A DNA stretch of 64,000 nucleotides, from positions 41,938 to 105,937 of the forward strand of contig CANQDU010000006.1 in NCBI GenBank assembly GCA_947593925.1, in the 5' to 3' direction. Source of the stretch: an uncultured Clostridia bacterium (GTDB lineage Bacteria > Bacillota > Clostridia > Oscillospirales > JAAYOS01). Numbering within the stretch: position 1 is the first letter of the stretch; each line of letters begins with the position of its first letter. The notes beneath the pieces are model-generated. The model saw only the letters and a list, made by a program, of their open reading frames with translations. It ran no database searches and was not told the DNA's origin. Shown here one piece after another: positions 1 to 64,000 of the stretch. The translations under genes were made by a program, and so were the position numbers.

Positions 1-556
1 CGGTGTTTTCTGCGCTCAGCCGTGCGATGTCCGTCTGTCCCTCCGTGGCGGCCGCTATATCGCTAAACGGAGAATCCACAATATCCACCGGCGTACCGAG
101 CGACGCCTGCGTGTACCGCCTCCATTTTCCTTCACCGGCATATTTCTCGACGTAGCCCTCATAGTCTCCGGCTCGGATGCCGCCCAGGTCTTCCGCCACG
201 ACTTCACCGTTCGAGTAGCGCTCCGCCGTAAAAATCACGGGGAACTCCGCCTCGAACACAAACTCAAACTCGTAGTCAATAAGGCTGTAATAGGTCGCCC
301 GGATATCCGTCGGCTTCAGCACGTCGATGTCTCCGGAGCACTCGCCGAGCGTCGCCGCGACCGAGTTTGCGGAGAGATCGCATATCGCCGCCGACATCCC
401 AAGCTCCTCACTGTCGGAGGAGGGAAGGACTACGACGGTTGGGTCGGACTCCGGCGTCGGGGAGGCAGACGGTTCCACGCTCAGGGTGGACGAGCACCCG
501 GAAAGAAGCAGCGCCGCCGCGAGAAACACCGATACAAGACACAGCAAATTCTTCAT
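1..556 (-). CDS. Lipoprotein, partial (C-terminus lies beyond the window edge); paralog of 2730..3794
   Basis: Manual reverse translation from the ATG at 556 gives MKNLLCLVSVFLAAALLLSGCSS (signal peptide plus lipobox), with GGAGG about 10 nt upstream. It shares ATLGECSGDxDVL and EFEFVF..AE.PV.F motifs with the 2730..3794 product. It is absent from the ORF track because it runs off the window. Confidence 0.75.
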   Translation of the reverse strand, partial: MKNLLCLVSVFLAAALLLSGCSSTLSVEPSASPTPESDPTVVVLPSSDSEELGMSAAICDLSANSVAATLGECSGDIDVLKPTDIRATYYSLIDYEFEFVFEAEFPVIFTAERYSNGEVVAEDLGGIRAGDYEGYVEKYAGEGKWRRYTQASLGTPVDIVDSPFSDIAAATEGQTDIARLSAENT

Positions 557-574
557 AATAAATCGCCTCCTTCG

Positions 575-2491
575 TTATTTGCCGCCCTGAAGCAGCGCCA
601 GCGGCGGTCTGCGCCCGATCTGCCGGAGCCCGGCTTCCGCAAACACAAGCAGCAGCGCGAGCACTCCCGCACCGTACGGCAGCGCCGAGAGCGGAGAAAC
701 GGAGACGCTTATCGCGCCGCCCGTCGCCTCGGCGAGCTTCAAGGCTATGTCCGTCACGATGCTCCGCATCGTGAGCATCGCGGCGGCACATCCGACCGCC
801 GTCGCGGAGACGCCGAGTACGAACAGACCTATGAGCAGGGAGCGGTTCGCGCCGCGCGACGGAACGCCGAGCGCCCGCATTATCCCGTACTCGTTTTTCC
901 TCCGCAGGATGAACAGATACGCCGTGAGCGCAAGCGACAGGAGGAGCGCCGCCGCCATGGCGATAAAGCCGATGAGCGCGCCGGTGCGCATCGTCCGAAG
1001 CGTTCCGTCTATCCCGGCGTAACCCATGTCATCTATCAGGAGCTTATAGCCAAGCGCTTCAAGCCCGTCTCCGAGCTCGCTTTCGATTGCGGTCACGTCG
1101 CCCGGAGATCGCAGTTCAAAGCCGAAGGTCGAGGGAAAGCAGAGAGGCTCGGTCTCGCTCGGCCACGGGTAGGTTTCCTCCGGTACAAAGACGGTGTTCC
1201 GCATATACCTGAGTGCGTCGGTATCTGCGCCGGACGCGGCGGCGCCATCCTCACGGGGCGGCTCCGACCAGATACCCACGACCTCGTAGGTGACGCTTTT
1301 CGGCTCAAATCCGTACTCCGTGCGCGGAGCGCCGAGGGAGAAGTACGCATCCGGGTAGTACGCTTCCCGCGCCAGAACCTCTCCGCCGTAGCCCATGGTG
1401 TCCGGCTCTACGTCAAATGTTATCGTATCACCGACGCCGAGGCCGTTTCTCTCGGCATATTCGGCGTTTATCACGCAGACGCGGCCGGCGTCCTCGGGGG
1501 AAATCATTCTCCCGTCCGATATGTAGAGCGAGCCGTCGTGAAAGCGCGGAAGGAGAGACATATCCGAGGTATACACCAGCTCCTGCGTATGCTGGTTCCT
1601 GTCCATCATCCGCACAAAGTCGTTGTCGAGGTAAGCGGAATAGTCGTCCGACCCGGTCTGTTCCTCCTGCTCCGTCAGGTCTACGAGGCGGAACGGAAGC
1701 GTCCACGGCCACGGCGGAACGCAGGTCGAGTCCTGCATCAGACATGAGCCGTTTTCTATGGAGGTGCCGGGGTACGGCTCAAGCACCATCAGGTATCGGC
1801 GCCCGGTCTCAATGGAGTCGTACTCACCGTCGCCCGAAAACCCGGTGAGCGCAAAGGTATATTCGGGCTCCGCCATGGCGGGGACGTTGCCCCACTCGCG
1901 GACTTCAAACTTGGGGGTCACACCCTCGGGGTACAGCTCCGCGTCGCCCGCTATGAGCCGTTCCACCTCATAAAAGGTGAGACCGTATGTCACCTGCTCG
2001 ACGCCGTCCACCTCCCTTACCACCTTCGGACCGGCGAGGCACTTTACCTCGACCACCGCGCAGTCAAGCCACAGATCCTCCTCCGCGCTTCTCGCCGCCG
2101 GTTCGGTCGCGTTCTGCTGCCCCTCCGGGATAATTCCTCCGGCGACGTGCCGTACACCGCCGCCCTTCACATACTCGGAGGACAGCACGAGATCCCGCGC
2201 CTCATTATCAATCGGGCAGTAGTATTGCAGCGCGTCCATGTAGGCGTCTCCGTACAGGGCTTTGAGTATGGACGGGTCAGCGGAAAAGAAATCCAGATAC
2301 TTCCGCTCGGTGCAGACGAGCGTGCCCACGGCGGTGTAGTGCTCCTCCACGTTTGAGATCATGCGGTTCGTGGCGGCGTACTCCATGCCTCTGCTCACAA
2401 ACGCGAAGGACGTCGCGGCGAGCAGAACAAACGTCACAAGCGTTTTCAGCGGCGAGCGGAAAAGCGTGACTACAGAGAGTTTAGGACGCAT
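575..2491 (-). CDS. FtsX/MacB-family ABC transporter permease (single N-terminal TM, large ectodomain, C-terminal 3-TM FtsX block)
   Basis: 638-aa ORF. It has an N-terminal TM (LKTLVTFVLLAATSFAFV) and a C-terminal FtsX-like block (LFILRRKNEYGIMRALGV plus two further TMs). It ends 18 nt upstream of the lipoprotein gene. Confidence 0.8.
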   Translation of the reverse strand: MRPKLSVVTLFRSPLKTLVTFVLLAATSFAFVSRGMEYAATNRMISNVEEHYTAVGTLVCTERKYLDFFSADPSILKALYGDAYMDALQYYCPIDNEARDLVLSSEYVKGGGVRHVAGGIIPEGQQNATEPAARSAEEDLWLDCAVVEVKCLAGPKVVREVDGVEQVTYGLTFYEVERLIAGDAELYPEGVTPKFEVREWGNVPAMAEPEYTFALTGFSGDGEYDSIETGRRYLMVLEPYPGTSIENGSCLMQDSTCVPPWPWTLPFRLVDLTEQEEQTGSDDYSAYLDNDFVRMMDRNQHTQELVYTSDMSLLPRFHDGSLYISDGRMISPEDAGRVCVINAEYAERNGLGVGDTITFDVEPDTMGYGGEVLAREAYYPDAYFSLGAPRTEYGFEPKSVTYEVVGIWSEPPREDGAAASGADTDALRYMRNTVFVPEETYPWPSETEPLCFPSTFGFELRSPGDVTAIESELGDGLEALGYKLLIDDMGYAGIDGTLRTMRTGALIGFIAMAAALLLSLALTAYLFILRRKNEYGIMRALGVPSRGANRSLLIGLFVLGVSATAVGCAAAMLTMRSIVTDIALKLAEATGGAISVSVSPLSALPYGAGVLALLLVFAEAGLRQIGRRPPLALLQGGK

Positions 2492-2729
2492 AACGCAGCC
2501 TCCTCCCGCATATCCGCTTTTCCTGCCGCGCGGCTCCGCCGCGAGCCCTTCCGTCCAATCTACTACACGGCATTTTTCGCACCTTCCTTCTTTTTCCCCC
2601 GGAGCGGACGCCTCGGGGGCTTCTGCTCTGTATATCCCACGAGACCCCGTGAAAATCTCGCACGAGACAGAAAAAATTTGATGCCGTTTTAAAAGGTGCG
2701 ATAATATTGCTTCCGTTTGCCGGCGGCGC

Positions 2730-3794
2730 TCAGTCCGTCAGCGTGAGATACAGCGGCAGTTCATAGTCCGTTTTGTAGTCGTCCGTGAATATCGCCGTGA
2801 AGCGGTACTCGCCGCCCGGTTCGGGCGCGGAGAACCCTTGGGAGGAGGTGAGCAGTCCGTCTATGACGTTGCCGCTCATGGTATCTCCGGCGGGACCGCC
2901 CTCCGCCGTCAGGACGCTGCCCTCGATTTCCGTCCACCCGTCCCCGTCGGGCATTTCGAGCGTGCCGCCCTTTGTCAGATTGTAACAGAGCAGCTCGCCG
3001 CTGTTGGAGCGGATGAGCGTATTCAGTGCGCAGAATGTACCGCCGTTCTCCCTGTCGGAGCAGCGTCCGCCGAGCGCCAGAAGGTCGAATGCCCTGTCGC
3101 TTCTCGGTATCGTCACGTCGAAGGTTATTGAAAATAGCCTGTCGCCCGTGGTACAGTTTGCCGCGGTGTGGTCGATGTTCTCACGGAAATAGAGGGTGTA
3201 GCGGTAGATGCCGGGATCCGCAAGCGGCAGCTTCACCTGCACGGTGTTTTCGTCGCTCAGCGCGGGGACGTCCGACTCCTCGGGTGCGTTCGCCTCCAAA
3301 AGCTCGCCGAACGGGTCGTAGGGAACGGGCGTCCTCAGTCCCGCGCCGGAATATCGTGTATAACTTCCGTCCTCCCCGAGCCGTTCCACATAGCCCTCGG
3401 CGTCGGTGCGCTTGATGCTTTCGTCGGGGAGCGCTTCTCCGTCCTGATAGCGGTACGCGCTGAATGTCACCGGCATCTCGGCGTCGAATACAAACTCCAG
3501 CTCATACTCGGGTATGCTGTCATATGTGCCGCGTATCGCCGCGGGCATGAGTACGTCCGTATCCCCGGAGCACTCGCCGAGCGTCGCTCCGACGGGACCG
3601 TTTGAAAGCGTATAATGCTCCCCGACAAGACCGAAGTCGGCGCCCTCGGGCGCGGGAACGACCGTGATAGTCGAGACTGCGGACGGCGTGGGGGACGGCG
3701 GGAGCTCGACGCTCACCGTCGAATCGCCGCAGCCGGACAGCGTCAGCAAAAGTACGGCGGCAAATGCTGCCAATGTGCGGGCTCTAAACCTCAT
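2730..3794 (-). CDS. Lipoprotein of unknown function (paralog of 1..556)
   Basis: I chose the internal ATG at 3794 (MRFRARTLAAFAAVLLLTLSGCGDS, signal plus lipobox), preceded by GGAGGTA. The longer track ORF, extending to 3929, overlaps the upstream permease. Confidence 0.75.
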   Translation of the reverse strand: MRFRARTLAAFAAVLLLTLSGCGDSTVSVELPPSPTPSAVSTITVVPAPEGADFGLVGEHYTLSNGPVGATLGECSGDTDVLMPAAIRGTYDSIPEYELEFVFDAEMPVTFSAYRYQDGEALPDESIKRTDAEGYVERLGEDGSYTRYSGAGLRTPVPYDPFGELLEANAPEESDVPALSDENTVQVKLPLADPGIYRYTLYFRENIDHTAANCTTGDRLFSITFDVTIPRSDRAFDLLALGGRCSDRENGGTFCALNTLIRSNSGELLCYNLTKGGTLEMPDGDGWTEIEGSVLTAEGGPAGDTMSGNVIDGLLTSSQGFSAPEPGGEYRFTAIFTDDYKTDYELPLYLTLTD

Positions 3795-3811
3795 AAAAAA
3801 TACCTCCGTTT

Positions 3812-5677
3812 CTATTTGCCGCCCTGAAGGAGCGAGAGCGGCGACTGCTTTCCGATAATGTGCAGACCTAACGATGCGAATGCCGTCAGCAGGAAAAGAG
3901 CGCCTACCCCGAAAGCTGCCGCATGCCACGGCGAAAAACTCACACTCGCGGCTCCGCCCGAGACCTCCGCCATCGATGCGGCCAGCTTCACGGCAAAGCC
4001 GCGAAGCATCAGCGCGCCTCCGGCACAGCCCGCCGCGTCTGCTGCGGCGGCAATCGGAAGAAGACCCGCGAGCAGCGAACGTCCCGCCCGTCCGGCGGGC
4101 ACTCCCAAGGCTCTCATTATCGCGTACTCGCCCTTCCTGCGAATGATAAACAGATAGTTTATCAGGACGAGCGAGAGCAGCAGCGCCGCACTCATGGCGG
4201 CAAAGCTGACGGCGGCGCCGGTCCTCATGGAGCGGAAGGTCATCTCCACGCCGGAGTATCCCATGTCGTCTATTGCAAGCCTGTACCCGAGTTCTTCAAG
4301 CCGGCCGCTCAGCTCAAGCTCAAGGCCGCGCACGTCGCCCGGAGACTTCAGCGCGAAGCTGAAGGTCGAGGGAAAGCAGTACGGCGTGACCTCGTCTGTC
4401 CACGGATAGGCGGCCTCCGGCAGAAAGACCGTGTTCGGTGAAAACATGAGGGCGTCCGTGTCCGCCATGCCCTCGATGCCGCCGTCCCTCGGCGGCTCGG
4501 CCCAGATGCCTACCACCTCGCAGGACGTTTGCACCGGCTCGAAATTGCAAGCCGTATACTCTCCGCCGAGCAGATAAAACTCGTTCGGGTCGTATATCTC
4601 GCGGGAAATGACCCTGCCTCCGTATGCCATGGTGTTCGGTGTGGAGGTGAAGTCAACGGTATCGCCAATTTTTATCCCGTTCCGCGCAGCATACTCCGCA
4701 TTTATGACGCAGACGCTGCCGGTGTCTTTCGGGGTTATCATGCGTCCCTCCGATATGTAAAGCGTACCGTCGTGGAACCTCGGCAGCTTCGACATATCCG
4801 AGGTAAAAACCATGTCCTGCTTGTGCGCGTTTACCTCCGTTATCCTGCCGTATCTGTCCTGCATCATATAGGCGTAATCCTCGGGGCTCACCGAACCCTT
4901 TTCCTGCTCTAAAAGCGTAAGGTCGAGCAGACGGTAGGGTATATCCGGCATGAAGTTCAGGTGATGCGGTCCCGTTATCCAGACCACGTCGGCGCCTCGG
5001 AAGCCGGTGGGCGTCAGCGCCAGAACGTAGCGATGGCCTTCGATAAGCTCCTCGTATACGCCTATGTCCGACGCGCGGGGGACTATGTAGAAGGTGTGTC
5101 CGTTTGCCGGATGCTGTCGCCCGTCCTCGCCTATGTAGAATTCCGGCTCCCGGCCGGGCGGGTAGAGCTCCGGGTCTCCGGCAAGCACCTCCTCGACCTC
5201 GTAGAATATCTCGGACTGGTTCGAGCCCTTATAGGTTGTAAGACTTTTCGCTATAACTATCGCGCTGTCGGAGTGCAGGTCGATAATCGACGAGTCCTGC
5301 ACGTTCGGGTACTCCGTTATGCCGCCGGCGACATGGCAGACTTCGCACGACTCCACCCGGTCGGAAGCCGAAACAAGCCGGGCCGCCTCCGCGTCGATGG
5401 GGCAGTAGTATTGCAGCGCCTCCATAGGGCTGTCCCCAAAGGGCAGACCCGCGCCGCTCGGCTCGCGCCCGAAAAAGTCCCTATATCTTTGCTCCGTTGC
5501 GACGAGGGTGCCGACGGCGGAGTACCGTTGCTCGGCCGACGCGAGCACGCTCTCCGTAAGCTCATATTCTGCACCTCTGCTCACAAACGCGAAGGACGTC
5601 GCGGCGAGCAGTACAAAGGTCACGAGCGTTTTCAGCGGCGAACGCAAAACCGTCCACACGGAAAGCCGCGGGTTCAT
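3812..5677 (-). CDS. FtsX/MacB-family ABC transporter permease (paralog of 575..2491)
   Basis: I chose the start at ATG 5677 (MNPRLSVWTVLRSPLKTLVTFVLLAATSFAFVSRG), which follows GGAAGGAG. The N-terminal ~35 aa are nearly identical to the 575..2491 product, and it has the same C-terminal block (RRKGEYAIMRALGV). Confidence 0.8.
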   Translation of the reverse strand: MNPRLSVWTVLRSPLKTLVTFVLLAATSFAFVSRGAEYELTESVLASAEQRYSAVGTLVATEQRYRDFFGREPSGAGLPFGDSPMEALQYYCPIDAEAARLVSASDRVESCEVCHVAGGITEYPNVQDSSIIDLHSDSAIVIAKSLTTYKGSNQSEIFYEVEEVLAGDPELYPPGREPEFYIGEDGRQHPANGHTFYIVPRASDIGVYEELIEGHRYVLALTPTGFRGADVVWITGPHHLNFMPDIPYRLLDLTLLEQEKGSVSPEDYAYMMQDRYGRITEVNAHKQDMVFTSDMSKLPRFHDGTLYISEGRMITPKDTGSVCVINAEYAARNGIKIGDTVDFTSTPNTMAYGGRVISREIYDPNEFYLLGGEYTACNFEPVQTSCEVVGIWAEPPRDGGIEGMADTDALMFSPNTVFLPEAAYPWTDEVTPYCFPSTFSFALKSPGDVRGLELELSGRLEELGYRLAIDDMGYSGVEMTFRSMRTGAAVSFAAMSAALLLSLVLINYLFIIRRKGEYAIMRALGVPAGRAGRSLLAGLLPIAAAADAAGCAGGALMLRGFAVKLAASMAEVSGGAASVSFSPWHAAAFGVGALFLLTAFASLGLHIIGKQSPLSLLQGGK

Positions 5678-5911
5678 ACTTCCACTCTCCTTCCCGGAAG
5701 CGCCGCATACGGACAGCACGAAGAGCGGCGGCTTCCGAATTTGTTCTGCGGTTTTTCGCGTCTCACGGCAGAGCCGCGCTTCCCGCAAAATAGCTCTTTA
5801 CATATAAAGACAACAAAAAGCCCCGCGCGTTGCGCGGAAATTTGCCCGAACGGGGCGCGCCTTGCGCTTTGCCGAGAAGTGCGCTATAATAACCGCAAAG
5901 CCTTTCGGCGC

Positions 5912-6029
5912 GAAATGTGCTCGGGCAATGAATTGCCCTGCGCACCCTTTCGCAATTCCCAAACGGTCGATAGACCGTTTGGGAGCCCTTCCGATTGAAA
6001 TGCTCGGCGGAAATGAATTCCGCCTGCGC
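5912..6029. repeat. Two paralogous hairpin modules flanking a perfect 11-bp-stem palindrome
   Basis: Module 1 (5912-5943) is GAAATGTGCTCG-GGGCAA-TGAA-TTGCCC-TGCGC. Module 2 (5997-6029) is GAAATGCTCG-GCGGAA-ATGAA-TTCCGC-CTGCGC. Flanks and loop are conserved, and the stems differ while keeping base pairing. The central palindrome is CCCAAACGGTC-GATA-GACCGTTTGGG (5958-5983). Confidence 0.5.
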
Positions 6030-6218
6030 GATGTTGCCTGTGGAAACATCAACCGCGCGAACAGGCGCGGACGCCGCTGTCGGCGGCGTAGATGGCCGGA
6101 TGCGGTATGGGTTCGCGGGCGCATTGCCGCCGGGAAAAATAATTTGAATTTATTTCGCCGCTTACACGGCGAAACTCTGCGAGGCATTTGACAATCTGTG
6201 GCATATCGCTTCGCGACA

Positions 6219-6227
6219 TGATATAAT
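6219..6227 (+). promoter_or_regulatory. Extended -10 promoter element (TGaTATAAT) upstream of the sigma-factor gene
   Basis: TGATATAAT lies 63 nt upstream of ATG 6290. The TTGACA at 6188 is 28 nt away, too far to act as a -35. Confidence 0.45.
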
Positions 6228-6289
6228 AGCCGCATATAAAAACGGCGAAAACGGCGGCCTGCTTAAAGCCGCCGCTCGGAGAGGACACA

Positions 6290-6805
6290 ATGGGCAAAGA
6301 GGCACGAAACCGGCAAATTGAAAAGCTGTTTTATGAGCTGCATGACAGGCTCCGCGCCATAGCTCTCGCCTCCCTCGGCGAGACGCTTGCGGAGGACGCC
6401 GTGCAGGAGACCTTCGTCATAGCCTGCCGGAGCTATGACGCGCTGTCCTCAAGTCCGAACCCGCAGGGGTGGATCGTGAACACCCTGAAGCACGTCATAA
6501 TGAAGACCATGCGCGCGCAGTCGCGCGAGGCGCGGAATACCGCGCCTCCGCCCGCCGATGAGGACGGGCATTCGGAGGAGCGGTTCCCGTCCGTTTCGGA
6601 CGAGTACACCTTCGAGCTTGAGGACGCGTTCGTGCGCGCCGTAGGCAGGGACGCTTACATACTTTACCGGGAGCTGTACTTGCTCGGACTGCCGATAGAG
6701 GAGGTCGCCCGCCGGCACGGGCTGACGGAGGACGCCTGCCGGAACCGCGCCTATCGGACAAGGAAGAAGCTGAAAAAGTTTTTTGAAGACGGACAAGATT
6801 TTTAG
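6290..6805 (+). CDS. Sigma-70 family (ECF-like) RNA polymerase sigma factor
   Basis: 171 aa. It has a region-2-like segment (DAVQETFVIACRSYD) and a C-terminal region-4 HTH (LPIEEVARRHGLTEDACRNRAYRTRKKL). The RBS is GGAGAGG. Confidence 0.75.
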   Translation: MGKEARNRQIEKLFYELHDRLRAIALASLGETLAEDAVQETFVIACRSYDALSSSPNPQGWIVNTLKHVIMKTMRAQSREARNTAPPPADEDGHSEERFPSVSDEYTFELEDAFVRAVGRDAYILYRELYLLGLPIEEVARRHGLTEDACRNRAYRTRKKLKKFFEDGQDF

Positions 6806-6844
6806 GCGCCGCGCGGGGATATATACAGCGAAGGAGAGGCATTC

Positions 6845-7987
6845 ATGAGCGAAGAAAAACGAGACTTCTCAAAATACGATAAAATGAGCACCGAAGAGCT
6901 GAAGGAAGCCCTCCGGCACTGTGTTACGCAGTCCGACGGCGACGCCGATGCGGAGCTGTATATTGCAGGGCTTGTCGCGGAGCGTGAAAAGCGGGAGCAC
7001 CCGGAGAGGTACCCGGACGTCGGGGACGAGTGGGAGCGCTTCAAGACACTCTATATACCACTTGCGGACGAAACGGACGGGGAACGGGAGACCCCCGAGG
7101 TCAGCGCAAAGCCGCGGAAGTACCGCCGCAGGATGAGCATCGGGCGGAGGATAGCCGTCAGCCTCGCCGCGGCGCTACTGCTGTGCGCGGCGCTTGTGGG
7201 TACGGCGCTTGCGGTGAACGAGGATCTCCGCATAGCGGTATACAGGAGCCTCGGCAAGCACGCGTGGTTCGAGAGCGCCCGCGCGGATATGCTCGAGCGC
7301 GCCCGGATAAACGAGTTTCCGAACAAGGTCGCGCTCTGGCTGTATGACGAGCTGGAGAGAGAAGGGCTTTACGGCCGCGACTCGGAGACCGGCGAGCAGA
7401 GCGTGCTTTCCGTCTACCCTCTCGAATGGTCGGACACCGAGGGCGTATATGCGGGTCTCGTGTCGGTCATCGGCTTATCGGACGACCCCGAGGCGGGCGG
7501 CGTCACCGAGGAGGTATATATCGTAAAGCACACATGGACCGGCTACAAAATAACCGGCAGGTTCGGCTTTGAGCCGCCCGAGGAGGGCGAAAATATCACG
7601 CTCGGTAGGATAGACGATACGGACTATACGCTCATATACGGCTGCTTTGGCGGCGACGAACGCCTCTATCGGACGCTTGAGGACGGGACGAAGTCCTCCA
7701 CGCCCGTATTCAACGCAATTCAGTTCTCGGACGGCTCGCTTGTCGAGATGAGGACGTTCGGCAAGGATGTCGTGCGGGACTGCGGCGTGACGTTTGTGGC
7801 GATAGCGTGGGGGGATCACCGCGACGCCGACGTGACTGATCTTGTCGAAGCGGATAACTGGATATCGGGTATCGACGGACATGCCCCGACCGAGGATGAG
7901 CTGCAAATGCCGGAGTTCAGGCCGACAATCGTCCGAACCTACACCGAGACGTTCGGAGAGGCGCTCCCCGAGCCGACGGTGCCGTAA
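6845..7987 (+). CDS. Single-pass membrane protein, putative anti-sigma factor (position and topology only)
   Basis: 380 aa, beginning 40 nt after the sigma gene. It has a ~95-aa cytoplasmic N-terminus, one TM (IAVSLAAALLLCAALVGTALA) and a ~260-aa ectodomain. I recognised no motif. Confidence 0.5.
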   Translation: MSEEKRDFSKYDKMSTEELKEALRHCVTQSDGDADAELYIAGLVAEREKREHPERYPDVGDEWERFKTLYIPLADETDGERETPEVSAKPRKYRRRMSIGRRIAVSLAAALLLCAALVGTALAVNEDLRIAVYRSLGKHAWFESARADMLERARINEFPNKVALWLYDELEREGLYGRDSETGEQSVLSVYPLEWSDTEGVYAGLVSVIGLSDDPEAGGVTEEVYIVKHTWTGYKITGRFGFEPPEEGENITLGRIDDTDYTLIYGCFGGDERLYRTLEDGTKSSTPVFNAIQFSDGSLVEMRTFGKDVVRDCGVTFVAIAWGDHRDADVTDLVEADNWISGIDGHAPTEDELQMPEFRPTIVRTYTETFGEALPEPTVP

Positions 7988-8008
7988 AAGCGGAGGGTTT
8001 TCGCTGCT

Positions 8009-8037
8009 TTGAACAGGGTGAAGCAACGTGATATAAT
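8009..8037 (+). promoter_or_regulatory. Sigma-70-type promoter TTGAAC-17-TATAAT with TG extension
   Basis: TTGAAC (8009-8014), a 17-nt spacer, and TGaTATAAT (8029-8037). The predicted TSS (~8044) falls inside the GGAGG preceding ATG 8050, so this is either a near-leaderless mRNA or a false positive. Confidence 0.4.
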
Positions 8038-8049
8038 TCGGAGGAAAAC

Positions 8050-8832
8050 ATGAGCTATCTTGAAGATTACTACAACTCCTACGACGAGGAGGGGCGGCTG
8101 CTCTCCCGCCACGGTCAGGTCGAGTATCTGACGACGATGAAGTACATACGCGAGTGCCTGTCGGGTCTCTCCGAGCCGAACATACTCGAGGTCGGAGCCG
8201 GGACGGGGCGGTACAGCGTGACGCTTGCAAAGCAGGGACTTCGCGTGACGGCGGTGGAGCTCGTCCCGCACAATCTCGAGCTGCTCCGCGCCAAGCTCGA
8301 CGGCTCGGAGCCCATCCGCGCCGTGCAGGGCAACGCCCTCGACCTGTCCTTCCTGCCGGACGACACGTTCGACCTCACGCTGCTGCTCGGGCCGATGTAC
8401 CACCTCTACACTCGCGAGGACAAGCTGCAGGCGCTCCGCGAGGCCGTTCGCGTGACGCGCAGCGGCGGGCACATCCTCGTCGCGTACTGCATGAATGAGC
8501 CGACGGTCATTCAGTATGTCTTCGGTATGAATCACCTCCGCGAGGTGATGGACCTCAACATGATTACCGACGACTGGCACTGCGTAAGCGAGCCGAAGGA
8601 TCTCTTTGAGCTGGTGAGGACGGAGGACATCGCCTCGCTCGACGCGGAGCTTCCGGCGGAGCGGATAAAGCTCGTGGCGACGGACGGCGCGACGAACTAC
8701 AAGCGCGAGTACATAGACGCCATGGACGACGAAACCTTCGCAAAGTGGATGGACTACCACTTCGCCACCTGCGAGCGCGGCGACCTCATCGGCGCGTCGC
8801 ACCACACGCTGGATATTCTGAGGAAGCTGTGA
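8050..8832 (+). CDS. Class I SAM-dependent methyltransferase
   Basis: 260 aa. It has motif I (ILEVGAGTGRYS) and an acidic residue after beta-2 (VTAVELV). Confidence 0.75.
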   Translation: MSYLEDYYNSYDEEGRLLSRHGQVEYLTTMKYIRECLSGLSEPNILEVGAGTGRYSVTLAKQGLRVTAVELVPHNLELLRAKLDGSEPIRAVQGNALDLSFLPDDTFDLTLLLGPMYHLYTREDKLQALREAVRVTRSGGHILVAYCMNEPTVIQYVFGMNHLREVMDLNMITDDWHCVSEPKDLFELVRTEDIASLDAELPAERIKLVATDGATNYKREYIDAMDDETFAKWMDYHFATCERGDLIGASHHTLDILRKL

Positions 8833-8888
8833 CTGTAGCGGCGCAGAAAACGTGAATTGTTGAGTATTGATCGGAGGCGAAACACACA

Positions 8889-9566
8889 ATGGGCACAAAA
8901 GTTGCGGGTATTCACTTTTTGACGCGGGAGCCGGCGAAGCTCCTGCCGGAGTTGGAGCGAAAATTCGGCAAAGCGCCCGAGCCGGGTGACAGGGACAGAG
9001 CCATGATGGCGCTCCTCCGCTCTATGGCGGAGAAGGAGATCCGGGAGACAAGCTCCGACGAGAAGGAGCGGGCAGAAAAAACCGCGCTTCTGGACGCGGC
9101 CATGGAAAAAGCCTTCCGTGAGGCCGAAGAGGATCGCGCGGTGATGGTTCTCCGTCCCGGCGCGGTGAGCCTCTACTGGTACGGCCACATCCGCACGGAG
9201 AACATGGAGCGGGAAGCCAAGGAGTACGCCAAAGCGCTGGGCGTCCCGGTTCTCGGTCTGGGTGTGTACGACGACACTAACGCGGTGTTGTGCGCAGCCG
9301 ACGGCCAGAGCGTCTGCCGAGGACTCTACTGGTTTGACGAGGACGACGTCGAGCCCGCCGACCCGGCGGCTTTCTGCACTCTGCTCGGGTGTGAGGACAG
9401 GACCGAGGCCGTGGTCGAAGCTCTGCAACACAGGGAGGCGGAGCCGATGGTTCGGGCATTGGAGAAGATATTCGGCATCGACCTGTATCTTGACGCGGAC
9501 ATGTGCCGGGAGCGGCGCTGCGAGGAGATTGCTTCATGGCCGGGCGCGGACGTGTTCCGCGTTTGA
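8889..9566 (+). CDS. Hypothetical protein
   Basis: 225-aa ORF on the gene strand with host-like composition. I recognised no motif. Confidence 0.5.
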   Translation: MGTKVAGIHFLTREPAKLLPELERKFGKAPEPGDRDRAMMALLRSMAEKEIRETSSDEKERAEKTALLDAAMEKAFREAEEDRAVMVLRPGAVSLYWYGHIRTENMEREAKEYAKALGVPVLGLGVYDDTNAVLCAADGQSVCRGLYWFDEDDVEPADPAAFCTLLGCEDRTEAVVEALQHREAEPMVRALEKIFGIDLYLDADMCRERRCEEIASWPGADVFRV

Positions 9567-9618
9567 TCGGGCAGGCGAAAACTGGAAAAGTGTCGGGCGT
9601 GCGGGGAGCGGGCACAGA

Positions 9619-9647
9619 TTGATTTTTGCACCCGATTATGGTACACT
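9619..9647 (+). promoter_or_regulatory. Sigma-70-type promoter TTGATT-17-TACACT with TG extension, upstream of the methyltransferase/nuclease pair
   Basis: TTGATT (9619-9624), a 17-nt spacer, and TGgTACACT (9639-9647). It lies ~50 nt upstream of ATG 9698. Confidence 0.5.
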
Positions 9648-9697
9648 ATTATAAAAGAACACGACAATACATATCGAGAGCCGAAAGGACAGGAACG

Positions 9698-10822
9698 ATG
9701 GCTAATAAGAACGCAAATCTTAATGCTGCGGCAAAAGCCAAAAAGGATGAGTTTTATACCCAGCTTACGGACATCGAAAAAGAACTGCGGCATTACAGAC
9801 AGCATTTCAAAGGGAAAACGGTGCTTTGCAACTGCGACGACCCATTTGAGAGCAATTTCTTCAAGTATTTTGTCCTGAACTTCAACCGTTTGGGTCTGAA
9901 AAAACTGATCGCCACTTGCTATGCCGGTTCTCCCATAGCGAACAAACAGCTTTCGATTTCTGCCGTTTTGGGTGAAGTAGAAGAAATATCAAACAAGCCA
10001 TATAAAGCGGTAGTTACGACTGTATATGACAAATCGGGTGACGGCGGCGTGGATATGTTCGATGTTGCCGAGCTGTTCAAGTCCGGGGAAAATGAGCTGT
10101 CGGAGTTGGAGGGTGACGGCGATTTTCGCTCGCCCGAATGTCTGGCTTTATTGGATGAAGCGGATATTGTTGTTACAAATCCGCCGTTTTCGCTGTTCAG
10201 AGAATATGTTACAACGTTATTAGAACATGAAAAGTTATTTGTAATCATTGGAAGTTTTAATGCAATTACATATAAGGAAATATTCCCTTTGTTGCGTGAC
10301 AACAAAATATGGCTTGGTATGGGTTTTCAAAACGGTAATGCATATTTCCGAATTCCAGAAGAAAATGCCCGTGAATTTGCTCAAGGCGTTTACGATCCAG
10401 AATCGGGATTTGTTCACTTCAGAAATTGCACTTGGTTTACAAATCTCGACATTAAAAAGCGTCACGAGGAAATGATTTTAGTCAAACGCTATCAGCCTGC
10501 TCTTTACCCCAAATATGATAATTACGATGCGATTGAAGTCAGTAAAACAGCCGATATTCCGTGTGATTATTCCGGTGTTATGGGGGTGCCGATTACTTTT
10601 CTTGATAAATATTGCCCGGATCAGTTCGAGATAGTAGGTATGGCAAAACGTGGTGCCGGAGATCCGGCGCTAAAGTCTCACGTTTACACAAAGGATGAAT
10701 ATCCGAATTATAGTGATTTAAATGCCACTCCTACATTGTGGATTGACGGCAAACTGAAAAATACATATCCGCGTATTTTAATCCGCAACAAGCACCCCGA
10801 AGCGCCGAGGGAGGTAAAATGA
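9698..10822 (+). CDS. N6-adenine DNA methyltransferase (EcoRI-methylase-like family, NPPF catalytic motif)
   Basis: I chose the internal ATG 9698 ([22 protein letters not shown]), preceded by AAAGGACAGGA. Motifs are [13 protein letters not shown] (SAM pocket) and [10 protein letters not shown] (motif IV). The gene is visibly AT-richer than its surroundings. Confidence 0.8.
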
Positions 10823-10823
10823 G

Positions 10824-11930
10824 ATGCAGATAGAAGAACTGAAAGTCACGGTCGGCGAGGTGTACGAGGGCTATTTCAATGACGCGGAGGAGGGTGTTGT
10901 CGGCTATAACGGACTGCTCGACATCCGCCCAAGGTATCAGCGGGAATTTGTATACAGGGACGCACAACGGGACGAAGTCATCCGCACGGTGATGAAGGGT
11001 CTGCCCCTCAATGTAATCTATTGGTGCAAGGTAAAGAAGGAGAACGGTTCCGAAGGGTTTGAGGTGCTGGACGGCCAACAGCGCACGATCTCCCTGTGCG
11101 AATATGTGGACGGGTCCTTCTCTGTAGACGATAAGTATTTCTACAACCTGCCGTCCGACCGGAAAGAGAAGATTTTGAACTACCCCCTGTTTGTATATGT
11201 CTGCGACGGCTCGGACAGCGAAAAGCTTGATTGGTTCCGCATCATCAATATTGCCGGGGAACAGCTCACCGATCAGGAGCTGCGGAACGCCGTCTATGCC
11301 GGCAGCTGGACTTCCGACGCAAAGCGGTATTTCTCCAAAACCGGGTGCGCCGCGGACACGCTGGCGGGCGATTATCTCAAGGGCGTTTCCATCCGGCAGG
11401 AATATCTCGAAACGGCGATATTTTGGGCGGCAAGCGCCGAGGGAAAGAGCATCGAAGGCTATATGGCGGAGCGTCAGGACCTCCCAAGCGCCGTGCAGCT
11501 CTGGAACTATTTCCGCTCGGTCATTGACTGGGTACAGGCCATTTTCCCGAAGAAGCGCAGGGAGATGAAAGGGCTGCCGTGGGGACTGTTCTATAACCGG
11601 CACGGCAAGCGGACAGACCTTGACCCGCGAAAGCTGGAGATTGAAATTCAGCGGCTGATGGGTGATGAGGACGTAACAAGGAAATCCGGCATCTATGAAT
11701 ATCTGCTGACCGGCGACGAAAGGAAACTGTCGATACGCGCTTTTGACCGGCGGGATGCTCTCGCGGCCTACGAAAAGCAAGGTCACAAATGCGCGATTTG
11801 CGGCGAAGCCTTCGAGTTTGAGGAGATGCACGCCGACCATATCACGCCATGGAGCAGGGGAGGCAAAACGACGCCGGATAACTGCCAGATGCTGTGCCGT
11901 GACTGTAATTTAAAGAAAGGCGCGCAGTAA
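10824..11930 (+). CDS. DUF262 (ParB/GmrSD-like N-terminal domain) plus C-terminal HNH nuclease
   Basis: 368 aa. It has the DUF262 hallmarks [10 protein letters not shown] and LDGQQR. The C-terminal HNH is [44 protein letters not shown]. The ATG lies 1 nt after the methyltransferase stop, with GAGGGAGG embedded in the upstream gene. Confidence 0.8.
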
Positions 11931-11950
11931 AGAAATAGATAAAGTGACGT

Positions 11951-11981
11951 TATAGCATATCGCTCCGCGATATGCTATAAT
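11951..11981 (+). promoter_or_regulatory. Perfect 13-bp-arm palindrome overlapping an extended -10 (TGcTATAAT)
   Basis: The palindrome TATAGCATATCGC-TCC-GCGATATGCTATA spans 11951-11979 and TGCTATAAT spans 11973-11981. It lies 20 nt after the HNH gene stop and 41 nt before ATG 12022. It could be a terminator for the upstream pair, an operator or promoter for the GTPase gene, or both. Confidence 0.5.
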
Positions 11982-12021
11982 ATTTTCAGCATCAATCTTG
12001 TGTGCCGGGAGGTGATACAGC

Positions 12022-14646
12022 ATGGATAATTCAGCGCCGCGCGCCGCGAGGCGCGTCTGCGTCGGACTGCTCGCGCATGTGGACGCGGGCAAGACCACGC
12101 TCAGCGAGGCGCTGCTCTACACGAGCGGCAGCCTGCGGAAGCTGGGGCGCGTCGATCACGGAGATGCGTTCCTCGACAACGACGTGCAGGAGCGCGAGCG
12201 CGGCATCACCATATTCTCAAAGCAGGCCATGCTGTACCTCGAAAACACGGAGATGACGCTTCTCGATACCCCCGGCCACGTCGATTTCTCGGCGGAGATG
12301 GAGCGCACGCTCGGCGTCCTCGACTGCGCGATACTCGTCATCAGCGGCTCGGACGGCGTGCAGGGTCACACGAGGACGCTCTGGCGCCTGCTCGAGCGGT
12401 ACGGCGTGCCGACCTTCATATTCGTAAACAAGATGGACCTCCCCGGCACCGACCGCGGCCGCGTCCTCGAAGGACTGAAGCGCGCGCTCGGCGACGGCTG
12501 TATAGACTTTTCTGCGGACGTCCGCGCGCGGGACGAGGCCGTCGCCATGACGGACGAGGCGGCGCTCGAAGAATTTCTTGCGTCGGGCGTGGTGCCGGAC
12601 GCACGGACGGCGGCGCTCATAGCCGCGCGGAAGGTGTTCCCGTGCTGGTTCGGTTCGGCGCTGAAACTCGAGGGCGTGGAGGAGTTTCTGCGCGGCGTCG
12701 AGACCTACGCGCCCTCGCCGGAGTACCCGGAGGAGTTCGGCGCGAAGGTCTTCAAGGTGTCGCGGGACGCAAAGAACGTCCGCCTCACATGGATGAAGAT
12801 AACCGGCGGAACGCTCCGCGCGAAGGCGCAGCTCTCGCACGGCGAGGGCGAGGACGCATGGGAGGAGAAGGCGGATCAGCTCCGCCTGTACTCCGGTGTG
12901 AAATTTACGACGTTCGAGGAGGCGGAGGCCGGCTCGATAGTCGCCGTGACCGGGCTCACGCGGACGTATCCCGGCGAGGGGCTCGGCGCTGAGCGGGACA
13001 ATCCCGAAGCGGTGCTCGAGCCGGTGCTGAACTACCGGCTGATCCTGCCGGAGGGGACAGACCCGGCGACAGTCCTCCCAAAGCTCAGACAGCTCGAGGA
13101 GGAGGACCCGATGCTCCGGGTGCTCTGGAACGATCAGTGGAAGGAGATAAACGTCCGCCTGATGGGCGAGGTGCAGCTTGAGGTGCTTCAGCGCCTCATC
13201 GCGGACAGGTTCGATATAGAGGCGGACTTCGACACCGGCAGCATCCTCTACAAGGAGACGATAGCGAACCGCGTGGAGGGCGTCGGCCACTTCGAACCGC
13301 TCCGACACTATGCGGAGGTGCATCTTCTGATGGAGCCCGGTCCGCGCGGGAGCGGCGTCCGGGTGGACACCGACTGTCCGCAGAGCCGGCTCGACTTCAG
13401 CTGGCAGAGGCTCATACTCACGCATCTGCTCGAGCGCGAGCACCCCGGCGTGCTCACCGGCTCACCGATAACCGACGTGAAGATAACGCTCGTCGCGGGC
13501 GCGGCGAGCGTCAAGCACACCGAGGGAGGCGACTTCCGTCAGGCGACCTACCGCGCGGTGCGTCAGGGACTCATGCAGGCGGAGAGCGTCCTGCTCGAAC
13601 CGTTCTACGACTTCCGCCTAGAGCTTCCTCCGCAGAATGTCGGCCGCGCCATGACCGACATACAGGGAATGGGCGGCAGTGTGGACGACCCGTCCTCGGA
13701 GGGCGAGATGACCGTCCTCACCGGCTTCGCGCCGGTCGCGGGGCTCCAGGACTACTGGCGCGAGGTGACGGCGTACACGCGCGGCCTCGGGCGGCTCTCC
13801 TGCTCCTTTAGGGGCTACGAGCCGTGCGGGAACGCGGAGGAGGTCGTCGCCGCGATAGGCTACGACCCGGAGCGCGATACCGAAAACCCCGCCGACTCGG
13901 TGTTCTGCGCGCACGGCGCGGGCTTTAACGTCAAGTGGGACAAGGTCCCGGAGTATATGCACATTGAGGGACTGCGCCTTGAGCAGGAGCAGCAGCCCGA
14001 GGAGCAGGCGGCGCCGTCCGCTCCGGCGCACCGGGTGTACGCGACGTCGTTTGAGCAGGACAAGGAGCTGAAGTCCATCTTCGAGAAGACCTACGGCAAG
14101 GTGGAGTACAAGGCGTGGGAACCGGCAAGGAGCCCCGCCCGCACGAGCATCAGCGACTCGTACTCGAAGCGCGGCGTCGGCGCGAGGAAGGCGGAGGGGC
14201 CGGAGTACCTGCTTGTGGACGGCTACAACATCATCTTTGCGTGGGACGAGCTCCGCGAGGTCGCAAAGACGGACATCGCCGCCGCACGGTCGATGCTCGA
14301 GGACATCCTCGCAAACTATCGGGGGTTCCGGAAGTGCGTCGTGATACTCGTCTTTGACGCATACAAGGTGAAGGGCAACCCCGGCTCGGTCGAGAAGCGG
14401 CACGGAATATATATCGTCTACACCAAGGAGGCCGAGACCGCCGACACATATATAGAAAAGACGACCTATCGGATAGCGAAGGACCATCCGGTGCGCGTCG
14501 CCACGTCGGACGGGCTCGAGCAGGTGATAATCCTCGGCCACGGCGCGCTCCGGATAAGCGCGGAGACCTTTCGCGCGGAGGTGGCGGCGACGCAGGTGCG
14601 CATAGACGAGATAATCGCCGAGTACAACCGCAGGGGAAAGAAGTAA
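12022..14646 (+). CDS. TetM/EF-G-family translational GTPase fused to a C-terminal YacP/Rae1-like NYN ribonuclease domain
   Basis: 874 aa. GTPase motifs are G1 AHVDAGKTT, G2 RGITI, G3 DTPGH and G4 NKMD, followed by EF-G-like domains II-V. After a low-complexity linker, the last ~170 aa (EYLLVDGYNIIFAW...VVILVFDAYKVKG...ETADTYIE...VRVATSDGLEQVI..GA.RISA) match the YacP/Rae1 NYN pattern. Confidence 0.8.
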   Translation: MDNSAPRAARRVCVGLLAHVDAGKTTLSEALLYTSGSLRKLGRVDHGDAFLDNDVQERERGITIFSKQAMLYLENTEMTLLDTPGHVDFSAEMERTLGVLDCAILVISGSDGVQGHTRTLWRLLERYGVPTFIFVNKMDLPGTDRGRVLEGLKRALGDGCIDFSADVRARDEAVAMTDEAALEEFLASGVVPDARTAALIAARKVFPCWFGSALKLEGVEEFLRGVETYAPSPEYPEEFGAKVFKVSRDAKNVRLTWMKITGGTLRAKAQLSHGEGEDAWEEKADQLRLYSGVKFTTFEEAEAGSIVAVTGLTRTYPGEGLGAERDNPEAVLEPVLNYRLILPEGTDPATVLPKLRQLEEEDPMLRVLWNDQWKEINVRLMGEVQLEVLQRLIADRFDIEADFDTGSILYKETIANRVEGVGHFEPLRHYAEVHLLMEPGPRGSGVRVDTDCPQSRLDFSWQRLILTHLLEREHPGVLTGSPITDVKITLVAGAASVKHTEGGDFRQATYRAVRQGLMQAESVLLEPFYDFRLELPPQNVGRAMTDIQGMGGSVDDPSSEGEMTVLTGFAPVAGLQDYWREVTAYTRGLGRLSCSFRGYEPCGNAEEVVAAIGYDPERDTENPADSVFCAHGAGFNVKWDKVPEYMHIEGLRLEQEQQPEEQAAPSAPAHRVYATSFEQDKELKSIFEKTYGKVEYKAWEPARSPARTSISDSYSKRGVGARKAEGPEYLLVDGYNIIFAWDELREVAKTDIAAARSMLEDILANYRGFRKCVVILVFDAYKVKGNPGSVEKRHGIYIVYTKEAETADTYIEKTTYRIAKDHPVRVATSDGLEQVIILGHGALRISAETFRAEVAATQVRIDEIIAEYNRRGKK

Positions 14647-14696
14647 ATAACCGCGGGTCATGCCGCGGAAAAAACAAAATATTCAGGAGGGATACC

Positions 14697-16019
14697 ATGG
14701 TAAAGATCACATTCATGGGCGCGGGGAGCACGGTGTTTGCAAAGAACGTCCTCGGCGACTCGATGCTCTCGCCCGCGCTGCACGACGCGGAGATCGCGCT
14801 TTACGACATCGACGCGGAGCGTCTCGAGGAGAGCTTCCTTCTCATCACCCGCATGAACGAGAATATCAACGGCGGGCGCGCGAAGGTGGAGAAGTACCTC
14901 GGCGTGGAGAACCGCCGCGCGGCGCTCAAAGGCGCGAAGTTCGTCATAAACGCGATACAGGTCGGAGGATACGAGCCCTGTACCGTCATAGACTTCGAGG
15001 TGCCGAAGAAGTACGGCCTACGCCAGACGATAGGCGACACGCTCGGCATCGGCGGCATCTTCCGCGCGCTCCGCACGATAGCCGTCATGCGCGGCTTTGC
15101 GGAGGACATCGAGGCGGTCTGCCCGGACGCGTGGCTTCTGAACTACACGAACCCCATGGCGATGCTCACCGGCTACATGCTCCGCTATACCGGCGTGAAG
15201 ACCGTCGGCCTCTGCCACAGCGTTCAAGTCTGCTCGGAGGGACTTCTGCGCGGTCTCGGCATGGAGGATAAGCTGGAGGGACGCATCGAGACGATAGCGG
15301 GCATAAACCACATGGGGTGGCTCCTTGACATACGCGACAGGGACGGCAACGATCTCTATCCCGAGATACGCCGCCGCTCTAAGGAGCGGAACGCCCGCGA
15401 GAAGCACGGCGACATGGTGCGCTACGACTACATCGACAAGCTCGGCTACTACTGCACCGAGTCGAGCGAGCACAACGCCGAGTACAACTACCTCTACATA
15501 AAGGAGAACCGCCCGGAGCTCATCGAGAAGTTCAACATCCCGCTCGACGAGTATCCGCGCCGCTGTATAAATCAGATAGCGGGCTGGAAGAAGCAGAAGG
15601 AGGAGCTGATGGCGGGCGGAGACGTCACGCACACCCGCTCCACCGAGTACGCCTCGCACATCATGGAGGCGATGGTGACCGGCGTGCCCTACAAGATAGG
15701 CGGCAACGTCCTCAACCGCGGGCTCATCACGAACCTGCCGGACGAGGCGTGCGTCGAGGTCGCGTGCATGGTCGATAACGGCGGCGTCCATCCGACGTTT
15801 GCGGGCGCACTGCCGACGCAGCTCGCCGCGATGAATATGACAAACATCAACGTCCAGCTCCTCACCGTCGAGGCGGCGCACGAGCGGAGCATGGAGCACG
15901 TCTACCACGCGGCGATGCTCGACCCGCACACCGGCAGCCAGCTCTCCACCGACGAGATAGTGTCGCTCTGCGACGAACTCCGCGCGGCGCACGAGGCCGC
16001 GGGGTATCCGATATTCTAA
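14697..16019 (+). CDS. melA: Glycoside hydrolase family 4 alpha-galactosidase/alpha-glucosidase (NAD-dependent)
   Basis: 440 aa. The N-terminal Rossmann motif (KITFMGAGSTVFAKNVLGD) and overall length are typical of MelA/AglA GH4 enzymes. Confidence 0.75.
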   Translation: MVKITFMGAGSTVFAKNVLGDSMLSPALHDAEIALYDIDAERLEESFLLITRMNENINGGRAKVEKYLGVENRRAALKGAKFVINAIQVGGYEPCTVIDFEVPKKYGLRQTIGDTLGIGGIFRALRTIAVMRGFAEDIEAVCPDAWLLNYTNPMAMLTGYMLRYTGVKTVGLCHSVQVCSEGLLRGLGMEDKLEGRIETIAGINHMGWLLDIRDRDGNDLYPEIRRRSKERNAREKHGDMVRYDYIDKLGYYCTESSEHNAEYNYLYIKENRPELIEKFNIPLDEYPRRCINQIAGWKKQKEELMAGGDVTHTRSTEYASHIMEAMVTGVPYKIGGNVLNRGLITNLPDEACVEVACMVDNGGVHPTFAGALPTQLAAMNMTNINVQLLTVEAAHERSMEHVYHAAMLDPHTGSQLSTDEIVSLCDELRAAHEAAGYPIF

Positions 16020-16047
16020 TAATGCGGGCGAAGCCCGCCGCCTCTTT

Positions 16048-16896
16048 GCGGGGATTGCATCCCCACCCCTCTAGCGGGGAAGCCCCGCGAGCATTCGCGG
16101 GGTGACCCCCGCGTCCCTAAGTGAGGCAGAGCCTCACCGGTACCATGCGGGGGCTGCGCCCCCGCGCCCCGCGTTACTTTTTGCTTGTGCAAAAAGTAAC
16201 CAAAAAGCACACAAAGGGGAGAAAACCAACGGTTTTCTCCCCTTTGTACCCCTCTTTCCTTAATCGGAAAGGCTCTGCCACGCGGGACACCCGTGCGTAG
16301 CTTAGTACAAGCGTCCACGCTCATACTTTCCACTAGAACCGAAAGTCCCGTTTTCTCGGGATAGCCTCTGCATTACGCTTATAGTGTGAGCGTAGGACCG
16401 GACTTTTGTTTCTACTACGCAGGAACTGTTCGATGTCGTCGAATACAGTGGGAAAGTCGGATATTGTCACCCCGGAAACTCACCCGGTCGGACGATAGAT
16501 TTGTTCGATACGGAGTTATGCCCTGTTATGTGGGTCGTGGTGTTGTGTCTGTATTCAGGAGAGGGATTTTTAAGGGAGAGGGCGGAGCCCTCTCCCTTAA
16601 GCGCGCTTTTTGGATACTTTTTGCGCGAGCAAAAAGTAGCGCAGGGGTGCGGGGCGGCACAGCCCCGCGAAGGTAGTGGTGAGGCTCTGCCTCACTTAGG
16701 GACGCGGGGGTCACCCCCGCGAATGCTCGCGGGGCTTCCCCGCTGGATGGGTGTGGGCTTTGCCCACAGATGGGGTGCGGGGCGGCACAGCCCCGCGAAG
16801 GTAGTGGTGAGGCTCTGCCTCACTTAGGGACGCGGGGGTCACCCCCGCGAATGCTCGCGGGGCTTCCCCGCCGGAGGGGTGGGGCACAAGCCCCAC
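16048..16896 (-). repeat. Composite repeat element, copy A (inverted relative to copies B and C)
   Basis: The left arm (16048-16250) and right arm (16552-16896) are mirror-image arrays of short GC hairpins. The conserved ~300-bp core (16251-16551) aligns by hand with the reverse complement of 23161-23458 and 34400-34697. Confidence 0.85.
16644..16871. repeat. Tandem duplication (two identical 100-bp units, 128-bp period) inside the right arm of copy A
   Basis: The unit GGGGTGCGGGGCGGCACAGCCCCGCGAAGGTAGTGGTGAGGCTCTGCCTCACTTAGGGACGCGGGGGTCACCCCCGCGAATGCTCGCGGGGCTTCCCCGC occurs at 16644-16743 and again at 16772-16871. Confidence 0.9.
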
Positions 16897-18045
16897 TCAC
16901 GCGGGCAGCAGCCCGCGCGGGACGCGCTCCGGCGAGCGGACGAGCCGCTCCGCAAGGTCGCATATCCGCGCGGCGGCGGCGGAAGGTATCTCCCGGCGCT
17001 GCGAAGCGAGCATCGCGTCGCGCGCCGCCGCGTCGTCAAGCAGAGAGAGGGCGGAGGCAAGCGACGCCTCGGTCATGTCGCACGCGACGCTCATGCCGCG
17101 CTCCGAGAAGTATTCCGCGTTGCAGGTCTCGCACCCCGGTATCGGGGAGATGTGGACGAGCGGGATGCCGCACACCGCCGCCTCGGTGGAGGAGAGCCCG
17201 CCGGGCTTCGTGAAGTACAGACTGCTCGCCCGCAGATAGTCCGCCATCCTGTCGGTGTGACCGACGACGGTGACCTCCCCGCCGAACCGTTCGCTCAGGC
17301 GGCGGAAGAGCTCCTCGTTGTTTCCGCAGACGACTATGACGCCGACGTCCCCGCGTCCGCGCGTGAGCGCGGAGATGGTCTCGACCGCGGTCTCCGGCTC
17401 GCCCGCGCCGATGCTTCCGCCCGAGACGAGGATGTACCGCTTCCGGGGGTCGAGCCCGAGGCTCCGCTTCGCCTCGTCGGAAGACTCGGGTTCCGAGAAG
17501 GCGGCGGAGGTCGGTATGCCTAGGGGATAGAGCCTGTCGAGCGGTATGCCGCGCGAGGCAAATTCGTTTATAAGTGAGGGGGTGGGCACGACGTATGCGT
17601 CGCACTCGGTCTCCTCGGTGAAGGGTATGCAGACGTAGTCGGTGGCGATGAATATCGTCTTCGGCGTGTCGAAGCCGTGCCGCCGCATGCCGGTAAGTAT
17701 CTCGGCGGGGAAGACGTGCGGCATGAACACCACGTCAAAGCTGTGCTCCGCGAGGTAGTCGCGGAGCGCGGACATCATCGCAAGGTTTGCAAAGTACACC
17801 GGCGAGTGGACGGGCAGGCGGCGGTAGAGATCGCCTATTTTGTAGACTGCGCCGAACCCGTGCGGCGCGTGCTGCGCCATGCGGATGTAGACGTTGTCTA
17901 TCGTCTCCGCGAGGCGGGGACTGTGCAGGGTGTAGGGGTTGAGCATGACGGCGCGGTCTCCGCGCCGCCGAAGCTCCTCCGCTATCGCGCGGCCGGCGGA
18001 GTTGTGTCCGCCGCCGGTGCCGCAGGAAAGTATCAGCGCATCCAT
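16897..18045 (-). CDS. MGDG-synthase-family (GT28, UgtP-like) diacylglycerol glycosyltransferase
   Basis: I chose the internal ATG 18045 (MDALILSCGTGGGHNSAGRAIAEEL), preceded by GGAGGTGAA. It has the ILS..TGGGH N-terminal motif of MGDG synthase-like enzymes. It overlaps the plsY stop by 13 nt. Confidence 0.7.
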   Translation of the reverse strand: MDALILSCGTGGGHNSAGRAIAEELRRRGDRAVMLNPYTLHSPRLAETIDNVYIRMAQHAPHGFGAVYKIGDLYRRLPVHSPVYFANLAMMSALRDYLAEHSFDVVFMPHVFPAEILTGMRRHGFDTPKTIFIATDYVCIPFTEETECDAYVVPTPSLINEFASRGIPLDRLYPLGIPTSAAFSEPESSDEAKRSLGLDPRKRYILVSGGSIGAGEPETAVETISALTRGRGDVGVIVVCGNNEELFRRLSERFGGEVTVVGHTDRMADYLRASSLYFTKPGGLSSTEAAVCGIPLVHISPIPGCETCNAEYFSERGMSVACDMTEASLASALSLLDDAAARDAMLASQRREIPSAAAARICDLAERLVRSPERVPRGLLPA

Positions 18046-18659
18046 AACAGGTTCACCTCCGGCTTTTTTCGCTCCTCTCTGCTCATGTGGAGCCGCGCGC
18101 AGACGGCGGCGGAGATGAGCAGAAATCCGACGCACACGCCCGCTCCGCAGCCCATGCAGAGCATTCCGACGAGCGCGGAGACGTAGCTTACGAGCGTCCT
18201 GTAAAAGTGCGGGGATACCCGGAGTATTACCGAGAAGAAGATGAAGAAGAACGCGAGCGCCGCGAGCGGCTGCCACGCGGGCAGGAGCCCGAGGAGGCAC
18301 CCGAACGTGACCGCGATGCCCTTTCCGCCCTCAAAGCCATGAAACAGAGGGAATATGTGACCCATGACCGGGGCGGCGATGACGAGCGCCGTCAGAAGCG
18401 GAGAGACGCGAGGAAAGGCGGCGCTGTGCATGTAGAAAAAGACCGGCAGAGCGCCCTTCGCAAGGTCGCAGACGAGCGTCAGCACGCCGCACAGGAAGCC
18501 GCCGTACATGAAGGCGTTCGCCGTGCCGGGGTTCCCGTCGCGGCTGTCCTCAAGCATATTCTCTTTGCCGAAAACGCGGGAAAAGACCCGGGCGTAGAGC
18601 ACACTGCCGGAGAGATACCCGAGCGCCGTGAACATCAGAGCCGTAAGCATCATAGTCAC
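18033..18659 (-). CDS. plsY: Glycerol-3-phosphate acyltransferase PlsY
   Basis: 208-aa multi-TM protein with the GSVLYARVF...DSRDGNPGTANAF signature. Confidence 0.85.
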   Translation of the reverse strand: MTMMLTALMFTALGYLSGSVLYARVFSRVFGKENMLEDSRDGNPGTANAFMYGGFLCGVLTLVCDLAKGALPVFFYMHSAAFPRVSPLLTALVIAAPVMGHIFPLFHGFEGGKGIAVTFGCLLGLLPAWQPLAALAFFFIFFSVILRVSPHFYRTLVSYVSALVGMLCMGCGAGVCVGFLLISAAVCARLHMSREERKKPEVNLLWMR

Positions 18660-18691
18660 CCCTGAAAAGAAAGCATGAACCGTTTCATCCT

Positions 18692-18719
18692 ATTGTAAAG
18701 TATAGAACACATTTTGCAA
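18692..18719 (-). promoter_or_regulatory. Sigma-70-type promoter TTGCAA-16-TACAAT for plsY
   Basis: On the minus strand, TTGCAA is at 18714-18719 and TACAAT at 18692-18697. The promoter lies ~35 nt upstream of the plsY ATG. Confidence 0.5.
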
Positions 18720-18768
18720 CTCTGCTTCAACTCAAAATCAATTTTTGTTGAAAAAAGGCGCGCGCAAA

Positions 18769-18801
18769 TATCCGTCCGAAAGCACGGCTTTCGGACGGAT
18801 A
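18769..18801 (-). terminator. Hairpin terminator candidate after the histidine kinase gene
   Basis: A perfect 15-bp stem (TATCCGTCCGAAAGC / GCTTTCGGACGGATA) with a 3-nt loop. On the minus strand the T-run (CCTTTTTT) begins 12 nt after the stem. Confidence 0.5.
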
Positions 18802-18821
18802 CGTTTAAAAAGCCTCGTCTG

Positions 18822-19898
18822 TCAACGGACGTCGGGTAACTCAACAGTAAACCGGCACCCGCGCTCGGGGAGGTTTTCCACCGAAACCGTGCCGCCCGCG
18901 AGCAGGACTATCTGCTTGACGAGTGCGAGGCCGAGCCCGTTGCCCTCCTCGCGGTGAGAGCTGTCGGTCTGATAGAAGCGGTCAAAGACGTGCTTCTGCG
19001 CCTCCGGAGGGATGCCCGGACCCTCGTCCTCTACGGTAAAGACTATCCTGCCCTCCCGCCGCCCGAGGGATATGCGGACAGTTCCGCCCCTCGGCCCGAA
19101 CTTTATCGCGTTTTCTATCAGGTTCAGCCAGACGTGCTGCATCAGCGCCTCGCTGCCGGTGTACTCGACGGAGTCGAGTTCCACGTCAAACTCGGTCCCG
19201 CGCTCGGTCCAGCGCGGCTCGAGGGCGAGGATCGTCTGGCGTATCTGCTCGTCGAGGCTGTATGTGGAGGAGGACGGACGTATCTTCTGATTGTCCACCT
19301 TCGAGAGCAGGAGGATATTCCCGACAAGGCTCGAGAGGCGGCGGGTGTTGAAAAGTATCTTTTCAACGTACTCGGACTGCTCCTCGCTCATCGGCGCGCC
19401 GCCCTGGAGAAGAGTGGCGTAGCCCTCGATGGCGGTTATCGGCGTCTTGAACTCGTGGGAGACGTTTGAGACGAAGTCGGTCTGGAGTATCTCGGTGGCG
19501 CCGAGCTCCTGAGTCATGGTGTTGAAGTCGCCGTATATGCGGCGTACCTCGCGGAAGCCCTTGTCGGTGTCGAGACGTATGCTGAAGTCGCCCCCGGAGA
19601 CTCTGCTCATCGCGTCGCTGAGCTTCATTATCGGCCCGAGGAACCAGTGGCTTAGAAGCATGGAGATGACGCTGCCGAGGAAGATGCTGACGAGGATGAG
19701 CCAGACGACGTCCGGGATCTTCCGTGTTATCTCGAACAGTCTGTGCAGCAGCTCGACCACGCCGGAGCCGGCGGTGACGACCGCGAGCATAACGGCGAGT
19801 ATGAGCAGCGAGAACACGAAGCTCATACCGAAGCGGCTGCTCCTGCCCCTGCTCTGCCGTGTTTTCCGGGCGGCGCGCTTTTCGCTCTTTTCCTTCAT
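18822..19898 (-). CDS. Sensor histidine kinase (TM-HAMP-HisKA-HATPase)
   Basis: 358 aa. It has the H-box FVSNVSHEFKTPITAI and C-terminal N/G-boxes (NLIENAIKF, GNGLGLALV). The ATG overlaps the response-regulator stop (ATGA). Confidence 0.85.
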   Translation of the reverse strand: MKEKSEKRAARKTRQSRGRSSRFGMSFVFSLLILAVMLAVVTAGSGVVELLHRLFEITRKIPDVVWLILVSIFLGSVISMLLSHWFLGPIMKLSDAMSRVSGGDFSIRLDTDKGFREVRRIYGDFNTMTQELGATEILQTDFVSNVSHEFKTPITAIEGYATLLQGGAPMSEEQSEYVEKILFNTRRLSSLVGNILLLSKVDNQKIRPSSSTYSLDEQIRQTILALEPRWTERGTEFDVELDSVEYTGSEALMQHVWLNLIENAIKFGPRGGTVRISLGRREGRIVFTVEDEGPGIPPEAQKHVFDRFYQTDSSHREEGNGLGLALVKQIVLLAGGTVSVENLPERGCRFTVELPDVR

Positions 19899-20566
19899 AG
19901 CCGCACCACCTTGTAGCCTATCCCGCGCATGGTGACTATCTTGAAGTCGGGATTGTCGCGGAAGCGCTCGCGGAGACGCCCGATGTGGACGTCTATCGTG
20001 TGGGTGTCGCTCTCGTTGTCATAGCCCCATATCTCGTCCATAAGCTGGTGGCGGGTGAAGATGCGCCCGGGGAAGGACGCCATCTTGTAGAGCAGCATGA
20101 ACTCCTTCTGCGGAAGTATCAGCGTCTCCTGCGGAGTGACGACGGTGAGCGAATCGCACTCCATGACGGTGGAGCCTATCACGAGGCGGCGGTCGTTTAT
20201 CATCTGCGCGCGGCGGAGCAGCGCCCCGACGCGCAGCACCATCTCGTTGACGTTTACAGGCTTTACCATGTAGTCGTCGCTGCCCGAGAGAAAGCCGAGA
20301 CGCATGTCGTCAAACGCATCCTTTGCGGTTATCATCAGGACGGGGACGGTGCTGCCCGAGTCGCGCAGCTCGCGCACGAGCTCGTAGCCGTCCATGCGCG
20401 GCATCATGATGTCGGTTATGACGGCGTCGTAGTAGTCGGCCTCGAGCGCCTCAAGCGCTTCGCGTCCGTCGGACACGCCCTTCACGGCGTAGCCGTTCTT
20501 TATGAGGACGTGGATGAAGAGCTGACGTAGCTCACGGTCGTCCTCGGCGATAAGTATTTTCAGCAT
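19895..20566 (-). CDS. OmpR-family response regulator
   Basis: 223 aa. It has a receiver domain (ILIAEDD...DAVITDIMMPRMDG) and a winged-helix C-terminus (IDVHIGRLRERF...TMRGIGYKV). Confidence 0.9.
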   Translation of the reverse strand: MLKILIAEDDRELRQLFIHVLIKNGYAVKGVSDGREALEALEADYYDAVITDIMMPRMDGYELVRELRDSGSTVPVLMITAKDAFDDMRLGFLSGSDDYMVKPVNVNEMVLRVGALLRRAQMINDRRLVIGSTVMECDSLTVVTPQETLILPQKEFMLLYKMASFPGRIFTRHQLMDEIWGYDNESDTHTIDVHIGRLRERFRDNPDFKIVTMRGIGYKVVRL

Positions 20567-20586
20567 AGCTGTTCGTCACCCCGGTT

Positions 20587-21675
20587 TTATTCGGGCGTGT
20601 AGCCCGTGGTGCTGTCGATGACGACGGTGCGGGTCTCCGCGTCGTATGTGACGCCGAAGTCGAGCGCCGCCGCCAGATCCCGCAGCTTAAAGTAGTTGCT
20701 TCCGTTGATGAGACAGGAGAAAAGCGTCGCCTCCGCGCCGTCTATATATACCTTCGGGGAGGTAAGCGTGCCGGCGGAGGCGGGGGTGCGGTCCACGGCG
20801 TCCGGAGAGCCGTCATAGTCCTCGCCGGAGACGATGATAACCGCGCGGGCGACCGCGTCGTAATCCACGGAAAAGGCGGCGGGCGTGCCGCTGAGGAGAC
20901 CGGCGATGTCGCGTAGCAGGAAATAGTTGCTCCCGTCGATGAGATAGGCGGCAGGGAAGACCCGCGCGCCGTCGAGCAGGACCGCCTGCGGCGAGACCGT
21001 CACCGCGACCTCGACCGGCACCGTCGCCGGGGCGGGCGCGGCGGTCTCCTCCGGCACGGCGGGGACGAACGGAGTGTCCGGCTCGGCGGGGGTAAGCGGT
21101 ATCTCCGGCGAGGCCGGCGCCTCCGGCTCGGACGCCGCCACGGACGGCGTATTCGAAAAGTCCGGCAGACGGTAGACGTCGTAGTAGCTCGAGGGGAAGC
21201 GCACCTTGCGCTCGAAGGCGGTCTTTCCGCCGCTGTTGAAGTTCTGCTCGATGAGGGTTATCACGCCGTTCTCATAGCTCTTGACGAGCGCGGAATGCGG
21301 GTAGCTCTTGCCGCGCTTTTCGGCGGGCCAGTGGACGATGTCGCCGCGCCGCGGGGCGTCCGTGACACGGAAGAAGCCGCCGAGAGCCGTGAGCTCGTCG
21401 TAATATGTCCCGCGGGGATCGAGGTAGGGCGGCTTTGTGCCGACCCACATATCTACTCCGTACACCTCGGAGTAGTAGCGGGTGACAAGCTCGCTGCACG
21501 GGCGGTAGGGGTATGCCTTTACGCCGTCTATTTCGTCGTGCGAGAAGTTGGCGCCGCCGCCGGTCACCACCCATGTGCAGGACACCTGGTCCTCGAGCTC
21601 GCTCGCGAGCGCCGCGCAGGGAAGCGCGAGCGTGAGCGCGAGGAGCAGAGCCGCCAGGCGGAAGGTCTTCTTCAT
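20587..21675 (-). CDS. Secreted CHAP/NlpC-like amidase domain protein with two copper-amine-oxidase-N-like (stalk) repeats
   Basis: I chose the start at ATG 21675 (MKKTFRLAALLLALTLALPCAALA signal peptide). It has a Cys...His pattern (YRPCSELV; GDIVHW...YPHSALV). There are two C-terminal repeats (YLIDGSNYFLLRDIAGLL and CLINGSNYFKLRDLAAAL). Confidence 0.6.
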   Translation of the reverse strand: MKKTFRLAALLLALTLALPCAALASELEDQVSCTWVVTGGGANFSHDEIDGVKAYPYRPCSELVTRYYSEVYGVDMWVGTKPPYLDPRGTYYDELTALGGFFRVTDAPRRGDIVHWPAEKRGKSYPHSALVKSYENGVITLIEQNFNSGGKTAFERKVRFPSSYYDVYRLPDFSNTPSVAASEPEAPASPEIPLTPAEPDTPFVPAVPEETAAPAPATVPVEVAVTVSPQAVLLDGARVFPAAYLIDGSNYFLLRDIAGLLSGTPAAFSVDYDAVARAVIIVSGEDYDGSPDAVDRTPASAGTLTSPKVYIDGAEATLFSCLINGSNYFKLRDLAAALDFGVTYDAETRTVVIDSTTGYTPE

Positions 21676-21784
21676 ATCTTTTCCTCCGTGTCGGAAAATA
21701 TCGGCGCGCAAAACCGCGCACGATGCGGATTATAATCAGATTTTATACCTTTCGGGGGAAAAGGTCAAGTGCGGGACAGGGAAA

Positions 21785-21813
21785 GGGCGGCGGAGAAATT
21801 ACCTCCGCCGCCC
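21785..21813 (-). terminator. Hairpin terminator candidate after the choloylglycine hydrolase gene
   Basis: An 11-bp GC stem (GGGCGGCGGAG / CTCCGCCGCCC) with a 7-nt loop. On the minus strand it is followed by CTTTCCCTGT. Confidence 0.45.
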
Positions 21814-21841
21814 CGGTGGCCGTCTGACGGCGAACCGCGCT

Positions 21842-22819
21842 TCAGCGGTTCTCAAAGCGGATGTCCTGCCCGGTGCGGAGCTCGTACGAGACGAGCGCGT
21901 CCGAGTCGAGGTCTTCCGCGTGCATATCCACCGCGTTTATGCGGCTGTTTTCGTAGGTGGTGTAGTAGTAGATGCCCTTGTCGGTGTTGCAGCAGGAGGA
22001 ATATATCGTTATCTCGTACTTGTCTCCGCCGAGGTGGACAAGCCCGCGCTGCTGCTCGACCGACGCGAGGATGTGGAAGAACTGGCTGACGCTCTCACTC
22101 TCGCCCTCGCCCGAAATCGAGTTTGCGCGGGTGAACGCCGCCTTGACAAAGCGCGAGGCGCTCGAGAGGTCGCCGGGAAGCCCCATCGCGGCAAGACCCT
22201 TGCTGTACCTGTCCATCGGCACGGACGGCGCGAAGGAGTTCTCGGCGGGCTCTGCGGAGAGGGTCATGTAGTTGGAGAGGTTTATGCGGTGGTAGTCAAA
22301 CGGCGGGTTGTTTGTGAGGACGCCCACCGGGTTCTCGTATATCTTCAGCCCCTCGCGCGTGCTCTCGATGACGAGCGACTCCTCGCGGTCGGAGAGCATC
22401 CAGTGCAGGTCGGAGGGCGGCATGCCCTCCGCAAACGCGATGTTTGCGATGTTAAGGCGGTCGAGAAGCGGGCGCGCCTCCTGCACGCTCGCGCACTGTC
22501 CGAGTATCCACGGGATGAGCTCGAAGGAGGCGACGTTGTCCTTCCCGTCCTCCACGGGGAAGTAATAGGCGTTGTTCCAGAACGCGAGCCCCGCCACGCT
22601 GAGACCCTTTTCGTTCGTCGCGTCGTAGTAGAGCGGGTAGCCGTCCTGAACGAACGCCATGCCTATCATGGCGTAGTGGGTCTTCATCTCGCCCGCGCTG
22701 CGGAAGCGGAAGGGGTAGTTCCTCGGCGTGACGGTGACGGTCTCGGTGTAGGAATACTCGAGGTCGAGGTTGCGTCCGAAGTAGAAATCGCGTGTCTTGT
22801 AAACGGCGGCGGTGCACAT
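21842..22819 (-). CDS. bsh: Choloylglycine hydrolase family (bile salt hydrolase / linear amide C-N hydrolase)
   Basis: 325 aa. It has the N-terminal nucleophile MCT plus FGRNLD, GLPGD.SSASRF and KGIYYYTTYENSRINAVDM, motifs recalled from Clostridium perfringens CBAH. Confidence 0.85.
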   Translation of the reverse strand: MCTAAVYKTRDFYFGRNLDLEYSYTETVTVTPRNYPFRFRSAGEMKTHYAMIGMAFVQDGYPLYYDATNEKGLSVAGLAFWNNAYYFPVEDGKDNVASFELIPWILGQCASVQEARPLLDRLNIANIAFAEGMPPSDLHWMLSDREESLVIESTREGLKIYENPVGVLTNNPPFDYHRINLSNYMTLSAEPAENSFAPSVPMDRYSKGLAAMGLPGDLSSASRFVKAAFTRANSISGEGESESVSQFFHILASVEQQRGLVHLGGDKYEITIYSSCCNTDKGIYYYTTYENSRINAVDMHAEDLDSDALVSYELRTGQDIRFENR

Positions 22820-22855
22820 AACGGTTCCTCCTTTTGTTGTTTGGATGTCTCTTCC

Positions 22856-22884
22856 ATTTTAGCACACGGCGGTGGCGGATGCAA
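22856..22884 (-). promoter_or_regulatory. Sigma-70-type promoter TTGCAT-17-TAAAAT with TG extension for the hydrolase gene
   Basis: On the minus strand, TTGCAT is at 22879-22884, followed by a 17-nt spacer and TGcTAAAAT (22856-22864). The leader to ATG 22819 is ~30 nt and contains AAAGGAGG. Confidence 0.6.
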
Positions 22885-22923
22885 TATTGTCTTTATTATG
22901 CGCACAAAAGCAGCGTATATCGC

Positions 22924-23747
22924 GGGCAGAGCCCATACCCGAATAGCGGGGAAGCCCCGCGGGTATTCGCGGGGGTGACCCCGCGTCCCTAGGTAGAGCG
23001 GAGCTCTACCGACACATTGCGGGGGCGCTGCCCCCGCACCCCCGGCGGGGCTGTGCCGCCCCGCACCCCTGCATTACTTTTTGCTCGCGCAAAAAGTAAT
23101 CAAAAAGCGCGCTTAAGGGAGAGGGCTTTGCCCTCTCCCTTAAAAATCCCTCTCCCAATACAGACACAACACCATTACCCACATAACAGGGCACACTCTG
23201 TATCCAACAAATCCATCATCCGACTGGGTGAGTTTCTGGGGAGAATATCAAACTTTCCTACTATATCGACGACATCGAACAGTTCCTGCGTAGTAGATAC
23301 AAAAAATTCGGTCCTACGCTCACACTATAAGCGTAATGCAGAGGCTATCCCAAGAAAACGGAACTTTCGGTTCTAGTGGAGAGTATGAGCGTGGACACTG
23401 ATACTAAGCTACGTACGGACGCCCTGCGTGGCAGAGACCTTCCGATTAAGGAAAGAGGGGTACAAAGGGGAGAAAACCTAAGGTTTTCTCCCCTTTGTGT
23501 GCTTTTTGGTTACTTTTTGCACAAGCAAAAAGTAACGCGGGGCGCGGGGATGCAATCCCCGCATGGTGCCGGTAGAGCTCCGCTCTACCAAGGACGCGGG
23601 GCTCGCCCCGCAGATTCCTGCGGGGCTTGCCCCGCAGATTCCTGCGGGGTCTTCCCCGCTATACGGGTGTGGGCTCTGCCCACTTGCCCGCGGGGCTTCC
23701 CGCTGGAGGGGGCACAGCCCCGCAAAAGGGGGCGGGCTTTGCCCGCT
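22924..23747 (+). repeat. Composite repeat element, copy B (same orientation as copy C)
   Basis: Hairpin-array arms are at 22924-23160 and 23459-23747, and the conserved core at 23161-23458. It fills the whole intergenic space between the hydrolase promoter and the stop codon of the large kinase. Confidence 0.85.
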
Positions 23748-23751
23748 GATT

Positions 23752-26700
23752 TTACTGCTCCTTGATGGCGTTTCCTCCCCATATGCCCTCGTTTATGAGC
23801 ACGAAATTGTTGATGCCGCCGGTGAAGATATTTCCGTTGTTGACAACTCTGCCGTAATTTCTCAGCTCGCCGTAAGAGAACTCCGTGCGAGCCTCGTTGG
23901 TAAACGTCGAGCCCGGGTCCAGAACCAGATTTCCGCCCACCCGAAGATGGCTGTGGTTGACAAACGAGCTGCTGATGCTGTAGTCATGACAGATCTCGCC
24001 GTCCAATGCCATATACCCGAAGTTTTCGACCGGAGCCGCCAGATGCGTTTTGGCGTTGAGGCTTACGGAACCGTAGTTTGTAAGCCTGCCCGGCCCCTGC
24101 GTGTCAAGGCCCGCGGCGATCAGCCGTCCCGCTTCCCCGATGACGATGTTGGCATTCGTACTCATGCTCGCGCTCAGGAGTATGCCGCCGCTGTCAACGG
24201 AGATCACGCTTCCGGCCTGCATTTCTACGGGAATAAGGGTATACGCCATAGAATTGTTCGTTACCGTCAACTCGCCGCAAAGGGTGATAAAGTTGCTGTC
24301 GTACAGCCGGGAGTCATCGGTGACGGTTATGGCGCCGCCGTTGAGGCGTATCGGCCCGTTAACTTCGCATGCGGAACCGCCGGAAATGACAAGGTCTCCG
24401 CCGCCCGTCAGATCCAGCCTCGGAACATTCTCATTAGGGTCATCGCCGCAGCCTACGGCCAGGAACGCCCCGTCCGTAATGCGGACTCCGCCGGCTCGGA
24501 CAATTCCTCCGCTGATATCTGCTATGCCTCCCGTGACCGTCAGCGTGCCGGTCACGTTCAGCGTGCCGGCGTAAACAGCGAGATCCGTCTCCACTGTCAG
24601 GTCGCCGTCTATCGTAATATCTCCTGCCACTTGGATGCCGTCGCTGCCGGACGCCATGGCAAGCAGCGTCTCCGCGTCGGTTACGGGAACAACCTCATTC
24701 TCTATCCATCTGCGCACGAACTGCCGGCAGTCCCCGTCCTTGTTGAGCGTGTCCCACGCGGCTGCGGCGTTTCCATCTTCATAGAAGACTATTCCGCCGT
24801 GTATCTGCCCGTCGCCGGAGGTGGCAACGCACCCGGCCGGGTCAGTAATCGTTCCGCTGACGTTTTTGAGATCGCCCGTTACCGTCGTGGGTCCGCAGCT
24901 TTTGATATTTCCGGAGTTCCAGCCGTTGCCAAAGACAGCCGTACCGAAGTTACAAACCGTCGAAGCGCCCTGCAGAGAGAAGCCGCCATTGTCAAAGTCG
25001 CCGCCCAGCTCAAGCTCGCCGATATTAAATACTGTGACGAATGCATCCAGCACGAACGCTAACCCTGCGTCTGCCCGGTGCTCCGGGTTTGCGGACAGCT
25101 TCCCGCAGTTTATCAGAAATCCCGAGTGGATGTTCAGGTTCTGCGGATACATGCCGCCCTGATTGAGTAAAAGGGGCATGTCCCAGAAGTCGATGTTGCC
25201 CATTTCTACTGCGGTTCCGTCGTTGACGGTCCCGCTGTTGACAAACAGGTCGCCTTCAAGCACATGTATTTTTATCGACTCGGATATGACGCCGCGGTTC
25301 ACCAGAGCACGGTTGATGAACAGATTCGCGTCGCCGGTGACGGTCGCGTTCTCGCTGATAAGGAGCGGGCCGCTGAAATAGTAATCACCGCTGAGGCTGA
25401 TGTCGCCGTCGATAGCGACCAGCCTGCCGCTTATCGCGGCGTTCCTGAGCACGCCCTCGTCCGTGACGTAGTCGGCGTTCTCAAAGGCTTTGTCCTCGTC
25501 TAAGACAAAGAAGTTCATATCGTCGGGCATCGGCGAGCCGTCCTCTATGGCAAAGTCGGAGCTGTCCGCGACCCACAGAACGATGCCCTCCGCAATGTAT
25601 CCGTCGCTCGTGCGTGTCAGCTTGCCGCCGTTGCGGGTGCGGATAAACCCACCCTCGCCTTCGACACGGTCGACAAGAAGACCCGACCCCTCGCCGTTCA
25701 CGGTGATAACTCCGCCGTTCAGCCTTAAAACGCCGTAAAATTCCGACTCGGCGGATATCTGCACGTCGCCGGAGGTCACCTCGCATCCGCCGTGTACGAC
25801 GACCGGCTTTGTGATGTTGAGCGACTCGTCCAGACGGAGAGCCTGGTCTCCGCTGTATACCACGGAGGAATACGCATTGTCGTCTGTCAGATACGCGATA
25901 AACTGATCCGCGTCGTAGGCGATAACTTCTCCGCCGTCGTTGCCGTTTGTGCCGCTGTCCGCCTGTTCTTCGCTGACCGGCTTGTGCGTAGGCACCGACG
26001 AATACGTTGACGTGGGCTCGGTAACCGGTGGCGCGCTCGGGCTTGCTTCACCTCTGCTGCCGAGAGTGATGCCGAGCGTCACGCCGAGCACCGCCAGAAC
26101 TGCCGCCGCCGCGGCGCCGATTTTGAAAATGAGATTTTTTCGGGGTTCAGGCGGCGGCACCTGCTTTTGCCATCCGGAGTAAAGCTTGACGTCCGATGTG
26201 ACCGTGAGCTCCTTCAGCGGCTTGGTGCAGGCCGAATCGGTGTACCATCCGAGGAAAGTGTACCCCTTCTTTATCGGAACGGGGAGCTCCGACGCCTTCA
26301 GCACGTCGCCCTTGGCGACAGAAAGCTCCGTATTCTCGTCCCCGCCGGTGAGGTAGACGGACACCACGCCCTCATAGAGCGCCGTGTGGAATTCCTTTGC
26401 GGACTGGAACCGTTCCCTCGGCTGTACCCTCAGAGCGCGCAGTATAGCCTGCTCCTGCCCCTGGGACAGCTCCGCGCCGAGCTTTCTCGGAGGGATAAGC
26501 TCGTCCTGGAAGAGGCGGTCCATGGCCTGAGGAGGCTTCTTGCCGGTGATACAGTAGTAAATGGTCGCCGCGAGCGCGTAGACGTCCGTCCACGCGCCCT
26601 GCGCGCCGCTCGAGGACTGGTACTGCTCCAGCGGCGCATATCCGTGCCGGAGCATGATGGTCATGGTGGCGTCGCCGTCTACCGCCTCGCGGGCGCACCC

Positions 26701-27360
26701 GAAGTCGAGCAGCTTGATTATGCCGTGCTCGAGCATGAGGTTATCCGGGCTGATGTCCCGATGGATAAGCCCCAGATCGTGCATGGCGGAAAGAGAATCA
26801 AAGAGCGGCTCGATTATGTGCAGCAGTTCCCACGCCGGCAATACGCCGCCCCGCTGCTTTGTCAGCTCGCTCAACGTCGTTCCGTCGATGAACTCCATGA
26901 CTATGTAGGCGGTGGAGTTCTCTTCAAAGAAGTCCCTGACGCCGACTATGTTCGGCAGCCGGTCCAGCCTCGCCATGGTTCGGGCCTCCTGCAGGAAGCG
27001 CTGTTTTCCGCGCTCGAAGAAGCTGTTATTCGAGCCCAGAAAGTTATCCACGTTGGTAGATACCGCGCTGTTTCTGGTGGCCTTGTCGGTGGGGAAGTAT
27101 TCCTTTACGGCCACCTTCAGGCCGAGGACCATGTCCCGGCCTATGTAGGTGATGCCGAAGCCGCCCTCTCCGAGGACCCTGCCAAGCATATATCGGTCCC
27201 GGAGCACCGTGCCGGCCGGCAGATGCTTCGGCTGCGCTACGTAGCTTCCCGCCGTGAGCCCGCAGCAGGGACACGGCTTATCGCCCTCCACCTGCGACAT
27301 GCAGTACGGGCAGTATTCCGCCTGCGCAGTGTTTCCGTGCTCTTCTATATCCGGAGTCAT
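23752..27360 (-). CDS. Membrane Ser/Thr protein kinase: N-terminal zinc ribbon, Hanks kinase, Listeria-Bacteroides-repeat-like module, TM, ~770-aa repeat-rich ectodomain
   Basis: 1202 aa. Motifs are CPYC..CPCC, the Gly loop GEGGFGITY, VAVKEY, HRDISPDN, DFG and GYAPLEQY. GYTFLGWYTDS occurs before the TM (IFKIGAAAAAVLAVLGVTLGITLG). The C-terminal part is rich in short G/N/V/T repeats suggesting a beta-helix. Confidence 0.85.
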   Translation of the reverse strand: MTPDIEEHGNTAQAEYCPYCMSQVEGDKPCPCCGLTAGSYVAQPKHLPAGTVLRDRYMLGRVLGEGGFGITYIGRDMVLGLKVAVKEYFPTDKATRNSAVSTNVDNFLGSNNSFFERGKQRFLQEARTMARLDRLPNIVGVRDFFEENSTAYIVMEFIDGTTLSELTKQRGGVLPAWELLHIIEPLFDSLSAMHDLGLIHRDISPDNLMLEHGIIKLLDFGCAREAVDGDATMTIMLRHGYAPLEQYQSSSGAQGAWTDVYALAATIYYCITGKKPPQAMDRLFQDELIPPRKLGAELSQGQEQAILRALRVQPRERFQSAKEFHTALYEGVVSVYLTGGDENTELSVAKGDVLKASELPVPIKKGYTFLGWYTDSACTKPLKELTVTSDVKLYSGWQKQVPPPEPRKNLIFKIGAAAAAVLAVLGVTLGITLGSRGEASPSAPPVTEPTSTYSSVPTHKPVSEEQADSGTNGNDGGEVIAYDADQFIAYLTDDNAYSSVVYSGDQALRLDESLNITKPVVVHGGCEVTSGDVQISAESEFYGVLRLNGGVITVNGEGSGLLVDRVEGEGGFIRTRNGGKLTRTSDGYIAEGIVLWVADSSDFAIEDGSPMPDDMNFFVLDEDKAFENADYVTDEGVLRNAAISGRLVAIDGDISLSGDYYFSGPLLISENATVTGDANLFINRALVNRGVISESIKIHVLEGDLFVNSGTVNDGTAVEMGNIDFWDMPLLLNQGGMYPQNLNIHSGFLINCGKLSANPEHRADAGLAFVLDAFVTVFNIGELELGGDFDNGGFSLQGASTVCNFGTAVFGNGWNSGNIKSCGPTTVTGDLKNVSGTITDPAGCVATSGDGQIHGGIVFYEDGNAAAAWDTLNKDGDCRQFVRRWIENEVVPVTDAETLLAMASGSDGIQVAGDITIDGDLTVETDLAVYAGTLNVTGTLTVTGGIADISGGIVRAGGVRITDGAFLAVGCGDDPNENVPRLDLTGGGDLVISGGSACEVNGPIRLNGGAITVTDDSRLYDSNFITLCGELTVTNNSMAYTLIPVEMQAGSVISVDSGGILLSASMSTNANIVIGEAGRLIAAGLDTQGPGRLTNYGSVSLNAKTHLAAPVENFGYMALDGEICHDYSISSSFVNHSHLRVGGNLVLDPGSTFTNEARTEFSYGELRNYGRVVNNGNIFTGGINNFVLINEGIWGGNAIKEQ

Positions 27361-27520
27361 AAAGTGCTTCGTCCTCCCTTTCTGGTGAATTCAGACGCCG
27401 TGCGGCGGCGTCCGGCCCGGAGAAGGCCCCGCCGGACATGCGGATGCGTGCCGGCAGATCGTCTGTCCGGGCGCGGAGCGCCCGCCGGTCTTCCGTTTAC
27501 GGCATGCCGGATACCGCGCC

Positions 27521-28606
27521 TCAGGACGTCGCTATAAGTCCGATGGCGGCAGCAAGGACCGCCACGGCCGCTATCACGCCTGCGATCAACTGTCCACGGT
27601 ACTTTACGTACCACGGCACCGGAGGCGGAGGCGGGGGCGGAGCTATTGCGCTGAGAAGGGCATTTTTGAACTCGGCCATGGTCTGATACCGGTCCGTGGG
27701 ACGTATGGCCAGCGCCTTGCGGAACACGGCCTTCTGTGCCTCCGTAAGGCAGTCGGGAAGGAACAGAGGATCCGGTTGACCTTGGGTAGTTGCGGAAAGG
27801 CGCTCTGAGCAGTCAGTAGGAGCGCTGCCGGTCAGGCAGAACAGCATAGACGCCGCCAGAGTGTAGACGTCGGAGTAGAAGCCCGCGGGTCCCAAGACGG
27901 TTGTGGCCTGCTCGATGGGCGCGTATCCGGGCTTGAAGAAGCCCGTCATAGCTTTGTCTACCGGCCTTGCGGAGCCGAAATCCGTCAGGCACAGCTCGCC
28001 GTTCGGCATGAGCATGATGTTGTCAGGGCATATATCCCTGTGTACCATGCCTTTGCTGTGTATCCACGTTATGCCGTCCATAAGAGGAAGCATCTTCGGG
28101 AAGAGCTCCTGCGGCGCCATTTTTCCGTCCGGGCGGGCGCGGACTGCCTTGTAGAGCGGCTGCCCGGAGATAAACCCCAGGATCAGATACGCCGTTCCGT
28201 TGGCCTCCAGATAGTCCACGCCCTTGACGATGCTTGCCGGGCCGTTGTCAAGCTTTGCGACCATCTTGGCCTCCTTGAGGAAGCTCATGCGCCCTTGGTT
28301 ATAGGCGTCTTCCGTACGGTTTGCGGCGTACACGGTAACGCCGTCCTTGTCACGCTCCGCCCAGCGGTGATTGCCCCTTGAGGGAAAGTATTCCTTGATG
28401 GCAACTTCCTGCTTGGTCCTTTTATCGGTTCCCCGGTAGGTTATACCGAAGCCGCCCTGACCGAGGACGCCGCCGACCCAGTATGTCGCGTCTCCGCTGC
28501 CGATGACCGTTCCGACAGGGAGAGCGGGCGGCAGATTTGCTCCGCAGTGGGGACAGACCGGCTGAGCAGGAGTGTCAAACTCGCGGCCGCATTTCGGACA
28601 TTTCAT
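27521..28606 (-). CDS. Tail-anchored Ser/Thr protein kinase with N-terminal zinc ribbon
   Basis: 361 aa. Motifs are CPKCG...CPHCG, GQGGFGITY, VAIKEY, HRDICPDN, DFG and GYAPIEQ, followed by a PPPPPPVPW linker and a C-terminal TM (LIAGVIAAVAVLAAAIGLIA). Confidence 0.85.
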   Translation of the reverse strand: MKCPKCGREFDTPAQPVCPHCGANLPPALPVGTVIGSGDATYWVGGVLGQGGFGITYRGTDKRTKQEVAIKEYFPSRGNHRWAERDKDGVTVYAANRTEDAYNQGRMSFLKEAKMVAKLDNGPASIVKGVDYLEANGTAYLILGFISGQPLYKAVRARPDGKMAPQELFPKMLPLMDGITWIHSKGMVHRDICPDNIMLMPNGELCLTDFGSARPVDKAMTGFFKPGYAPIEQATTVLGPAGFYSDVYTLAASMLFCLTGSAPTDCSERLSATTQGQPDPLFLPDCLTEAQKAVFRKALAIRPTDRYQTMAEFKNALLSAIAPPPPPPPVPWYVKYRGQLIAGVIAAVAVLAAAIGLIATS

Positions 28607-28609
28607 TTT

Positions 28610-29986
28610 TTATACGCCCCCCTTTGTGCTCACGGTGAATGACTGATTGTTCGAGCCCAGAGCTATCACGTCGCCTACATGCAGTACGGTCGGAACGTTC
28701 GGCGGGATGCGCTGTCCGTTCACGTAGGTGCCGTAGGTCGAGCCGAGATCCGTAACGGTCAGAGACCCGGAGTTCAGCGAGACCGCCGCGTGAACGTGGC
28801 TGACGCCGGGCGTCCTGTCTGGGAATTGGAGACCGTTCGGGCCGGGATCCACGCCTATTCGGACGTACTGCCCCTCATTCACGGCGAAGCGCCTTCCCGC
28901 GAAAACGCCGGCGGTGCCCTGCAGGCGGACGGCTCCGATGATGACCGTTGGGTCGCCGGCCGGCTTATCCTTTCCGCCCTTATCTTTCTTGGTAAGGACG
29001 ACGATAAGCACCACGGCTCCGGCGAGAACCGCGGCGCCTGCGGCGATTATCACTACCCAAAGCCACGTAGAGTCATGGTAGATGTCGTACTTTATGTGCA
29101 GATCATCAAGGATGTCCGGCAGGAAATCTGCCTCGATGGAGAAGAAGTAGTTCTGGCCGTCGCTCTGAGTTCCCCAGGTGTTGATACCCACTACGGCGCC
29201 GTGCTTGTCAATAAGCGGGCCGCCGGAGTTTCCGTAGTTCATGGACGCGGTATGCTGGATAACTCTTACACGCGCGCCGTTGTTATCCGTCGTGGTGGAG
29301 TGAAGGCTGACGGTTCCGTTGGTGACGGTGACACGTTCCACGCTTCCGTAATAGTTTTGAAATCCGTAGCTGTCGCTGACGAAATCCTCCGTGGCTGAGG
29401 GGTATCCCAGCGCCCAGACCTCTTCTCCGGACTCTATCGAATCGTTCGGATCATGCAGCGGCAGCGCCTTGCGTCCCGCGACCGGCTCCGCGGCCTTTAT
29501 CACGGCAAGGTCCGGCTCGTCAAGTTCGGACTTGTACAGGAGATCGCAGGGTACGGCGCGGCTTGTATCTATCTCATTGGTGGCGCTCATTGCAAAGTCG
29601 TCCAACAACAGGTAAATGCGGGATACCGAGGCGGTATAGTAGCATGCGTTACCGTAAATATCATAGTCAAGATCCGCTATATCAGTCATCAGATGACGGT
29701 TGGTCACGAAATACTGCGTCTCCTTGCCGGTCTTTCCGATGCCGGTTCCGCTGCCTAAAGCCATTAATCTCTCATTTACTTGCGTCGGATCCTCTTCGAC
29801 ACCCACAATATTGTCATAGTCGTCAAAGATAAGCGGGTAATAACTCTCTATGTACACGACGGCAACGCGCACAACGCCGTTTCGGTTGGCGCTGCCCGTA
29901 TTGCCGGAGGAACAGCCGGCGAGAGCGACAGTTATCATGCACAGCGCAAGGATTGTGCAAATGACCCTCTTTATATCGGTTTTCAT
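28610..29986 (-). CDS. Lipoprotein-anchored trypsin-like (S1) serine protease - TM - cytoplasmic FHA domain fusion
   Basis: 458 aa. It has a lipobox (VALAGCSS) and a protease region with the Ser motif GNSGGPLIDKHGAVVGINTWG. A TM (WLWVVIIAAGAAVLAGAVVLIVVL) is followed by a C-terminal FHA (GR..., VSHVHAAV, TDLGSTYGTYVNG). The stop lies 3 nt before the next gene's ATG. Confidence 0.8.
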   Translation of the reverse strand: MKTDIKRVICTILALCMITVALAGCSSGNTGSANRNGVVRVAVVYIESYYPLIFDDYDNIVGVEEDPTQVNERLMALGSGTGIGKTGKETQYFVTNRHLMTDIADLDYDIYGNACYYTASVSRIYLLLDDFAMSATNEIDTSRAVPCDLLYKSELDEPDLAVIKAAEPVAGRKALPLHDPNDSIESGEEVWALGYPSATEDFVSDSYGFQNYYGSVERVTVTNGTVSLHSTTTDNNGARVRVIQHTASMNYGNSGGPLIDKHGAVVGINTWGTQSDGQNYFFSIEADFLPDILDDLHIKYDIYHDSTWLWVVIIAAGAAVLAGAVVLIVVLTKKDKGGKDKPAGDPTVIIGAVRLQGTAGVFAGRRFAVNEGQYVRIGVDPGPNGLQFPDRTPGVSHVHAAVSLNSGSLTVTDLGSTYGTYVNGQRIPPNVPTVLHVGDVIALGSNNQSFTVSTKGGV

Positions 29987-30001
29987 ATCCTTTCCCCTTT
30001 C

Positions 30002-30715
30002 TTATATGTCTATCCAGACTGCGGCGGCGGAGTTGTTGTCGTTGCCCTCGCTTACCTTTGAGGCAAGACGTTTCCTCATCCTTGCTATCCAGTCCTCCGG
30101 GTCCTTTGCCGCGCGGAGATCCTTTGCCATCTCTTCCTCCAGCACGTACTCCCAGAACCCGTCGGTGCACAGCAGAAACGCCGTTCTCCCCGGCAGAAGG
30201 TCGCAGGAGCCGGTCTCCACCTTCAGATCCGTGTCCTGCCCCAGGGCGCGGAGCACCCTGTTGCGGTCGGGGTGAAAGCGCAGTTGATCAGGGGTTATCT
30301 GGCCGAGCATCACGCCGATCTGAGCGGAGGAGTGGTCCGTCGTCTGGAACTCCAGCTTGCCGTCGCGGAACCGATAGAGCCGCGAGTCGCCGTCGTGAGC
30401 CCAGACGGCGCGCCCAGGCATGGCCGTCAAAGCCACCACGGTGGTCTTCATGCTGCACTGGGGCGTCTGAATGGCAAGAACGGCTTCGTTGGCGGCGAGG
30501 ACAAGGTTTGTAAGAACGTCCTTGTCCACCTGACCCGCCCAGCGGCCGCAGATAAGCTCGGCCGCCCGGGCGGAGGCCAGTTCGCCGCCGCCGTGGCCGC
30601 CGAGTCCGTCCGCCACCACCGCGCAGATCCTTTCCTCGCCGTGTCTGACCGCCATTACGGTATCTTCGTTGTTGGCACGACCTCCGACATTTGAATATGT
30701 GGCGATTTTGAACAT
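30002..30715 (-). CDS. PP2C-family Ser/Thr phosphatase (soluble)
   Basis: 237 aa. Motifs are NEDT, VADGLGGHGGGELAS and LCTDGFWEYV. The ATG overlaps the upstream stop (TAATG). Confidence 0.85.
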   Translation of the reverse strand: MFKIATYSNVGGRANNEDTVMAVRHGEERICAVVADGLGGHGGGELASARAAELICGRWAGQVDKDVLTNLVLAANEAVLAIQTPQCSMKTTVVALTAMPGRAVWAHDGDSRLYRFRDGKLEFQTTDHSSAQIGVMLGQITPDQLRFHPDRNRVLRALGQDTDLKVETGSCDLLPGRTAFLLCTDGFWEYVLEEEMAKDLRAAKDPEDWIARMRKRLASKVSEGNDNNSAAAVWIDI

Positions 30716-31980
30716 TATTTTCTCCTTTCGGACTTTCGTGAGCTGTCTTCCACCGAAAGTATGACGGCGGTATAGTTGTCCTGATTTGTATAGCCCTTGG
30801 CGGCCACCGCTTTCTTGACGGCATCCGCCGGCGCGCTGTCCGAGAGTGCCGCTGCGAGCTCACTGTCAGTCAAAGCGTTATACACTCCGTCCGTCATGAG
30901 CACCAGCTTATCCCCGGGGTGAAGGTCTATGGGCGACGTGGGCATATCGACATACTTTATATCTCCCATGCCCAGATAGCTGGTAAGTCCGCCCTTCTTC
31001 GGGTGCTTGTAGACGTCGCTTATCTGCGCGGAGCCGCTGACGGCCTGAGCCGCGAGCTCGTATTTGTAGGTGTGTTCGCGGTTGAGCTTATACAGGTCTC
31101 CGTTTCTGTACAGGCATATACGGCTGTCTCCCACGCTGACAAAGGAGAACTTCATGTCGCGCAGAAGACCCATCACAATTGTCGAACCGCTCCGCTTGAG
31201 GCCGCCCGGCCCGAGCAGACCGTCTACGGCCGATACGGCTTTCTTCAGAAGCTCCAGAAGTACGTTCTCGGCGGAGCCGGAGACCGTGAAGAAGCCGTTG
31301 AGCGCCGCGGAAGCGGCGGCCTGACTGACCTGATCCCCGTGCTCGAGACCGCCCATGCCGTCGGCCACCACCGCCAAAACGCCCTGCTTGTCGACAAATT
31401 CGGTGGGTGACACACCGAAGCAGTCCTGCTGATCTTTTCTTGCGCCCTGTCCGTGGAGCTTGTAGGCTTTGACCGTTATTTTTCCGGTCGGTGTCTTGGC
31501 CTTGCGGCTCTTTCTGAGGGCTCGCCGTATCAGCGAGACGATGAGCGCCGCGAGAAGTGCCGCCGTCACGCCGGCCCCGGCGCATATTCCTCCGAAGGCC
31601 GCCGGATGCTGTGCGGCAAAGTCAATGATCTGCCCGGCAAACGTCTGCGTGCCGGTCGTATTTTCGGACTCATTGCCGTCTGCATCTCCGGTTTCTTCGA
31701 CGGCGCCGTCGGTGTCGCCGGTAGCATTTTCGAGCGCCCCGGCGTCTGCGGAGCTCTCCGCACCGGGCGGAGCTGCCGGCGCGGTCGGAGGAGCATCCGA
31801 CGCGGCTGGCGGAGTCACCGGCGCGGTCGGAACGGCATCCGGCACGTCGGGCAGAGCTGCCGGCACGGTCGGAACGGCGTCCGGCACGTCGGGCAGAGCT
31901 GCCGGTGCGGTCGGAATGACATCCGGCAGGTCGGGAGAGGGCGATACGTCCGGGAACCGGGAACTATCCATATTGCTCAT
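30715..31980 (-). CDS. PP2C-family Ser/Thr phosphatase with Pro-rich repeat N-terminus and one TM
   Basis: I chose the start at ATG 31980 (MSNMDSS), which overlaps the upstream stop (ATGA). It has a TM (ICAGAGVTAALLAALIVSLI) and the PP2C motifs VADGMGGLEHGDQVS and LMTDGVYNAL. Confidence 0.8.
   Translation of the reverse strand: MSNMDSSRFPDVSPSPDLPDVIPTAPAALPDVPDAVPTVPAALPDVPDAVPTAPVTPPAASDAPPTAPAAPPGAESSADAGALENATGDTDGAVEETGDADGNESENTTGTQTFAGQIIDFAAQHPAAFGGICAGAGVTAALLAALIVSLIRRALRKSRKAKTPTGKITVKAYKLHGQGARKDQQDCFGVSPTEFVDKQGVLAVVADGMGGLEHGDQVSQAAASAALNGFFTVSGSAENVLLELLKKAVSAVDGLLGPGGLKRSGSTIVMGLLRDMKFSFVSVGDSRICLYRNGDLYKLNREHTYKYELAAQAVSGSAQISDVYKHPKKGGLTSYLGMGDIKYVDMPTSPIDLHPGDKLVLMTDGVYNALTDSELAAALSDSAPADAVKKAVAAKGYTNQDNYTAVILSVEDSSRKSERRK
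31825..31935. repeat. 42-bp tandem repeat (about 2.6 units) encoding the DAVPTxPAALPDVP repeat of the membrane PP2C
   Basis: Units are at 31825-31866 and 31867-31908, with a partial unit at 31909-31935. The two full units differ at only a few positions. Confidence 0.85.
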
Positions 31981-32612
31981 TTGCCCTGTTCTCCCGTCTC
32001 CCAATTGAACTTCTCACAGCAAAGCGGGACAAATATAAGCGTGGTGGCGGAGCCGATGGAGATGGTGTCGTAGGCGTGGATCTCAACGGTGTTGAGAACG
32101 GTCTTGTTGTTGACCTTCACAAGGTTCCGTCCGCCGGCAGGCCCGAAGTAGTAGGCAAGCTCGCTGCTGTCAAAAGCTATCATGGCGTGACTCTCCCGGG
32201 AAATCTGGTCGTCGCCGTGGATGCATATATCGCCGGTGGTGCGGCCTATGTAGTTGTATCCGGCATGGATGCGGTAGTCCTCGCCGTAGTTGGGACCCTT
32301 GATGCATACCAGCCATCCGACCACGGGGTCGCTGCCGCCGACGGGACCGGCGATCTCCGTTTCCACAAATCCCTCGCCGGTTCTGCCGCCGGGGGCGAAG
32401 GTGATGGACTCGGTGGCGCCGGGGACGCCGCCGATGGGCTCGGTGCCGGTCATACCGCCGATGGGTTCGGTGACGCCGGGAACGCCGCCGTTGGACTCGA
32501 CAGACGGGGCCGAACCGGCCGATTTTGCTCCGCATCTGGGGCAAACCTTGTATTTCGCTGTATCGAAGGGATGGCCGTTGGTGCAGTAGGTCATTGTGGT
32601 TTTGGCTTCCAT
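31977..32612 (-). CDS. Zinc-ribbon plus FHA domain protein
   Basis: I chose the start at ATG 32612 (MEAKTTMTYCTNGHPF..CPRCG), preceded by GGGAGGAAAA. It has a Gly/Thr/Pro repeat linker (GVPGVTEPIGGMTGTEPIGGVPGATE) and a C-terminal FHA (IGR..., ISRESHAMIAF, LVKVNN). Confidence 0.8.
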   Translation of the reverse strand: MEAKTTMTYCTNGHPFDTAKYKVCPRCGAKSAGSAPSVESNGGVPGVTEPIGGMTGTEPIGGVPGATESITFAPGGRTGEGFVETEIAGPVGGSDPVVGWLVCIKGPNYGEDYRIHAGYNYIGRTTGDICIHGDDQISRESHAMIAFDSSELAYYFGPAGGRNLVKVNNKTVLNTVEIHAYDTISIGSATTLIFVPLCCEKFNWETGEQGK

Positions 32613-32860
32613 GTTATTTTCCTCCCAATAATTCGTTTTGCCCATTTCGGGCAATTATACAAATTAAATTCTACCACACCTATAACATTTGCAGTCCAAT
32701 CCATTTCCGTCGAAAAAACAGACGCGGAGACAGCCACGGCGCGTCGGCCGGGCTGTCCCCGCAAAAATGTCAAAATCAAAAAACGCCGCGTTGTTCGGGA
32801 GCGGTCCCGCAGTCATTTTCATCCTCGCCGGAAGAGCGGAGCCGCTCTCCCGGTGTATAT

Positions 32861-33943
32861 TTATTCGGAGAAAAGCTGCTCTATCACCTGGGACATACGC
32901 TCGCTCATGGGCTCGGAGTCCGAGGCCAGTGCGTAGAGGGTGAGCCAGTCGGTCGGATCCCGAGGATCCAGCGGCGGCATACCGCAGTCGTTGAGTATGG
33001 CGTTCAGCGTCCACCAATGCTGTTCAAATCTTTCCGAGGCGGTGATATACAGCTCGTCATACTCGCTGTACCCCGAGTCCACCACATTCTCCGTCACCAG
33101 ATACAGAAGCAGCAGAAGCTTTCTGGGCACGTCCTCCTTGCGGGCGCAGATGTTCTTGAGATATGTGGCATTCGGCCAGTTATGCTTTATGAGCTTCTGG
33201 GTGACTGTCAGCCCCGAACGCGAACGGGCTCTCGGCATGCCCATCGTAAGATACAGCTCGGTGACCTCCTCCACGGAGTAGCTCGGCTCCGCCGCACCGC
33301 CGACCTGCGTTGGAGGATTCCTCAGCTGATCCATGTATCTGTCAAGATACCAATAGGCCCGCAGATGGAGCGTTCCGAAGAGCGGGAGCTTGGAAGTGTA
33401 GAGAGTTCGCAATTCCTCGAGGTTATGGACCAGCATGAAGGACTCCTGAAGCTCGTGCGTAACATTTGACGATGTCGTCGCCGGTACGGCGAGAGGAATC
33501 TCTACCCGCGGTAGAGATTTGTAAAACTCCGAAGCCTGCCTGTATTTCCCGGCGTTGCGCAGGAACCAGGCGTATATCACATCCCGCCCGTCCCGGTAAT
33601 GTATTCCGCACCCGGTGCACTGTCCCAACAGACGGTTGGCGTCGTTCTCGGAAAGACCCAGCGCGAACGCCATTCTGAAGAGGTCCTCGCGGTCTGAGGG
33701 TGTGTGCCTGTCGGAAAGCCAGTTGTGTACCTTCCGCAGCGCCGATGCCTCCTCCGGGTCGCCGGGGAGCGACGAGAATTCACGTATAAGCTTGGACTGA
33801 AGGTCGTCAAGTGGATAGAGCGCCCGAAGGGTCTCGGAAAAAGTGCGTATGCTTATTTTCTCTTCACGAAGAAATTCCGCCGCTTTTTTCGGCGTCCATC
33901 CTCCCCAGACTACGCCGTCCGCTCCGGAAAGCATAATTTCCAT
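32861..33943 (-). CDS. Hypothetical 360-aa protein, first gene of the kinase/phosphatase/FHA island
   Basis: A long ORF on the island strand with its own consensus promoter. I recognised no catalytic motif. The N-terminal segment TPKKAAEFLREEKISIRTFSETL could be an HTH, but this is weak. Confidence 0.6.
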   Translation of the reverse strand: MEIMLSGADGVVWGGWTPKKAAEFLREEKISIRTFSETLRALYPLDDLQSKLIREFSSLPGDPEEASALRKVHNWLSDRHTPSDREDLFRMAFALGLSENDANRLLGQCTGCGIHYRDGRDVIYAWFLRNAGKYRQASEFYKSLPRVEIPLAVPATTSSNVTHELQESFMLVHNLEELRTLYTSKLPLFGTLHLRAYWYLDRYMDQLRNPPTQVGGAAEPSYSVEEVTELYLTMGMPRARSRSGLTVTQKLIKHNWPNATYLKNICARKEDVPRKLLLLLYLVTENVVDSGYSEYDELYITASERFEQHWWTLNAILNDCGMPPLDPRDPTDWLTLYALASDSEPMSERMSQVIEQLFSE

Positions 33944-34022
33944 GCATCCACCCCCGCCGAGAAACTTATTCGCCGCGAAAAAACGTTTCTCATTTCTCGT
34001 TTGAAACCATTAAGCTTTTTGC

Positions 34023-34051
34023 AGTATATCACAAAAGATGCGGCTTTTCAA
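34023..34051 (-). promoter_or_regulatory. Sigma-70-type promoter TTGAAA-17-TATACT with TG extension for the island's first gene
   Basis: On the minus strand, TTGAAA is at 34046-34051, followed by a 17-nt spacer and TGaTATACT (34023-34031). It lies ~75 nt upstream of ATG 33943 and directly abuts repeat copy C. Confidence 0.6.
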
Positions 34052-34100
34052 TACGTTTGGCGCATTACAAAGGTATAGGTTTCAGCTTTATAAAACGACA

Positions 34101-34995
34101 GCGGGGCCGTGAGCGCCGCGTCCCTAGGTGAGGCAGAGCCTCACCGACACCTTCGCGGGGCTTTGCCGCCCCGCACCCATCTAGCGGGGAAGCCCCGCAG
34201 GAATCTGCGGGGCGAGCCCCGCGTCCCTGTTACGGGGTAAAACCCCGTATGAATATGCGGAACCTGGCGGTTCCGAGACCTTCGCGGGGCTGTGCCGCCC
34301 CGCACCCCTGCGTTACTTTTTGCTCGCGCAAAAAGTAACCAAAAAGCGCGCTTAAGGGAGAGGGCTCCGCCCTCTCCCTTAAAAATCCCTCTCCCAATAC
34401 AGACACACAACCGCAACCCTCATAGCAGGACCCACTCTGTATCCAACAAATCTATCGTCCCACCGGGTGAGTTTCTGGGGAGAACATCAAACTTTCCAAC
34501 CGTATTCGACGACATCGAACAGTTCCTGCGTAGTAGAAATAAAAATCCGGTCCTACGCTCACACTATAAGCATAATGCAGAGGCTATCCCGAGAAAACGG
34601 AGCTTTCGGTTCTAGAAGAAAGTATGAGCGGGAAAGCCTGTGCTAAGCTACGGACGGACATCCCACGTAGCAGAGACTTTCCGATTAAGGAAAGAGGGTA
34701 CAAAGGGGAGAAAACCGTGGTTTTCTCCCCTTTGTGTGCTTTTTGGTTACTTTTTGCACAAGCAAAAAGTAACGCGGGGCGTGGGGATGCAATCCCCGCA
34801 TGGCGCCGGTAGAGCTCCGCTCTACCAAGGACGCGGGGCTCGCCCCGCGGATGCCCGCGGGGTCTGCCCCGCTAGGGGGTGGGGGGCACATGCCCCACAT
34901 CTGCCCGTGAGGCTCTGCCTCACTTCAGGACGCGGGGTCTCGCCCCGCGAATACTCGCGGGGCTTCCCCGTTATACGGGTGCGGGGCAATGCCAT
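34101..34995 (+). repeat. Composite repeat element, copy C (same orientation as copy B)
   Basis: Hairpin-array arms are at 34101-34399 and 34698-34995, and the conserved core at 34400-34697. It lies between the island promoter and the rhaB promoter region. Confidence 0.85.
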
Positions 34996-35027
34996 ACAAG
35001 GCGGCAGGCTCCGTCCGCAAATCTTTG

Positions 35028-35056
35028 TGGACAAATCGCTTCGGATGCGGTAAAAT
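35028..35056 (+). promoter_or_regulatory. Candidate promoter TGGACA-17-TAAAAT upstream of rhaB
   Basis: TGGACA (35028-35033), a 17-nt spacer and TAAAAT (35051-35056). It lies ~45 nt upstream of the GTG start at 35103. Confidence 0.35.
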
Positions 35057-35102
35057 ATATCCATAGAAAAATGTGCAATTCGTAAAAAGGAGATGAAGGA
35101 GC

Positions 35103-36548
35103 GTGGCAGGCATACATCTTGCGGTGGACATCGGCGCCTCGAGCGGACGGCACATAGCCGGTTGGCTGGAAAACGGACGGCTCGCCGTGCGCGAGGTCTA
35201 CCGCTTCGATACGCGGCAGGTGCGGCGCGGCGGCCACGACTGCTGGGACCTTGAAATGCTCGCGCGCGAGGTCGAGGCGGGCATGAAGGCGGCGGCGGAC
35301 GCCGGCCTCGCGCCGGACACTCTCGCCATAGACACATGGGGCGTGGACTTCGTCACGTTGGACGCGGAGGGATGCCCCACGAGGGACGCCGTCGCGTACC
35401 GCGACGCACGCACCGACGGCGCGGAGCGGTTCGTCCTGCCGCACTTCTCGCGGGAGGAGTTGTATCACCGCACCGGCATACAGTTCCAGAAGTTCAACAC
35501 CATATACCAGCTCGCCGTGACGGCGCACGAGACGCCGGAGGCGCTTTGCCGCGCGGAGACGCTTCTGATGATACCCGAATATCTCGCCTTCCGGCTCACC
35601 GGCAAGCGCGTGAACGAGTACACGAACGCCTCGACGACCGGCCTCCTCGACGCGAAAAAGCGCGACTGGGACTTTGAGATAATACGCGCGCTAGGACTTC
35701 CCGAGCGCATCTTCGGCAAGCTTCACGAGCCGGGGACGGTCGTGGGCGGACTTACGCCGGAGGTGTCCGCAAGGACGGGGTGCCGCTGCACGGTGCTCAC
35801 CGCGCCGTCGCACGACACGGCGTCCGCCTACCTCGCGGCGCCGATAGGCGCGGAGCCATGCGCCGTCATATCGAGCGGGACGTGGAGCCTCATCGGAACC
35901 GAGCTCACCGAGCCGTCTCTCGGCGAGGAGAGCCGCCGCGCGAACTTCACAAACGAGGGCGGCGCCGGCGGGACATACCGCTTCCTCAAGAACATAATGG
36001 GTCTCTGGATAATCCAGAGCATCCGCCGCGAGCTGAACGGCGAGGAATACGTCTCCTCGGGCGAGCGCTCCGCCGCGCCCGCGAAGAAGGTGAGCTTTGC
36101 GGAGCTGGAGGCGGCGGCGCGGAAGTCCCGGTACGACTGCATCTTCGACGTGGACGACGACAGCCTGCTCGCCCCCGCAAGCATGACGGCGGCGGTGACG
36201 GCGCTGCTCCGCGCGTCCGGCGCGCCCGCGCCGGAGAACACCGGCGACCTCGTGCGCTCGGTCTACCTCAGCCTCGCGGACAGATACGCCCGCTCGCTCG
36301 AGGAGCTCGGACGGATAACCGGGCGGAAGCCGGAGCGGCTGTATATCGTCGGCGGAGGCTCGCGGGACGGGTTCCTCAACGAGCTCACCGCGCGCGCCGC
36401 GGGCATCCCGGTGTACGCGGGGCCGTCCGAGGCGACGTCGATAGGGAACCTTCTGATGCAGCTCATAGCGGCGGGAGAGGTGAGCGACATCCCCTCCGCG
36501 CGCGAGATAGTGAAAAAATCATTTGAGATAAAGGAGTATGCGGTATGA
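35103..36548 (+). CDS. rhaB: Rhamnulokinase (FGGY family)
   Basis: 481 aa with a GTG start after AAAGGAG. It has the N-terminal motif LAVDIGASSGRH. It overlaps rhaA by 4 nt and sits in a rha gene context. Confidence 0.85.
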   Translation: MAGIHLAVDIGASSGRHIAGWLENGRLAVREVYRFDTRQVRRGGHDCWDLEMLAREVEAGMKAAADAGLAPDTLAIDTWGVDFVTLDAEGCPTRDAVAYRDARTDGAERFVLPHFSREELYHRTGIQFQKFNTIYQLAVTAHETPEALCRAETLLMIPEYLAFRLTGKRVNEYTNASTTGLLDAKKRDWDFEIIRALGLPERIFGKLHEPGTVVGGLTPEVSARTGCRCTVLTAPSHDTASAYLAAPIGAEPCAVISSGTWSLIGTELTEPSLGEESRRANFTNEGGAGGTYRFLKNIMGLWIIQSIRRELNGEEYVSSGERSAAPAKKVSFAELEAAARKSRYDCIFDVDDDSLLAPASMTAAVTALLRASGAPAPENTGDLVRSVYLSLADRYARSLEELGRITGRKPERLYIVGGGSRDGFLNELTARAAGIPVYAGPSEATSIGNLLMQLIAAGEVSDIPSAREIVKKSFEIKEYAV

Positions 36549-37786
36549 GCTTTGAAAACGCAAAGAAAGCCTACGCCGGTATCGGCGCGGACGTCGAGCG
36601 AGCCATGGAGACGGCGGCGGCGACCGCGATATCCATGCACTGCTGGCAGGGAGACGACGTCGCGGGCTTCGACACCGTGGACGGCGGCGCGGCGGACGGC
36701 ATCCAGACGACCGGCAACTACCCCGGCCGCGCCCGGAACTTCGAGGAGCTGAAGGCGGACTTTGAGAAGGCCGCGTCGCTCATCCCCGGAAAGAAGCGGA
36801 TAAACCTCCACGCGAGCTACGCGGTGTTTGACGAGGGCGAGTGGGTGGACCGCGACAAGCTGGGGTATAAGCACTTCGCCCCGTGGGTGGAGTGGGCAAA
36901 GGAACAGGGCCTCGCGATAGACTTCAACCCGACGCTCTTCGGTCATCCCATGGTGCGCGACGGCCTCACGCTCTCGAGCCCGGACGAGAAGGTCCGCCGC
37001 TTCTGGATAGACCACTGCATCGCCGTCCGCCGCATAGCGGACAGGATGGGGCGCGAGCTCGGGAGTCCCGCGCTCAACAACGTCTGGATCCCGGACGGCA
37101 TGAAGGACATCCCCTCGGACCGCTTCGGCCCGAGGATGCGTCTCAAGGCGGCGCTCGACGAGATATTTGCCGAGAAGCTCGACTTTGTTGTTGACTCGGT
37201 CGAGAGCAAGGTGTTCGGCATCGGCCTTGAGAGCTACACCACCGGCTCGAACGAGTTCTACGTCGCGTATGCCGCCTCGCACGAGAAGGTCTATCCTCTG
37301 CTCGACAGCGGACACTACCATCCGACCGAGCTCATAAGCGACAAGATACCCTCGCTGCTCTGCTTCTTTGACAGGCTGCCGCTGCACATCTCCCGTCCGG
37401 TGCGCTGGGACTCCGACCACGTTGTCATCTTCGACGACGAGCTGCGCGAGATAATGAAGGAGCTCGTCCGCTGCGGCGCGCTCGAGCGCGCGATGATCGG
37501 CCTCGACTTCTTCGACGCTTCGATAAACCGCGTCGCGGCGTGGGTGATAGGCACCCGCGCGGCGGAGAAGGCGCTGCTCTGGGCGCTTCTTCAGCCGCAC
37601 GAGGCGCTGAAGGAGATGCAGGACCGCGCGGACTACACGCAGCGCCTCATGCTGATGGAGGACACGAAGACCCTTCCCTTCGGCGACGTGTGGGACGAGT
37701 ACTGCCGCCGCGCGGGCGTTCCGCTCGACCGCGAGTGGTACGGGGAGGTCATGCGCTACGAGCGCGAGGTCACGTCGAAGCGGTAA
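36545..37786 (+). CDS. rhaA: L-rhamnose isomerase
   Basis: 413 aa. SMHCWQGDDV.GF, NLHA, IWIPDGMKD, GSNEFY, HISRPVRWDSDHVV and GLDFFDASINR.AAWVIGTR match E. coli RhaA as I recall it. Confidence 0.92.
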   Translation: MSFENAKKAYAGIGADVERAMETAAATAISMHCWQGDDVAGFDTVDGGAADGIQTTGNYPGRARNFEELKADFEKAASLIPGKKRINLHASYAVFDEGEWVDRDKLGYKHFAPWVEWAKEQGLAIDFNPTLFGHPMVRDGLTLSSPDEKVRRFWIDHCIAVRRIADRMGRELGSPALNNVWIPDGMKDIPSDRFGPRMRLKAALDEIFAEKLDFVVDSVESKVFGIGLESYTTGSNEFYVAYAASHEKVYPLLDSGHYHPTELISDKIPSLLCFFDRLPLHISRPVRWDSDHVVIFDDELREIMKELVRCGALERAMIGLDFFDASINRVAAWVIGTRAAEKALLWALLQPHEALKEMQDRADYTQRLMLMEDTKTLPFGDVWDEYCRRAGVPLDREWYGEVMRYEREVTSKR

Positions 37787-37860
37787 AACTCCGCAGCGGC
37801 GGAAATAATAGGTACGACCGGGCACTGCCCGAGTAAAAAAATAAACGGAGGTATATCACT

Positions 37861-39009
37861 ATGGCAGATCGCATCGTTCTGAACACTATTTCATACCACG
37901 GCAAGGGCGCTCTTGAGAACATCCTGCCCGAGCTCACCGGCAGAGGCTTTACGAAGGCCTTTGTCTGCTCCGACCCGGACCTCATCAAGTTCGGCGTGAC
38001 GGGAAAGGTCACGGACCTGCTTGACAAGGCCGGCTTCCCCTACGAGGTATACAGCGACATCAAGGCAAATCCGACGATAGAGAACGTGCAGCACGGCGTC
38101 GAGGCGTTCGGCAAGAGCGGCGCGGACTGCATCGTCGCCGTCGGCGGCGGCAGCGCCATGGACACGGCGAAGGCTATCGGCATCATCGCGACGAACCCGG
38201 AGTTTGCGGACGTCCGCTCACTCGAGGGCGTCGCGCCGACGAAGAACCACGCCGTCTTCACCATCGCCGTCCCGACGACCGCCGGCACCGCCGCCGAGGT
38301 CACGATAAACTACGTCATCACCGACGTGGAGAAGAAGCGCAAGTTCGTCTGCGTGGACACGCACGACATCCCGGAGGTCGCGGTCGTAGACCCGGACATG
38401 ATGAGCACCATGCCGAAGTCGCTCACCGCCGCCACCGGCATGGACGCGCTCACCCACGCGATAGAGGGCTACATCACCAAGGGCCACTGCGCGATATCCG
38501 ACATGTTCCACCTCGAGGCGATACGCCTCATCTCGACGCACCTGCGCGGCGCGGTCGAGAACACCCCGGAGGGACGCGAGGGCATGGCGCTCGGCCAGTA
38601 TATCGCGGGCATGGGCTTCTCGAACGTCGGCCTCGGCATCGTTCACTCGATGGCGCACGGCCTCTCCGCGCTGTATGACACGCCGCACGGCGTCGCCTGC
38701 GCGATAATCCTTCCGACCGGCCTCGAGTACAACGCTCCGGTCGCGGGCGGGCGCTACCGCGCCGTCGGCCGCGCGATGGGCGTCGAGGGTATAGACGGCA
38801 TGTCCGACGAGGACGCCGCGAAGGCGACGATAGCCGCCGTCAAGCAGCTCTCCAAGGACGTCGGCATCCCGACCGACCTCAAGGGCATCCTCAAGGAGGA
38901 GGACGTGCAGTTCCTCTCCGAGAGCGCCTATGCCGATGCGTGCTGCCCCGGCAACCCGCGCGACACCTCCGTCGAGGAGATAGCGGCGCTCTACCGCTCG
39001 ATGATGTAA
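37861..39009 (+). CDS. fucO: Lactaldehyde reductase (iron-containing alcohol dehydrogenase)
   Basis: 382 aa. NPEFADVRSLEG, PTTAGTAAEVTINYVITD..K.RKFVCVD and DALTHAIEGYIT match E. coli FucO as I recall it. Confidence 0.9.
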   Translation: MADRIVLNTISYHGKGALENILPELTGRGFTKAFVCSDPDLIKFGVTGKVTDLLDKAGFPYEVYSDIKANPTIENVQHGVEAFGKSGADCIVAVGGGSAMDTAKAIGIIATNPEFADVRSLEGVAPTKNHAVFTIAVPTTAGTAAEVTINYVITDVEKKRKFVCVDTHDIPEVAVVDPDMMSTMPKSLTAATGMDALTHAIEGYITKGHCAISDMFHLEAIRLISTHLRGAVENTPEGREGMALGQYIAGMGFSNVGLGIVHSMAHGLSALYDTPHGVACAIILPTGLEYNAPVAGGRYRAVGRAMGVEGIDGMSDEDAAKATIAAVKQLSKDVGIPTDLKGILKEEDVQFLSESAYADACCPGNPRDTSVEEIAALYRSMM

Positions 39010-39010
39010 T

Positions 39011-39035
39011 TACGAAGTAAACTTCGTAGTTTTTT
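39011..39035 (+). terminator. Intrinsic terminator after fucO
   Basis: Stem TACGAAGT / ACTTCGTA followed by GTTTTTT, starting 2 nt after the stop codon. Confidence 0.7.
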
Positions 39036-39113
39036 GCGGGGCGACCCCGCGTCCCTGAGTGAGTCAGAGCCTCACTTATGGACGCGGGGTCGCCCCGCGA
39101 AGCTTTGCTTCGC
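39036..39113. repeat. Solo palindromic unit of the GC-hairpin repeat family
   Basis: GCGGGGCGACCCCGC-GTCCCTGAGTGAG-TCAGAG-CCTCACTTATGGAC-GCGGGGTCGCCCCGC, followed by the GCGAAGC-TTT-GCTTCGC hairpin. The modules are the same as in the arms of copies A-C. Confidence 0.8.
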
Positions 39114-39147
39114 AAATAAAAAACGGCGGGTTTTGCCCGCAAAAACA

Positions 39148-39337
39148 GCGGCGAAAACCTGCCAAATCCTCTACTTTTTTGTAAAACGATTCATTCATCG
39201 CTTTGCCCATATTATAGCACGCTCAAATTGAAAATGCTAGTCTTTTTTCATAAAAATTTTAGCAAATTTTCGACTCGGAAAACCCTCTCCAATATTTGCG
39301 AAAAAGTAGAGATTTTGGCAGGAGGACTTTTCGCCGC
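39148..39337. promoter_or_regulatory. Inverted-repeat-flanked 120-bp AT-rich segment carrying an extended -10 promoter (candidate invertible promoter)
   Basis: IR-L (39148-39180) is GCGGCGAAAACCTGCCAAATCCTCTACTTTTTT. The reverse complement of IR-R (39301-39337) is GCGGCGAAAAGTCCTCCTGCCAAAATCTCTACTTTTT. That gives 10/10 plus 20/22 matches with one 5-nt indel. TGCTATAAT lies on the minus strand at 39211-39219, pointing away from the SLH gene at 39560. Confidence 0.5.
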
Positions 39338-39559
39338 CGGACGGCGTTTGCTCCCGTCCCTTCAGAGAGCCGGAGGGACGGGAGGAGGCGCTTTCCTCAT
39401 TAGCGGCTCCGTCTCCTTTCAGAGTCTGCCCGGACAGCGCGTGGCTGCGGCTTGCCGTTGCCGCCGCCCCCACTGTTCGGGCGGAAAGAAAAAAGGAACG
39501 AATGCCGCAGGAAAGTCCCCACAATACTTCAAACAGAATGTGAAAGGAGTACAATTACT

Positions 39560-41659
39560 ATGCGTAAGAAAGTACTGGCATTAGTGTTGGCGTTGGTCAT
39601 GGTTATCGCCATGCTTCCGACGGTGGCGTTCGCCGCGGACTTCGCCGACACGAAGGGCCACTGGGCTGAGACCCAGATCGACCGTTGGAGCGACTTCGGC
39701 GTCGTCGGAGGCGACGGCACCGGCTTCAACCCGAACGGCAGCATGACCCGCGCACAGGCGGCCCAGGTTTTCGTCAATCTTCTGAAGCTGACGAAGGCCG
39801 GCGACATCACCGCCTATACCGACGTTCCCGCCACCGCGTGGTATGCCGACGCGATAAGCAAGGTCGTCGAGAAGGGCATCATGAACGGCGTGAGCGCCAC
39901 GACGATGAACCCGGAAGGCACTCTCACCCGCGAGCAGATGTTCGTCATGATCGGCCGCGCGCTCGGCGTCAAGCCGGTCGAGACCGCCACGAAGACCTTC
40001 GTTGACGGCAAGGAGACCTCCGATTGGGCCACCGGCTACATAAACGCGCTTGCCGACATGGGCGTCATCCACGGCACCGGCAACAACGAGCTCAATCCGA
40101 CCGACGTCATCAACCGCGCGAGCGTTATGACCGCGCTCGACAACCTCATCGGCGGCTACGCGAACGAGGACGGCCAGACCGTCGAGATTCAGGAGGGCAA
40201 GATAACCCTTATCGTCGCTGACGACGTCAAGGTCACAGGCGAGGCTGACCCGGATATGCCGATAGTCGTCGCGGGCGCGGCGAAGACCGTCGACCTCGAG
40301 GGCGTCACCGTCACCGGCGAAGAGGCTCCCGTGGTTCAGGTTCAGGTCGAGGAAGTTGCCATAGAGAACGCGCCGGAGGGCACGAACGTTGCCGCTCCTG
40401 CCGAGGCTACCGACGTCACCGTCAACGGTGAGACCGTCGAGGCCGGCAGCACCGCCGAGGCTCCCGCTCCCGAGGCCGAGCAGACCGCTCCGTCCCAGCA
40501 GGGTACGACTCCGGTTCCGCAGCCGGCTCCGGCTGAACCGACGCCGTCTGAGCACAAAAATGAGGCCGAGGCAGCTATGAACGCTGCGTGGGAAGCTCTT
40601 GATACTGCTCTTGACGACATGGGTGAACTCGTTGTGGCTTCTCAGAGCAATGGCACTTATACTCTCACCATCAATTTTGATAAGCTTACGTCCACCGATA
40701 AGGTTCTTGACGGTGACGGTCACGGACTTGCCACCGCAATCGGCGAGGCGCTGAAAACGCACCTCAATGGTATCTCCCTGACTGTCGGCGGTGAGGATGT
40801 CTACACTGCCGAGGGCAAGTTCAATAACACCGCGCTTAAGCATGCTCTGTTCACCGTTGCCGGTGGCTTCTTCTATGATCTCGGTAATCTCCCCGAGAGC
40901 GGAGAGTTCAGATCCGTTGAGGGTACTGCCACTGCCAACAATTGCACACAGAGTGACAAGTGCACGTATGATGTTACCCTTAAGGTCGTGCTCACAGGCG
41001 AAAAACTCACTCGCGTCAAGGATTTTGCGAAGAAACTTTCCGATTATGTGTCCATGACTAAGATCAACGCGAGCGATGTTGCTAGTAAGTATGGCACGAT
41101 TCAAGGTCTCACCGGCGAATCCGAGTACATTGTCGTTTGCCTTGATAAGCTTCCCCAGACCCTTCTCACTAAGGTAGGTCAGGCTTATCGTGGTGACAGT
41201 GCGCAGACAGCTTTTGAGGGTGCTTCTGTTGAAGCGCTTTTGACCCTCCTGGCACAGCAGACAATGGACGGCAGCCTCGCCGAGATTGAGACGCTTGCTA
41301 GGATGATCAACACCAATGAAGGCCTTATCGATACCGTACTTGGCCACGTTTCCGCGAAGGTGCTTGTTGGCGGCGAGACTAAGGATCTTATTACCATGGG
41401 CTCCAATTATACTCCTTACGCCGGTTCAGTTACTGATTTTGCTAAGTTGGTCAAGGGCGTTAATGCGCTCCTCACCAGCGATGCCAAGTCCCTGAAGCCC
41501 AGCCAGTTCAAGGTCACACAGGGATCGACGACAGGCAAGTATATTGTTCCTGTTACCGTCCACATTGACCTCGAGTCTTCTCTCGGTTTCACGGCTGATG
41601 AGACGATACTGGTAGAGCTCAATATTGACCTCTCCTCCGTGAATACTTCCGGAAAATAA
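39560..41659 (+). CDS. Surface protein with N-terminal SLH (S-layer homology) domains
   Basis: I chose the start at ATG 39560 (MRKKVLALVLALVMVIAMLPTVAFA signal peptide) after AAAGGAG. There are three SLH-like repeats (FADTKGHWAETQIDRW..., YTDVPATAWYADAISKVVEKGIMNG..., FVDGKETSDWATGYINALADMGVIHG...). A Pro/Ala/Glu linker and an unassigned C-terminal half follow. Confidence 0.85.
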   Translation: MRKKVLALVLALVMVIAMLPTVAFAADFADTKGHWAETQIDRWSDFGVVGGDGTGFNPNGSMTRAQAAQVFVNLLKLTKAGDITAYTDVPATAWYADAISKVVEKGIMNGVSATTMNPEGTLTREQMFVMIGRALGVKPVETATKTFVDGKETSDWATGYINALADMGVIHGTGNNELNPTDVINRASVMTALDNLIGGYANEDGQTVEIQEGKITLIVADDVKVTGEADPDMPIVVAGAAKTVDLEGVTVTGEEAPVVQVQVEEVAIENAPEGTNVAAPAEATDVTVNGETVEAGSTAEAPAPEAEQTAPSQQGTTPVPQPAPAEPTPSEHKNEAEAAMNAAWEALDTALDDMGELVVASQSNGTYTLTINFDKLTSTDKVLDGDGHGLATAIGEALKTHLNGISLTVGGEDVYTAEGKFNNTALKHALFTVAGGFFYDLGNLPESGEFRSVEGTATANNCTQSDKCTYDVTLKVVLTGEKLTRVKDFAKKLSDYVSMTKINASDVASKYGTIQGLTGESEYIVVCLDKLPQTLLTKVGQAYRGDSAQTAFEGASVEALLTLLAQQTMDGSLAEIETLARMINTNEGLIDTVLGHVSAKVLVGGETKDLITMGSNYTPYAGSVTDFAKLVKGVNALLTSDAKSLKPSQFKVTQGSTTGKYIVPVTVHIDLESSLGFTADETILVELNIDLSSVNTSGK

Positions 41660-41679
41660 TTACCCATACCCCCGGCGCC

Positions 41680-41716
41680 CGGTGGCAGGCAGGCTTCTGC
41701 CTGCCACCGATTTTAA
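41680..41716 (+). terminator. Intrinsic terminator after the 699-aa SLH protein gene
   Basis: A 12-bp stem (CGGTGGCAGGCA / TGCCTGCCACCG) with a 6-nt loop, followed by ATTTTAATT. Confidence 0.75.
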
Positions 41717-41758
41717 TTAACTCTTTTCACCGATTCGGTGAGTTGAAAGGAGTTCCAA

Positions 41759-41836
41759 ATGGACAAAAAAGTTAAATTGTCGGAACACCTGACGACGATT
41801 TGCTTGTATGTATACGAAATGAGGTGTTATCTATGA
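41759..41836 (+). CDS. Candidate 25-codon upstream ORF translationally coupled to the 1762-aa SLH protein gene
   Basis: AAAGGAG lies 7 nt upstream of ATG 41759. The product is MDKKVKLSEHLTTICLYVYEMRCYL. Its TGA (41834-41836) overlaps the ATG (41833-41835) of the large gene as ATGA. There is no homology evidence. Confidence 0.3.
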   Translation: MDKKVKLSEHLTTICLYVYEMRCYL

Positions 41837-44800
41837 AAATCGGAAGACGCGCCCTTAGCTTTTCCCTCGCGCTGCTGCTTGTAGTGACGATGCTGCCCCT
41901 TAGCGCGCTGGCGGCGCCGGGTATGAGTCAGAATGAGGCCGTCAATACGGTTTATGACGCGATGAAAGAAGCAATCGCCGCGCCGGATGACGGAGTCAAC
42001 GCAGCGCTTACAGGGATTGCCAAGCTGAATTTTATTGAAGGTTCAAGCGGCGGTGTCGCTTGTAATTTTATTAATAAAAATTACCAAGCTATGGACCTAA
42101 TAAGCATTCCGTTTCTTAGCAAATTATTCGCTTATGAAAAAATAACCTCGATGACTCTGAGCGACATCGAGTGGGGCGAAGATTATTTGACAAAATACCT
42201 CGATCAGAACGCGGGGCAAACCAGCACCATGCTAACCATATTATCCTTACTTCCAGATATGCTTAAGCAGAACGACAACACCCTGCCGATAGCTCACGGA
42301 GAAGAGGATCAGCAAGATCTACAAATGCTACTGATGCTTGGAGTCCTTGCTTCGGTACTGGCTCGATACGATGGCAAGGCCGCCGAACTTTCAGGGGCAG
42401 ATGTTACAATAAGCTTTCTGGCGGGCACCCAAGTTCCCGTCACGCTCAACGGGGAGATTGACGGTATAACATTCAGCGCCCCTGTTACGATTTATTTCTG
42501 CAACAGTGATGACAATCATAAAGTGACCTTTACAGGCGTGGGCGTTACAGATAACAGCCCCACCGAATATCAATATGATGCTACGATTACATTCCCGGAG
42601 CCGAAAAATAGCGGTCAATTCCTCTACGGTTGGAAAAAGACCTGTACCGACTATGGAGATAGTAAAAATGAGAAAAAGAATGTAGAGTGCGGCGTGATTT
42701 CTGCCGCTGACGCCTCGTCTGAGAAGATGGGGGCGCTTGACGTTACATACGAAGCCCAGTGGACGTCCGAAACCAAGAACGTGATATTCCACTATGAGGA
42801 CGATACATCTACTACAACAACGATTGCTCAGGGTGTCGGCGAGGGTTGGCTGCTCCCGGAAACCCCGAAGCGGGAGGGCTACACCTTCCTCGGTTGGTTT
42901 ACCGATTCGGAAGACAGCGACAGCAAGATCGGAGAGAACTATGCCACTGAAAACGGCACAGATATCTACGTCCATTGGTGGAAGCACCCGGTCGTCACCT
43001 TCCATAACGAATATGCACGCAATACAGATACAAAAGTAACCACAGATTCCAGGGGCATGGTACCTACGACTCAAGCCGAGAATCTAGGAAATGCCAAACG
43101 AGGATATACTTTCCACGAATGGCTGGACTCTGAGGAAAATGGCAAAAAGATAGATTTTGACACCAAAGTGTTTACGGGAGACACCACCGTCTACGCAAAG
43201 GTTACTGCCAACACCTACACCGTGGAATTCAAGCCCGGAGATAGTGACGTTACAGGTTCGATGGAAAGCCAGCAGTTCACTTACGACGTGCCCCAAGAGC
43301 TCAAGGCGAACGAGTTCACCCGCAAGGGCTACGACTTCGATGTCTGGTCTCAAAGTCGTAATAAGACATATACAGATTGCCAGGAGGTGTCGAATCTCAC
43401 CTACGCTCAGGGCGGGAAAGTCACCCTGACCGCCAAGTGGAAGGCAAAAACGTATGATGTGACCCTTGACGCCGACGGCGGCGAAGTTAACGGCAAGGAC
43501 ACAGATACCATCACCGTCACCTACGACCAGACCTACGGCGATCAACTGACCGACCCCACAAGGGAGGGTTACGAGTTTGCCGGCTGGCAGACCGCCGGCG
43601 GTGAAACGGTAAGCCAGCAGACCAAAGTTGGCGAGGGGCTCGATGTCACTGCGGAGGGCGAGCTTAAACTTATCGCTCAGTGGAACCCCAAGGGCGATAC
43701 CAAGTATACAGTGAAGCATTGGCTGCAAAAGGTCGATGGCAATGAGTATGAGCTTGCCGATAACGGCGAGGAAAGCAAGAATGGTCAGACTGCCGCCGAA
43801 GTTACCCTGACGCCCAGAGAGATTACGGGCTTCCATGTCAATAGGGCAAGCAGTAATGACCTTAAGGGCACGATCGGCGCGGACGGCCAGACCGTCATGA
43901 ACATCTACTACGACCGCAACACCTATCAGATCACATGGAAGTACCGGGATGCGGCGGGCAGCGAGACGTCGGCGCAGGAGACCTATCGCTACGGCGCCAA
44001 GCCCTCGCGCGAGGAAGCGGAAGTGAATGTGGATACAAACAGCACCCACTACGAATTTACCGGTTGGGATACCACTCCCGCCGAGGTCACCGGCGTGGCG
44101 ACCTACACCGCCCTGTACACCGAAAGCCACGAGGCGAGGATAGGGGAGACCAACTGGCGCACGCTGGAGCTCGCCCTTGAGCACGCCGAGGCGAACGATA
44201 CCGTTGTCCTTGAAAGCGACGTCACCCTTACCGGCGATGTGGAGGTTCCCAAGGACGTCATGCTCCTCCTGCCCGTCTCCGCGGATGACACCGGCTACAC
44301 CGAGACAGGCTACAACCCCGACGGGACGAGCACTGCCGGCAGCACCGGCAAGGCCGCAAACGCGCAGGTGTTCCACACGCTGACGATCCCCGCCGAGAGT
44401 ACCCTGACGGTCAACGGCACGGTGCTTGTCAACGCGGTCACCGGGCGCCCCGGCGCGGGACACTACGACATGGACGTGACCGGCGGCTACGGAGAGATCG
44501 CGCTTGAGGGCGAAATCATTGTCAAAGATGGCGGCATACTTGACGTGTGCGGATACGTCACCGGCAGCGGAACCGTCACTGCCGAGCCCGGCGGCGAGGT
44601 GCGCGACCTGTACATCGTCCGCAACTGGCGCGGCGGCTCGCGGGCGCTTAGCGTCTATCCGTCCGTCTACCCCATGAACCAGGCGGACATGCACAACATC
44701 GAGGTCAAGACTGTCATCAACGCGGGCGCCAGCCTTGTCGGCACCGTCAAGATGTACGCAAACGAGCAATACTACTACACCCGCTTCCCGCAGATAGATC

Positions 44801-47121
44801 GGGACAACGGACTTATCCGCCAGTCCGAGGGCTCCGTTGTCAAGACCTACGACAAGAACAATGACCGGGAAAAGCTCGTCATGGACGGCAAGGGCAGCAT
44901 CGAGGCAAGCGAACTTTTCATTGTCGCTATGACATTGACGACAGGAGATTTCGTCTATCCCATAGACGGCGATATGGACCTTGAGCTCTCCGGCGATTGG
45001 ACTGTCAACGAGCGGCTAAAGCTGATGCCCGGCGTCAAAGTCCAATTCAAGGAAGGCACGTTTACATTTGCCGAAACGACCGCCAAGAGCAAAGCGGATA
45101 TGCTGACGGCGATTTATGACAGCTTCCAGGACAAGGATCTCTTTAACGACGGCACCGCTTATCCGAGGGACCGCGGCGAAGCCACGCTGACTCTGGGTGG
45201 CGGGACCACAACGGTCGTGAAAAGCGACTTCGGCGGAAAGATCCTCGTGGCGGAAACCGCCACGGAGGAGAACCCCGCGAAGCTGTCCTTCGCCCCGGGG
45301 ATCGAGACCACCGTCACCACTAATGAGGCCGACGGGACGGAGGCAACATCAAAGCTCCGTACTCTGACCTTCTCCACCACCGTCGGAGGCACGGAGGCGA
45401 AAGCCGGAACGAATTACGTCTGCTATGTCCAGAACGGCGAAACCGTCGTCAAGCCTTCCAACGACCTGCCGGAGATAGCGATAGATTATGCGGCCGAGGC
45501 TCTGACCGGCTTTGTCGAGGGTCGCAGCTATACCGTAAACGGCGCTCCCGCGCAGGTGAGCGGCGGAAAGCTCGGAATCAAGACCGAATGGCTCGGCAGC
45601 GAGCTGGCAATCGCCGACGTGACGGGCGATGACGCATTCCTGCACAGCGCGGCGCAGACCGTGGCCGTTCCCAAGCGTCCCGACGCTCCGAGCGGACTCT
45701 ACGCCGTAACGCCGAGCTCCCCCGAGGCGGACAACGGCTCGATCTCCGGCCTCGACGCGGAAACAGCGTATGAGTATAAGACGACCGACGGAGACTGGAC
45801 GGCGGTACCCGAGGACGGCACGTCCATACGCGGCCTCGCGGTCGGGACCTATCAGGTGAGGACTGCGGCGACGGCAAACGCGTTTGCGAGTGAGCCCGCC
45901 GAAGTTGAGGTGGTTTATATCCCGCCCACGACTCCGGGAGACATAACGACGGGTCACACTAACCTTGACGGTTCATCGACATCGACGACTACAAAGCCGG
46001 ACGGGACGCGGGTGGTGACAGACACCGCGGCTGACGGCACTGTCACGGAAAAGACGACGAAGCCTGACGGAACTGTGACCGAGAAAGTCACCACGCCGGA
46101 CAACACCGTCACCGAGAAGACTACCGATAAGGACGGCGTCATCACCGAGACGACGACTAAGCCGGACAACACCGTGACCGAGAAGGTGACGCAGACCGAC
46201 GGCAGCGCGACCGAGCGCACGACGACTCCGGACGGCGTCGTGGGTCAGAAGAGCACCGACTCGGAGGGCAAGGTAACATCCGCCGAGGTCGTAATTCCGA
46301 AGGAAGCGGAGAAGCAGGACGTCGTGACCGCGCCGGTCGAGGTTCCGGCGGCGAAGACCGCCGAGGAAGCGCCGGAGATAAGCGTCCGCACCGAGTCCAC
46401 CGAGAGCAAGAAGGTCGAAATTCCCGTGACCGAGTTCGGACCGGGAACGGTCGCGGTCATCGTCCACGAGGACGGCACCGAGGAGGTCGTCCGCGACTGC
46501 ACCATCGGCGAGAACGGAGTAGTCCTGAACGTCGAGGGCGATGTGACGCTCAAGATCGTGGACAAGGCCGAGACGTTTGCGGATGTCGAGGACGCGAACC
46601 ACTGGGCGTCCAACGCCGTCGAGTTCGTTGCGGCGCGCGAGCTGTTCAAGGGAACCGCCGAAAACACGTTCACACCGAACGGCAGTATGACGCGCGGCAT
46701 GATGGTGACGGTCCTGTACCGCCTCGCATACGAGCCGGACGCGGTAGAGGAAGGCTTTGCGGACGTGAAGTCTGACGCCTACTACTCGGACGCGGTAGCG
46801 TGGGCGGCAGAGAACGGCGTCGTCAACGGCTACGCCGACAACACCTTCGCGCCGGATGACAACGTGAGCCGTGAGCAGCTCGTGACGATCCTTCACCGCT
46901 ACGCTCAGAAGAAGGGTTATGCGACGAAAGCGAGCGGAACGCTCGCAAACTTCGCGGACGCGCAGTCTGTAAGCAGCTGGGCTTCGGACGCGATGAGCTG
47001 GGCGGTAGAACTCGGGCTCGTGAACGGCACGGACTCGACGCACATCTCGCCCGCGAAGAGCGCCACGCGCGCGGAGGTCGCGACCATCCTCATGCGTTTC
47101 TGCGAGAAGGTCGTGAAGTAA
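41833..47121 (+). CDS. Large surface protein: signal peptide, multiple Listeria-Bacteroides-type repeats, beta-helix-like region, 11-aa TEK repeats, three C-terminal SLH domains
   Basis: I chose the start at ATG 41833 (MKIGRRALSFSLALLLVVTMLPLSALAAPG). It has GYTFLGWFTD, GYTFHEW, GYDFDVW, GYEFAGW and YEFTGW repeats. The C-terminal SLH triplet is FADVEDANHWASNAVEFV..., FADVKSDAYYSDAVAWAAENGVVNG... and FADAQSVSSWASDAMSWAVELGLVNG... Confidence 0.9.
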   Translation: MKIGRRALSFSLALLLVVTMLPLSALAAPGMSQNEAVNTVYDAMKEAIAAPDDGVNAALTGIAKLNFIEGSSGGVACNFINKNYQAMDLISIPFLSKLFAYEKITSMTLSDIEWGEDYLTKYLDQNAGQTSTMLTILSLLPDMLKQNDNTLPIAHGEEDQQDLQMLLMLGVLASVLARYDGKAAELSGADVTISFLAGTQVPVTLNGEIDGITFSAPVTIYFCNSDDNHKVTFTGVGVTDNSPTEYQYDATITFPEPKNSGQFLYGWKKTCTDYGDSKNEKKNVECGVISAADASSEKMGALDVTYEAQWTSETKNVIFHYEDDTSTTTTIAQGVGEGWLLPETPKREGYTFLGWFTDSEDSDSKIGENYATENGTDIYVHWWKHPVVTFHNEYARNTDTKVTTDSRGMVPTTQAENLGNAKRGYTFHEWLDSEENGKKIDFDTKVFTGDTTVYAKVTANTYTVEFKPGDSDVTGSMESQQFTYDVPQELKANEFTRKGYDFDVWSQSRNKTYTDCQEVSNLTYAQGGKVTLTAKWKAKTYDVTLDADGGEVNGKDTDTITVTYDQTYGDQLTDPTREGYEFAGWQTAGGETVSQQTKVGEGLDVTAEGELKLIAQWNPKGDTKYTVKHWLQKVDGNEYELADNGEESKNGQTAAEVTLTPREITGFHVNRASSNDLKGTIGADGQTVMNIYYDRNTYQITWKYRDAAGSETSAQETYRYGAKPSREEAEVNVDTNSTHYEFTGWDTTPAEVTGVATYTALYTESHEARIGETNWRTLELALEHAEANDTVVLESDVTLTGDVEVPKDVMLLLPVSADDTGYTETGYNPDGTSTAGSTGKAANAQVFHTLTIPAESTLTVNGTVLVNAVTGRPGAGHYDMDVTGGYGEIALEGEIIVKDGGILDVCGYVTGSGTVTAEPGGEVRDLYIVRNWRGGSRALSVYPSVYPMNQADMHNIEVKTVINAGASLVGTVKMYANEQYYYTRFPQIDRDNGLIRQSEGSVVKTYDKNNDREKLVMDGKGSIEASELFIVAMTLTTGDFVYPIDGDMDLELSGDWTVNERLKLMPGVKVQFKEGTFTFAETTAKSKADMLTAIYDSFQDKDLFNDGTAYPRDRGEATLTLGGGTTTVVKSDFGGKILVAETATEENPAKLSFAPGIETTVTTNEADGTEATSKLRTLTFSTTVGGTEAKAGTNYVCYVQNGETVVKPSNDLPEIAIDYAAEALTGFVEGRSYTVNGAPAQVSGGKLGIKTEWLGSELAIADVTGDDAFLHSAAQTVAVPKRPDAPSGLYAVTPSSPEADNGSISGLDAETAYEYKTTDGDWTAVPEDGTSIRGLAVGTYQVRTAATANAFASEPAEVEVVYIPPTTPGDITTGHTNLDGSSTSTTTKPDGTRVVTDTAADGTVTEKTTKPDGTVTEKVTTPDNTVTEKTTDKDGVITETTTKPDNTVTEKVTQTDGSATERTTTPDGVVGQKSTDSEGKVTSAEVVIPKEAEKQDVVTAPVEVPAAKTAEEAPEISVRTESTESKKVEIPVTEFGPGTVAVIVHEDGTEEVVRDCTIGENGVVLNVEGDVTLKIVDKAETFADVEDANHWASNAVEFVAARELFKGTAENTFTPNGSMTRGMMVTVLYRLAYEPDAVEEGFADVKSDAYYSDAVAWAAENGVVNGYADNTFAPDDNVSREQLVTILHRYAQKKGYATKASGTLANFADAQSVSSWASDAMSWAVELGLVNGTDSTHISPAKSATRAEVATILMRFCEKVVK
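45988..46275. repeat. 33-bp (11-aa) tandem repeat array inside the 1762-aa SLH protein gene
   Basis: There are at least seven in-phase 33-bp units from 46045 (ACSGAGAAGNNNACNNNNCCGGACRRCACCGTS-like). They encode T-E-K-x-T-x-P-D-G/N-T-V. More degenerate units lie upstream, from about 45988. Confidence 0.85.
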
Positions 47122-47412
47122 GCGAACGGGAGCGCGAAGCTGCACCACAGCAGCGGAGCAACCGGCGCAAAACAATCAAAAGAGAGTGGCGGCGCGTGCG
47201 CGCCGCCACTCTTGCGTAACCGGGATAATTCGTGCGGCATGATTTCGGTCATGCCGCGATTTCGTTTGCGGGGCCGCTCAAAAGCGAGACATCCGGATGC
47301 GTCGGCGGTCGATGTCGCCGCCGGCGTAGAGGCGCCCGTTCTGCTCAACGGGCGCAGGGCAGGCGAGAGGCCGCAACATGCCCGCGTCAGCGCCGCATCG
47401 AACGCCCCCGCT

Positions 47413-48210
47413 TCACTCCTCCACCGGCACGACCAGCCGGGAGACGTAGTTCTTCGGGTCGATCTCCCGCCCGGTGTAGGGGGCGACAAGACTCATGGCG
47501 CGGACGTAGTCCGCAGGCTTCAAGCCGCGTTCCCGGATCTCCCGGCCCAACTCGTTGAAGGCGTAGGCTCTGCGGGAGTAGTCCCCGTAGCCCAGGCAGG
47601 AGAAGCCCCGGCAGGCGGGGAAGGTCACCGCCTCCTCCGGCGGCTCGTCCGAATCCAGCGGGATACAGCAGATAAAGTCCACCTCTTTGTCCTCAAAAGC
47701 GCCGTCCAGATAGTCGGTGCGCTTGTTGATGATAAAAAGCGGCTCGGACGCAAGCAGACGATACCCCTTCTCCACCGCCTCGTGGTAGAGGCTGTACATG
47801 GCCCAATAACGATCCTCCGGCGTTGTTCCGCGGAACTCCCGGCAGAAGCAGACGTACTCCGGCAGATCCACAAACTCAAAGCTCAGATAATCCTTCTTTT
47901 CCACCCGGAGCTTTATTTCCTCATAGGCACGCTTGAACAGCAGGAACCGCTCCTCGGTATGCTCCAGAAGCTCCTGCGACTCCCCGCCCTCGCGGTAGTA
48001 GAGGGCGGCGTCGTCATACGTGAGACCCATCTGCAAAAAGGACTGTATCTGCATGACCCGGCTGACGTTGTAGTTGTCATACCAGCGGTAGCCGGTCTCG
48101 CTGTCCACCTTGGCGGGGACGAGCAGGCCTCGGTTCTCAAGACGCATGAGAGTGGAGCGGGACACTCCGCAGCTCCTGCCCACCTGATTTATTGTAAATA
48201 GTTTCTCCAA
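47413..48210 (-). CDS. MerR-family transcriptional regulator with GyrI-like (effector-binding) C-terminal domain
   Basis: This is the C-terminal 265 codons of the 1165-aa track ORF. I propose a TTG start at 48210, with GGAAGG 8 nt upstream. The N-terminal MerR HTH is FTINQVGRSCGVSRSTLMRLENRGLLVP...GYRWY, followed by a coiled coil and a ~150-aa GyrI-like domain. The start codon is uncertain. Confidence 0.75.
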   Translation of the reverse strand: MEKLFTINQVGRSCGVSRSTLMRLENRGLLVPAKVDSETGYRWYDNYNVSRVMQIQSFLQMGLTYDDAALYYREGGESQELLEHTEERFLLFKRAYEEIKLRVEKKDYLSFEFVDLPEYVCFCREFRGTTPEDRYWAMYSLYHEAVEKGYRLLASEPLFIINKRTDYLDGAFEDKEVDFICCIPLDSDEPPEEAVTFPACRGFSCLGYGDYSRRAYAFNELGREIRERGLKPADYVRAMSLVAPYTGREIDPKNYVSRLVVPVEE

Positions 48211-48227
48211 ATTTTTCACCTTCCCTA

Positions 48228-48258
48228 TTGACTTGTTCACGGGTGAACATGATACAAT
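48228..48258 (+). promoter_or_regulatory. MerR-type promoter: TTGACT - 19-bp spacer containing a perfect dyad - TACAAT, driving the 3322-aa gene
   Basis: TTGACT is at 48228-48233. The 19-nt spacer holds TGTTCAC-GG-GTGAACA (48234-48249). TGaTACAAT is at 48250-48258. The over-long spacer plus dyad is the classic MerR activation architecture. Confidence 0.75.
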
Positions 48259-48285
48259 AATAAGTGTAAAAGTGGGACTTGTCAA
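48257..48285 (-). promoter_or_regulatory. Divergent promoter TTGACA-17-TATTAT for the MerR-family gene, overlapping the -10 of the opposing promoter
   Basis: On the minus strand, TTGACA is at 48280-48285, followed by a 17-nt spacer and TATTAT (48257-48262). The dyad operator lies in its leader. Confidence 0.65.
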
Positions 48286-48390
48286 GAGAAAACGGAAAAT
48301 ATACGGGAGTCGGGCAGCCCGACTCTGTCCGTGGGCTTTACCCACGGACAGAATGAGCCCTCGCTGCCGATACAAAGAAGAGGATAAATT

Positions 48391-51300
48391 ATGAAAAAAC
48401 GGGTCATAAGCTTGTTGCTTGTAATATGTCTGTTGGCGGGTCTGCTGCCGACGGCGGCTTTGGCGGCCGACTCCGGCGAGAAGATCACGGTCGTCGGCTT
48501 CGAGGAGCCGGACGGCTCCGTGGCGGAGCAGACCGTCCCGGCGGGCCGCAATCAGGACGCGCTTATCCGCGACGGACTGCTGTATCTGCCCGCCTCGCTG
48601 ACGGCGCAGATACTCGTCCCCGAGGAACCGCAGGTGGAGCCCGGCTTCGGCTTCGACGGTCCGGAGATCTTTGACGAGAGCGCCGGGAGCGGCGACGGCG
48701 GAAGCACGTCCGCCACGCCCGATGCCGCCCCCGAGATGGTGATAAAGACCGTGGAGATACCCGTCGCATGGCCGAAGGTCATCGACGGCGTGACTGCGGG
48801 CGTGTTTATTCTGGAGCCCATCCTCCCCGAGGAATATGTTCCGGGGGAGGGCGTGGACGTGCCCGCCGTCACCGTTACCGTGGAGGACATGGAGCTCGAT
48901 ACGGACACGGAGACCGGTAAGCTCCTCCGGGAATTCCTTGACACATGGTTTTCCGGCGTCACGCTCGACGGCATCCCCGCCGCCGTCCTCGCCATGGATG
49001 AGGACGCCCTTCTCGGCATGATCGCGGACTACGAGCAGATCCTTGCCGCCGCGGAGGAGGCCGGGGCCGGCGCCGCCGTCATGGACGCCCTTCGGGCGGG
49101 TATCGACGGCGCACTGGCGGCACTTCCCATCGAAGGGCCGGTGTGGCTGCATGAGCTGCCCATGATGGACACGATCATGGCGGGAGCGGTGGATCTGAAG
49201 TATCTTGACGGCGACGGCACAGCCTTCATTTATCACAGCTTTGAGGAGACAAAGAGCTTTTCGCCCGGTCAGGCCTACGCCTTCCTGAACAACCAATTCG
49301 ACGGAGACGACGCCGTCAGCGCCCTGGGCTCCGGCGCTATACTCAAGGCGACAGACGAAATAAACAACTCCGTACTTTTTATGCACTCGAAATACCCCAA
49401 CGCCAAGGTAGAGGTCTATGTGGACGTGATTCAGAAGGGCCGGGATTTTGACAACTGCCAGCACGGCGGCCTTTACAAGGTGCCGGGCACCTCCCCGGCC
49501 GAGTACCGCTATTTCTGCTGGGCGGGCGGCGCGCAGGACTGCGGAGCCTACTACGCCTATACCTACCAGACCTCGGAAATCGAAGCGAGGGACGTGCGCG
49601 CACAGTTGAAGGACGTGACAAAGCAGGGCTCCAACAGCTCCGCCGACTACACCGTTATCCTGACCTATGACACCGGCAAGACCGTCACTCTGGACCCCGG
49701 CGGCTACACGGTCTCCGCCGACGCATCCACGGGCGTAGTCACGTTCAAGATAACAGACAACGACGGAAAGACCATCAACGCCCGCTTCCAGGGACCCGCG
49801 GCTATCCGCTATTCGGACGGCGGTAAGTCCGGCGTGACGGGTCTGCCCGGGACGCAGTATGCATTGCCGGGCAGCGTCACCCTCGCCGCCGCGCCCACGT
49901 GCGCCGGGTATGCGTTTACGGAGTGGCGGGATCAGAACGGCAAAGCATACGCGAACGGGGCAACGATAAGTGATTTCAAAACGTCCATGACCCTGACCGC
50001 TCAGTGGAGAGACACTAAGGCCCCGGATTTCACCTATGAACAGGTGGAGGTGAAGCTGGGCGCGACGAAGGAGGAAGTGGCCGACAAGGTGAGGTCGGCG
50101 CTGACCGTCACCGACAACGAGCCGGCGGAGGAATGCACCGTCGTCGTGACGGTAGCTGACGGCGCTACCAACATCGCCGGAGAGCGTCAGGTCACCGTCA
50201 CGGTGAAGGACAAGGCGGGGAACAAGACGGAGCGGCAGGTCAACGTGACCGTCACCGCCTCGGCGCTGGCGCTGACGACGCCCGTGTTCGATAAGGCGGC
50301 AAAGACCCTGACCGCGCAGCTCGCCTCCCCCGGTGAGGACAAAATCACCGAGACGGGTCTTGTCTGGGGCATCATGACCGCCCCAACCACCGCCCTCAAC
50401 AACGGCAAATATAATACCACCCCGGCTGTGACGACGGCGGGCGGCGAGATAAAGACGCCCCCGGACATCACCGAGGGCGTGACTTACTATGCCCGCGCTT
50501 ACGCGATCGCCGGGGGCGTGACCTATTACAGCGAGCAGGTGTCTTTCGGCATCGGCGCGGCCAATTACGGGACGTTTAACATCTCCTCCAGCGGCAATAC
50601 CTTCACCGTCACAAGGACGGACGGCTCCGACGGCACACAGACCGTCTATTTCCGCACGGTAAACGGCTCCGCCGTGGGCGGCACTCACTTCACCCACCAG
50701 GCCGGGACGCTGACGTTCGGGCAGGGAGAGACAAAGCAGACCATCACCGTCAATGAGAACGGCGTGGCCGCGCAGTATGGCGATAAGCCCGCCACGGCCT
50801 ACTCCAACACCGACCGCACCTACTCGGTGGAGATCTACCGGGTCACCGGCGGCGGCACGCTGGGGAATACCACCCGCGCGTCGCGAATCATGAGCAAGGA
50901 CAGTAATCATACCGTCAGCCGTACGGTCTACACGACAGAGCAGTCAAAGGTAGACGTCGTGCAAACAAGCGGAACGAACGGAAAATATATTGGAGATAGT
51001 ACGAGAAGCCAAGGTGCAACTGATAAAAACGTCAGGTTCCTGACCAACCGAAATAATACGCAAAACTACCACACAAACAGTTCACTTTCGACCTATTACA
51101 GCGGAAACACTGGGACCTATTTGCAGGCAACCGGCAGCGGCTGGTATTACCGCTATGATTTGTATGCCTACGAGATTGAAGACGGCTATGAGCACGCATA
51201 TATTGGAAACCAGCCTTTGGATGATTCTTTCCATGATACCCCCTCAAAGGGTGATGCGGTCAGCGGTCTCGCCGGACAGCTTTGGGCATGTACATTTGAG

Positions 51301-54300
51301 CAGAGCACGAAGGGTTCAGAGAGGTATTATTCTTTCCCGGATTCTCGAACGGGAGGCGCGGAAAACTCCGGTTATCCTTTAAAAGCCAACGGGCAATGTT
51401 ACGCTTATGCCGGCAGCGGCACGAGCCATAACTATGTAAAACTGGGTATTAAGGATACCTGCTATCTCTATTTTAGTGCCGACGGTCAAAAGGAAGACGA
51501 ATGGTATGTGGACGGTCTGACCAGCTACGCCATTGTATATGATGAAAGAGAGCCTCAGCTTATCGCCATCGCCCCCATGCCGGCTTCCACCTACAAGGCG
51601 GGGGATCAGTTTGTAGTGTCCCTGATCTTTGACGAGATCGTGGACACCACGAACACCGGGAACACAAATCTCAACAGCATCAAGGTACATACCAACTGGG
51701 GCGACGCCGAATATACCGGCGGCGCGGACACCAACGTGCTCTACTTCACCGGCACGGTGAAGGCCGGAGCCAGCGGAAATCTGTCTATTACCGGCGTAGA
51801 CAATATCAACCTCGTCAAGGACATGTGCAACACGAACGGCACCGCCAGCAGCGCATCCTCCGGCATGAACACAAGCTCCAAGGTGGACGGCAACCAGCCG
51901 AACATCAGCGTCGCGTCCAACGGCGTCAAGGACGGCGTCGGCAAGGCGACGGTGAAGGTGAATGATAATAAGGCATATACCACCTCCATGCGGTACGTGT
52001 GGTCTAATTCCGCAACGATGCCCGCCACCGGCTGGGTGGACGCCACCGCGACGGAGCTTACCGCCGCGAAAAACGGCGGGCTGACCTTATCGACCCGGCA
52101 GGAGCCGGGCAGCGGCAATAACGGCAAGTGGTATCTCCATGTGCTGGCGTCCTACGAGACCACGGGCGCTTCCGCGTATCAATACGCCGAGGTGAATTTC
52201 GGAACCCCGGAGCATCCCACAAATCCCACGCCTCCCGCGCTTTCGCTCGCCGCCTCCGCCGACAATACAAACTGGGTCACGAGCCGGGACATCACCGTGA
52301 CGGCGGCCAACGGCGATACCCTTGATTATCACAGAGAGGGAGATTCCGGCTGGAAGACGATGACCAGCGCCAACGGGGGCATTGTGACCGTCGCCGAAAA
52401 CGGCGCCTATACCTTCCGCCTCCGCCGCGGCGACGACATGGAGACGAAGACAGTAGAGGTGGAGCACATCGACACCAAGGCTCCCGCCGCCTCCGTGGGG
52501 GCGCTCTCCGGGGAGGGCTCCGTCGCCACCCCCAGGGAGGGCGTCTATACGCAGATCGCCCTGCCCGTGACCTTTTCCGACGCTGAATCCGGCGTTGCCA
52601 TGGTGGAATATGCCTGGACGAATTCGACCGATAGTCCGGGAAGCTGGCAGACGCTGGAGGAAATTGCCGACGGCAGCGCCACGCTCACCTACACCGCCAC
52701 CGAGAACACAGAGACCGCAAAATATCTGCACATCCGGGTGACGGACAACGTGGGCCGCATCTATGCCGCCGTCTCGCCCGTGAGCTATACGGTGATCGCC
52801 CAGAGCGCGCTGGACGGCAACGCGCCGAAGATCGCGCTGAGCGACGTCCCCGCGAAGTGGATCAATGACAGCGTGACCCTGACCTGGACGGTCACAAACG
52901 AGACCGGCCGGCGTTTCAAGGTCACCCTGCCAGACGACAGCGTGCTTGAGGACGTGACGTCCGGCACGGTTCAGGTCACGGAGAACTGCTCCGTCACCGT
53001 GAAGGTGGAGGATCTCGACTATGGCGGGATCAGCACCGCCACCGCTGTCGTGGACTGCATCGACGTCACCCCGCCCACGGTGAACGTTCCGGCGATTTCC
53101 GATGCCTGGACGAACGGCGCGCCCACCGTCACCTTCACCGCCGATGACACCCAGAGCGACGTGGGCAAGGCGTATTATAAGATCGTGAGTGATAATACGG
53201 CCACCCCAACCGACCTTACGGAGTTTGGCGGCGCCGATTACACGGTGACGCTGGACGAGACCTCCACGCCCACGTCCGGCGAATACTACGTCTATTACAA
53301 GTTCTGCGACAAGTCCCCAAGCGACTGGGAGGAGAGCGGGCGGGAAACCAATCACACGGACGGCTTCGCGGGACCCTTTAAGATCGACCGTGACGCGCCC
53401 ACGGTGACGGTGGGGACTATTGAGGAGGGCTGGTACAGCGCGGCTCCGACCATCAGTCTCACTCCGTCGGACGTTCCCGCGGGCGTAACAAGCTTTGAGT
53501 ACGCCGTCACGACCACCAATTCCGCCCCCGCGCCGACGGCACTTACCCCGCTTGATACCACCGGCGGGAGCGTGACCGTGGGCGAAACGGAGAACGGCAC
53601 CTTCTACATCTATTATAAGGCCGTGGACAACGCCGGGAACGAGACCACCGGCTGGTCTGACGCCATCAAGGTGGACAAGCGGGATCCGACGCTGACAGTC
53701 AGCGGCGGCATGACCGGCGACCCGACTAAAACCGAGCAGACGCTGACAGTCACGAGCAGCTTCGGCGTCTCACTTGGCACGGTGACGGTGAAGAAGCCGG
53801 ACGGCTCCACCGAGACCGTCTCCGGCAATACCTACACCGTGACGGAGGCGGGAACGTATGAGTTCACCGCCACGTCCAGCTCCGGCCTCACCGCGACGGC
53901 GACGGTGGTGATATACGCCGTGAGCTTCGACGGCAACGGCGCCGGAAGTCCCGCGACACAGCTTGTGGCGAGCGGCGGCACGGCTTCCACGCCCACAGCG
54001 CCCACCCTCGCCGGTCACACCTTTGTCGAGTGGGACGCTGTGGGAGGGGCAAAGTATGGCTTTACCGAGTCCGTCACCGCCGATGTGAAATTGACTGCCA
54101 AGTGGACGCTGGACGTGCCCACGGTTACCCTGACCGCCGACTATGCGACCGCCGTATACAACAACGGCGATCCGGTCATTACCCTGACCGCCGCGCCCTC
54201 CCATGCGGCGACGGATACCGTCACCTACACCTACGAGTGGTTCAAGGACGGCACGGCGATCGCGGGAGCGAGCGACAGCACCTACGCCCTCCGCTCAACC

Positions 54301-57300
54301 GCCGACAACGGGACTTATACGGTAAAGGTCACGACACACTGCGGACACACTCTCACCTCGGAGACAGTGACTTCCGACGCAGTCGAGGCCTCCGTTACCG
54401 CCGCACAGCCTGTGATCTCCGCGCCCACGGTTACCCCGCTCACCTACGGCGACGAGCTGACCGATGACCGCCTTGCGGGCGGCTCGGCCTCCCTCAACGG
54501 GGTGACTGTCGCGGGAACCTTCACTTGGGTGGAGCGGAGCTACTATCCCGCCGCCACCCCGGGGACGAATTACGGCGTGATCTTCACGCCGGACGACGAG
54601 GATAACTACTTGCCGGTGATGTTTGATGTGACCGTCACGGTGAACAAAAAGACGCTGACGCCCTCGGTGGAGGCAAGCCTCGTGCCCGGCGGAGTGTACA
54701 ACGGGACAAAGTACAGCCACCCGAGCGCGGACGGGGAGATCGTCCTCGCCGGCGCGGTACGCGGCGAAGCTCCCACCGCCCACGGTCAGGTGGAGTTTGC
54801 GACAAAGGACGCGGGGGAGAACAAGCCCGTCAACGTCACCGGCATAGCGCTGGACGATCACTGGGGCGACAACTATGAGCTCACCGCCACCGAGCTGACG
54901 GAGGCCCCCTCCAACGCCGACGTTACGCCGCAGGAGCTGACCTTCGTCTGGCACTTCTCCAACGCCGGAGACGGAGCCACAGACGCGACCGCCGGATGGA
55001 ACGACATCTATTACACCGGCAAGAGCGTCACCGTCACCGCCGAGGCCACGAATCTGGTGGCGGGCGACGAGTGCGCCCTCACCGTGGGCGAGAACGGCAC
55101 GCGGACGAACGCCGGGACGTACACGGCGAAGGTCACGGAAATCAGCAACCCCAACTACCAGCTTCCGACAGACGTCACAAAGGACTACACCATTCAGAAA
55201 GCGCCGGTGAGCTTTGAGGTCACGGATACCGAGTACACCTACGACGGCGCGGCGTACACCGCCACGGTCACGCAGAACACGACGTTGACCCATACGCTGA
55301 CCGCGACGGCCTCCGGCGGCGCGGTCTTCACCGTCACCTATGACGGCGCGGCAAATCAGACCAACGCCGGGACTTATGACATCGTCGTGACCCTCAACGA
55401 CTCTGCAAACTTTGTGTTCACGGACGGCGGGAGCAGCAAAAATGCGGGCACTCTCACCATCAACCGGGCGCCCGTGACCTTCGCTGTCGGCCCGGAGGTC
55501 AAGCCCGTCCATGACTGGGAAACAGAGCCCAATGATGATCCCAACCCCGACGGCTATGTCATTTCCGAAGACGCCGACCCTGCCGTTTGGAACGATTTTG
55601 CCCTGACCATGACCTATGACAGTCTGGAACACCGGGCAAGTGTCCGGCAGGACAACGGCGTTGCGATGGGTGACATGTTTTCCGTGAGCTATAAGCGGGT
55701 GAAGGACGCCGCCGGGAACGAGGTCACCGAGGACGCCGGCGAGACCTTCCGAGCCGCCGGAACCTATGAGATTTGGGTGACCCTGACGGATGACCCCGAA
55801 AACTTCATGTTTGTGGGGGAGCAGCCGGACACGCGGACGCTGTGCATCGGCGCCGTCACCGTAGAGCCTTGCGAAGTGCGTGTCACATGGCAGAACCTGA
55901 CCTTCGTCTACCACGGCCACAAGATGCACCCCACCGTGCGGGTGGAGAACGCCTTCCTTGCCGACGAGCAGCCCGACGAGAAGGAGAAGCAGGGATTCCT
56001 GAAGAATCCCGAGACATTCCATGAGGACCTGATGGCCTTTGCGGTCACCGACTCCGCCGACGCGGGCGATTACACCGTGACGGTGACACTCTACGGCAGC
56101 GAGGCCGGGAACTACACCGTCTCCGACCCCACCGCGGACGTGGTCATTCAGCCCGCGCCGGTGGTCTTCAAGGTTACAAACAACGAGTGGCTCTACCATG
56201 AGGAAGGACCTGCTCGGGACGTGACCCTCACCGCCGCGTGGGGCGAGGTAACAAACTCCCCGGACACCGTGCTGGGCGACCGCTATCCCGGCGCGGGGAC
56301 AAGCATCACCCTGAATGACTTGGGTGTGACCGCCGATGACATCGAATACCGCTTGGAGGACGGGACCGTGGTTGACGACCCGACCGAGACCGGAACCTAT
56401 CAAGTGTGGGTGCAGATTCCCAACGCCAACTTCCGTCACGCCGGCTCCTTCGGCGGCGGCTTCCATAACGTCGGCGTTCTGCGCATCGCCGAAAACGACC
56501 ACCCGGCGACCTATACCGTCACCTTTGACCCCGGCCGGGACGAGCAGGGAAACCGGTTCGCGGGCGTCACGGCGCCCGAGCCCATGGAGGGTCTCATCCC
56601 CACGCAGGAGATCACTCTGCCCGCGGCTCCGGAAAATGCACCGAACGAATACGTCTTTGCCGGTTGGAGCCGGGGCGGGGCATTGTATCAGCCGGGCGAG
56701 GAGTTCTACATGCCCTATTCCGACGTGACCTTTGAGGCCAAGTGGACAAAAGCGGTCTTCAGCATCTCCGGCGTGGTGATAGACAAGGCCGAAGATGCTC
56801 TGCCCTACGTCAGCGTGGCGCTTATGATGGGCGAGCATCAGATAGACCTGACCACCACGGACGAGGACGGATTTTTCAGCTTCAGCGGGCTCCTCCCCAA
56901 CACCTATAATCTGGTGTTTACATGGAACGGAGTAGTCAAGACCTACATGGTGGAGATCACCGACGAGAGCGTGGAGAACGGGAAGTATACCCTCCCGGGC
57001 TACCGGCTGAATACGGTGGTCGAAGTGGCGCCGGGTTCCGGCTCGGTGGTGGTCGATCTTGACCCCATCATCACGGACAACGATGCTGCCGAGCTCTACG
57101 ACAACGATGAGAGGAAACTGGTAGAGCAGGACGGCGGCACGGTAGAGTTCAAGATGAAGATAGAGAACTCCGGCGCGGACGCGGGCATGGCGGAAAAGCT
57201 CGAAGAAGTTCCGGTATCCGCAAATAACATCGGCATGGTGCTGGACATGACCCTCACCAAAACGGTGACGGGTGTGACGCCGGAACCGGAAGTCACGCCC

Positions 57301-58359
57301 ATCAATGACTCCATGGTGCTCATCGCAAACCTCATCTATCTGCCCGCGGAGCTTCAGGGCAAGGACGGCTACACCGTCTACCGCTTCCACGACACGGACG
57401 GAGACGGGACAGATGAAGTGCAGACTATCACCACCGCCGCAAACGAGTATGGCGAGCACATCGAGGTGGTGAAGGACGGCACGGCCATCATGGTCTACGC
57501 CAGATACTACTCCACCTATGTGCTGACCTGGTACCAGAATCCCCAAATGCGCGGTGCGATCGTCGTCCCCGCAACGCCTCACGGCACCGTCACACCCGAC
57601 GTTCAGAGCGCCGTTCCCGGCTACGAAGTCTCCCTGACCGTCAAGCCGAACGAGGGCTGCATGCTCGACAGTCTCACCGTCACCGACAGCAAGGGGCAGG
57701 AGGTGCCGCTCACCGACAACGGAGACGGGACCTACAGCTTCGTTATGCCGAACAGCAATGTGGTGACGGTACACGCCGCGTTCCACGAATGTCCGTCCCT
57801 CCGCTTCCCGGATCTGGACGTGACGAGGTGGTACCACAGGTTTACGGACTATGTCATTGCCCGCGCCGTTATGAACGGATATGACACCGGGCTCTTCGTC
57901 CCCGAGGGGAACGTGACGCGCGCCGAGATGGTGACGGTGCTTTGGAACATGGCGGACAACGCCGAGTCCGACGCGGAGATCCGGTACACCGACGTAATGG
58001 GAGGCGCGTGGTACGGAGAGGCGATCCGGTGGGCCGCGGAAGCGGGCGTTGCGAACGGGTACGGGGACGGCACGTTCCGTCCCGACCGGGCGATCACCCG
58101 TGAGGAGATGGCGGCCATGCTGTACCGCTATGAGAAGAACGTCACGAAGATCGCCGTTGAGGACGACCCGAGCGGCGAGCTCGACTTCCCGGACAAAGAG
58201 ACGACACATAACTGGGCTCTGGATGCAATGAGCTGGTGCGCCGAAAACGGGCTCTTCGAGGGCGACGACGCGGGGCTTCTCAGACCCGGAGACGTGGCCG
58301 AGCGCGCGGAGCTTGCAAAGATCCTCACCGCCTATATGGGGCTCGGAGAGAAAAGCTGA
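48391..58359 (+). CDS. Giant (3322-aa) SLH-anchored surface protein / putative adhesin
   Basis: It has a signal peptide (MKKRVISLLLVICLLAGLLPTAALA). Listeria-Bacteroides-type repeats are present (GYAFTEW, GHTFVEW, YVFAGW). There is a Calx-beta-like segment (TVYFRTVNGSAVGGTHFTHQAGTLTFGQGETKQTITV) and many Ig-like/MBG-like repeats (YTYDGAAYTATV, VYNGTKY). A CarboxypepD_reg-like segment is present (GVVIDKAEDALPYVSVAL...TTDEDGFFSFSGL). Three C-terminal SLH repeats follow. Confidence 0.9.
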   Translation: MKKRVISLLLVICLLAGLLPTAALAADSGEKITVVGFEEPDGSVAEQTVPAGRNQDALIRDGLLYLPASLTAQILVPEEPQVEPGFGFDGPEIFDESAGSGDGGSTSATPDAAPEMVIKTVEIPVAWPKVIDGVTAGVFILEPILPEEYVPGEGVDVPAVTVTVEDMELDTDTETGKLLREFLDTWFSGVTLDGIPAAVLAMDEDALLGMIADYEQILAAAEEAGAGAAVMDALRAGIDGALAALPIEGPVWLHELPMMDTIMAGAVDLKYLDGDGTAFIYHSFEETKSFSPGQAYAFLNNQFDGDDAVSALGSGAILKATDEINNSVLFMHSKYPNAKVEVYVDVIQKGRDFDNCQHGGLYKVPGTSPAEYRYFCWAGGAQDCGAYYAYTYQTSEIEARDVRAQLKDVTKQGSNSSADYTVILTYDTGKTVTLDPGGYTVSADASTGVVTFKITDNDGKTINARFQGPAAIRYSDGGKSGVTGLPGTQYALPGSVTLAAAPTCAGYAFTEWRDQNGKAYANGATISDFKTSMTLTAQWRDTKAPDFTYEQVEVKLGATKEEVADKVRSALTVTDNEPAEECTVVVTVADGATNIAGERQVTVTVKDKAGNKTERQVNVTVTASALALTTPVFDKAAKTLTAQLASPGEDKITETGLVWGIMTAPTTALNNGKYNTTPAVTTAGGEIKTPPDITEGVTYYARAYAIAGGVTYYSEQVSFGIGAANYGTFNISSSGNTFTVTRTDGSDGTQTVYFRTVNGSAVGGTHFTHQAGTLTFGQGETKQTITVNENGVAAQYGDKPATAYSNTDRTYSVEIYRVTGGGTLGNTTRASRIMSKDSNHTVSRTVYTTEQSKVDVVQTSGTNGKYIGDSTRSQGATDKNVRFLTNRNNTQNYHTNSSLSTYYSGNTGTYLQATGSGWYYRYDLYAYEIEDGYEHAYIGNQPLDDSFHDTPSKGDAVSGLAGQLWACTFEQSTKGSERYYSFPDSRTGGAENSGYPLKANGQCYAYAGSGTSHNYVKLGIKDTCYLYFSADGQKEDEWYVDGLTSYAIVYDEREPQLIAIAPMPASTYKAGDQFVVSLIFDEIVDTTNTGNTNLNSIKVHTNWGDAEYTGGADTNVLYFTGTVKAGASGNLSITGVDNINLVKDMCNTNGTASSASSGMNTSSKVDGNQPNISVASNGVKDGVGKATVKVNDNKAYTTSMRYVWSNSATMPATGWVDATATELTAAKNGGLTLSTRQEPGSGNNGKWYLHVLASYETTGASAYQYAEVNFGTPEHPTNPTPPALSLAASADNTNWVTSRDITVTAANGDTLDYHREGDSGWKTMTSANGGIVTVAENGAYTFRLRRGDDMETKTVEVEHIDTKAPAASVGALSGEGSVATPREGVYTQIALPVTFSDAESGVAMVEYAWTNSTDSPGSWQTLEEIADGSATLTYTATENTETAKYLHIRVTDNVGRIYAAVSPVSYTVIAQSALDGNAPKIALSDVPAKWINDSVTLTWTVTNETGRRFKVTLPDDSVLEDVTSGTVQVTENCSVTVKVEDLDYGGISTATAVVDCIDVTPPTVNVPAISDAWTNGAPTVTFTADDTQSDVGKAYYKIVSDNTATPTDLTEFGGADYTVTLDETSTPTSGEYYVYYKFCDKSPSDWEESGRETNHTDGFAGPFKIDRDAPTVTVGTIEEGWYSAAPTISLTPSDVPAGVTSFEYAVTTTNSAPAPTALTPLDTTGGSVTVGETENGTFYIYYKAVDNAGNETTGWSDAIKVDKRDPTLTVSGGMTGDPTKTEQTLTVTSSFGVSLGTVTVKKPDGSTETVSGNTYTVTEAGTYEFTATSSSGLTATATVVIYAVSFDGNGAGSPATQLVASGGTASTPTAPTLAGHTFVEWDAVGGAKYGFTESVTADVKLTAKWTLDVPTVTLTADYATAVYNNGDPVITLTAAPSHAATDTVTYTYEWFKDGTAIAGASDSTYALRSTADNGTYTVKVTTHCGHTLTSETVTSDAVEASVTAAQPVISAPTVTPLTYGDELTDDRLAGGSASLNGVTVAGTFTWVERSYYPAATPGTNYGVIFTPDDEDNYLPVMFDVTVTVNKKTLTPSVEASLVPGGVYNGTKYSHPSADGEIVLAGAVRGEAPTAHGQVEFATKDAGENKPVNVTGIALDDHWGDNYELTATELTEAPSNADVTPQELTFVWHFSNAGDGATDATAGWNDIYYTGKSVTVTAEATNLVAGDECALTVGENGTRTNAGTYTAKVTEISNPNYQLPTDVTKDYTIQKAPVSFEVTDTEYTYDGAAYTATVTQNTTLTHTLTATASGGAVFTVTYDGAANQTNAGTYDIVVTLNDSANFVFTDGGSSKNAGTLTINRAPVTFAVGPEVKPVHDWETEPNDDPNPDGYVISEDADPAVWNDFALTMTYDSLEHRASVRQDNGVAMGDMFSVSYKRVKDAAGNEVTEDAGETFRAAGTYEIWVTLTDDPENFMFVGEQPDTRTLCIGAVTVEPCEVRVTWQNLTFVYHGHKMHPTVRVENAFLADEQPDEKEKQGFLKNPETFHEDLMAFAVTDSADAGDYTVTVTLYGSEAGNYTVSDPTADVVIQPAPVVFKVTNNEWLYHEEGPARDVTLTAAWGEVTNSPDTVLGDRYPGAGTSITLNDLGVTADDIEYRLEDGTVVDDPTETGTYQVWVQIPNANFRHAGSFGGGFHNVGVLRIAENDHPATYTVTFDPGRDEQGNRFAGVTAPEPMEGLIPTQEITLPAAPENAPNEYVFAGWSRGGALYQPGEEFYMPYSDVTFEAKWTKAVFSISGVVIDKAEDALPYVSVALMMGEHQIDLTTTDEDGFFSFSGLLPNTYNLVFTWNGVVKTYMVEITDESVENGKYTLPGYRLNTVVEVAPGSGSVVVDLDPIITDNDAAELYDNDERKLVEQDGGTVEFKMKIENSGADAGMAEKLEEVPVSANNIGMVLDMTLTKTVTGVTPEPEVTPINDSMVLIANLIYLPAELQGKDGYTVYRFHDTDGDGTDEVQTITTAANEYGEHIEVVKDGTAIMVYARYYSTYVLTWYQNPQMRGAIVVPATPHGTVTPDVQSAVPGYEVSLTVKPNEGCMLDSLTVTDSKGQEVPLTDNGDGTYSFVMPNSNVVTVHAAFHECPSLRFPDLDVTRWYHRFTDYVIARAVMNGYDTGLFVPEGNVTRAEMVTVLWNMADNAESDAEIRYTDVMGGAWYGEAIRWAAEAGVANGYGDGTFRPDRAITREEMAAMLYRYEKNVTKIAVEDDPSGELDFPDKETTHNWALDAMSWCAENGLFEGDDAGLLRPGDVAERAELAKILTAYMGLGEKS

Positions 58360-58380
58360 ACAAAGCAAAACCAAAGCAGA

Positions 58381-58422
58381 AAAAACCGTGGCGGCAAGTC
58401 GCAGACTTGCCGCCACGGTTTT
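58381..58422. terminator. Strong bidirectional intrinsic terminator
   Basis: A 16-bp stem (ACCGTGGCGGCAAGTC / GACTTGCCGCCACGGT) with a 3-nt loop. It is flanked by AAAAA on the 5' side and TTTT on the 3' side. It sits between convergent genes. Confidence 0.85.
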
Positions 58423-58440
58423 GCAGTCCTGTCGCGAGCC

Positions 58441-58920
58441 CTACCGCTGATTTTCTTCCGCGAGGGCTCGCTTTATCCGCTCTATCTTTTCGCTGTCGTT
58501 CTTGTGCTTGGTGTTTTTCCTGTAACCGTCCTTAGAGGAGGCCGTGTAGACTTTCAGGTAGTCCTCCAGACCGAGCAGAAGGTAGCGCGCTCCCGCTTCC
58601 TCCACGGCGGGTATCCCTGCGAGGTCTACTCCCGCGAAGGGCGCGAGACTCTCGAGCGCGGCAAACGCCGCGCTGAAGCCGTCCCGCTCGAACTCGTGCT
58701 CGTCCGCGTCGCAGAGGGCGTAACCGTCCTCCTCCATGACGGCGGCGAGGTCAGACCAGCGTTCCGAAAGAAAGACTTCGGGGACGAGTATGTCGATGTC
58801 GTCCGCAGACAGGTCGGCGTGAAGCCGCTGCTCCAGCCCGAGCGAGCCGAAGAGCAGCGGCACGACCCCGAGACGGTCGTTCAGCCGTGCGGCTATCCTC
58901 AGAAATTCCGCCTTTTTCAT
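58441..58920 (-). CDS. Small nucleotidyltransferase-fold protein (GS...DxD motif)
   Basis: I chose the start at ATG 58920 (MKKAEFLRIAARL) after GGAGAAAA. The NTase signature is FGSLGLE...DDIDILV. Length is 159 aa. Confidence 0.6.
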   Translation of the reverse strand: MKKAEFLRIAARLNDRLGVVPLLFGSLGLEQRLHADLSADDIDILVPEVFLSERWSDLAAVMEEDGYALCDADEHEFERDGFSAAFAALESLAPFAGVDLAGIPAVEEAGARYLLLGLEDYLKVYTASSKDGYRKNTKHKNDSEKIERIKRALAEENQR

Positions 58921-58963
58921 GTTTTCTCCATTTTTATTTGTGTCTCTTTGAGAATTGTTTTTG

Positions 58964-60010
58964 TCAACGTGCGCCCGCCGAAAACTCCGCGAGCGACTTT
59001 TCGAGCGCCGCGACCTGCTCCTCGGTCGTCGCCCAGCTCGTAGCGAAGCGGACGGCTTCGAGTCCGTCCCGCTCGCCCCAGTGCTCGAACGCAAACTCGC
59101 GCTCGAGATGCGCGCGGAGCGCCGGCGTTATCAGCGGGAACTGCTGATTCGTCGGCGACTCGGCGTAGAACGGGCAGCCAACCTTCAGGAATGCGTCCCG
59201 CACGCGCATCGCGAGCGCGACCGCGTGCTTTGAAATCTCGAAGTACAGCCCGTCCTCGAAAAGCGTCTCGAACTGTATGCCGAGCAGACGTCCCTTCGCG
59301 AGCATCGCGCCGCGCTGCTTCATTATGTAGCGGAAGTCGCGCCCGAGGCTCTCGTTCGAGATGACGAGCGCCTCTCCGAAGAGCGCGCCGACCTTCGTGC
59401 CGCCGATGTAGAACGCATCGCACGCCTCCGCGAGGTCGCGGAGCGTGAAGTCGCACGCGGCGGACGCCATGGCGTAGCCGAGGCGCGCGCCGTCAACGTA
59501 GAGCGGCGCGCCGTAGCGGTGCGCCGTGTCGCGGAGCGCGCGGAGCTCGCCGATGGAGTACACCGTGCCGGTCTCGGTGGGCTCGGAGATGTATATCATC
59601 GCGGGCTTGACGATATGCTCGTGCGTAGCGTCGCTGAAATGCGCCTCAAAGGCCGCCTCCGCCTGTGCCGCCGTTATCTTGCCGTTCGTCGGGGGAAGGG
59701 TGATGACCTTGTGCCCCGTCGCCTCCACCGCGCCGGATTCGTGGACGTTGATGTGTCCCGTCTCGGGACTGAGAACGCCCTCGTGCGGGCGGAGCGCCGC
59801 CGCGATGAGGGTGAAGTTCGTCTGCGTGCCGCCGACGAGGAAGTGTATCCTGTCGGCGGGGACACCGGTGAGCTCCGAGATGTATCCCCGCGCGGCGGCG
59901 GAGTGCGCGTCCGTGCCGTAGCCTGGGTTCTGCTCGAGATTTGTCGCGGCGAGCCGCTCGATTATGCGCGGATGCGTGCCTTCGTTGTAGTCACAGGTAA
60001 AGAGTATCAT
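58964..60010 (-). CDS. PLP-dependent threonine aldolase / beta-eliminating lyase family enzyme
   Basis: I chose the start at ATG 60010 (MILFTCDYNEGTHPRI) after GGGAGG. Supporting motifs are GGTQTN, HINVHESGAVEATGHKVITLP and the PLP-lysine region YIGGTKVGALFGEAL. Confidence 0.7.
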   Translation of the reverse strand: MILFTCDYNEGTHPRIIERLAATNLEQNPGYGTDAHSAAARGYISELTGVPADRIHFLVGGTQTNFTLIAAALRPHEGVLSPETGHINVHESGAVEATGHKVITLPPTNGKITAAQAEAAFEAHFSDATHEHIVKPAMIYISEPTETGTVYSIGELRALRDTAHRYGAPLYVDGARLGYAMASAACDFTLRDLAEACDAFYIGGTKVGALFGEALVISNESLGRDFRYIMKQRGAMLAKGRLLGIQFETLFEDGLYFEISKHAVALAMRVRDAFLKVGCPFYAESPTNQQFPLITPALRAHLEREFAFEHWGERDGLEAVRFATSWATTEEQVAALEKSLAEFSAGAR

Positions 60011-60039
60011 GCTTCGGCCTCCCGTAAGGATATATGTCA

Positions 60040-60068
60040 ATTATACAGCATACGTCCCGCGAGCGCAA
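60040..60068 (-). promoter_or_regulatory. Candidate promoter TTGCGC-17-TATAAT for the aldolase-like gene
   Basis: On the minus strand, TTGCGC is at 60063-60068, followed by a 17-nt spacer and TATAAT (60040-60045). The leader to ATG 60010 is ~23 nt. Confidence 0.45.
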
Positions 60069-60078
60069 GGAAGGGCAC

Positions 60079-60106
60079 TTTACTTTTTTCCGTACGGTGA
60101 TATAAT
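60079..60106 (+). promoter_or_regulatory. Candidate promoter TTTACT-16-TATAAT with TG extension for rhaD
   Basis: TTTACT (60079-60084) and TGaTATAAT (60098-60106). It lies 76 nt upstream of ATG 60182. Confidence 0.45.
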
Positions 60107-60181
60107 ATTGACATAAGGAAAATTTCCCCGCCGGGTGCGGGACATATCTGCGGCGGAGCCGCGGGAGAATGAGGAGGAGCT

Positions 60182-61000
60182 ATGAAGGTACTGGATTCCG
60201 AATTTGCAAAGGGCTTTCTCGGCATGGCCGAGAACTGCTGGAAGATGGGCTGGCACGAGCGCAACGGCGGCAACATGAGCTACCGTCTGCGCCCGGAGGA
60301 GGCCGAGTCGGTGCGGGAGGACTTCTACGCCGAGCCGAAGCCGTGGACGCCGATAGATGCGTCCATTCCGTCGCTTGCGGGCGACTTCTTTATGGTGACC
60401 GGCTCGGGCAAGTTTTTCCAGAACACCCTCCGCGAGCCGGAGGACGCCACGGCGATAGTCGAGCTTGACGACAAGGGCGAGAACTACCGCATAGTCTGGG
60501 GACTCGTGAACGGAGGACGTCCCACGAGCGAGCTGCCGAGCCATCTTCTCAACCACGCCGTCAAGATCGAGGCGACCGGCGGGAAGAACCGTGTTATCTA
60601 TCACTGCCATCCCGCAAACGTGATAGCGCTCAGCTACGTCCTGCCGCTCGAGGATGCGGTGTGGAGCCGCGAGCTGTGGGACACGATGACCGAGTGCCCG
60701 ATAATCTTCCCGGCGGGCGTCGGCGTGCTCGAGTGGGAGGTTCCCGGCGGACGCGCCATCGGCCTCAAGAGCTGCGAGAAGATGAAGACCTACGACGTCA
60801 TTATATGGGCGCACCACGGGATGTTCTGCGCGGGCGAGAGCTTCGACATGGCGTTCGGCCTCGCGCACACCGTCGATAAGGCGGCGGATATCCTAGTGAA
60901 GATAATCTCCATGGGCGGACGCAAGCGCTCGATAAGCTCGGACGACTTCCGCAGGCTTGCAAAGGATTTCAACGTAGATCTGAACGAGAAGTTCCTTTGA
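60182..61000 (+). CDS. rhaD: Rhamnulose-1-phosphate aldolase
   Basis: 272 aa. GWHERNGGNMSYRL, VTGSGKFF, PTSELPSHLL, VIYHCHPANVIAL and WAHHGMF match E. coli RhaD as I recall it. Confidence 0.9.
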   Translation: MKVLDSEFAKGFLGMAENCWKMGWHERNGGNMSYRLRPEEAESVREDFYAEPKPWTPIDASIPSLAGDFFMVTGSGKFFQNTLREPEDATAIVELDDKGENYRIVWGLVNGGRPTSELPSHLLNHAVKIEATGGKNRVIYHCHPANVIALSYVLPLEDAVWSRELWDTMTECPIIFPAGVGVLEWEVPGGRAIGLKSCEKMKTYDVIIWAHHGMFCAGESFDMAFGLAHTVDKAADILVKIISMGGRKRSISSDDFRRLAKDFNVDLNEKFL

Positions 61001-61027
61001 TACGGGGAGCGTAACAAGATAAAACGA

Positions 61028-61053
61028 AGGGGCGGCGCAGATGCGCCGCCCCT
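61028..61053 (+). terminator. GC-rich hairpin after rhaD (terminator candidate, no clear T-run)
   Basis: An 11-bp stem (AGGGGCGGCGC / GCGCCGCCCCT) with a 4-nt loop, 28 nt after the stop codon. Confidence 0.45.
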
Positions 61054-61162
61054 GTCAATATCTGCGGTACGGGAAAGCGTTTCGGATGTATTTGAAAAAA
61101 CTTAGTATCCGATGTAGTATTAGCTTCGGAAAGCGTAGTATATAGTCGAAGTCGGAAAGGAG

Positions 61163-61732
61163 GTGCCGCGAGTGGTCGAGGATGAAGCTATCATCGAATT
61201 GTTTTTCTCACGCTCGGAACAGGCGATACGGGAGGTGGACGTCAAATACGGAAAGACGTTCCACAGCCTCTCATATAACATCGTGGGCAGCAGGCAGGAC
61301 GCGGAGGAGTGCGTGAACGACGCCTATCTCGCCGCGTGGAACACGATCCCGCCGGAGCGCCCGAACCCTCTGCTCGCGTACCTGTGTAAAATTGTCCGCA
61401 ATATTTCGCTGAAGCTCTACTACAAGAATACGGCGGCGAAGCGGAACAGCCGCTATACGGTCGCCATGGAGGAGATAGAGGCCTGCATGGCGGACCCGAA
61501 CACGGTGGAGAGCGAGGTGGAAGCGAAGGAGCTCGCGCGCATGATAGAAAGCTTTCTTGACACGCTCTCTGCCGAGAACCGCGTCATCTTCATGCGCCGC
61601 TACTGGTTTGCCGACAGTCACGGGGATATAGCCGAGCTTGTGGGTCTTTCGGAGAAGAACGTCTCCGTCCGGCTGACGCGCATCCGCGAGAAGCTGAAAC
61701 GGTATTTAAGGGAAAGAGAGGTGCTCGTATGA
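61163..61732 (+). CDS. Sigma-70 family (ECF-like) RNA polymerase sigma factor
   Basis: 189 aa. It has a region 2 (DAEECVNDAYLAAWN) and a region-4 HTH (IAELVGLSEKNVSVRLTRIREKL). The start is GTG at 61163, or more likely GTG at 61172 given the AAAGGAGG spacing. Confidence 0.75.
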   Translation: MPRVVEDEAIIELFFSRSEQAIREVDVKYGKTFHSLSYNIVGSRQDAEECVNDAYLAAWNTIPPERPNPLLAYLCKIVRNISLKLYYKNTAAKRNSRYTVAMEEIEACMADPNTVESEVEAKELARMIESFLDTLSAENRVIFMRRYWFADSHGDIAELVGLSEKNVSVRLTRIREKLKRYLREREVLV

Positions 61733-62283
61733 ACGGAAGGATGTTTTCCGACGCCATGAGCGAGCTTGATATGAAATATGTCGCCGAGGCCGTTTCTTAC
61801 GACAGATCCCGTATGTCGAGAATGAGACATCTGAAGCCGGTCGTCCTTATCGCCGCCGTCCTCGCCGTTTTGGCGCTTTGCGGCTTTGCGGCGTATGAGA
61901 TGGGACTGTTTGACCCGTGGTTCCGGGCGCCGTCCGCCGACCCGATCCGAACCGTTCAAAGCGCTATCGAAGGACAGGCCGGGAAGGAGTACACGCTTAC
62001 CGTGCGCGTGGACGAGGTAAAAGTTGACGAAAGCGAGACGGAGCGCGTGGTTAAGATGTACACGGGAAGCGACCTCGCACGGTCAAGAGGGTGGACGGAC
62101 GAGTACCTTGCGGAGCACTTTGTCGTGGTTTGGGCGAAATACTATGTGGAGTACGACCACACAGAAACCTTCAGGAAGGACGGCCATGTGGAGCAGTATT
62201 TCTACCTGACGGAAGACACGGAAACCGGAAAATGGGAGATCGCCGACAGCACTTCGCCGAGGACGAGCGCCCCGGAGGGGTAA
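61729..62283 (+). CDS. Single-pass membrane protein, putative anti-sigma factor (context only)
   Basis: 184 aa. The ATG overlaps the sigma gene stop (ATGA). It has one TM (VVLIAAVLAVLALCGFAAY) and a small ectodomain. Confidence 0.5.
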   Translation: MNGRMFSDAMSELDMKYVAEAVSYDRSRMSRMRHLKPVVLIAAVLAVLALCGFAAYEMGLFDPWFRAPSADPIRTVQSAIEGQAGKEYTLTVRVDEVKVDESETERVVKMYTGSDLARSRGWTDEYLAEHFVVVWAKYYVEYDHTETFRKDGHVEQYFYLTEDTETGKWEIADSTSPRTSAPEG

Positions 62284-62308
62284 TAACAGATTTTCACGGT
62301 GGACTAAT

Positions 62309-62337
62309 AAGGCGGGCAGACAAAGTCTGCCCGCCTT
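62309..62337. terminator. Bidirectional hairpin terminator between convergent genes
   Basis: A 13-bp stem (AAGGCGGGCAGAC / GTCTGCCCGCCTT) with a 3-nt loop. Confidence 0.6.
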
Positions 62338-62354
62338 GATTTGCCGCGAAACGC

Positions 62355-63701
62355 TCAAACGTTAAGTTCTTCCAGCGCCCGCACGACGTGCTCGCAGGCG
62401 CGCTCGACCGTATCCTCGTCGAAGCCCTCGGTCATCACGCGGACGAGCGGCTCGGTGCCGCTCGGACGGACGAGTATCCGCCCTCCGTCGAGCATGGCTT
62501 CCGCCTCGTCTATCGCGCGCTTTATCTGCGGAAGTTCGGCGAGGGTGTGCTTTATCTCGTTCGGGACGCGGACGTTTTTCAGCAGCTGCGGGAAGTGAGC
62601 TATCTCCGCGTCGAGCTCGCTCGCCTTTCCGCCGCTCGCGGAGAGGAGGCCGAGGTACTTTATCGCGGTGAGCTGTCCGTCGCCCGTGGTCGCGTCGTCG
62701 AGGAATATCAGGTGGCCGGACTGCTCGCCGCCGAGGTTGTAGCCGCCCTTCTTCATCTCCTCGAGGACGTAGCGGTCGCCGACCGGCGCCGTTATGACGG
62801 TGAGGCCGTTCGTCTTGGCGTAGCGGTGGAAGCCGAGGTTGCTCATCACCGTCGCGACGATGGTGTCCTTCTTCAGTGTGCCGCGCCGCTTCATCTCGCG
62901 GCCGACTATCGCCATTATGTGATCGCCGTCCACCGTGTCGCCCTTCTCGGTGACGACGAGGCAGCGGTCGGCGTCGCCGTCAAACGCGACGCCGACGTCG
63001 TACCCGCCCGCGACTACGAGCCTTTGCAGCCGTTCGAGGTGGGTGGAGCCGCAGTCCTGGTTGATGTTGACGCCGTTCGGCTTGTCGGCGATGATGTCTA
63101 CTTCTGCGCGGAAGCCGTCGAACAGCTCGTGCGAGGTCACGGACGCCGCGCCGTTCGCGCAGTCAACGAGCACGCGGAGCCCCGCGAGGTCGTTCTGCGC
63201 GCACCGGCGGAGGTGCCGAACGTACAGGTGCAAAGCGTTTGCGTCGGAGCGCACGCAGCCGATGGTGTTGCCGGTGCGCGGCGCGAAGCCGCTTTTCATG
63301 TGCGCCTCTATCATATCCTCGACCTCGTCGGGAAGCTTGCAGCCGTCCGAGCCGAATATCTTTATCCCGTTGTCGCCGAACGGATTGTGCGAGGCGGAGA
63401 TCATCACGCCCGCGTCCGCGCCGAGCTCTCCGATAAGATACGCGACAGCCGGGGTGGGTATCGTGCCGAGCAGGAGGACGTCCGCGCCGGCGGAGCATAT
63501 CCCCGCCGCGAGCGCGTTTTCGAGCATGTCGCTCGAGATGCGCGTGTCCTTGCCGATGATGACGAGCGGCTTCTTCGCGCCGCCCGACGTCGTCTCGGTT
63601 AGGACTTCCGCCGCCGCCGCTCCGAGGTCGAGCGCGAGCCGAGCCGTCAGCTCCTTACCGGCGGAGCCGCGAACGCCGTCCGTGCCGAAAAGTCGTGCCA
63701 T
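62355..63701 (-). CDS. glmM: Phosphoglucosamine mutase
   Basis: 448 aa. It has the N-terminal MARLFGTDGVRG, the phosphoserine loop SASHNPFGDNGIK, DGDADR and GGEQSGH. Confidence 0.92.
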   Translation of the reverse strand: MARLFGTDGVRGSAGKELTARLALDLGAAAAEVLTETTSGGAKKPLVIIGKDTRISSDMLENALAAGICSAGADVLLLGTIPTPAVAYLIGELGADAGVMISASHNPFGDNGIKIFGSDGCKLPDEVEDMIEAHMKSGFAPRTGNTIGCVRSDANALHLYVRHLRRCAQNDLAGLRVLVDCANGAASVTSHELFDGFRAEVDIIADKPNGVNINQDCGSTHLERLQRLVVAGGYDVGVAFDGDADRCLVVTEKGDTVDGDHIMAIVGREMKRRGTLKKDTIVATVMSNLGFHRYAKTNGLTVITAPVGDRYVLEEMKKGGYNLGGEQSGHLIFLDDATTGDGQLTAIKYLGLLSASGGKASELDAEIAHFPQLLKNVRVPNEIKHTLAELPQIKRAIDEAEAMLDGGRILVRPSGTEPLVRVMTEGFDEDTVERACEHVVRALEELNV

Positions 63702-63749
63702 AAGTAAAACTCCCTTTCAAACTCGGAAAATTCTTCGCTTTTTCCGAGG

Positions 63750-64000
63750 TCATATGTTGTCTAAAGATTGCTGGGCGTAACCGTTGTCGCCGGGGTAGGG
63801 CAGGCCGAGGTGGTCGTAGGCGGACTTTGTCGCCATACGGCCGCGCGGCGTGCGGTTGATGAAGCCGAGCTGGAGCAGATACGGCTCGTAGACGTCCTCG
63901 AGGGTGACCGCCTCCTCGCCAATCGTCGCCGCGAGGGTGTCAAGGCCGACCGGTCCTCCGCCGAAGTGGAAGATGATGCTCTCGAGCATCCGCCTGTCGG
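63750..64000 (-). CDS. ruvB: Holliday junction helicase RuvB, C-terminal part (N-terminus beyond window)
   Basis: The reading frame stays open to the window edge. [49 protein letters not shown] is the RuvB winged-helix C-terminus. Confidence 0.85.

Follow-up and report, generated by a model that had tools for sequence, protein, structure and literature searches.

The described systems closest to the locus reported here join Hanks kinases to PP2C phosphatases and FHA domains. The actinobacterial cluster fhaA-fhaB-pstP-rodA-pbpA-pknA-pknB (Mycobacterium, Corynebacterium, Streptomyces) comprises two FHA proteins, one of them membrane-bound, a membrane PP2C, two intervening genes and tandem Hanks kinases, the last of which is receptor-type; it thus holds writer kinase, eraser PP2C and reader FHA together. 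In the PpkA/PppA/Fha1 pathway of the T6SS, post-translational switching depends on a receptor Hanks kinase together with a PP2C and an FHA protein. The KKP module of Pf prophages, PfpC-PfkA-PfkB, has two kinases that are non-redundant behind a PP2C, and an FHA domain takes part (PMC11341870).

The locus lies in a 64,000-nucleotide stretch of DNA from an uncultured Clostridia bacterium (the window, to which all positions refer), and shares the features just listed for each of these systems. Its likeness to the actinobacterial cluster is one of gene order and logic: in place of RodA and PbpA the middle genes encode a second PP2C and a fusion of protease and FHA domain, PASTA domains are absent and the receptor ectodomain is a predicted beta-solenoid (LRR in relatives), the kinases and the first FHA protein carry N-terminal zinc ribbons, that FHA protein lacks DUF3662, and there is an extra partner gene, G1. 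Unlike the T6SS pathway it has no T6SS genes and a Gram-positive-type host, and the TagH-type FHA model of NCBIfam reaches only 21 bits against a cutoff of 120. KKP is borne on prophages of Gram-negative bacteria and acts as a toxin-antitoxin or defence module, and its kinases are small, cytoplasmic and fused to CSD or FHA domains (PMC11341870); those described here are chromosomally encoded membrane receptors.

Seven genes in two transcription units

All seven genes are on the minus strand. G1 (32861-33943) encodes a candidate kinase partner or output, an all-alpha cytoplasmic protein of 360 aa from a family not yet characterised; G2 (31977-32612) a cytoplasmic protein in which a Thr-rich linker joins a zinc ribbon to a divergent FHA domain; G3 (30715-31980) a membrane PP2C; G4 (30002-30715) a soluble PP2C; G5 (28610-29986) a lipoprotein-type signal, a trypsin/HtrA-like serine protease, a transmembrane helix and an FHA domain; G6 (K1; 27521-28606) a Hanks kinase that begins with a zinc ribbon and is anchored in the membrane by its C-terminus; and G7 (K2; 23752-27360) a receptor-type Hanks kinase with a zinc ribbon, a Flg_new domain and a 766-aa ectodomain. 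A preliminary description of this DNA had listed the same genes and domains, and both were recovered, the domains by Pfam search, with profile and orthologue support for the FHA domain of G2. The three tight junctions that it had picked out can be read directly in the sequence: ATGA at 31980-31977, where the start of G3 overlaps the stop of G2; a TAATG overlap of G3 and G4 at 30717-30713; and TAA-aaa-ATG between G5 and G6 at 28612-28604.

The claim of a single co-oriented block stands as to strand but not as to transcription. G1 forms its own unit: it is preceded by a promoter-like site (34051-34023, minus strand) and its stop is followed by terminator-like hairpins; the locus is a separately transcribed G1 and a six-gene operon, G2-G7. 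The sigma-70-like promoter candidate (TTGAAA, 17-nt spacer, TATACT, TG extension) agrees with 10 of 12 consensus positions in a consensus scan, as a pattern match only, and 44 of 81 relatives have TATAAT upstream of G1. One hairpin with its T-run (32723-32738, minus strand) separates G1 from the operon, and past it a promoter-like stretch and the ribosome-binding site GGGAGG lead up to the ATG of G2 at 32612. Nor is the co-orientation of G1 typical of the family: it is convergent with the operon in 47 of the 51 complete loci, in which the usual layout has it facing the large kinase.

The gene set recurs, and its extracellular parts diverge

The species-representative genome set yielded 131 hits. 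The complete set was present in 51 of 85 independent loci with a G1 relative (Oscillospiraceae, Lachnospiraceae and others), most of the incomplete ones being interrupted by contig ends; on account of this recurrence across Clostridia genomes the gene set is no chance juxtaposition. The flanks vary between loci and no other gene family recurs in them; in about 90 related loci, each with up to 10 kb of flank, there was no recurring neighbour from secretion, pilus, division or cell-wall families, so that the lack of a linked known machine, first remarked on at this locus, extends to its relatives. The doubling of every component noted at this locus holds family-wide for the kinases and the PP2Cs, two of each, and 48 of 52 loci with G2-G5 have exactly two kinases. 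The usual system has eight genes. At least 23 loci have, ahead of G2, a gene (G0) for a membrane protein whose FHA domain is C-terminal; the source locus, with its seven genes, lacks it.

Evolution is fast outside the cell and slow in the cytoplasm: extracellular parts are 55-76%, and cytoplasmic parts 91-99%, identical to those of the nearest relative. Comparison with locus L006, whose flanks show 95-96% nucleotide identity, gives 99% for G1, 99% for the G2 FHA domain and 96% for the G7 kinase domain, as against 72% for the G7 ectodomain, 76% for the G5 protease and 55% for the G3 N-terminus.

Kinases and phosphatases

The kinases, PP2Cs and protease are all predicted, from their conserved motifs, to be catalytically active. 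G6 matches Pkinase (7.9e-24) and, weakly, a zinc ribbon in Pfam; hydropathy places its anchor at residues 336-361. It has no ectodomain here and its Lys, HRD and DFG motifs are intact; its orthologues range from 330 to 950 aa, some with an LRR_5 ectodomain. In G7 (Pkinase 2.9e-30, Flg_new 7.4e-10; Pfam), also with conserved catalytic motifs, the order is zinc ribbon, kinase domain, Flg_new, transmembrane helix (409-436 by hydropathy) and ectodomain. Family-wide 129 of 132 kinase domains retain the Lys, HRD and DFG motifs, and the catalytic loop reads HRDI[S/A/C]PDN, without the usual Lys.

The fast-evolving G7 ectodomain (23755-26052, minus strand) models as a beta-solenoid, or parallel beta-helix. 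Its AF2 model (pLDDT 78.8) has short beta-strands nearly throughout, and the top Foldseek matches in the PDB are all beta-helix proteins: Ag43 (E=0.013), PL6 alginate lyases, TibA, PfbA and phage tailspikes. Only 4 homologues came from a word-indexed search; orthologues of the cluster give LRR_5 and faint Pectate_lyase_5 matches, and many relatives have an LRR ectodomain on the second kinase.

In G3 (PP2C_2, 2.1e-13; Pfam) a Pro/Ala-rich N-terminal part outside the cell is followed by a transmembrane helix (127-155 by hydropathy) and a cytoplasmic PP2C domain whose metal-binding Asp motifs are kept in 59/59 sequences. The catalytic motifs of G4 (PP2C_2, 2.3e-11; Pfam) are kept in 57/57, and its Stp1-like match, at 149.6 bits, falls under the 230-bit cutoff.

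FHA proteins

The G2 zinc ribbon is an N-terminal C..H...C..C whose ligands (C10, H14, C24, C27) are conserved in 49 homologues. The FHA domain is too divergent in the source genome for Pfam, the best match having E=0.033; its orthologues match FHA PF00498, and it aligns with the G5 FHA family profile over 88 columns (hhalign probability 83%, E=9e-6). Between the two, at 32325-32528 (minus strand), the linker carries tandem F-x-P-T-E-P-x-G-G-type motifs with Thr48, Thr57, Thr67 and Thr85 as candidate phospho-acceptors. Thr-Glu dipeptides number 90 in the linkers of the 49 homologues, compared with 16.4 expected from composition; 41 of the 49 have at least one and 31 at least two. This pattern suggests that the linker Thr residues are phosphorylated. 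The layout is that of GarA/OdhI, small cytoplasmic proteins with a Thr-containing acceptor segment N-terminal to their own FHA domain, so that self-binding of phosphorylated G2 would be possible; G2 differs in having a zinc ribbon, 2-4 P-T-E-P motifs in tandem and, in its divergent FHA domain, S-x-x-x-H spacing. Only the FHA domain of G5 is matched by the OdhI model of NCBIfam, and that weakly (22 bits, cutoff 200).

G5 (Trypsin_2, 2.5e-18; FHA, 2.9e-15; Pfam) carries an LAGC lipobox and, at 306-333 by hydropathy, a transmembrane helix, which puts the protease outside and the FHA domain in the cytoplasm. The His, Asp, Ser triad is kept in 56 of 57 sequences. It resembles membrane-tethered proteases of the HtrA/MarP type in its extracytoplasmic trypsin-fold domain with intact triad, but lacks a PDZ domain and is anchored by a lipoprotein-type signal and by a single transmembrane helix that leads into an FHA tail in the cytoplasm; reference libraries name the fusion no further than 'trypsin-like peptidase domain-containing protein'.

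The pThr-binding residues, whose absence from the FHA domains would, by the preliminary description, refute its reading, gave a divided answer. The G2 family keeps Arg in 50 and Ser in 52 of 53 sequences. In the G5 domain of the source genome and its nearest relatives Val replaces the Arg, which the family keeps in 48 of 55, and Tyr stands in place of the Asn, a position at which 53 of 55 family sequences have Tyr or His. With this phosphate-binding Arg and G0 both missing, FHA-protease coupling may be weakened or rewired in the source genome.

G1 as candidate output

None of Pfam, NCBIfam, PADLOC and PHROGs has a family to which G1 belongs. Its AF2 model (pLDDT 85.6, pTM 0.84) has 18 helices and no Foldseek neighbour at E<1 in the PDB or BFVD; 373 close homologues were found, and 1028 clusters at 50% identity. 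The preliminary description had held the extracytoplasmic protease and the kinase ectodomain to be the only plausible effectors. Since G1 tracks this kinase subfamily in four architectures, gene linkage makes it the better, and the best, candidate for the output of the system. Linkage is seen in the usual cluster of 7-8 genes and in a minimal pair, G1 with one kinase, in Sarcina sp. DSM 11001; in two loci a G1-like protein is encoded directly upstream of a kinase-NACHT protein, the two genes overlapping by 4 nt in one of them, L090. G1 occurs alone in three loci with full flanks, and one operon variant lacks it.

Discussion

The preliminary view of a genuine, self-contained Ser/Thr phospho-signalling module is upheld. 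We give about even odds to its being a chromosomally inherited transmembrane module that works as a lineage-specific surface-sensing phospho-relay.

A different function for the same parts would be anti-phage or inter-bacterial conflict: hypervariable LRR/beta-solenoid ectodomains would detect phage or competitor at the surface, and kinase signalling would lead through G1 to a protective or abortive response. Ectodomains that diversify far faster than flanks or cytoplasmic parts, together with distant G1 relatives paired with STAND-type (pseudo)kinase-NACHT proteins, fit such a role equally well; kinase-based defences are known, KKP among them (PMC11341870), and PADLOC matches G6/G7 to the kinase models PD-T4-6 and mad6 and G3/G4 to the PP2C of a candidate system, PDC-M21. 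These matches, however, are to the generic kinase or PP2C fold only, G1 and G2 matching nothing, and the cluster contains no nuclease, pore or other toxic effector. Its flanks are housekeeping genes rather than defence islands; phage, plasmid and IMG/VR collections contain no G1, which suggests that the locus is chromosomal rather than mobile, and over two orders G1 identity drops from 99% to 47% as taxonomic distance grows, in keeping with vertical descent. A conflict role is unlikely.

We also doubt that the locus regulates cell-envelope growth or homeostasis as a derived counterpart of the actinobacterial cluster or of PrkC/PrpC, with its protease processing wall hydrolases in the way that MarP processes RipA. 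With G0 counted the two clusters agree in gene order (FHA, FHA, PP2C, two genes, kinase, kinase), the G5 protease faces the cell wall by hydropathy topology, and the G5 FHA domain gives weak matches to FhaB/FipA and MarP models; but all NCBIfam matches are far under their cutoffs, RodA/FtsW, PBP and PASTA are neither in the cluster nor recurrent nearby, and a fast-diverging ectodomain is unexpected in a sensor of conserved peptidoglycan fragments.

It is still less probable that G1, rather than being a signalling component, is a transcription factor whose HTH is a degenerate one of the Cro/C1 type and which merely regulates the adjacent operon: its separate transcription, a motif, VHNWLSDRHTPSDREDLFRMAFALGLS, that looks like HTH_3 helices 3-5, a sub-threshold HTH_3 match at the equivalent position of a paralogue (E=6e-4, 20.2 bits, cutoff 23) and the recurrence of HTH and CI-repressor proteins among weak, partial Foldseek matches are outweighed by the failure of every member of a 46-sequence G1 alignment to match an HTH family at E<=1, hhalign probabilities below 1% with SinR and P22 C2, an acidic N-terminal 130 residues (median pI 5.7), an inter-helix loop in the AF2 model longer than the classical turn and the lack of a conserved operator upstream. 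Tandem duplication of the N-terminal module in paralogues and translational coupling to a kinase gene make G1 look more like a protein partner.

For the surface-sensing relay, beyond active kinases, phosphatases and a protease with the topology given, we infer a mechanism as follows. G7 would be the receptor kinase, its beta-solenoid ectodomain binding an extracellular or cell-surface polymer, glycan or protein, and G6 its membrane-anchored partner, here without ectodomain. The kinases would modify Thr, the best candidates, by analogy with GarA/OdhI, being the tandem P-T-E-P motifs of the linker beside the G2 FHA domain. The marks would be read by the FHA domains of G2, the G5 tail and, in other species, G0, and erased by the membrane-tethered PP2C G3 and the soluble PP2C G4. 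The G5 tail would couple the intracellular phospho-state to the trypsin-like protease outside, which may trim the receptor ectodomain or the receptor's ligand, and G1, as dedicated partner of the kinase, would be the likeliest route to output.

Plant LRR receptor-like kinases are single-pass proteins with variable LRR ectodomains, and KAPP combines an FHA domain with a PP2C phosphatase. The logic proposed here resembles theirs by analogy only, common ancestry not being implied: single-pass receptor kinases with variable LRR/solenoid ectodomains, an FHA domain that would dock on the phosphorylated receptor and a PP2C that would reset the signal. In the clostridial system FHA and PP2C belong to different proteins, one FHA domain has an extracellular protease tethered to it, and the kinases have zinc ribbons and their own form of catalytic loop. 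The module is specific to gut Clostridia (Oscillospirales, Lachnospirales), in which the cluster has so far been undescribed, and it may serve them as a means of sensing at the cell surface.

Organisation of the cluster

The seven genes of the cluster lie on the minus strand (23752-33943) as ORFs with exactly the coordinates given in the preliminary description, and direct reading of the sequence confirms its three tight junctions: ATGA at 31980-31977, TAATG at 30717-30713 and TAA-aaa-ATG at 28612-28604, all on the minus strand. Pfam assigns PP2C_2 to the phosphatases G3 and G4, Trypsin_2 and FHA to the lipoprotein protease G5, Pkinase to the anchored kinase G6 (361 aa) and Pkinase plus Flg_new to the receptor-type kinase G7 (1202 aa); at E<=0.01 it gives no family for the orphan protein G1 or for G2. 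Hydropathy scans place a single transmembrane helix in G3 (residues 127-155), an LAGC lipobox and a helix (306-333) in G5, an anchor at the C-terminus of G6 (336-361), and a helix (409-436) followed by a 766-aa ectodomain in G7. The Flg_new (Listeria-Bacteroides repeat) domain of G7 (residues 339-394; 26179-26346, minus strand) sits between the kinase domain and the transmembrane helix, and so is predicted to be on the cytoplasmic side; domains of this type normally belong to surface proteins.

G1 has its own promoter-like site (34051-34023) and terminator-like hairpins downstream of its stop codon, and the ATG of G2 at 32612 is preceded by a promoter-like stretch and a GGGAGG ribosome-binding site. 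These signals make the block one gene plus a six-gene operon: of the co-oriented seven-gene unit originally proposed, the genes and strand stand, with G1 transcribed apart from the other six.

The gene set is conserved and self-contained

An alignment-based scan of species-representative genomes yielded 131 relatives of G1, in Oscillospiraceae, Lachnospiraceae (Acetatifactor, Blautia), Flavonifractor, Negativibacillus, Allofournierella and others. When the seven window proteins were compared against the ORFs of 85 loci, the same gene set proved complete in 51, among its carriers the cultured Flavonifractor sp. An82; 21 loci hold partial sets, mostly cut by contig ends, and 13 hold G1 alone, ten of them truncated in the same way. 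The usual order is [G0]-G2-G3-G4-G5-kinase-kinase, where G0, an extra first gene in at least 23 loci, encodes a multi-pass membrane protein with an FHA domain at its C-terminus and, in some copies, a DUF805 domain; a search of the window for G0 found none. G1 is convergent and directly past the large kinase in 47 loci, and co-oriented with the operon in four, which form the window's clade. A linkage that survives such rearrangement is good evidence of a functional connection. It is not absolute: three related genomes with full 10-kb flanks (L025, L028 and L031) carry a solitary G1 (about 9953-11041) with no kinase, PP2C, FHA or protease gene in those flanks, so that either G1 can occur apart from the operon or the latter sits elsewhere in the genome; one operon variant is without G1, and in one distant G1 branch Pfam found no kinase.

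All-against-all clustering of the locus ORFs revealed no recurrent neighbour family beyond the cluster, the sole extra "families" being antisense shadow ORFs of core genes and generic ABC ATPases, and the called genes that adjoin independent loci are unrelated housekeeping genes. In the window a bile-salt hydrolase, a CHAP-domain protein and a two-component system lie on one side, rhamnose catabolism genes and giant SLH surface proteins on the other. The view of the island as lacking a linked machine therefore holds across the related loci and flanks: no known machine recurs beside it. G1 had no match among phage records, plasmid records or IMG/VR. The cluster is conserved, chromosomal and self-contained, and full-text literature searches found it nowhere described. 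A link to sporulation was considered and dropped, since SpoIIID, SASP, SpoVT and DpaA each lie beside single loci and do not recur. As an operator search, the regions upstream of G1 and the operon were screened for enriched k-mers, which gave just TATAAT, ribosome-binding sites and coding sequence.

Predicted activity of the kinases, phosphatases and protease

Of 132 kinase domains (loci L001-L085), 129 retain the catalytic Lys, HRD and DFG motifs, and 121-124 the cysteines of an N-terminal zinc ribbon (C..C...C..C). Ser/Thr kinases usually have a Lys in the catalytic loop; the hallmark of this subfamily is a loop reading HRDI[S/A/C]PDN, without that Lys. The metal-binding motifs of PP2C are invariant in the G3 and G4 families, and the catalytic triad is present in 56/57 sequences of the G5 protease family. 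On these motifs the G6 and G7 kinases, both PP2Cs and the protease are predicted to be active.

FHA domains and the G2 linker

In the window the Pfam match of G2 is weak and below threshold (FHA-like Yop-YscD_cpl, E=0.033). Its orthologues carry PF00498, a profile of 53 G2 C-termini aligns with the G5 FHA profile (hhalign probability 83%, E=9e-6, 88 columns), and N-terminal zinc ligands (C..H...C..C) are conserved; G2 appears to be a zinc-ribbon FHA protein, as first described, though a divergent one. Its FHA domain keeps Arg in 50, Ser in 52 and His in 39 of the 53 sequences, with an unusual S-x-x-x-H spacing and an Asn equivalent that two alignments place differently. All 55 sequences of the G5 FHA family have the Gly, the Ser and the His, and the canonical Asn position is held by Tyr in 37 and His in 16; human kanadaptin aligns with His at this position. 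The G5 FHA domain of the window has Val at the Arg position and Tyr at that of Asn, and in the group formed by the window with its nearest relatives, L006-L009, L014 and L019, the Arg is replaced by Val, Ile or Thr. Loss of pThr-binding residues, a possibility raised in the preliminary description, is thus borne out in part for G5 in the window's lineage but not for the G5 family, which has Arg in 48 of 55.

The linker of G2 contains tandem F-x-P-T-E-P-x-G-G motifs (Thr 48, 57, 67 and 85 in the window), and Thr-Glu dipeptides occur 90 times in the linkers of 49 homologues as against 16.4 expected from composition. We infer that these Thr motifs are candidate phospho-acceptors. GarA/OdhI is an FHA switch whose acceptor Thr motif, phosphorylated by Hanks kinases, lies N-terminal to its own FHA domain; the G2 motif likewise adjoins its own FHA domain and would be used in the same manner.

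Extracellular parts diverge

The nearest relative of the window, L006, comes from a Clostridia genome of a rabbit-gut metagenome. Nucleotide identity to it is 95-96% in the flanks and 87-92% in the island, and within the proteins it is, judged by predicted topology, the cytoplasmic parts that are conserved and the extracellular parts that diverge: G1 and the G2 FHA domain are 99% identical, the G7 kinase domain 96%, G4 95% and the G3 PP2C domain 91%, as against 76% for the G5 protease, 72% for the G7 ectodomain and 55% for the N-terminus of G3. A word-indexed search detected just four homologues of the G7 ectodomain. Its AF2 model is a long stack of short strands (pLDDT 78.8), and its best PDB matches, weakly scored (best E 0.013), are all parallel beta-helices—Ag43, TibA, PL6 alginate lyases, PfbA and phage tailspikes—so that it models as a beta-solenoid. 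The first kinase of the relatives often has an LRR_5 ectodomain.

G1 represents an orphan family linked to kinases

G1 has 373 close homologues, none with a family or a name, and a full HMMER profile search extends its family to 1028 clusters at 50% identity. AF2 predicts an all-alpha structure with confidence (pLDDT 85.6, pTM 0.84). No family was found in Pfam, NCBIfam, PADLOC or PHROGs; 46 members scanned at E<=1 gave no consistent match, a profile run against PDB sequences at E<=10 came back empty, and Foldseek against PDB and BFVD returned no neighbour with E<1. In some members an N-terminal module of about 110 aa is tandemly duplicated, which marks it as a separate domain.

A Cro/C1-type helix-turn-helix (HTH) protein was rejected as the main reading of G1, on profile comparisons and its acidic N-terminal domain, and is kept as a minor rival. 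The signals for it are all sub-threshold: the best partial HTH match in Foldseek has E=6.3, and one paralogue scores 20.2 bits against a cutoff of 23. None of the 46 members matched an HTH at E<=1, and hhalign against SinR and P22 C2 gave probabilities below 1%.

The kinases beside G1 are more informative. Relatives of G1 adjoin kinases of the same H.DI[S/A]PDN type in several contexts, down to a minimal convergent pair of G1 and one kinase in the cultured Sarcina sp. DSM 11001; in two loci a G1-like protein is encoded directly upstream of a (pseudo)kinase-NACHT protein of roughly 1000-1200 aa, the two genes overlapping by 4 nt in one of them (L090). G1 is a kinase-linked orphan protein, and from this recurrent adjacency is best read as a dedicated kinase partner: a putative substrate, adaptor or regulator. 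The NACHT-fused kinase relatives have HLDI[S/A]PDN and DFD or DYN motifs and are likely pseudokinases.

In these two loci (L090:10001-16434 and L093:2051-7991) the distant G1-like protein has the duplicated N-terminal module and stands upstream of a kinase-like P-loop NTPase protein. That of L090 has a Pfam NACHT match and, by eye, YD-like repeats at its C-terminus; for L093 the NTPase part is deduced from a GGGMGKT P-loop and the homology with L090. Next in line in both loci comes a protein of about 375 aa without annotation. The arrangement may represent a conflict system of STAND type, with the G1-like and kinase families at its centre.

Comparison with known systems

In gene order the cluster most closely resembles the actinobacterial fhaA-fhaB-pstP-rodA-pbpA-pknA-pknB cluster, with which it shares FHA protein(s), a membrane PP2C and two tandem Hanks kinases; counting G0, there are two FHA genes upstream in relatives. 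The actinobacterial cluster has RodA (FtsW family) and PbpA (a transpeptidase) between phosphatase and kinases, whereas Pfam finds neither among the seven window products, in which a PP2C and the trypsin-FHA protein hold those positions, as they do in L001-L004, L086 and L088. Nor does Pfam detect PASTA in the G7 ectodomain, and with 151 bits the PknB_PASTA_kin model falls short of its cutoff of 450. By analogy, function would be closest to plant receptor-kinase/KAPP signalling.

The nearest published unit of two kinases, PP2C and FHA is the prophage KKP module (PMC11341870), a PP2C-kinase-kinase series whose small kinases (900-1300 bp) bear fused CSD and FHA domains. It differs in every architectural detail: the island is without a CSD domain, has its FHA domains on separate proteins, and its kinases are 361 and 1202 aa. 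In the vWA/MoxR "ternary" conflict systems FHA, kinase and PP2C domains are deployed differently, and the island's architecture is absent (PMC7159879).

For Stk1/Stp1 (PrkC/PrpC) the scores are under the NCBIfam equivalog cutoffs (Stp1, 149.6 and 95.3 bits vs 230; Stk1, 151 and 95 bits vs 450). No structural genes of the T6SS, as would go with PpkA/PppA/Fha1, recur by the cluster in the neighbour clustering, and the VI_FHA (TagH-type) model reaches 21.3 bits against a cutoff of 120. HtrA/DegP has a triad in common with G5 but also a C-terminal PDZ domain, which Pfam does not find in G5 (degP_htrA_DO, 65.9 bits against 416). In PADLOC, G6 and G7 match many kinase models through the kinase domain only, down to E=1e-47, and G1 and G2 match nothing; no partner genes of MADS (mad6) or Mokosh (MkoA) are present, and as PD-T4-6 is a single-gene system, an HMM match alone does not discriminate for G6 and G7. 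To the other known families compared here the cluster does not belong.

Other features of the window

A non-coding repeat of about 600-730 bp has three copies in the window, at 23045-23635 (+), 34151-34873 (+) and 16064-16668 (-), which align at about 79% mean column identity and at 83% to a copy in the nearest relative (L006:528-1255). The first two bracket the island as direct repeats. A mobile island bounded by them was rejected: L006 has the island without those repeats. Compared with L006, whose copy lies elsewhere, the two flanking copies are inserted sequence; the repeat thus looks mobile rather than a component of the island. Hairpins (TTACTTTTTGC...GCAAAAAGTAA) lie close to its two ends, and it also contains a strong terminator-like stem, is located among GC-rich REP-like repeats, and folds in its plus-strand core with z = -3.7. 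It has no coding signature; at gathering thresholds Rfam gave no hit anywhere in the window, and for the repeat itself no convincing match came up.

A low-GC islet at 9626-11930 (+; GC 0.49 vs about 0.61, GC3 of its first gene 0.43), in which an EcoRI-type adenine methyltransferase adjoins a GmrSD_N and HNH endonuclease, is probably an acquired restriction or defence pair. The 874-aa ORF at 12022-14646 (+) encodes a complete EF-G/Tet(M)-like translational GTPase (GTP_EFTU, EFG_III, EFG_IV, EFG_C) that ends, in an unusual combination, in a YacP-like NYN nuclease domain. Very large SLH-anchored surface proteins of 735, 1773 and 3322 aa, with Flg_new, Calx-beta, CarboxypepD_reg and YDG domains, are encoded at 39452-58359 (+); a 329-aa ORF without a Pfam match lies between the last two.

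Possible roles of the cluster

The cluster joins known elements, Hanks kinase, PP2C and FHA signalling, to a genuinely uncharacterised and widespread protein family. It comprises a pair of kinases of receptor or anchored type, a pair of PP2Cs of which one is tethered to the membrane, and two or three putative FHA readers, the enzymes predicted active, with an extracellular protease, likewise predicted active, tied to a cytoplasmic FHA domain in G5. The description of a phospho-signalling island is confirmed as an observation and supported in part as an interpretation. In the mechanism we propose, beta-solenoid or LRR ectodomains would bind a variable external ligand and the kinases would mark G2 and possibly other proteins; FHA domains would then assemble a complex and link it to extracellular proteolysis, G1 would convey the output and the PP2Cs would reset the system.

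Such a cluster may have an immune or conflict role, or may serve envelope homeostasis. Another proposal, which we think rather unlikely, is a so far unrecognised surface-surveillance pathway of gut Clostridia resembling plant pattern-recognition receptor kinases, built of LRR/beta-solenoid receptors, the protease and G1 as adaptor or effector. Fast-evolving receptor kinases would detect foreign macromolecules (of phage, competitors, host or diet), the FHA-tethered extracellular protease would gate or shed the receptor, and G1 would be a new-fold family of dedicated kinase adaptors or effectors. If this were true, G1, common to STAND-type kinase-NACHT proteins, would place the module within a broader kinase-centred immune-like toolkit.

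The guts of mammals and birds are dominated by Oscillospiraceae and Lachnospiraceae, and to our knowledge almost nothing is known of how they sense their environment. The cluster provides a widespread, defined 7-8 gene unit in which to study this, unusual both in joining receptor kinases to an extracellular protease via an FHA domain and in its conserved G1 protein without recognisable family or structural neighbour; cultured carriers make it testable. With their fast evolution, the ectodomains may be where the cell meets phage, host or diet, and the function of G1, once established, would annotate an orphan family of more than 1000 clusters at 50% identity and could show how bacterial Hanks kinases reach their outputs.

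Follow-up and report, generated by a model that had tools for sequence, protein, structure and literature searches.

Does the intergenic region between fucO and the gene for an SLH-domain surface protein contain a promoter that can be turned around, and thus decide whether the latter gene is expressed? The earlier note proposed an invertible promoter at this place, assembled in its off orientation. Comparison with related loci supports the proposal, since three of six distinct copies of the region are inverted, including those of a sister species (L011) and of a paralogous locus (L020). The region is likely to be an inverton, in which a promoter is inverted as in fimS. The window, as we call the whole 64-kb stretch of DNA that was analysed, contains the features listed in Table 1.

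Table 1. Features of the switch region and of one further regulator gene; positions are those of the window.
Feature	Position	Strand	Remarks
fucO	37861-39009	+	Same strand as the SLH gene; lactaldehyde-reductase-type Fe-ADH
Terminator-like hairpin	39116-39140	-	GCGGGCAAAACCCGC then CGTTTTTTAT; 8 nt outside the left arm
IR-L, left inverted-repeat arm	39148-39185		Recombination site 39159-39184; invariant core CTCTACTTTT, 39169-39178
Invertible interior	39179-39301		123 bp, AT-rich; equal length in 6/6 copies
Extended -10 element	39211-39219	-	TGCTATAAT; directed away from the SLH gene as assembled
Conserved A/T-rich block	39231-39260	-	AAAATTTTTATGAAAAAAGACTAGCATTTT; 12-41 nt upstream of TGCTATAAT, from the alignment of copies
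IR-R, right inverted-repeat arm	39295-39337		Recombination site 39296-39321, a perfect match to the family consensus; core AAAAGTAGAG, 39302-39311
5' leader	39338-39559	+	GC-rich, structured; common to paralogues
SLH-domain surface protein gene	39560-41659	+	699 aa, three SLH domains
MerR-like regulator	47413-48210	-	N-terminal helix-turn-helix, judged from the ORF translation; hidden in a long spurious ORF

The inverted repeat around an AT-rich segment in GC-rich DNA was recovered as the earlier note described it. The arms pair over 28 nt at 39158-39185/39295-39322 (86% complementary in the repeat search) and over ten of ten positions at 39148-39157/39328-39337, the two pairings being divided by a 5-nt indel in the right arm. 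GC content is 0.34-0.42 inside the segment versus ~0.65 around it, and the segment is bounded by inverted repeats on both sides. A 22-nt arm pattern finds only these two sites in 64 kb (≤3 mismatches; 0.00 expected from shuffles), and the 26-nt site consensus described below gives the same outcome.

Related assemblies yielded six distinct copies of the switch, and an SLH-protein gene follows each of them. Paralogous loci were reached through homologues of the window SLH protein, for which an exact-protein lookup returned no record, and L011 was found by scanning species-representative genomes with the arm pattern. The four further matches of that scan were due to chance, leaving L011 as the sole true relative; the single matches of a metagenome scan with the conserved interior pattern (on a contig of 38% GC) and of a viral scan with the site consensus were also dismissed as chance. 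The promoter points away from the gene, as in the window, in three copies (window/L001-3, L022 and L021/L023) and toward it in the other three (L020, L024 and L011/L025). Among the six copies, interior identity is 0.69-0.98 when orientations are matched versus 0.50-0.59 when they are mismatched. Two further contigs, L026 and L027, end ~200 nt upstream of the gene and thus give no information on the switch. Three paralogous copies (L020 2557-2590, L022 1252-1285 and L023 2554-2590) share the conserved motif CAATCAAATTTTGYATTTTGA, located 20-30 nt beyond the left arm; it is absent at the fucO locus.

Two comparisons are the most direct. L011, a MAG of a sister species of uncultured Clostridia (Lapin-004__bin9), contains the positional orthologue of the window locus, and L025 represents the same locus. 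Its rhaB-rhaA-fucO region is ~95% identical to that of the window and the flanks are collinear, with window positions 39160-39322 aligned in the opposite direction and the TGCTATACT element directed at the SLH gene. L020 is a paralogous locus from sample ERZ27249419, which is also the source of the window-type contig L003, at similar coverage. Identity of L020 to the window is 98.5% in the right flank, and the two interiors can be matched only in reverse (92.8% by BLAST and 98% over the central 107 nt). Since the two interiors differ at just 2/107 positions and yet lie in opposite orientations, the flip must be recent. Inverting the window in silico between the two cores gives the L020 arrangement almost base for base. 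In ERZ27249419, three copies are found on separate contigs with coverage of 7.0, 7.4 and 6.3, in the off, on and off states, respectively; they are independent switches within one genome. At the window locus, the off junction joins the left flank (…GCCCGCAAAAACAGCGGCGAAAACCTGCCAAATC) to CTCTACTTTTTTGTAAAACGATTC, and a flipped (on) junction would join the same flank to CTCTACTTTTTCGCAAATATTGGAG / CTCTACTTTTTCGCAAATATTGG. Both orientations are thus seen against fixed flanks, with breakpoints in the repeats, between orthologous as well as paralogous loci.

These orientations bear on the fallback explanation of the earlier note, that the inverted repeat is only an RNA or terminator structure. The region does fold strongly (-67 kcal/mol, z = -7.4), as a hairpin, terminator or attenuator in read-through or leader RNA would, but any inverted repeat yields such a fold. 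An RNA element is not expected to be inverted relative to its gene, as the interior was found to be, and no T-run follows the right arm. A hairpin does not account for the inversion. An artefact of assembling repeats, the other way to explain the region without a switch, is unlikely because the orientation of each locus is reproducible across independent assemblies and the longest perfect repeat is 26 bp. Taken together, an RNA structure or an artefact is scarcely credible as the explanation of this region.

Alignment of the copies also places the breakpoints. In all six copies, exactly 123 bp separate the two 10-bp cores, which are invariant in 12/12 arms, while the remaining sequence diverges to ~70-80% identity. 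The outer arm halves keep their side in both states, including a 5-nt insertion present only in the right arm, and the inner arm ends swap sides, the ATCGTTTT end being exchanged for the CAATATTTGCG end. Since the outer halves stay with the flanks and the interior flips, the breakpoints fall inside the core or directly next to it, and this pattern, as read from the aligned copies, is the signature of strand exchange at that position. It also distinguishes the switch from a MITE-like element with terminal inverted repeats that was inserted either way upstream of SLH genes, an origin suggested by the length of ~190 bp, the terminal inverted repeats and the occurrence of multiple copies in both orientations. 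A mobile element would move as a whole and leave a target-site duplication, but here the interior alone flips and no such duplication is visible at 39147/39338. Moreover, every copy is accompanied by the leader and the SLH anchor, with which it forms a larger conserved module, and the orthologous fucO locus would require excision followed by exact re-insertion. We regard this origin as highly improbable.

The recombination site has the 26-bp consensus TTGCSAAAA-AGTAGAGR-TTTTGGCAG (also written TTGCSAAAAAGTAGAGRTTTTGGCAG), with 9-bp half-sites in dyad symmetry around an asymmetric centre. In a dyad test, 7-8 of the nine positions are complementary across the 8-bp spacer in nine of 12 arms, and 5-6 in the other three. 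Tyrosine recombinases need homology across a 6-8 bp overlap region, and, in the manner of lox, FRT and dif, the sites described here combine inverted half-sites with an asymmetric overlap of such length that is identical in the partners. Because the asymmetric centre of 7-10 bp is identical in both partner sites, the recombinase is most likely of the tyrosine class, although the site may possibly also be read as a 12-2-12 serine-type site. The distance between the site centres, 143 bp, is short for synapsis and was counted against the reading as an invertible switch.

The enzyme itself is presumably encoded elsewhere. No recombinase Pfam domain was detected in the 38 window ORFs, including a lenient re-scan of those without hits, which upholds the statement of the earlier note that the window has no recombinase gene. 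The arrangement of Hin/Gin-type serine invertases, with the invertase gene and an enhancer inside or next to a segment of kb size, was not found either, as the 123-bp interior contains no gene and no resolvase domain is present in the window. A separate observation comes from L028, where positions 1-800 contain a homologous SLH gene and leader after a different inverted repeat, ATCACAAAACAACAATTT, with arms matching at 18/18 bp, 229 nt apart, and a third partial copy at 484-505. Immediately next to this switch, at the contig edge, lies the 3' end of a gene for a tyrosine recombinase; the C-terminus GHSSIETTRIYL, a 50-aa fragment, matches PF00589 (E=0.0023). Therefore, invertible regions recur before genes of this SLH family, in at least one case with an associated tyrosine enzyme.

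The state of the window locus within its own species was followed in contigs from seven samples, collected by exact-protein lookups of fucO and rhaA. The window and six same-species contigs all fit the off arrangement as far as they extend; four contigs span the full switch, and two Logan contigs, L005 and L006, cover only IR-L and ~30 nt of the interior. The same locus in both states within one species was not found among the assemblies compared. The Logan contigs end at 39212 and not at 39198, where an abundant flipped variant of the window locus would create a branch. We considered these ends as a sign of mixed orientation and rejected this, since 39212 marks the last 31-mer absent from the L020 paralogue and is explained by the repeat family. 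For these two samples, the lack of a break at 39198 weakly suggests a rare on variant. Coverage is ~3-7x in the assemblies of the window species and of the single-copy paralogues, and because consensus assemblies at this depth show the majority state only, a minority orientation is invisible in them.

The constant orientation per locus in all same-species assemblies, the absence of flipped-minority signs in the two Logan assemblies and the lack of a recombinase among the window ORFs are what one would expect if the inversions were fossil or rare evolutionary events, produced by homologous (RecA-type) recombination, with no programmed switching by a recombinase today. The depth of the assemblies tempers the first two points. 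In addition, perfect repeats within the arms, by inspection, are only 11-26 bp long (26 bp in the L024 arms), which is short for RecA-type recombination, and the core and the 123-bp spacing are invariant while their surroundings diverge. The internal dyad symmetry of the arms is typical of recombinase sites, and the near identity of the window and L020 interiors in opposite states implies a recent flip. Thus, fossil inversions are an unlikely explanation, and switching driven by a recombinase would still be under way.

What is inverted appears to be a promoter. The earlier note described a minus-strand extended -10 element within the segment, aimed away from the SLH gene, and the same consensus at several other promoters of the window; both observations hold. 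TGNTATAAT occurs five times in the window versus 0.27 expected (~18-fold enrichment). Four of these copies lie on the + strand, and each is followed 13-75 nt downstream by the start of a listed + strand ORF (these ORFs were taken as genes); the fifth, within the repeat-bounded segment, is the sole one in the window that is aimed at no gene. Across the six switch copies, the element reads TGCTATAAT in four, TGTTATAAT in L024 and TGCTATACT in L011, with one substitution in each of the latter two. The conserved A/T-rich block covers the -35 position (TAGCAT), which is poor, and a stretch resembling an UP element; judging from its position, it may contribute to promoter function. The first ~30 transcribed bases, GGGCAAAGCGATGAAnGAATCGTTTT, are largely conserved when the copies are oriented alike. 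A related SLH locus, L017 (protein 65% identical), has no inverted repeats and carries a fixed TTGAAA-17-TGCTATACT promoter aimed at the gene, ~260 nt upstream of the ATG (L017 2700-2760), with VanW/SASP neighbours. Since L017 carries a similar, fixed promoter at the equivalent place, the assignment of the segment element as the putative promoter of the SLH gene is supported.

Other candidate promoters of the SLH gene fared poorly. From IR-R to the ATG, a single promoter-like match was found, TTCAAA-16-TACAAT at 39528-39555; it overlaps the ribosome-binding site and the L023 copy does not retain its -10, in agreement with the earlier note that no other convincing promoter precedes the gene. 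A plus-strand match within the segment (TTGAAA-18-AAAAAT, 39228-39257) was discounted, its -35 not being conserved in L021/L023. A switch of the cwpV type would have the promoter upstream of the segment; no + strand promoter-like site was found left of IR-L, and this type does not apply because the conserved promoter motif sits within the segment. A second off-state inverton was considered at 48285-48257 (-), where a strong promoter precedes the gene for a 3322-aa SLH protein, and was rejected because no repeats flank this promoter. This near-consensus promoter (TTGACA-17-TATTAT) belongs to the MerR-like gene, which is divergent from the 3322-aa SLH protein gene at 48391.

The element could also serve a minus-strand small RNA of ~90 nt, running from the TGCTATAAT promoter at 39219 to the terminator at 39140-39116, with the repeats being incidental or part of an RNA structure. 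The promoter-like element and the minus-strand terminator are suitably spaced for this and the start of the transcript is largely conserved, but the same promoter faces the SLH gene in 3/6 copies, where the downstream sequence is wholly different. Rfam gave no relevant match in the region or in the whole window, and such an RNA would simply be a by-product of the off state. We therefore consider a small RNA very unlikely as the function of the segment.

The promoter inversion switch would then operate as follows. A recombinase encoded elsewhere in the genome would exchange strands inside the invariant core and flip the segment. In the on state, the promoter would read through the right site and the ~250-nt structured leader into the SLH gene. 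In the off state, which is that of the window, it would read leftwards and meet the terminator-like hairpin. The T-run of this hairpin is present on the minus strand only, suggesting that leftward transcripts would be stopped there before they run antisense into fucO. The leader may add a further layer. In it, CUCCUUUC (in 39413-39428) can pair with the ribosome-binding site GAAAGGAG (in 39534-39549), and the consensus fold of six paralogues has 73 predicted pairs, 14 of them with compensatory changes. Based on this predicted fold, the leader is possibly a second, post-transcriptional control or an mRNA-stability element.

Several other elements were observed in the window. Directly after the fucO stop, positions 39033-39101 form a hairpin with a 31-bp stem and no T-run after it on the + strand. 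It belongs to a REP-like family (GTCCCTnnGTGAGnCAGAGCCTCAC core) found beside noncoding, multi-copy elements of ~800 bp. The latter are located at 16050-16890 (reverse orientation), 22920-23690 and 34110-34990 of the window, and also at L011 540-1260, L024 1-560 and L025 1-200. Their core of ~330-430 nt has ~70% of aligned columns identical in copies from two species and a terminator-like hairpin at its end. The ends are 56-nt inverted repeats with the palindrome GTTACTTTTTGC-NNNN-GCAAAAAGTAAC, and GC-rich REP-like hairpins are arrayed in the flanks. For GCAAAAAGTA, 12 occurrences were counted in the window versus 0.03 expected. Searches of the ~800-bp element against Rfam gave no match, and RNAalifold shows little covariation in it. 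The palindrome and the switch site have CAAAAAGTAG in common, which may possibly link the two. Further afield, an EcoRI-type adenine methylase adjoins a GmrSD/HNH nuclease (9626-11930), and two Ser/Thr kinases, a trypsin-FHA protein and two PP2C phosphatases are clustered at 23752-32004.

The switch can be compared with several known systems. In fimS of E. coli, inverted by the tyrosine recombinases FimB/FimE, the segment is 314 bp long with 9-bp repeats, and the recombinase genes adjoin it. As in fimS, the putative window promoter lies inside a short segment between short inverted repeats, and would read into a surface-structure gene when on and away from it when off. Unlike fimS, the window switch has a 123-bp interior, 26-bp dyad sites and no recombinase nearby, and sites of this type are reused at several loci. 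In Bacteroides, the serine recombinase Mpi is the global invertase of capsular-polysaccharide promoters, and S-layer lipoprotein promoters of B. thetaiotaomicron are phase-variable. Common to these invertons and the present family are many loci with one repeat consensus and presumably one trans-acting enzyme, which would give combinatorial surface variation in a gut bacterium. The differences are the phylum, the present host being a high-GC member of Clostridia, the site sequence, its tyrosine-like form and the SLH-anchored nature of the proteins. In Campylobacter fetus, the choice of S-layer-type protein depends on inversion of the sap promoter: homologous recombination turns round a multi-kb segment that separates two opposed sap genes. 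By contrast, the left neighbour of the window switch, fucO, is on the same strand and each gene would be turned on or off separately.

In C. difficile, the flagellar switch is ~154 bp long, and the promoter precedes the cwpV and flgB switches, which affect whether transcripts are elongated or terminated. Unlike these two, the window switch has its putative promoter inside the segment, and its protein carries an SLH anchor versus CWB2 in CwpV. Switches of C. difficile that depend on RecV include cwpV, flgB and cmr (PMC2784873, PMC5386303, PMC5903667). The RecV/cwpV system, whose small switches are flipped by a tyrosine recombinase encoded in trans, is the nearest Firmicute analogue of the present one. 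CwpV is anchored to the cell wall and consists of a conserved anchor and a variable C-terminus (PMC3080850), an architecture also seen in the window SLH family. The repeats of C. difficile switches are mostly unrelated to one another (PMC5903667), whereas the window-family copies have one common site. Phase variation of S-layers has been discussed (PMC12548429), and gene-altering inversions with SLH proteins in their vicinity have been noted (PMC9881135). A full-text search of the literature on invertible promoters and invertons with S-layer terms found no description of the switch reported here.

The window switch is apparently part of a multi-locus family that controls SLH surface proteins. 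A module made up of the switch, the leader (~250 nt) and the gene half encoding the SLH anchor is found before several genes whose C-terminal halves differ. Because the same module precedes several paralogous SLH genes, one invertase could vary the repertoire of surface proteins combinatorially. Tentatively, and with somewhat less than even confidence, we suggest a genome-wide regulon of such small invertons (143 bp centre to centre), in which a single distant master recombinase would act on one 26-bp site, each inverton would gate a different SLH-anchored protein built from the common switch/leader/anchor cassette and a variable C-terminal domain, and the leader masking the ribosome-binding site would be a second control layer. 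Phase variation of surface coats affects how gut bacteria resist phages, evade the immune system and colonise, and the examples known in detail are mostly from Bacteroides and a few pathogens. The present family adds a sequence-defined switch for SLH-anchored proteins in an uncultured, high-GC lineage of Clostridia. Its site consensus and the on and off reference junctions allow quantification at the read level in metagenomes and a search for the cognate recombinase, and contigs of paralogues and sister species can substitute for read-level evidence where raw reads are missing. If the regulon exists as suggested, Firmicutes would have an equivalent of the Bacteroides Mpi system that serves protein coats in place of polysaccharide ones.
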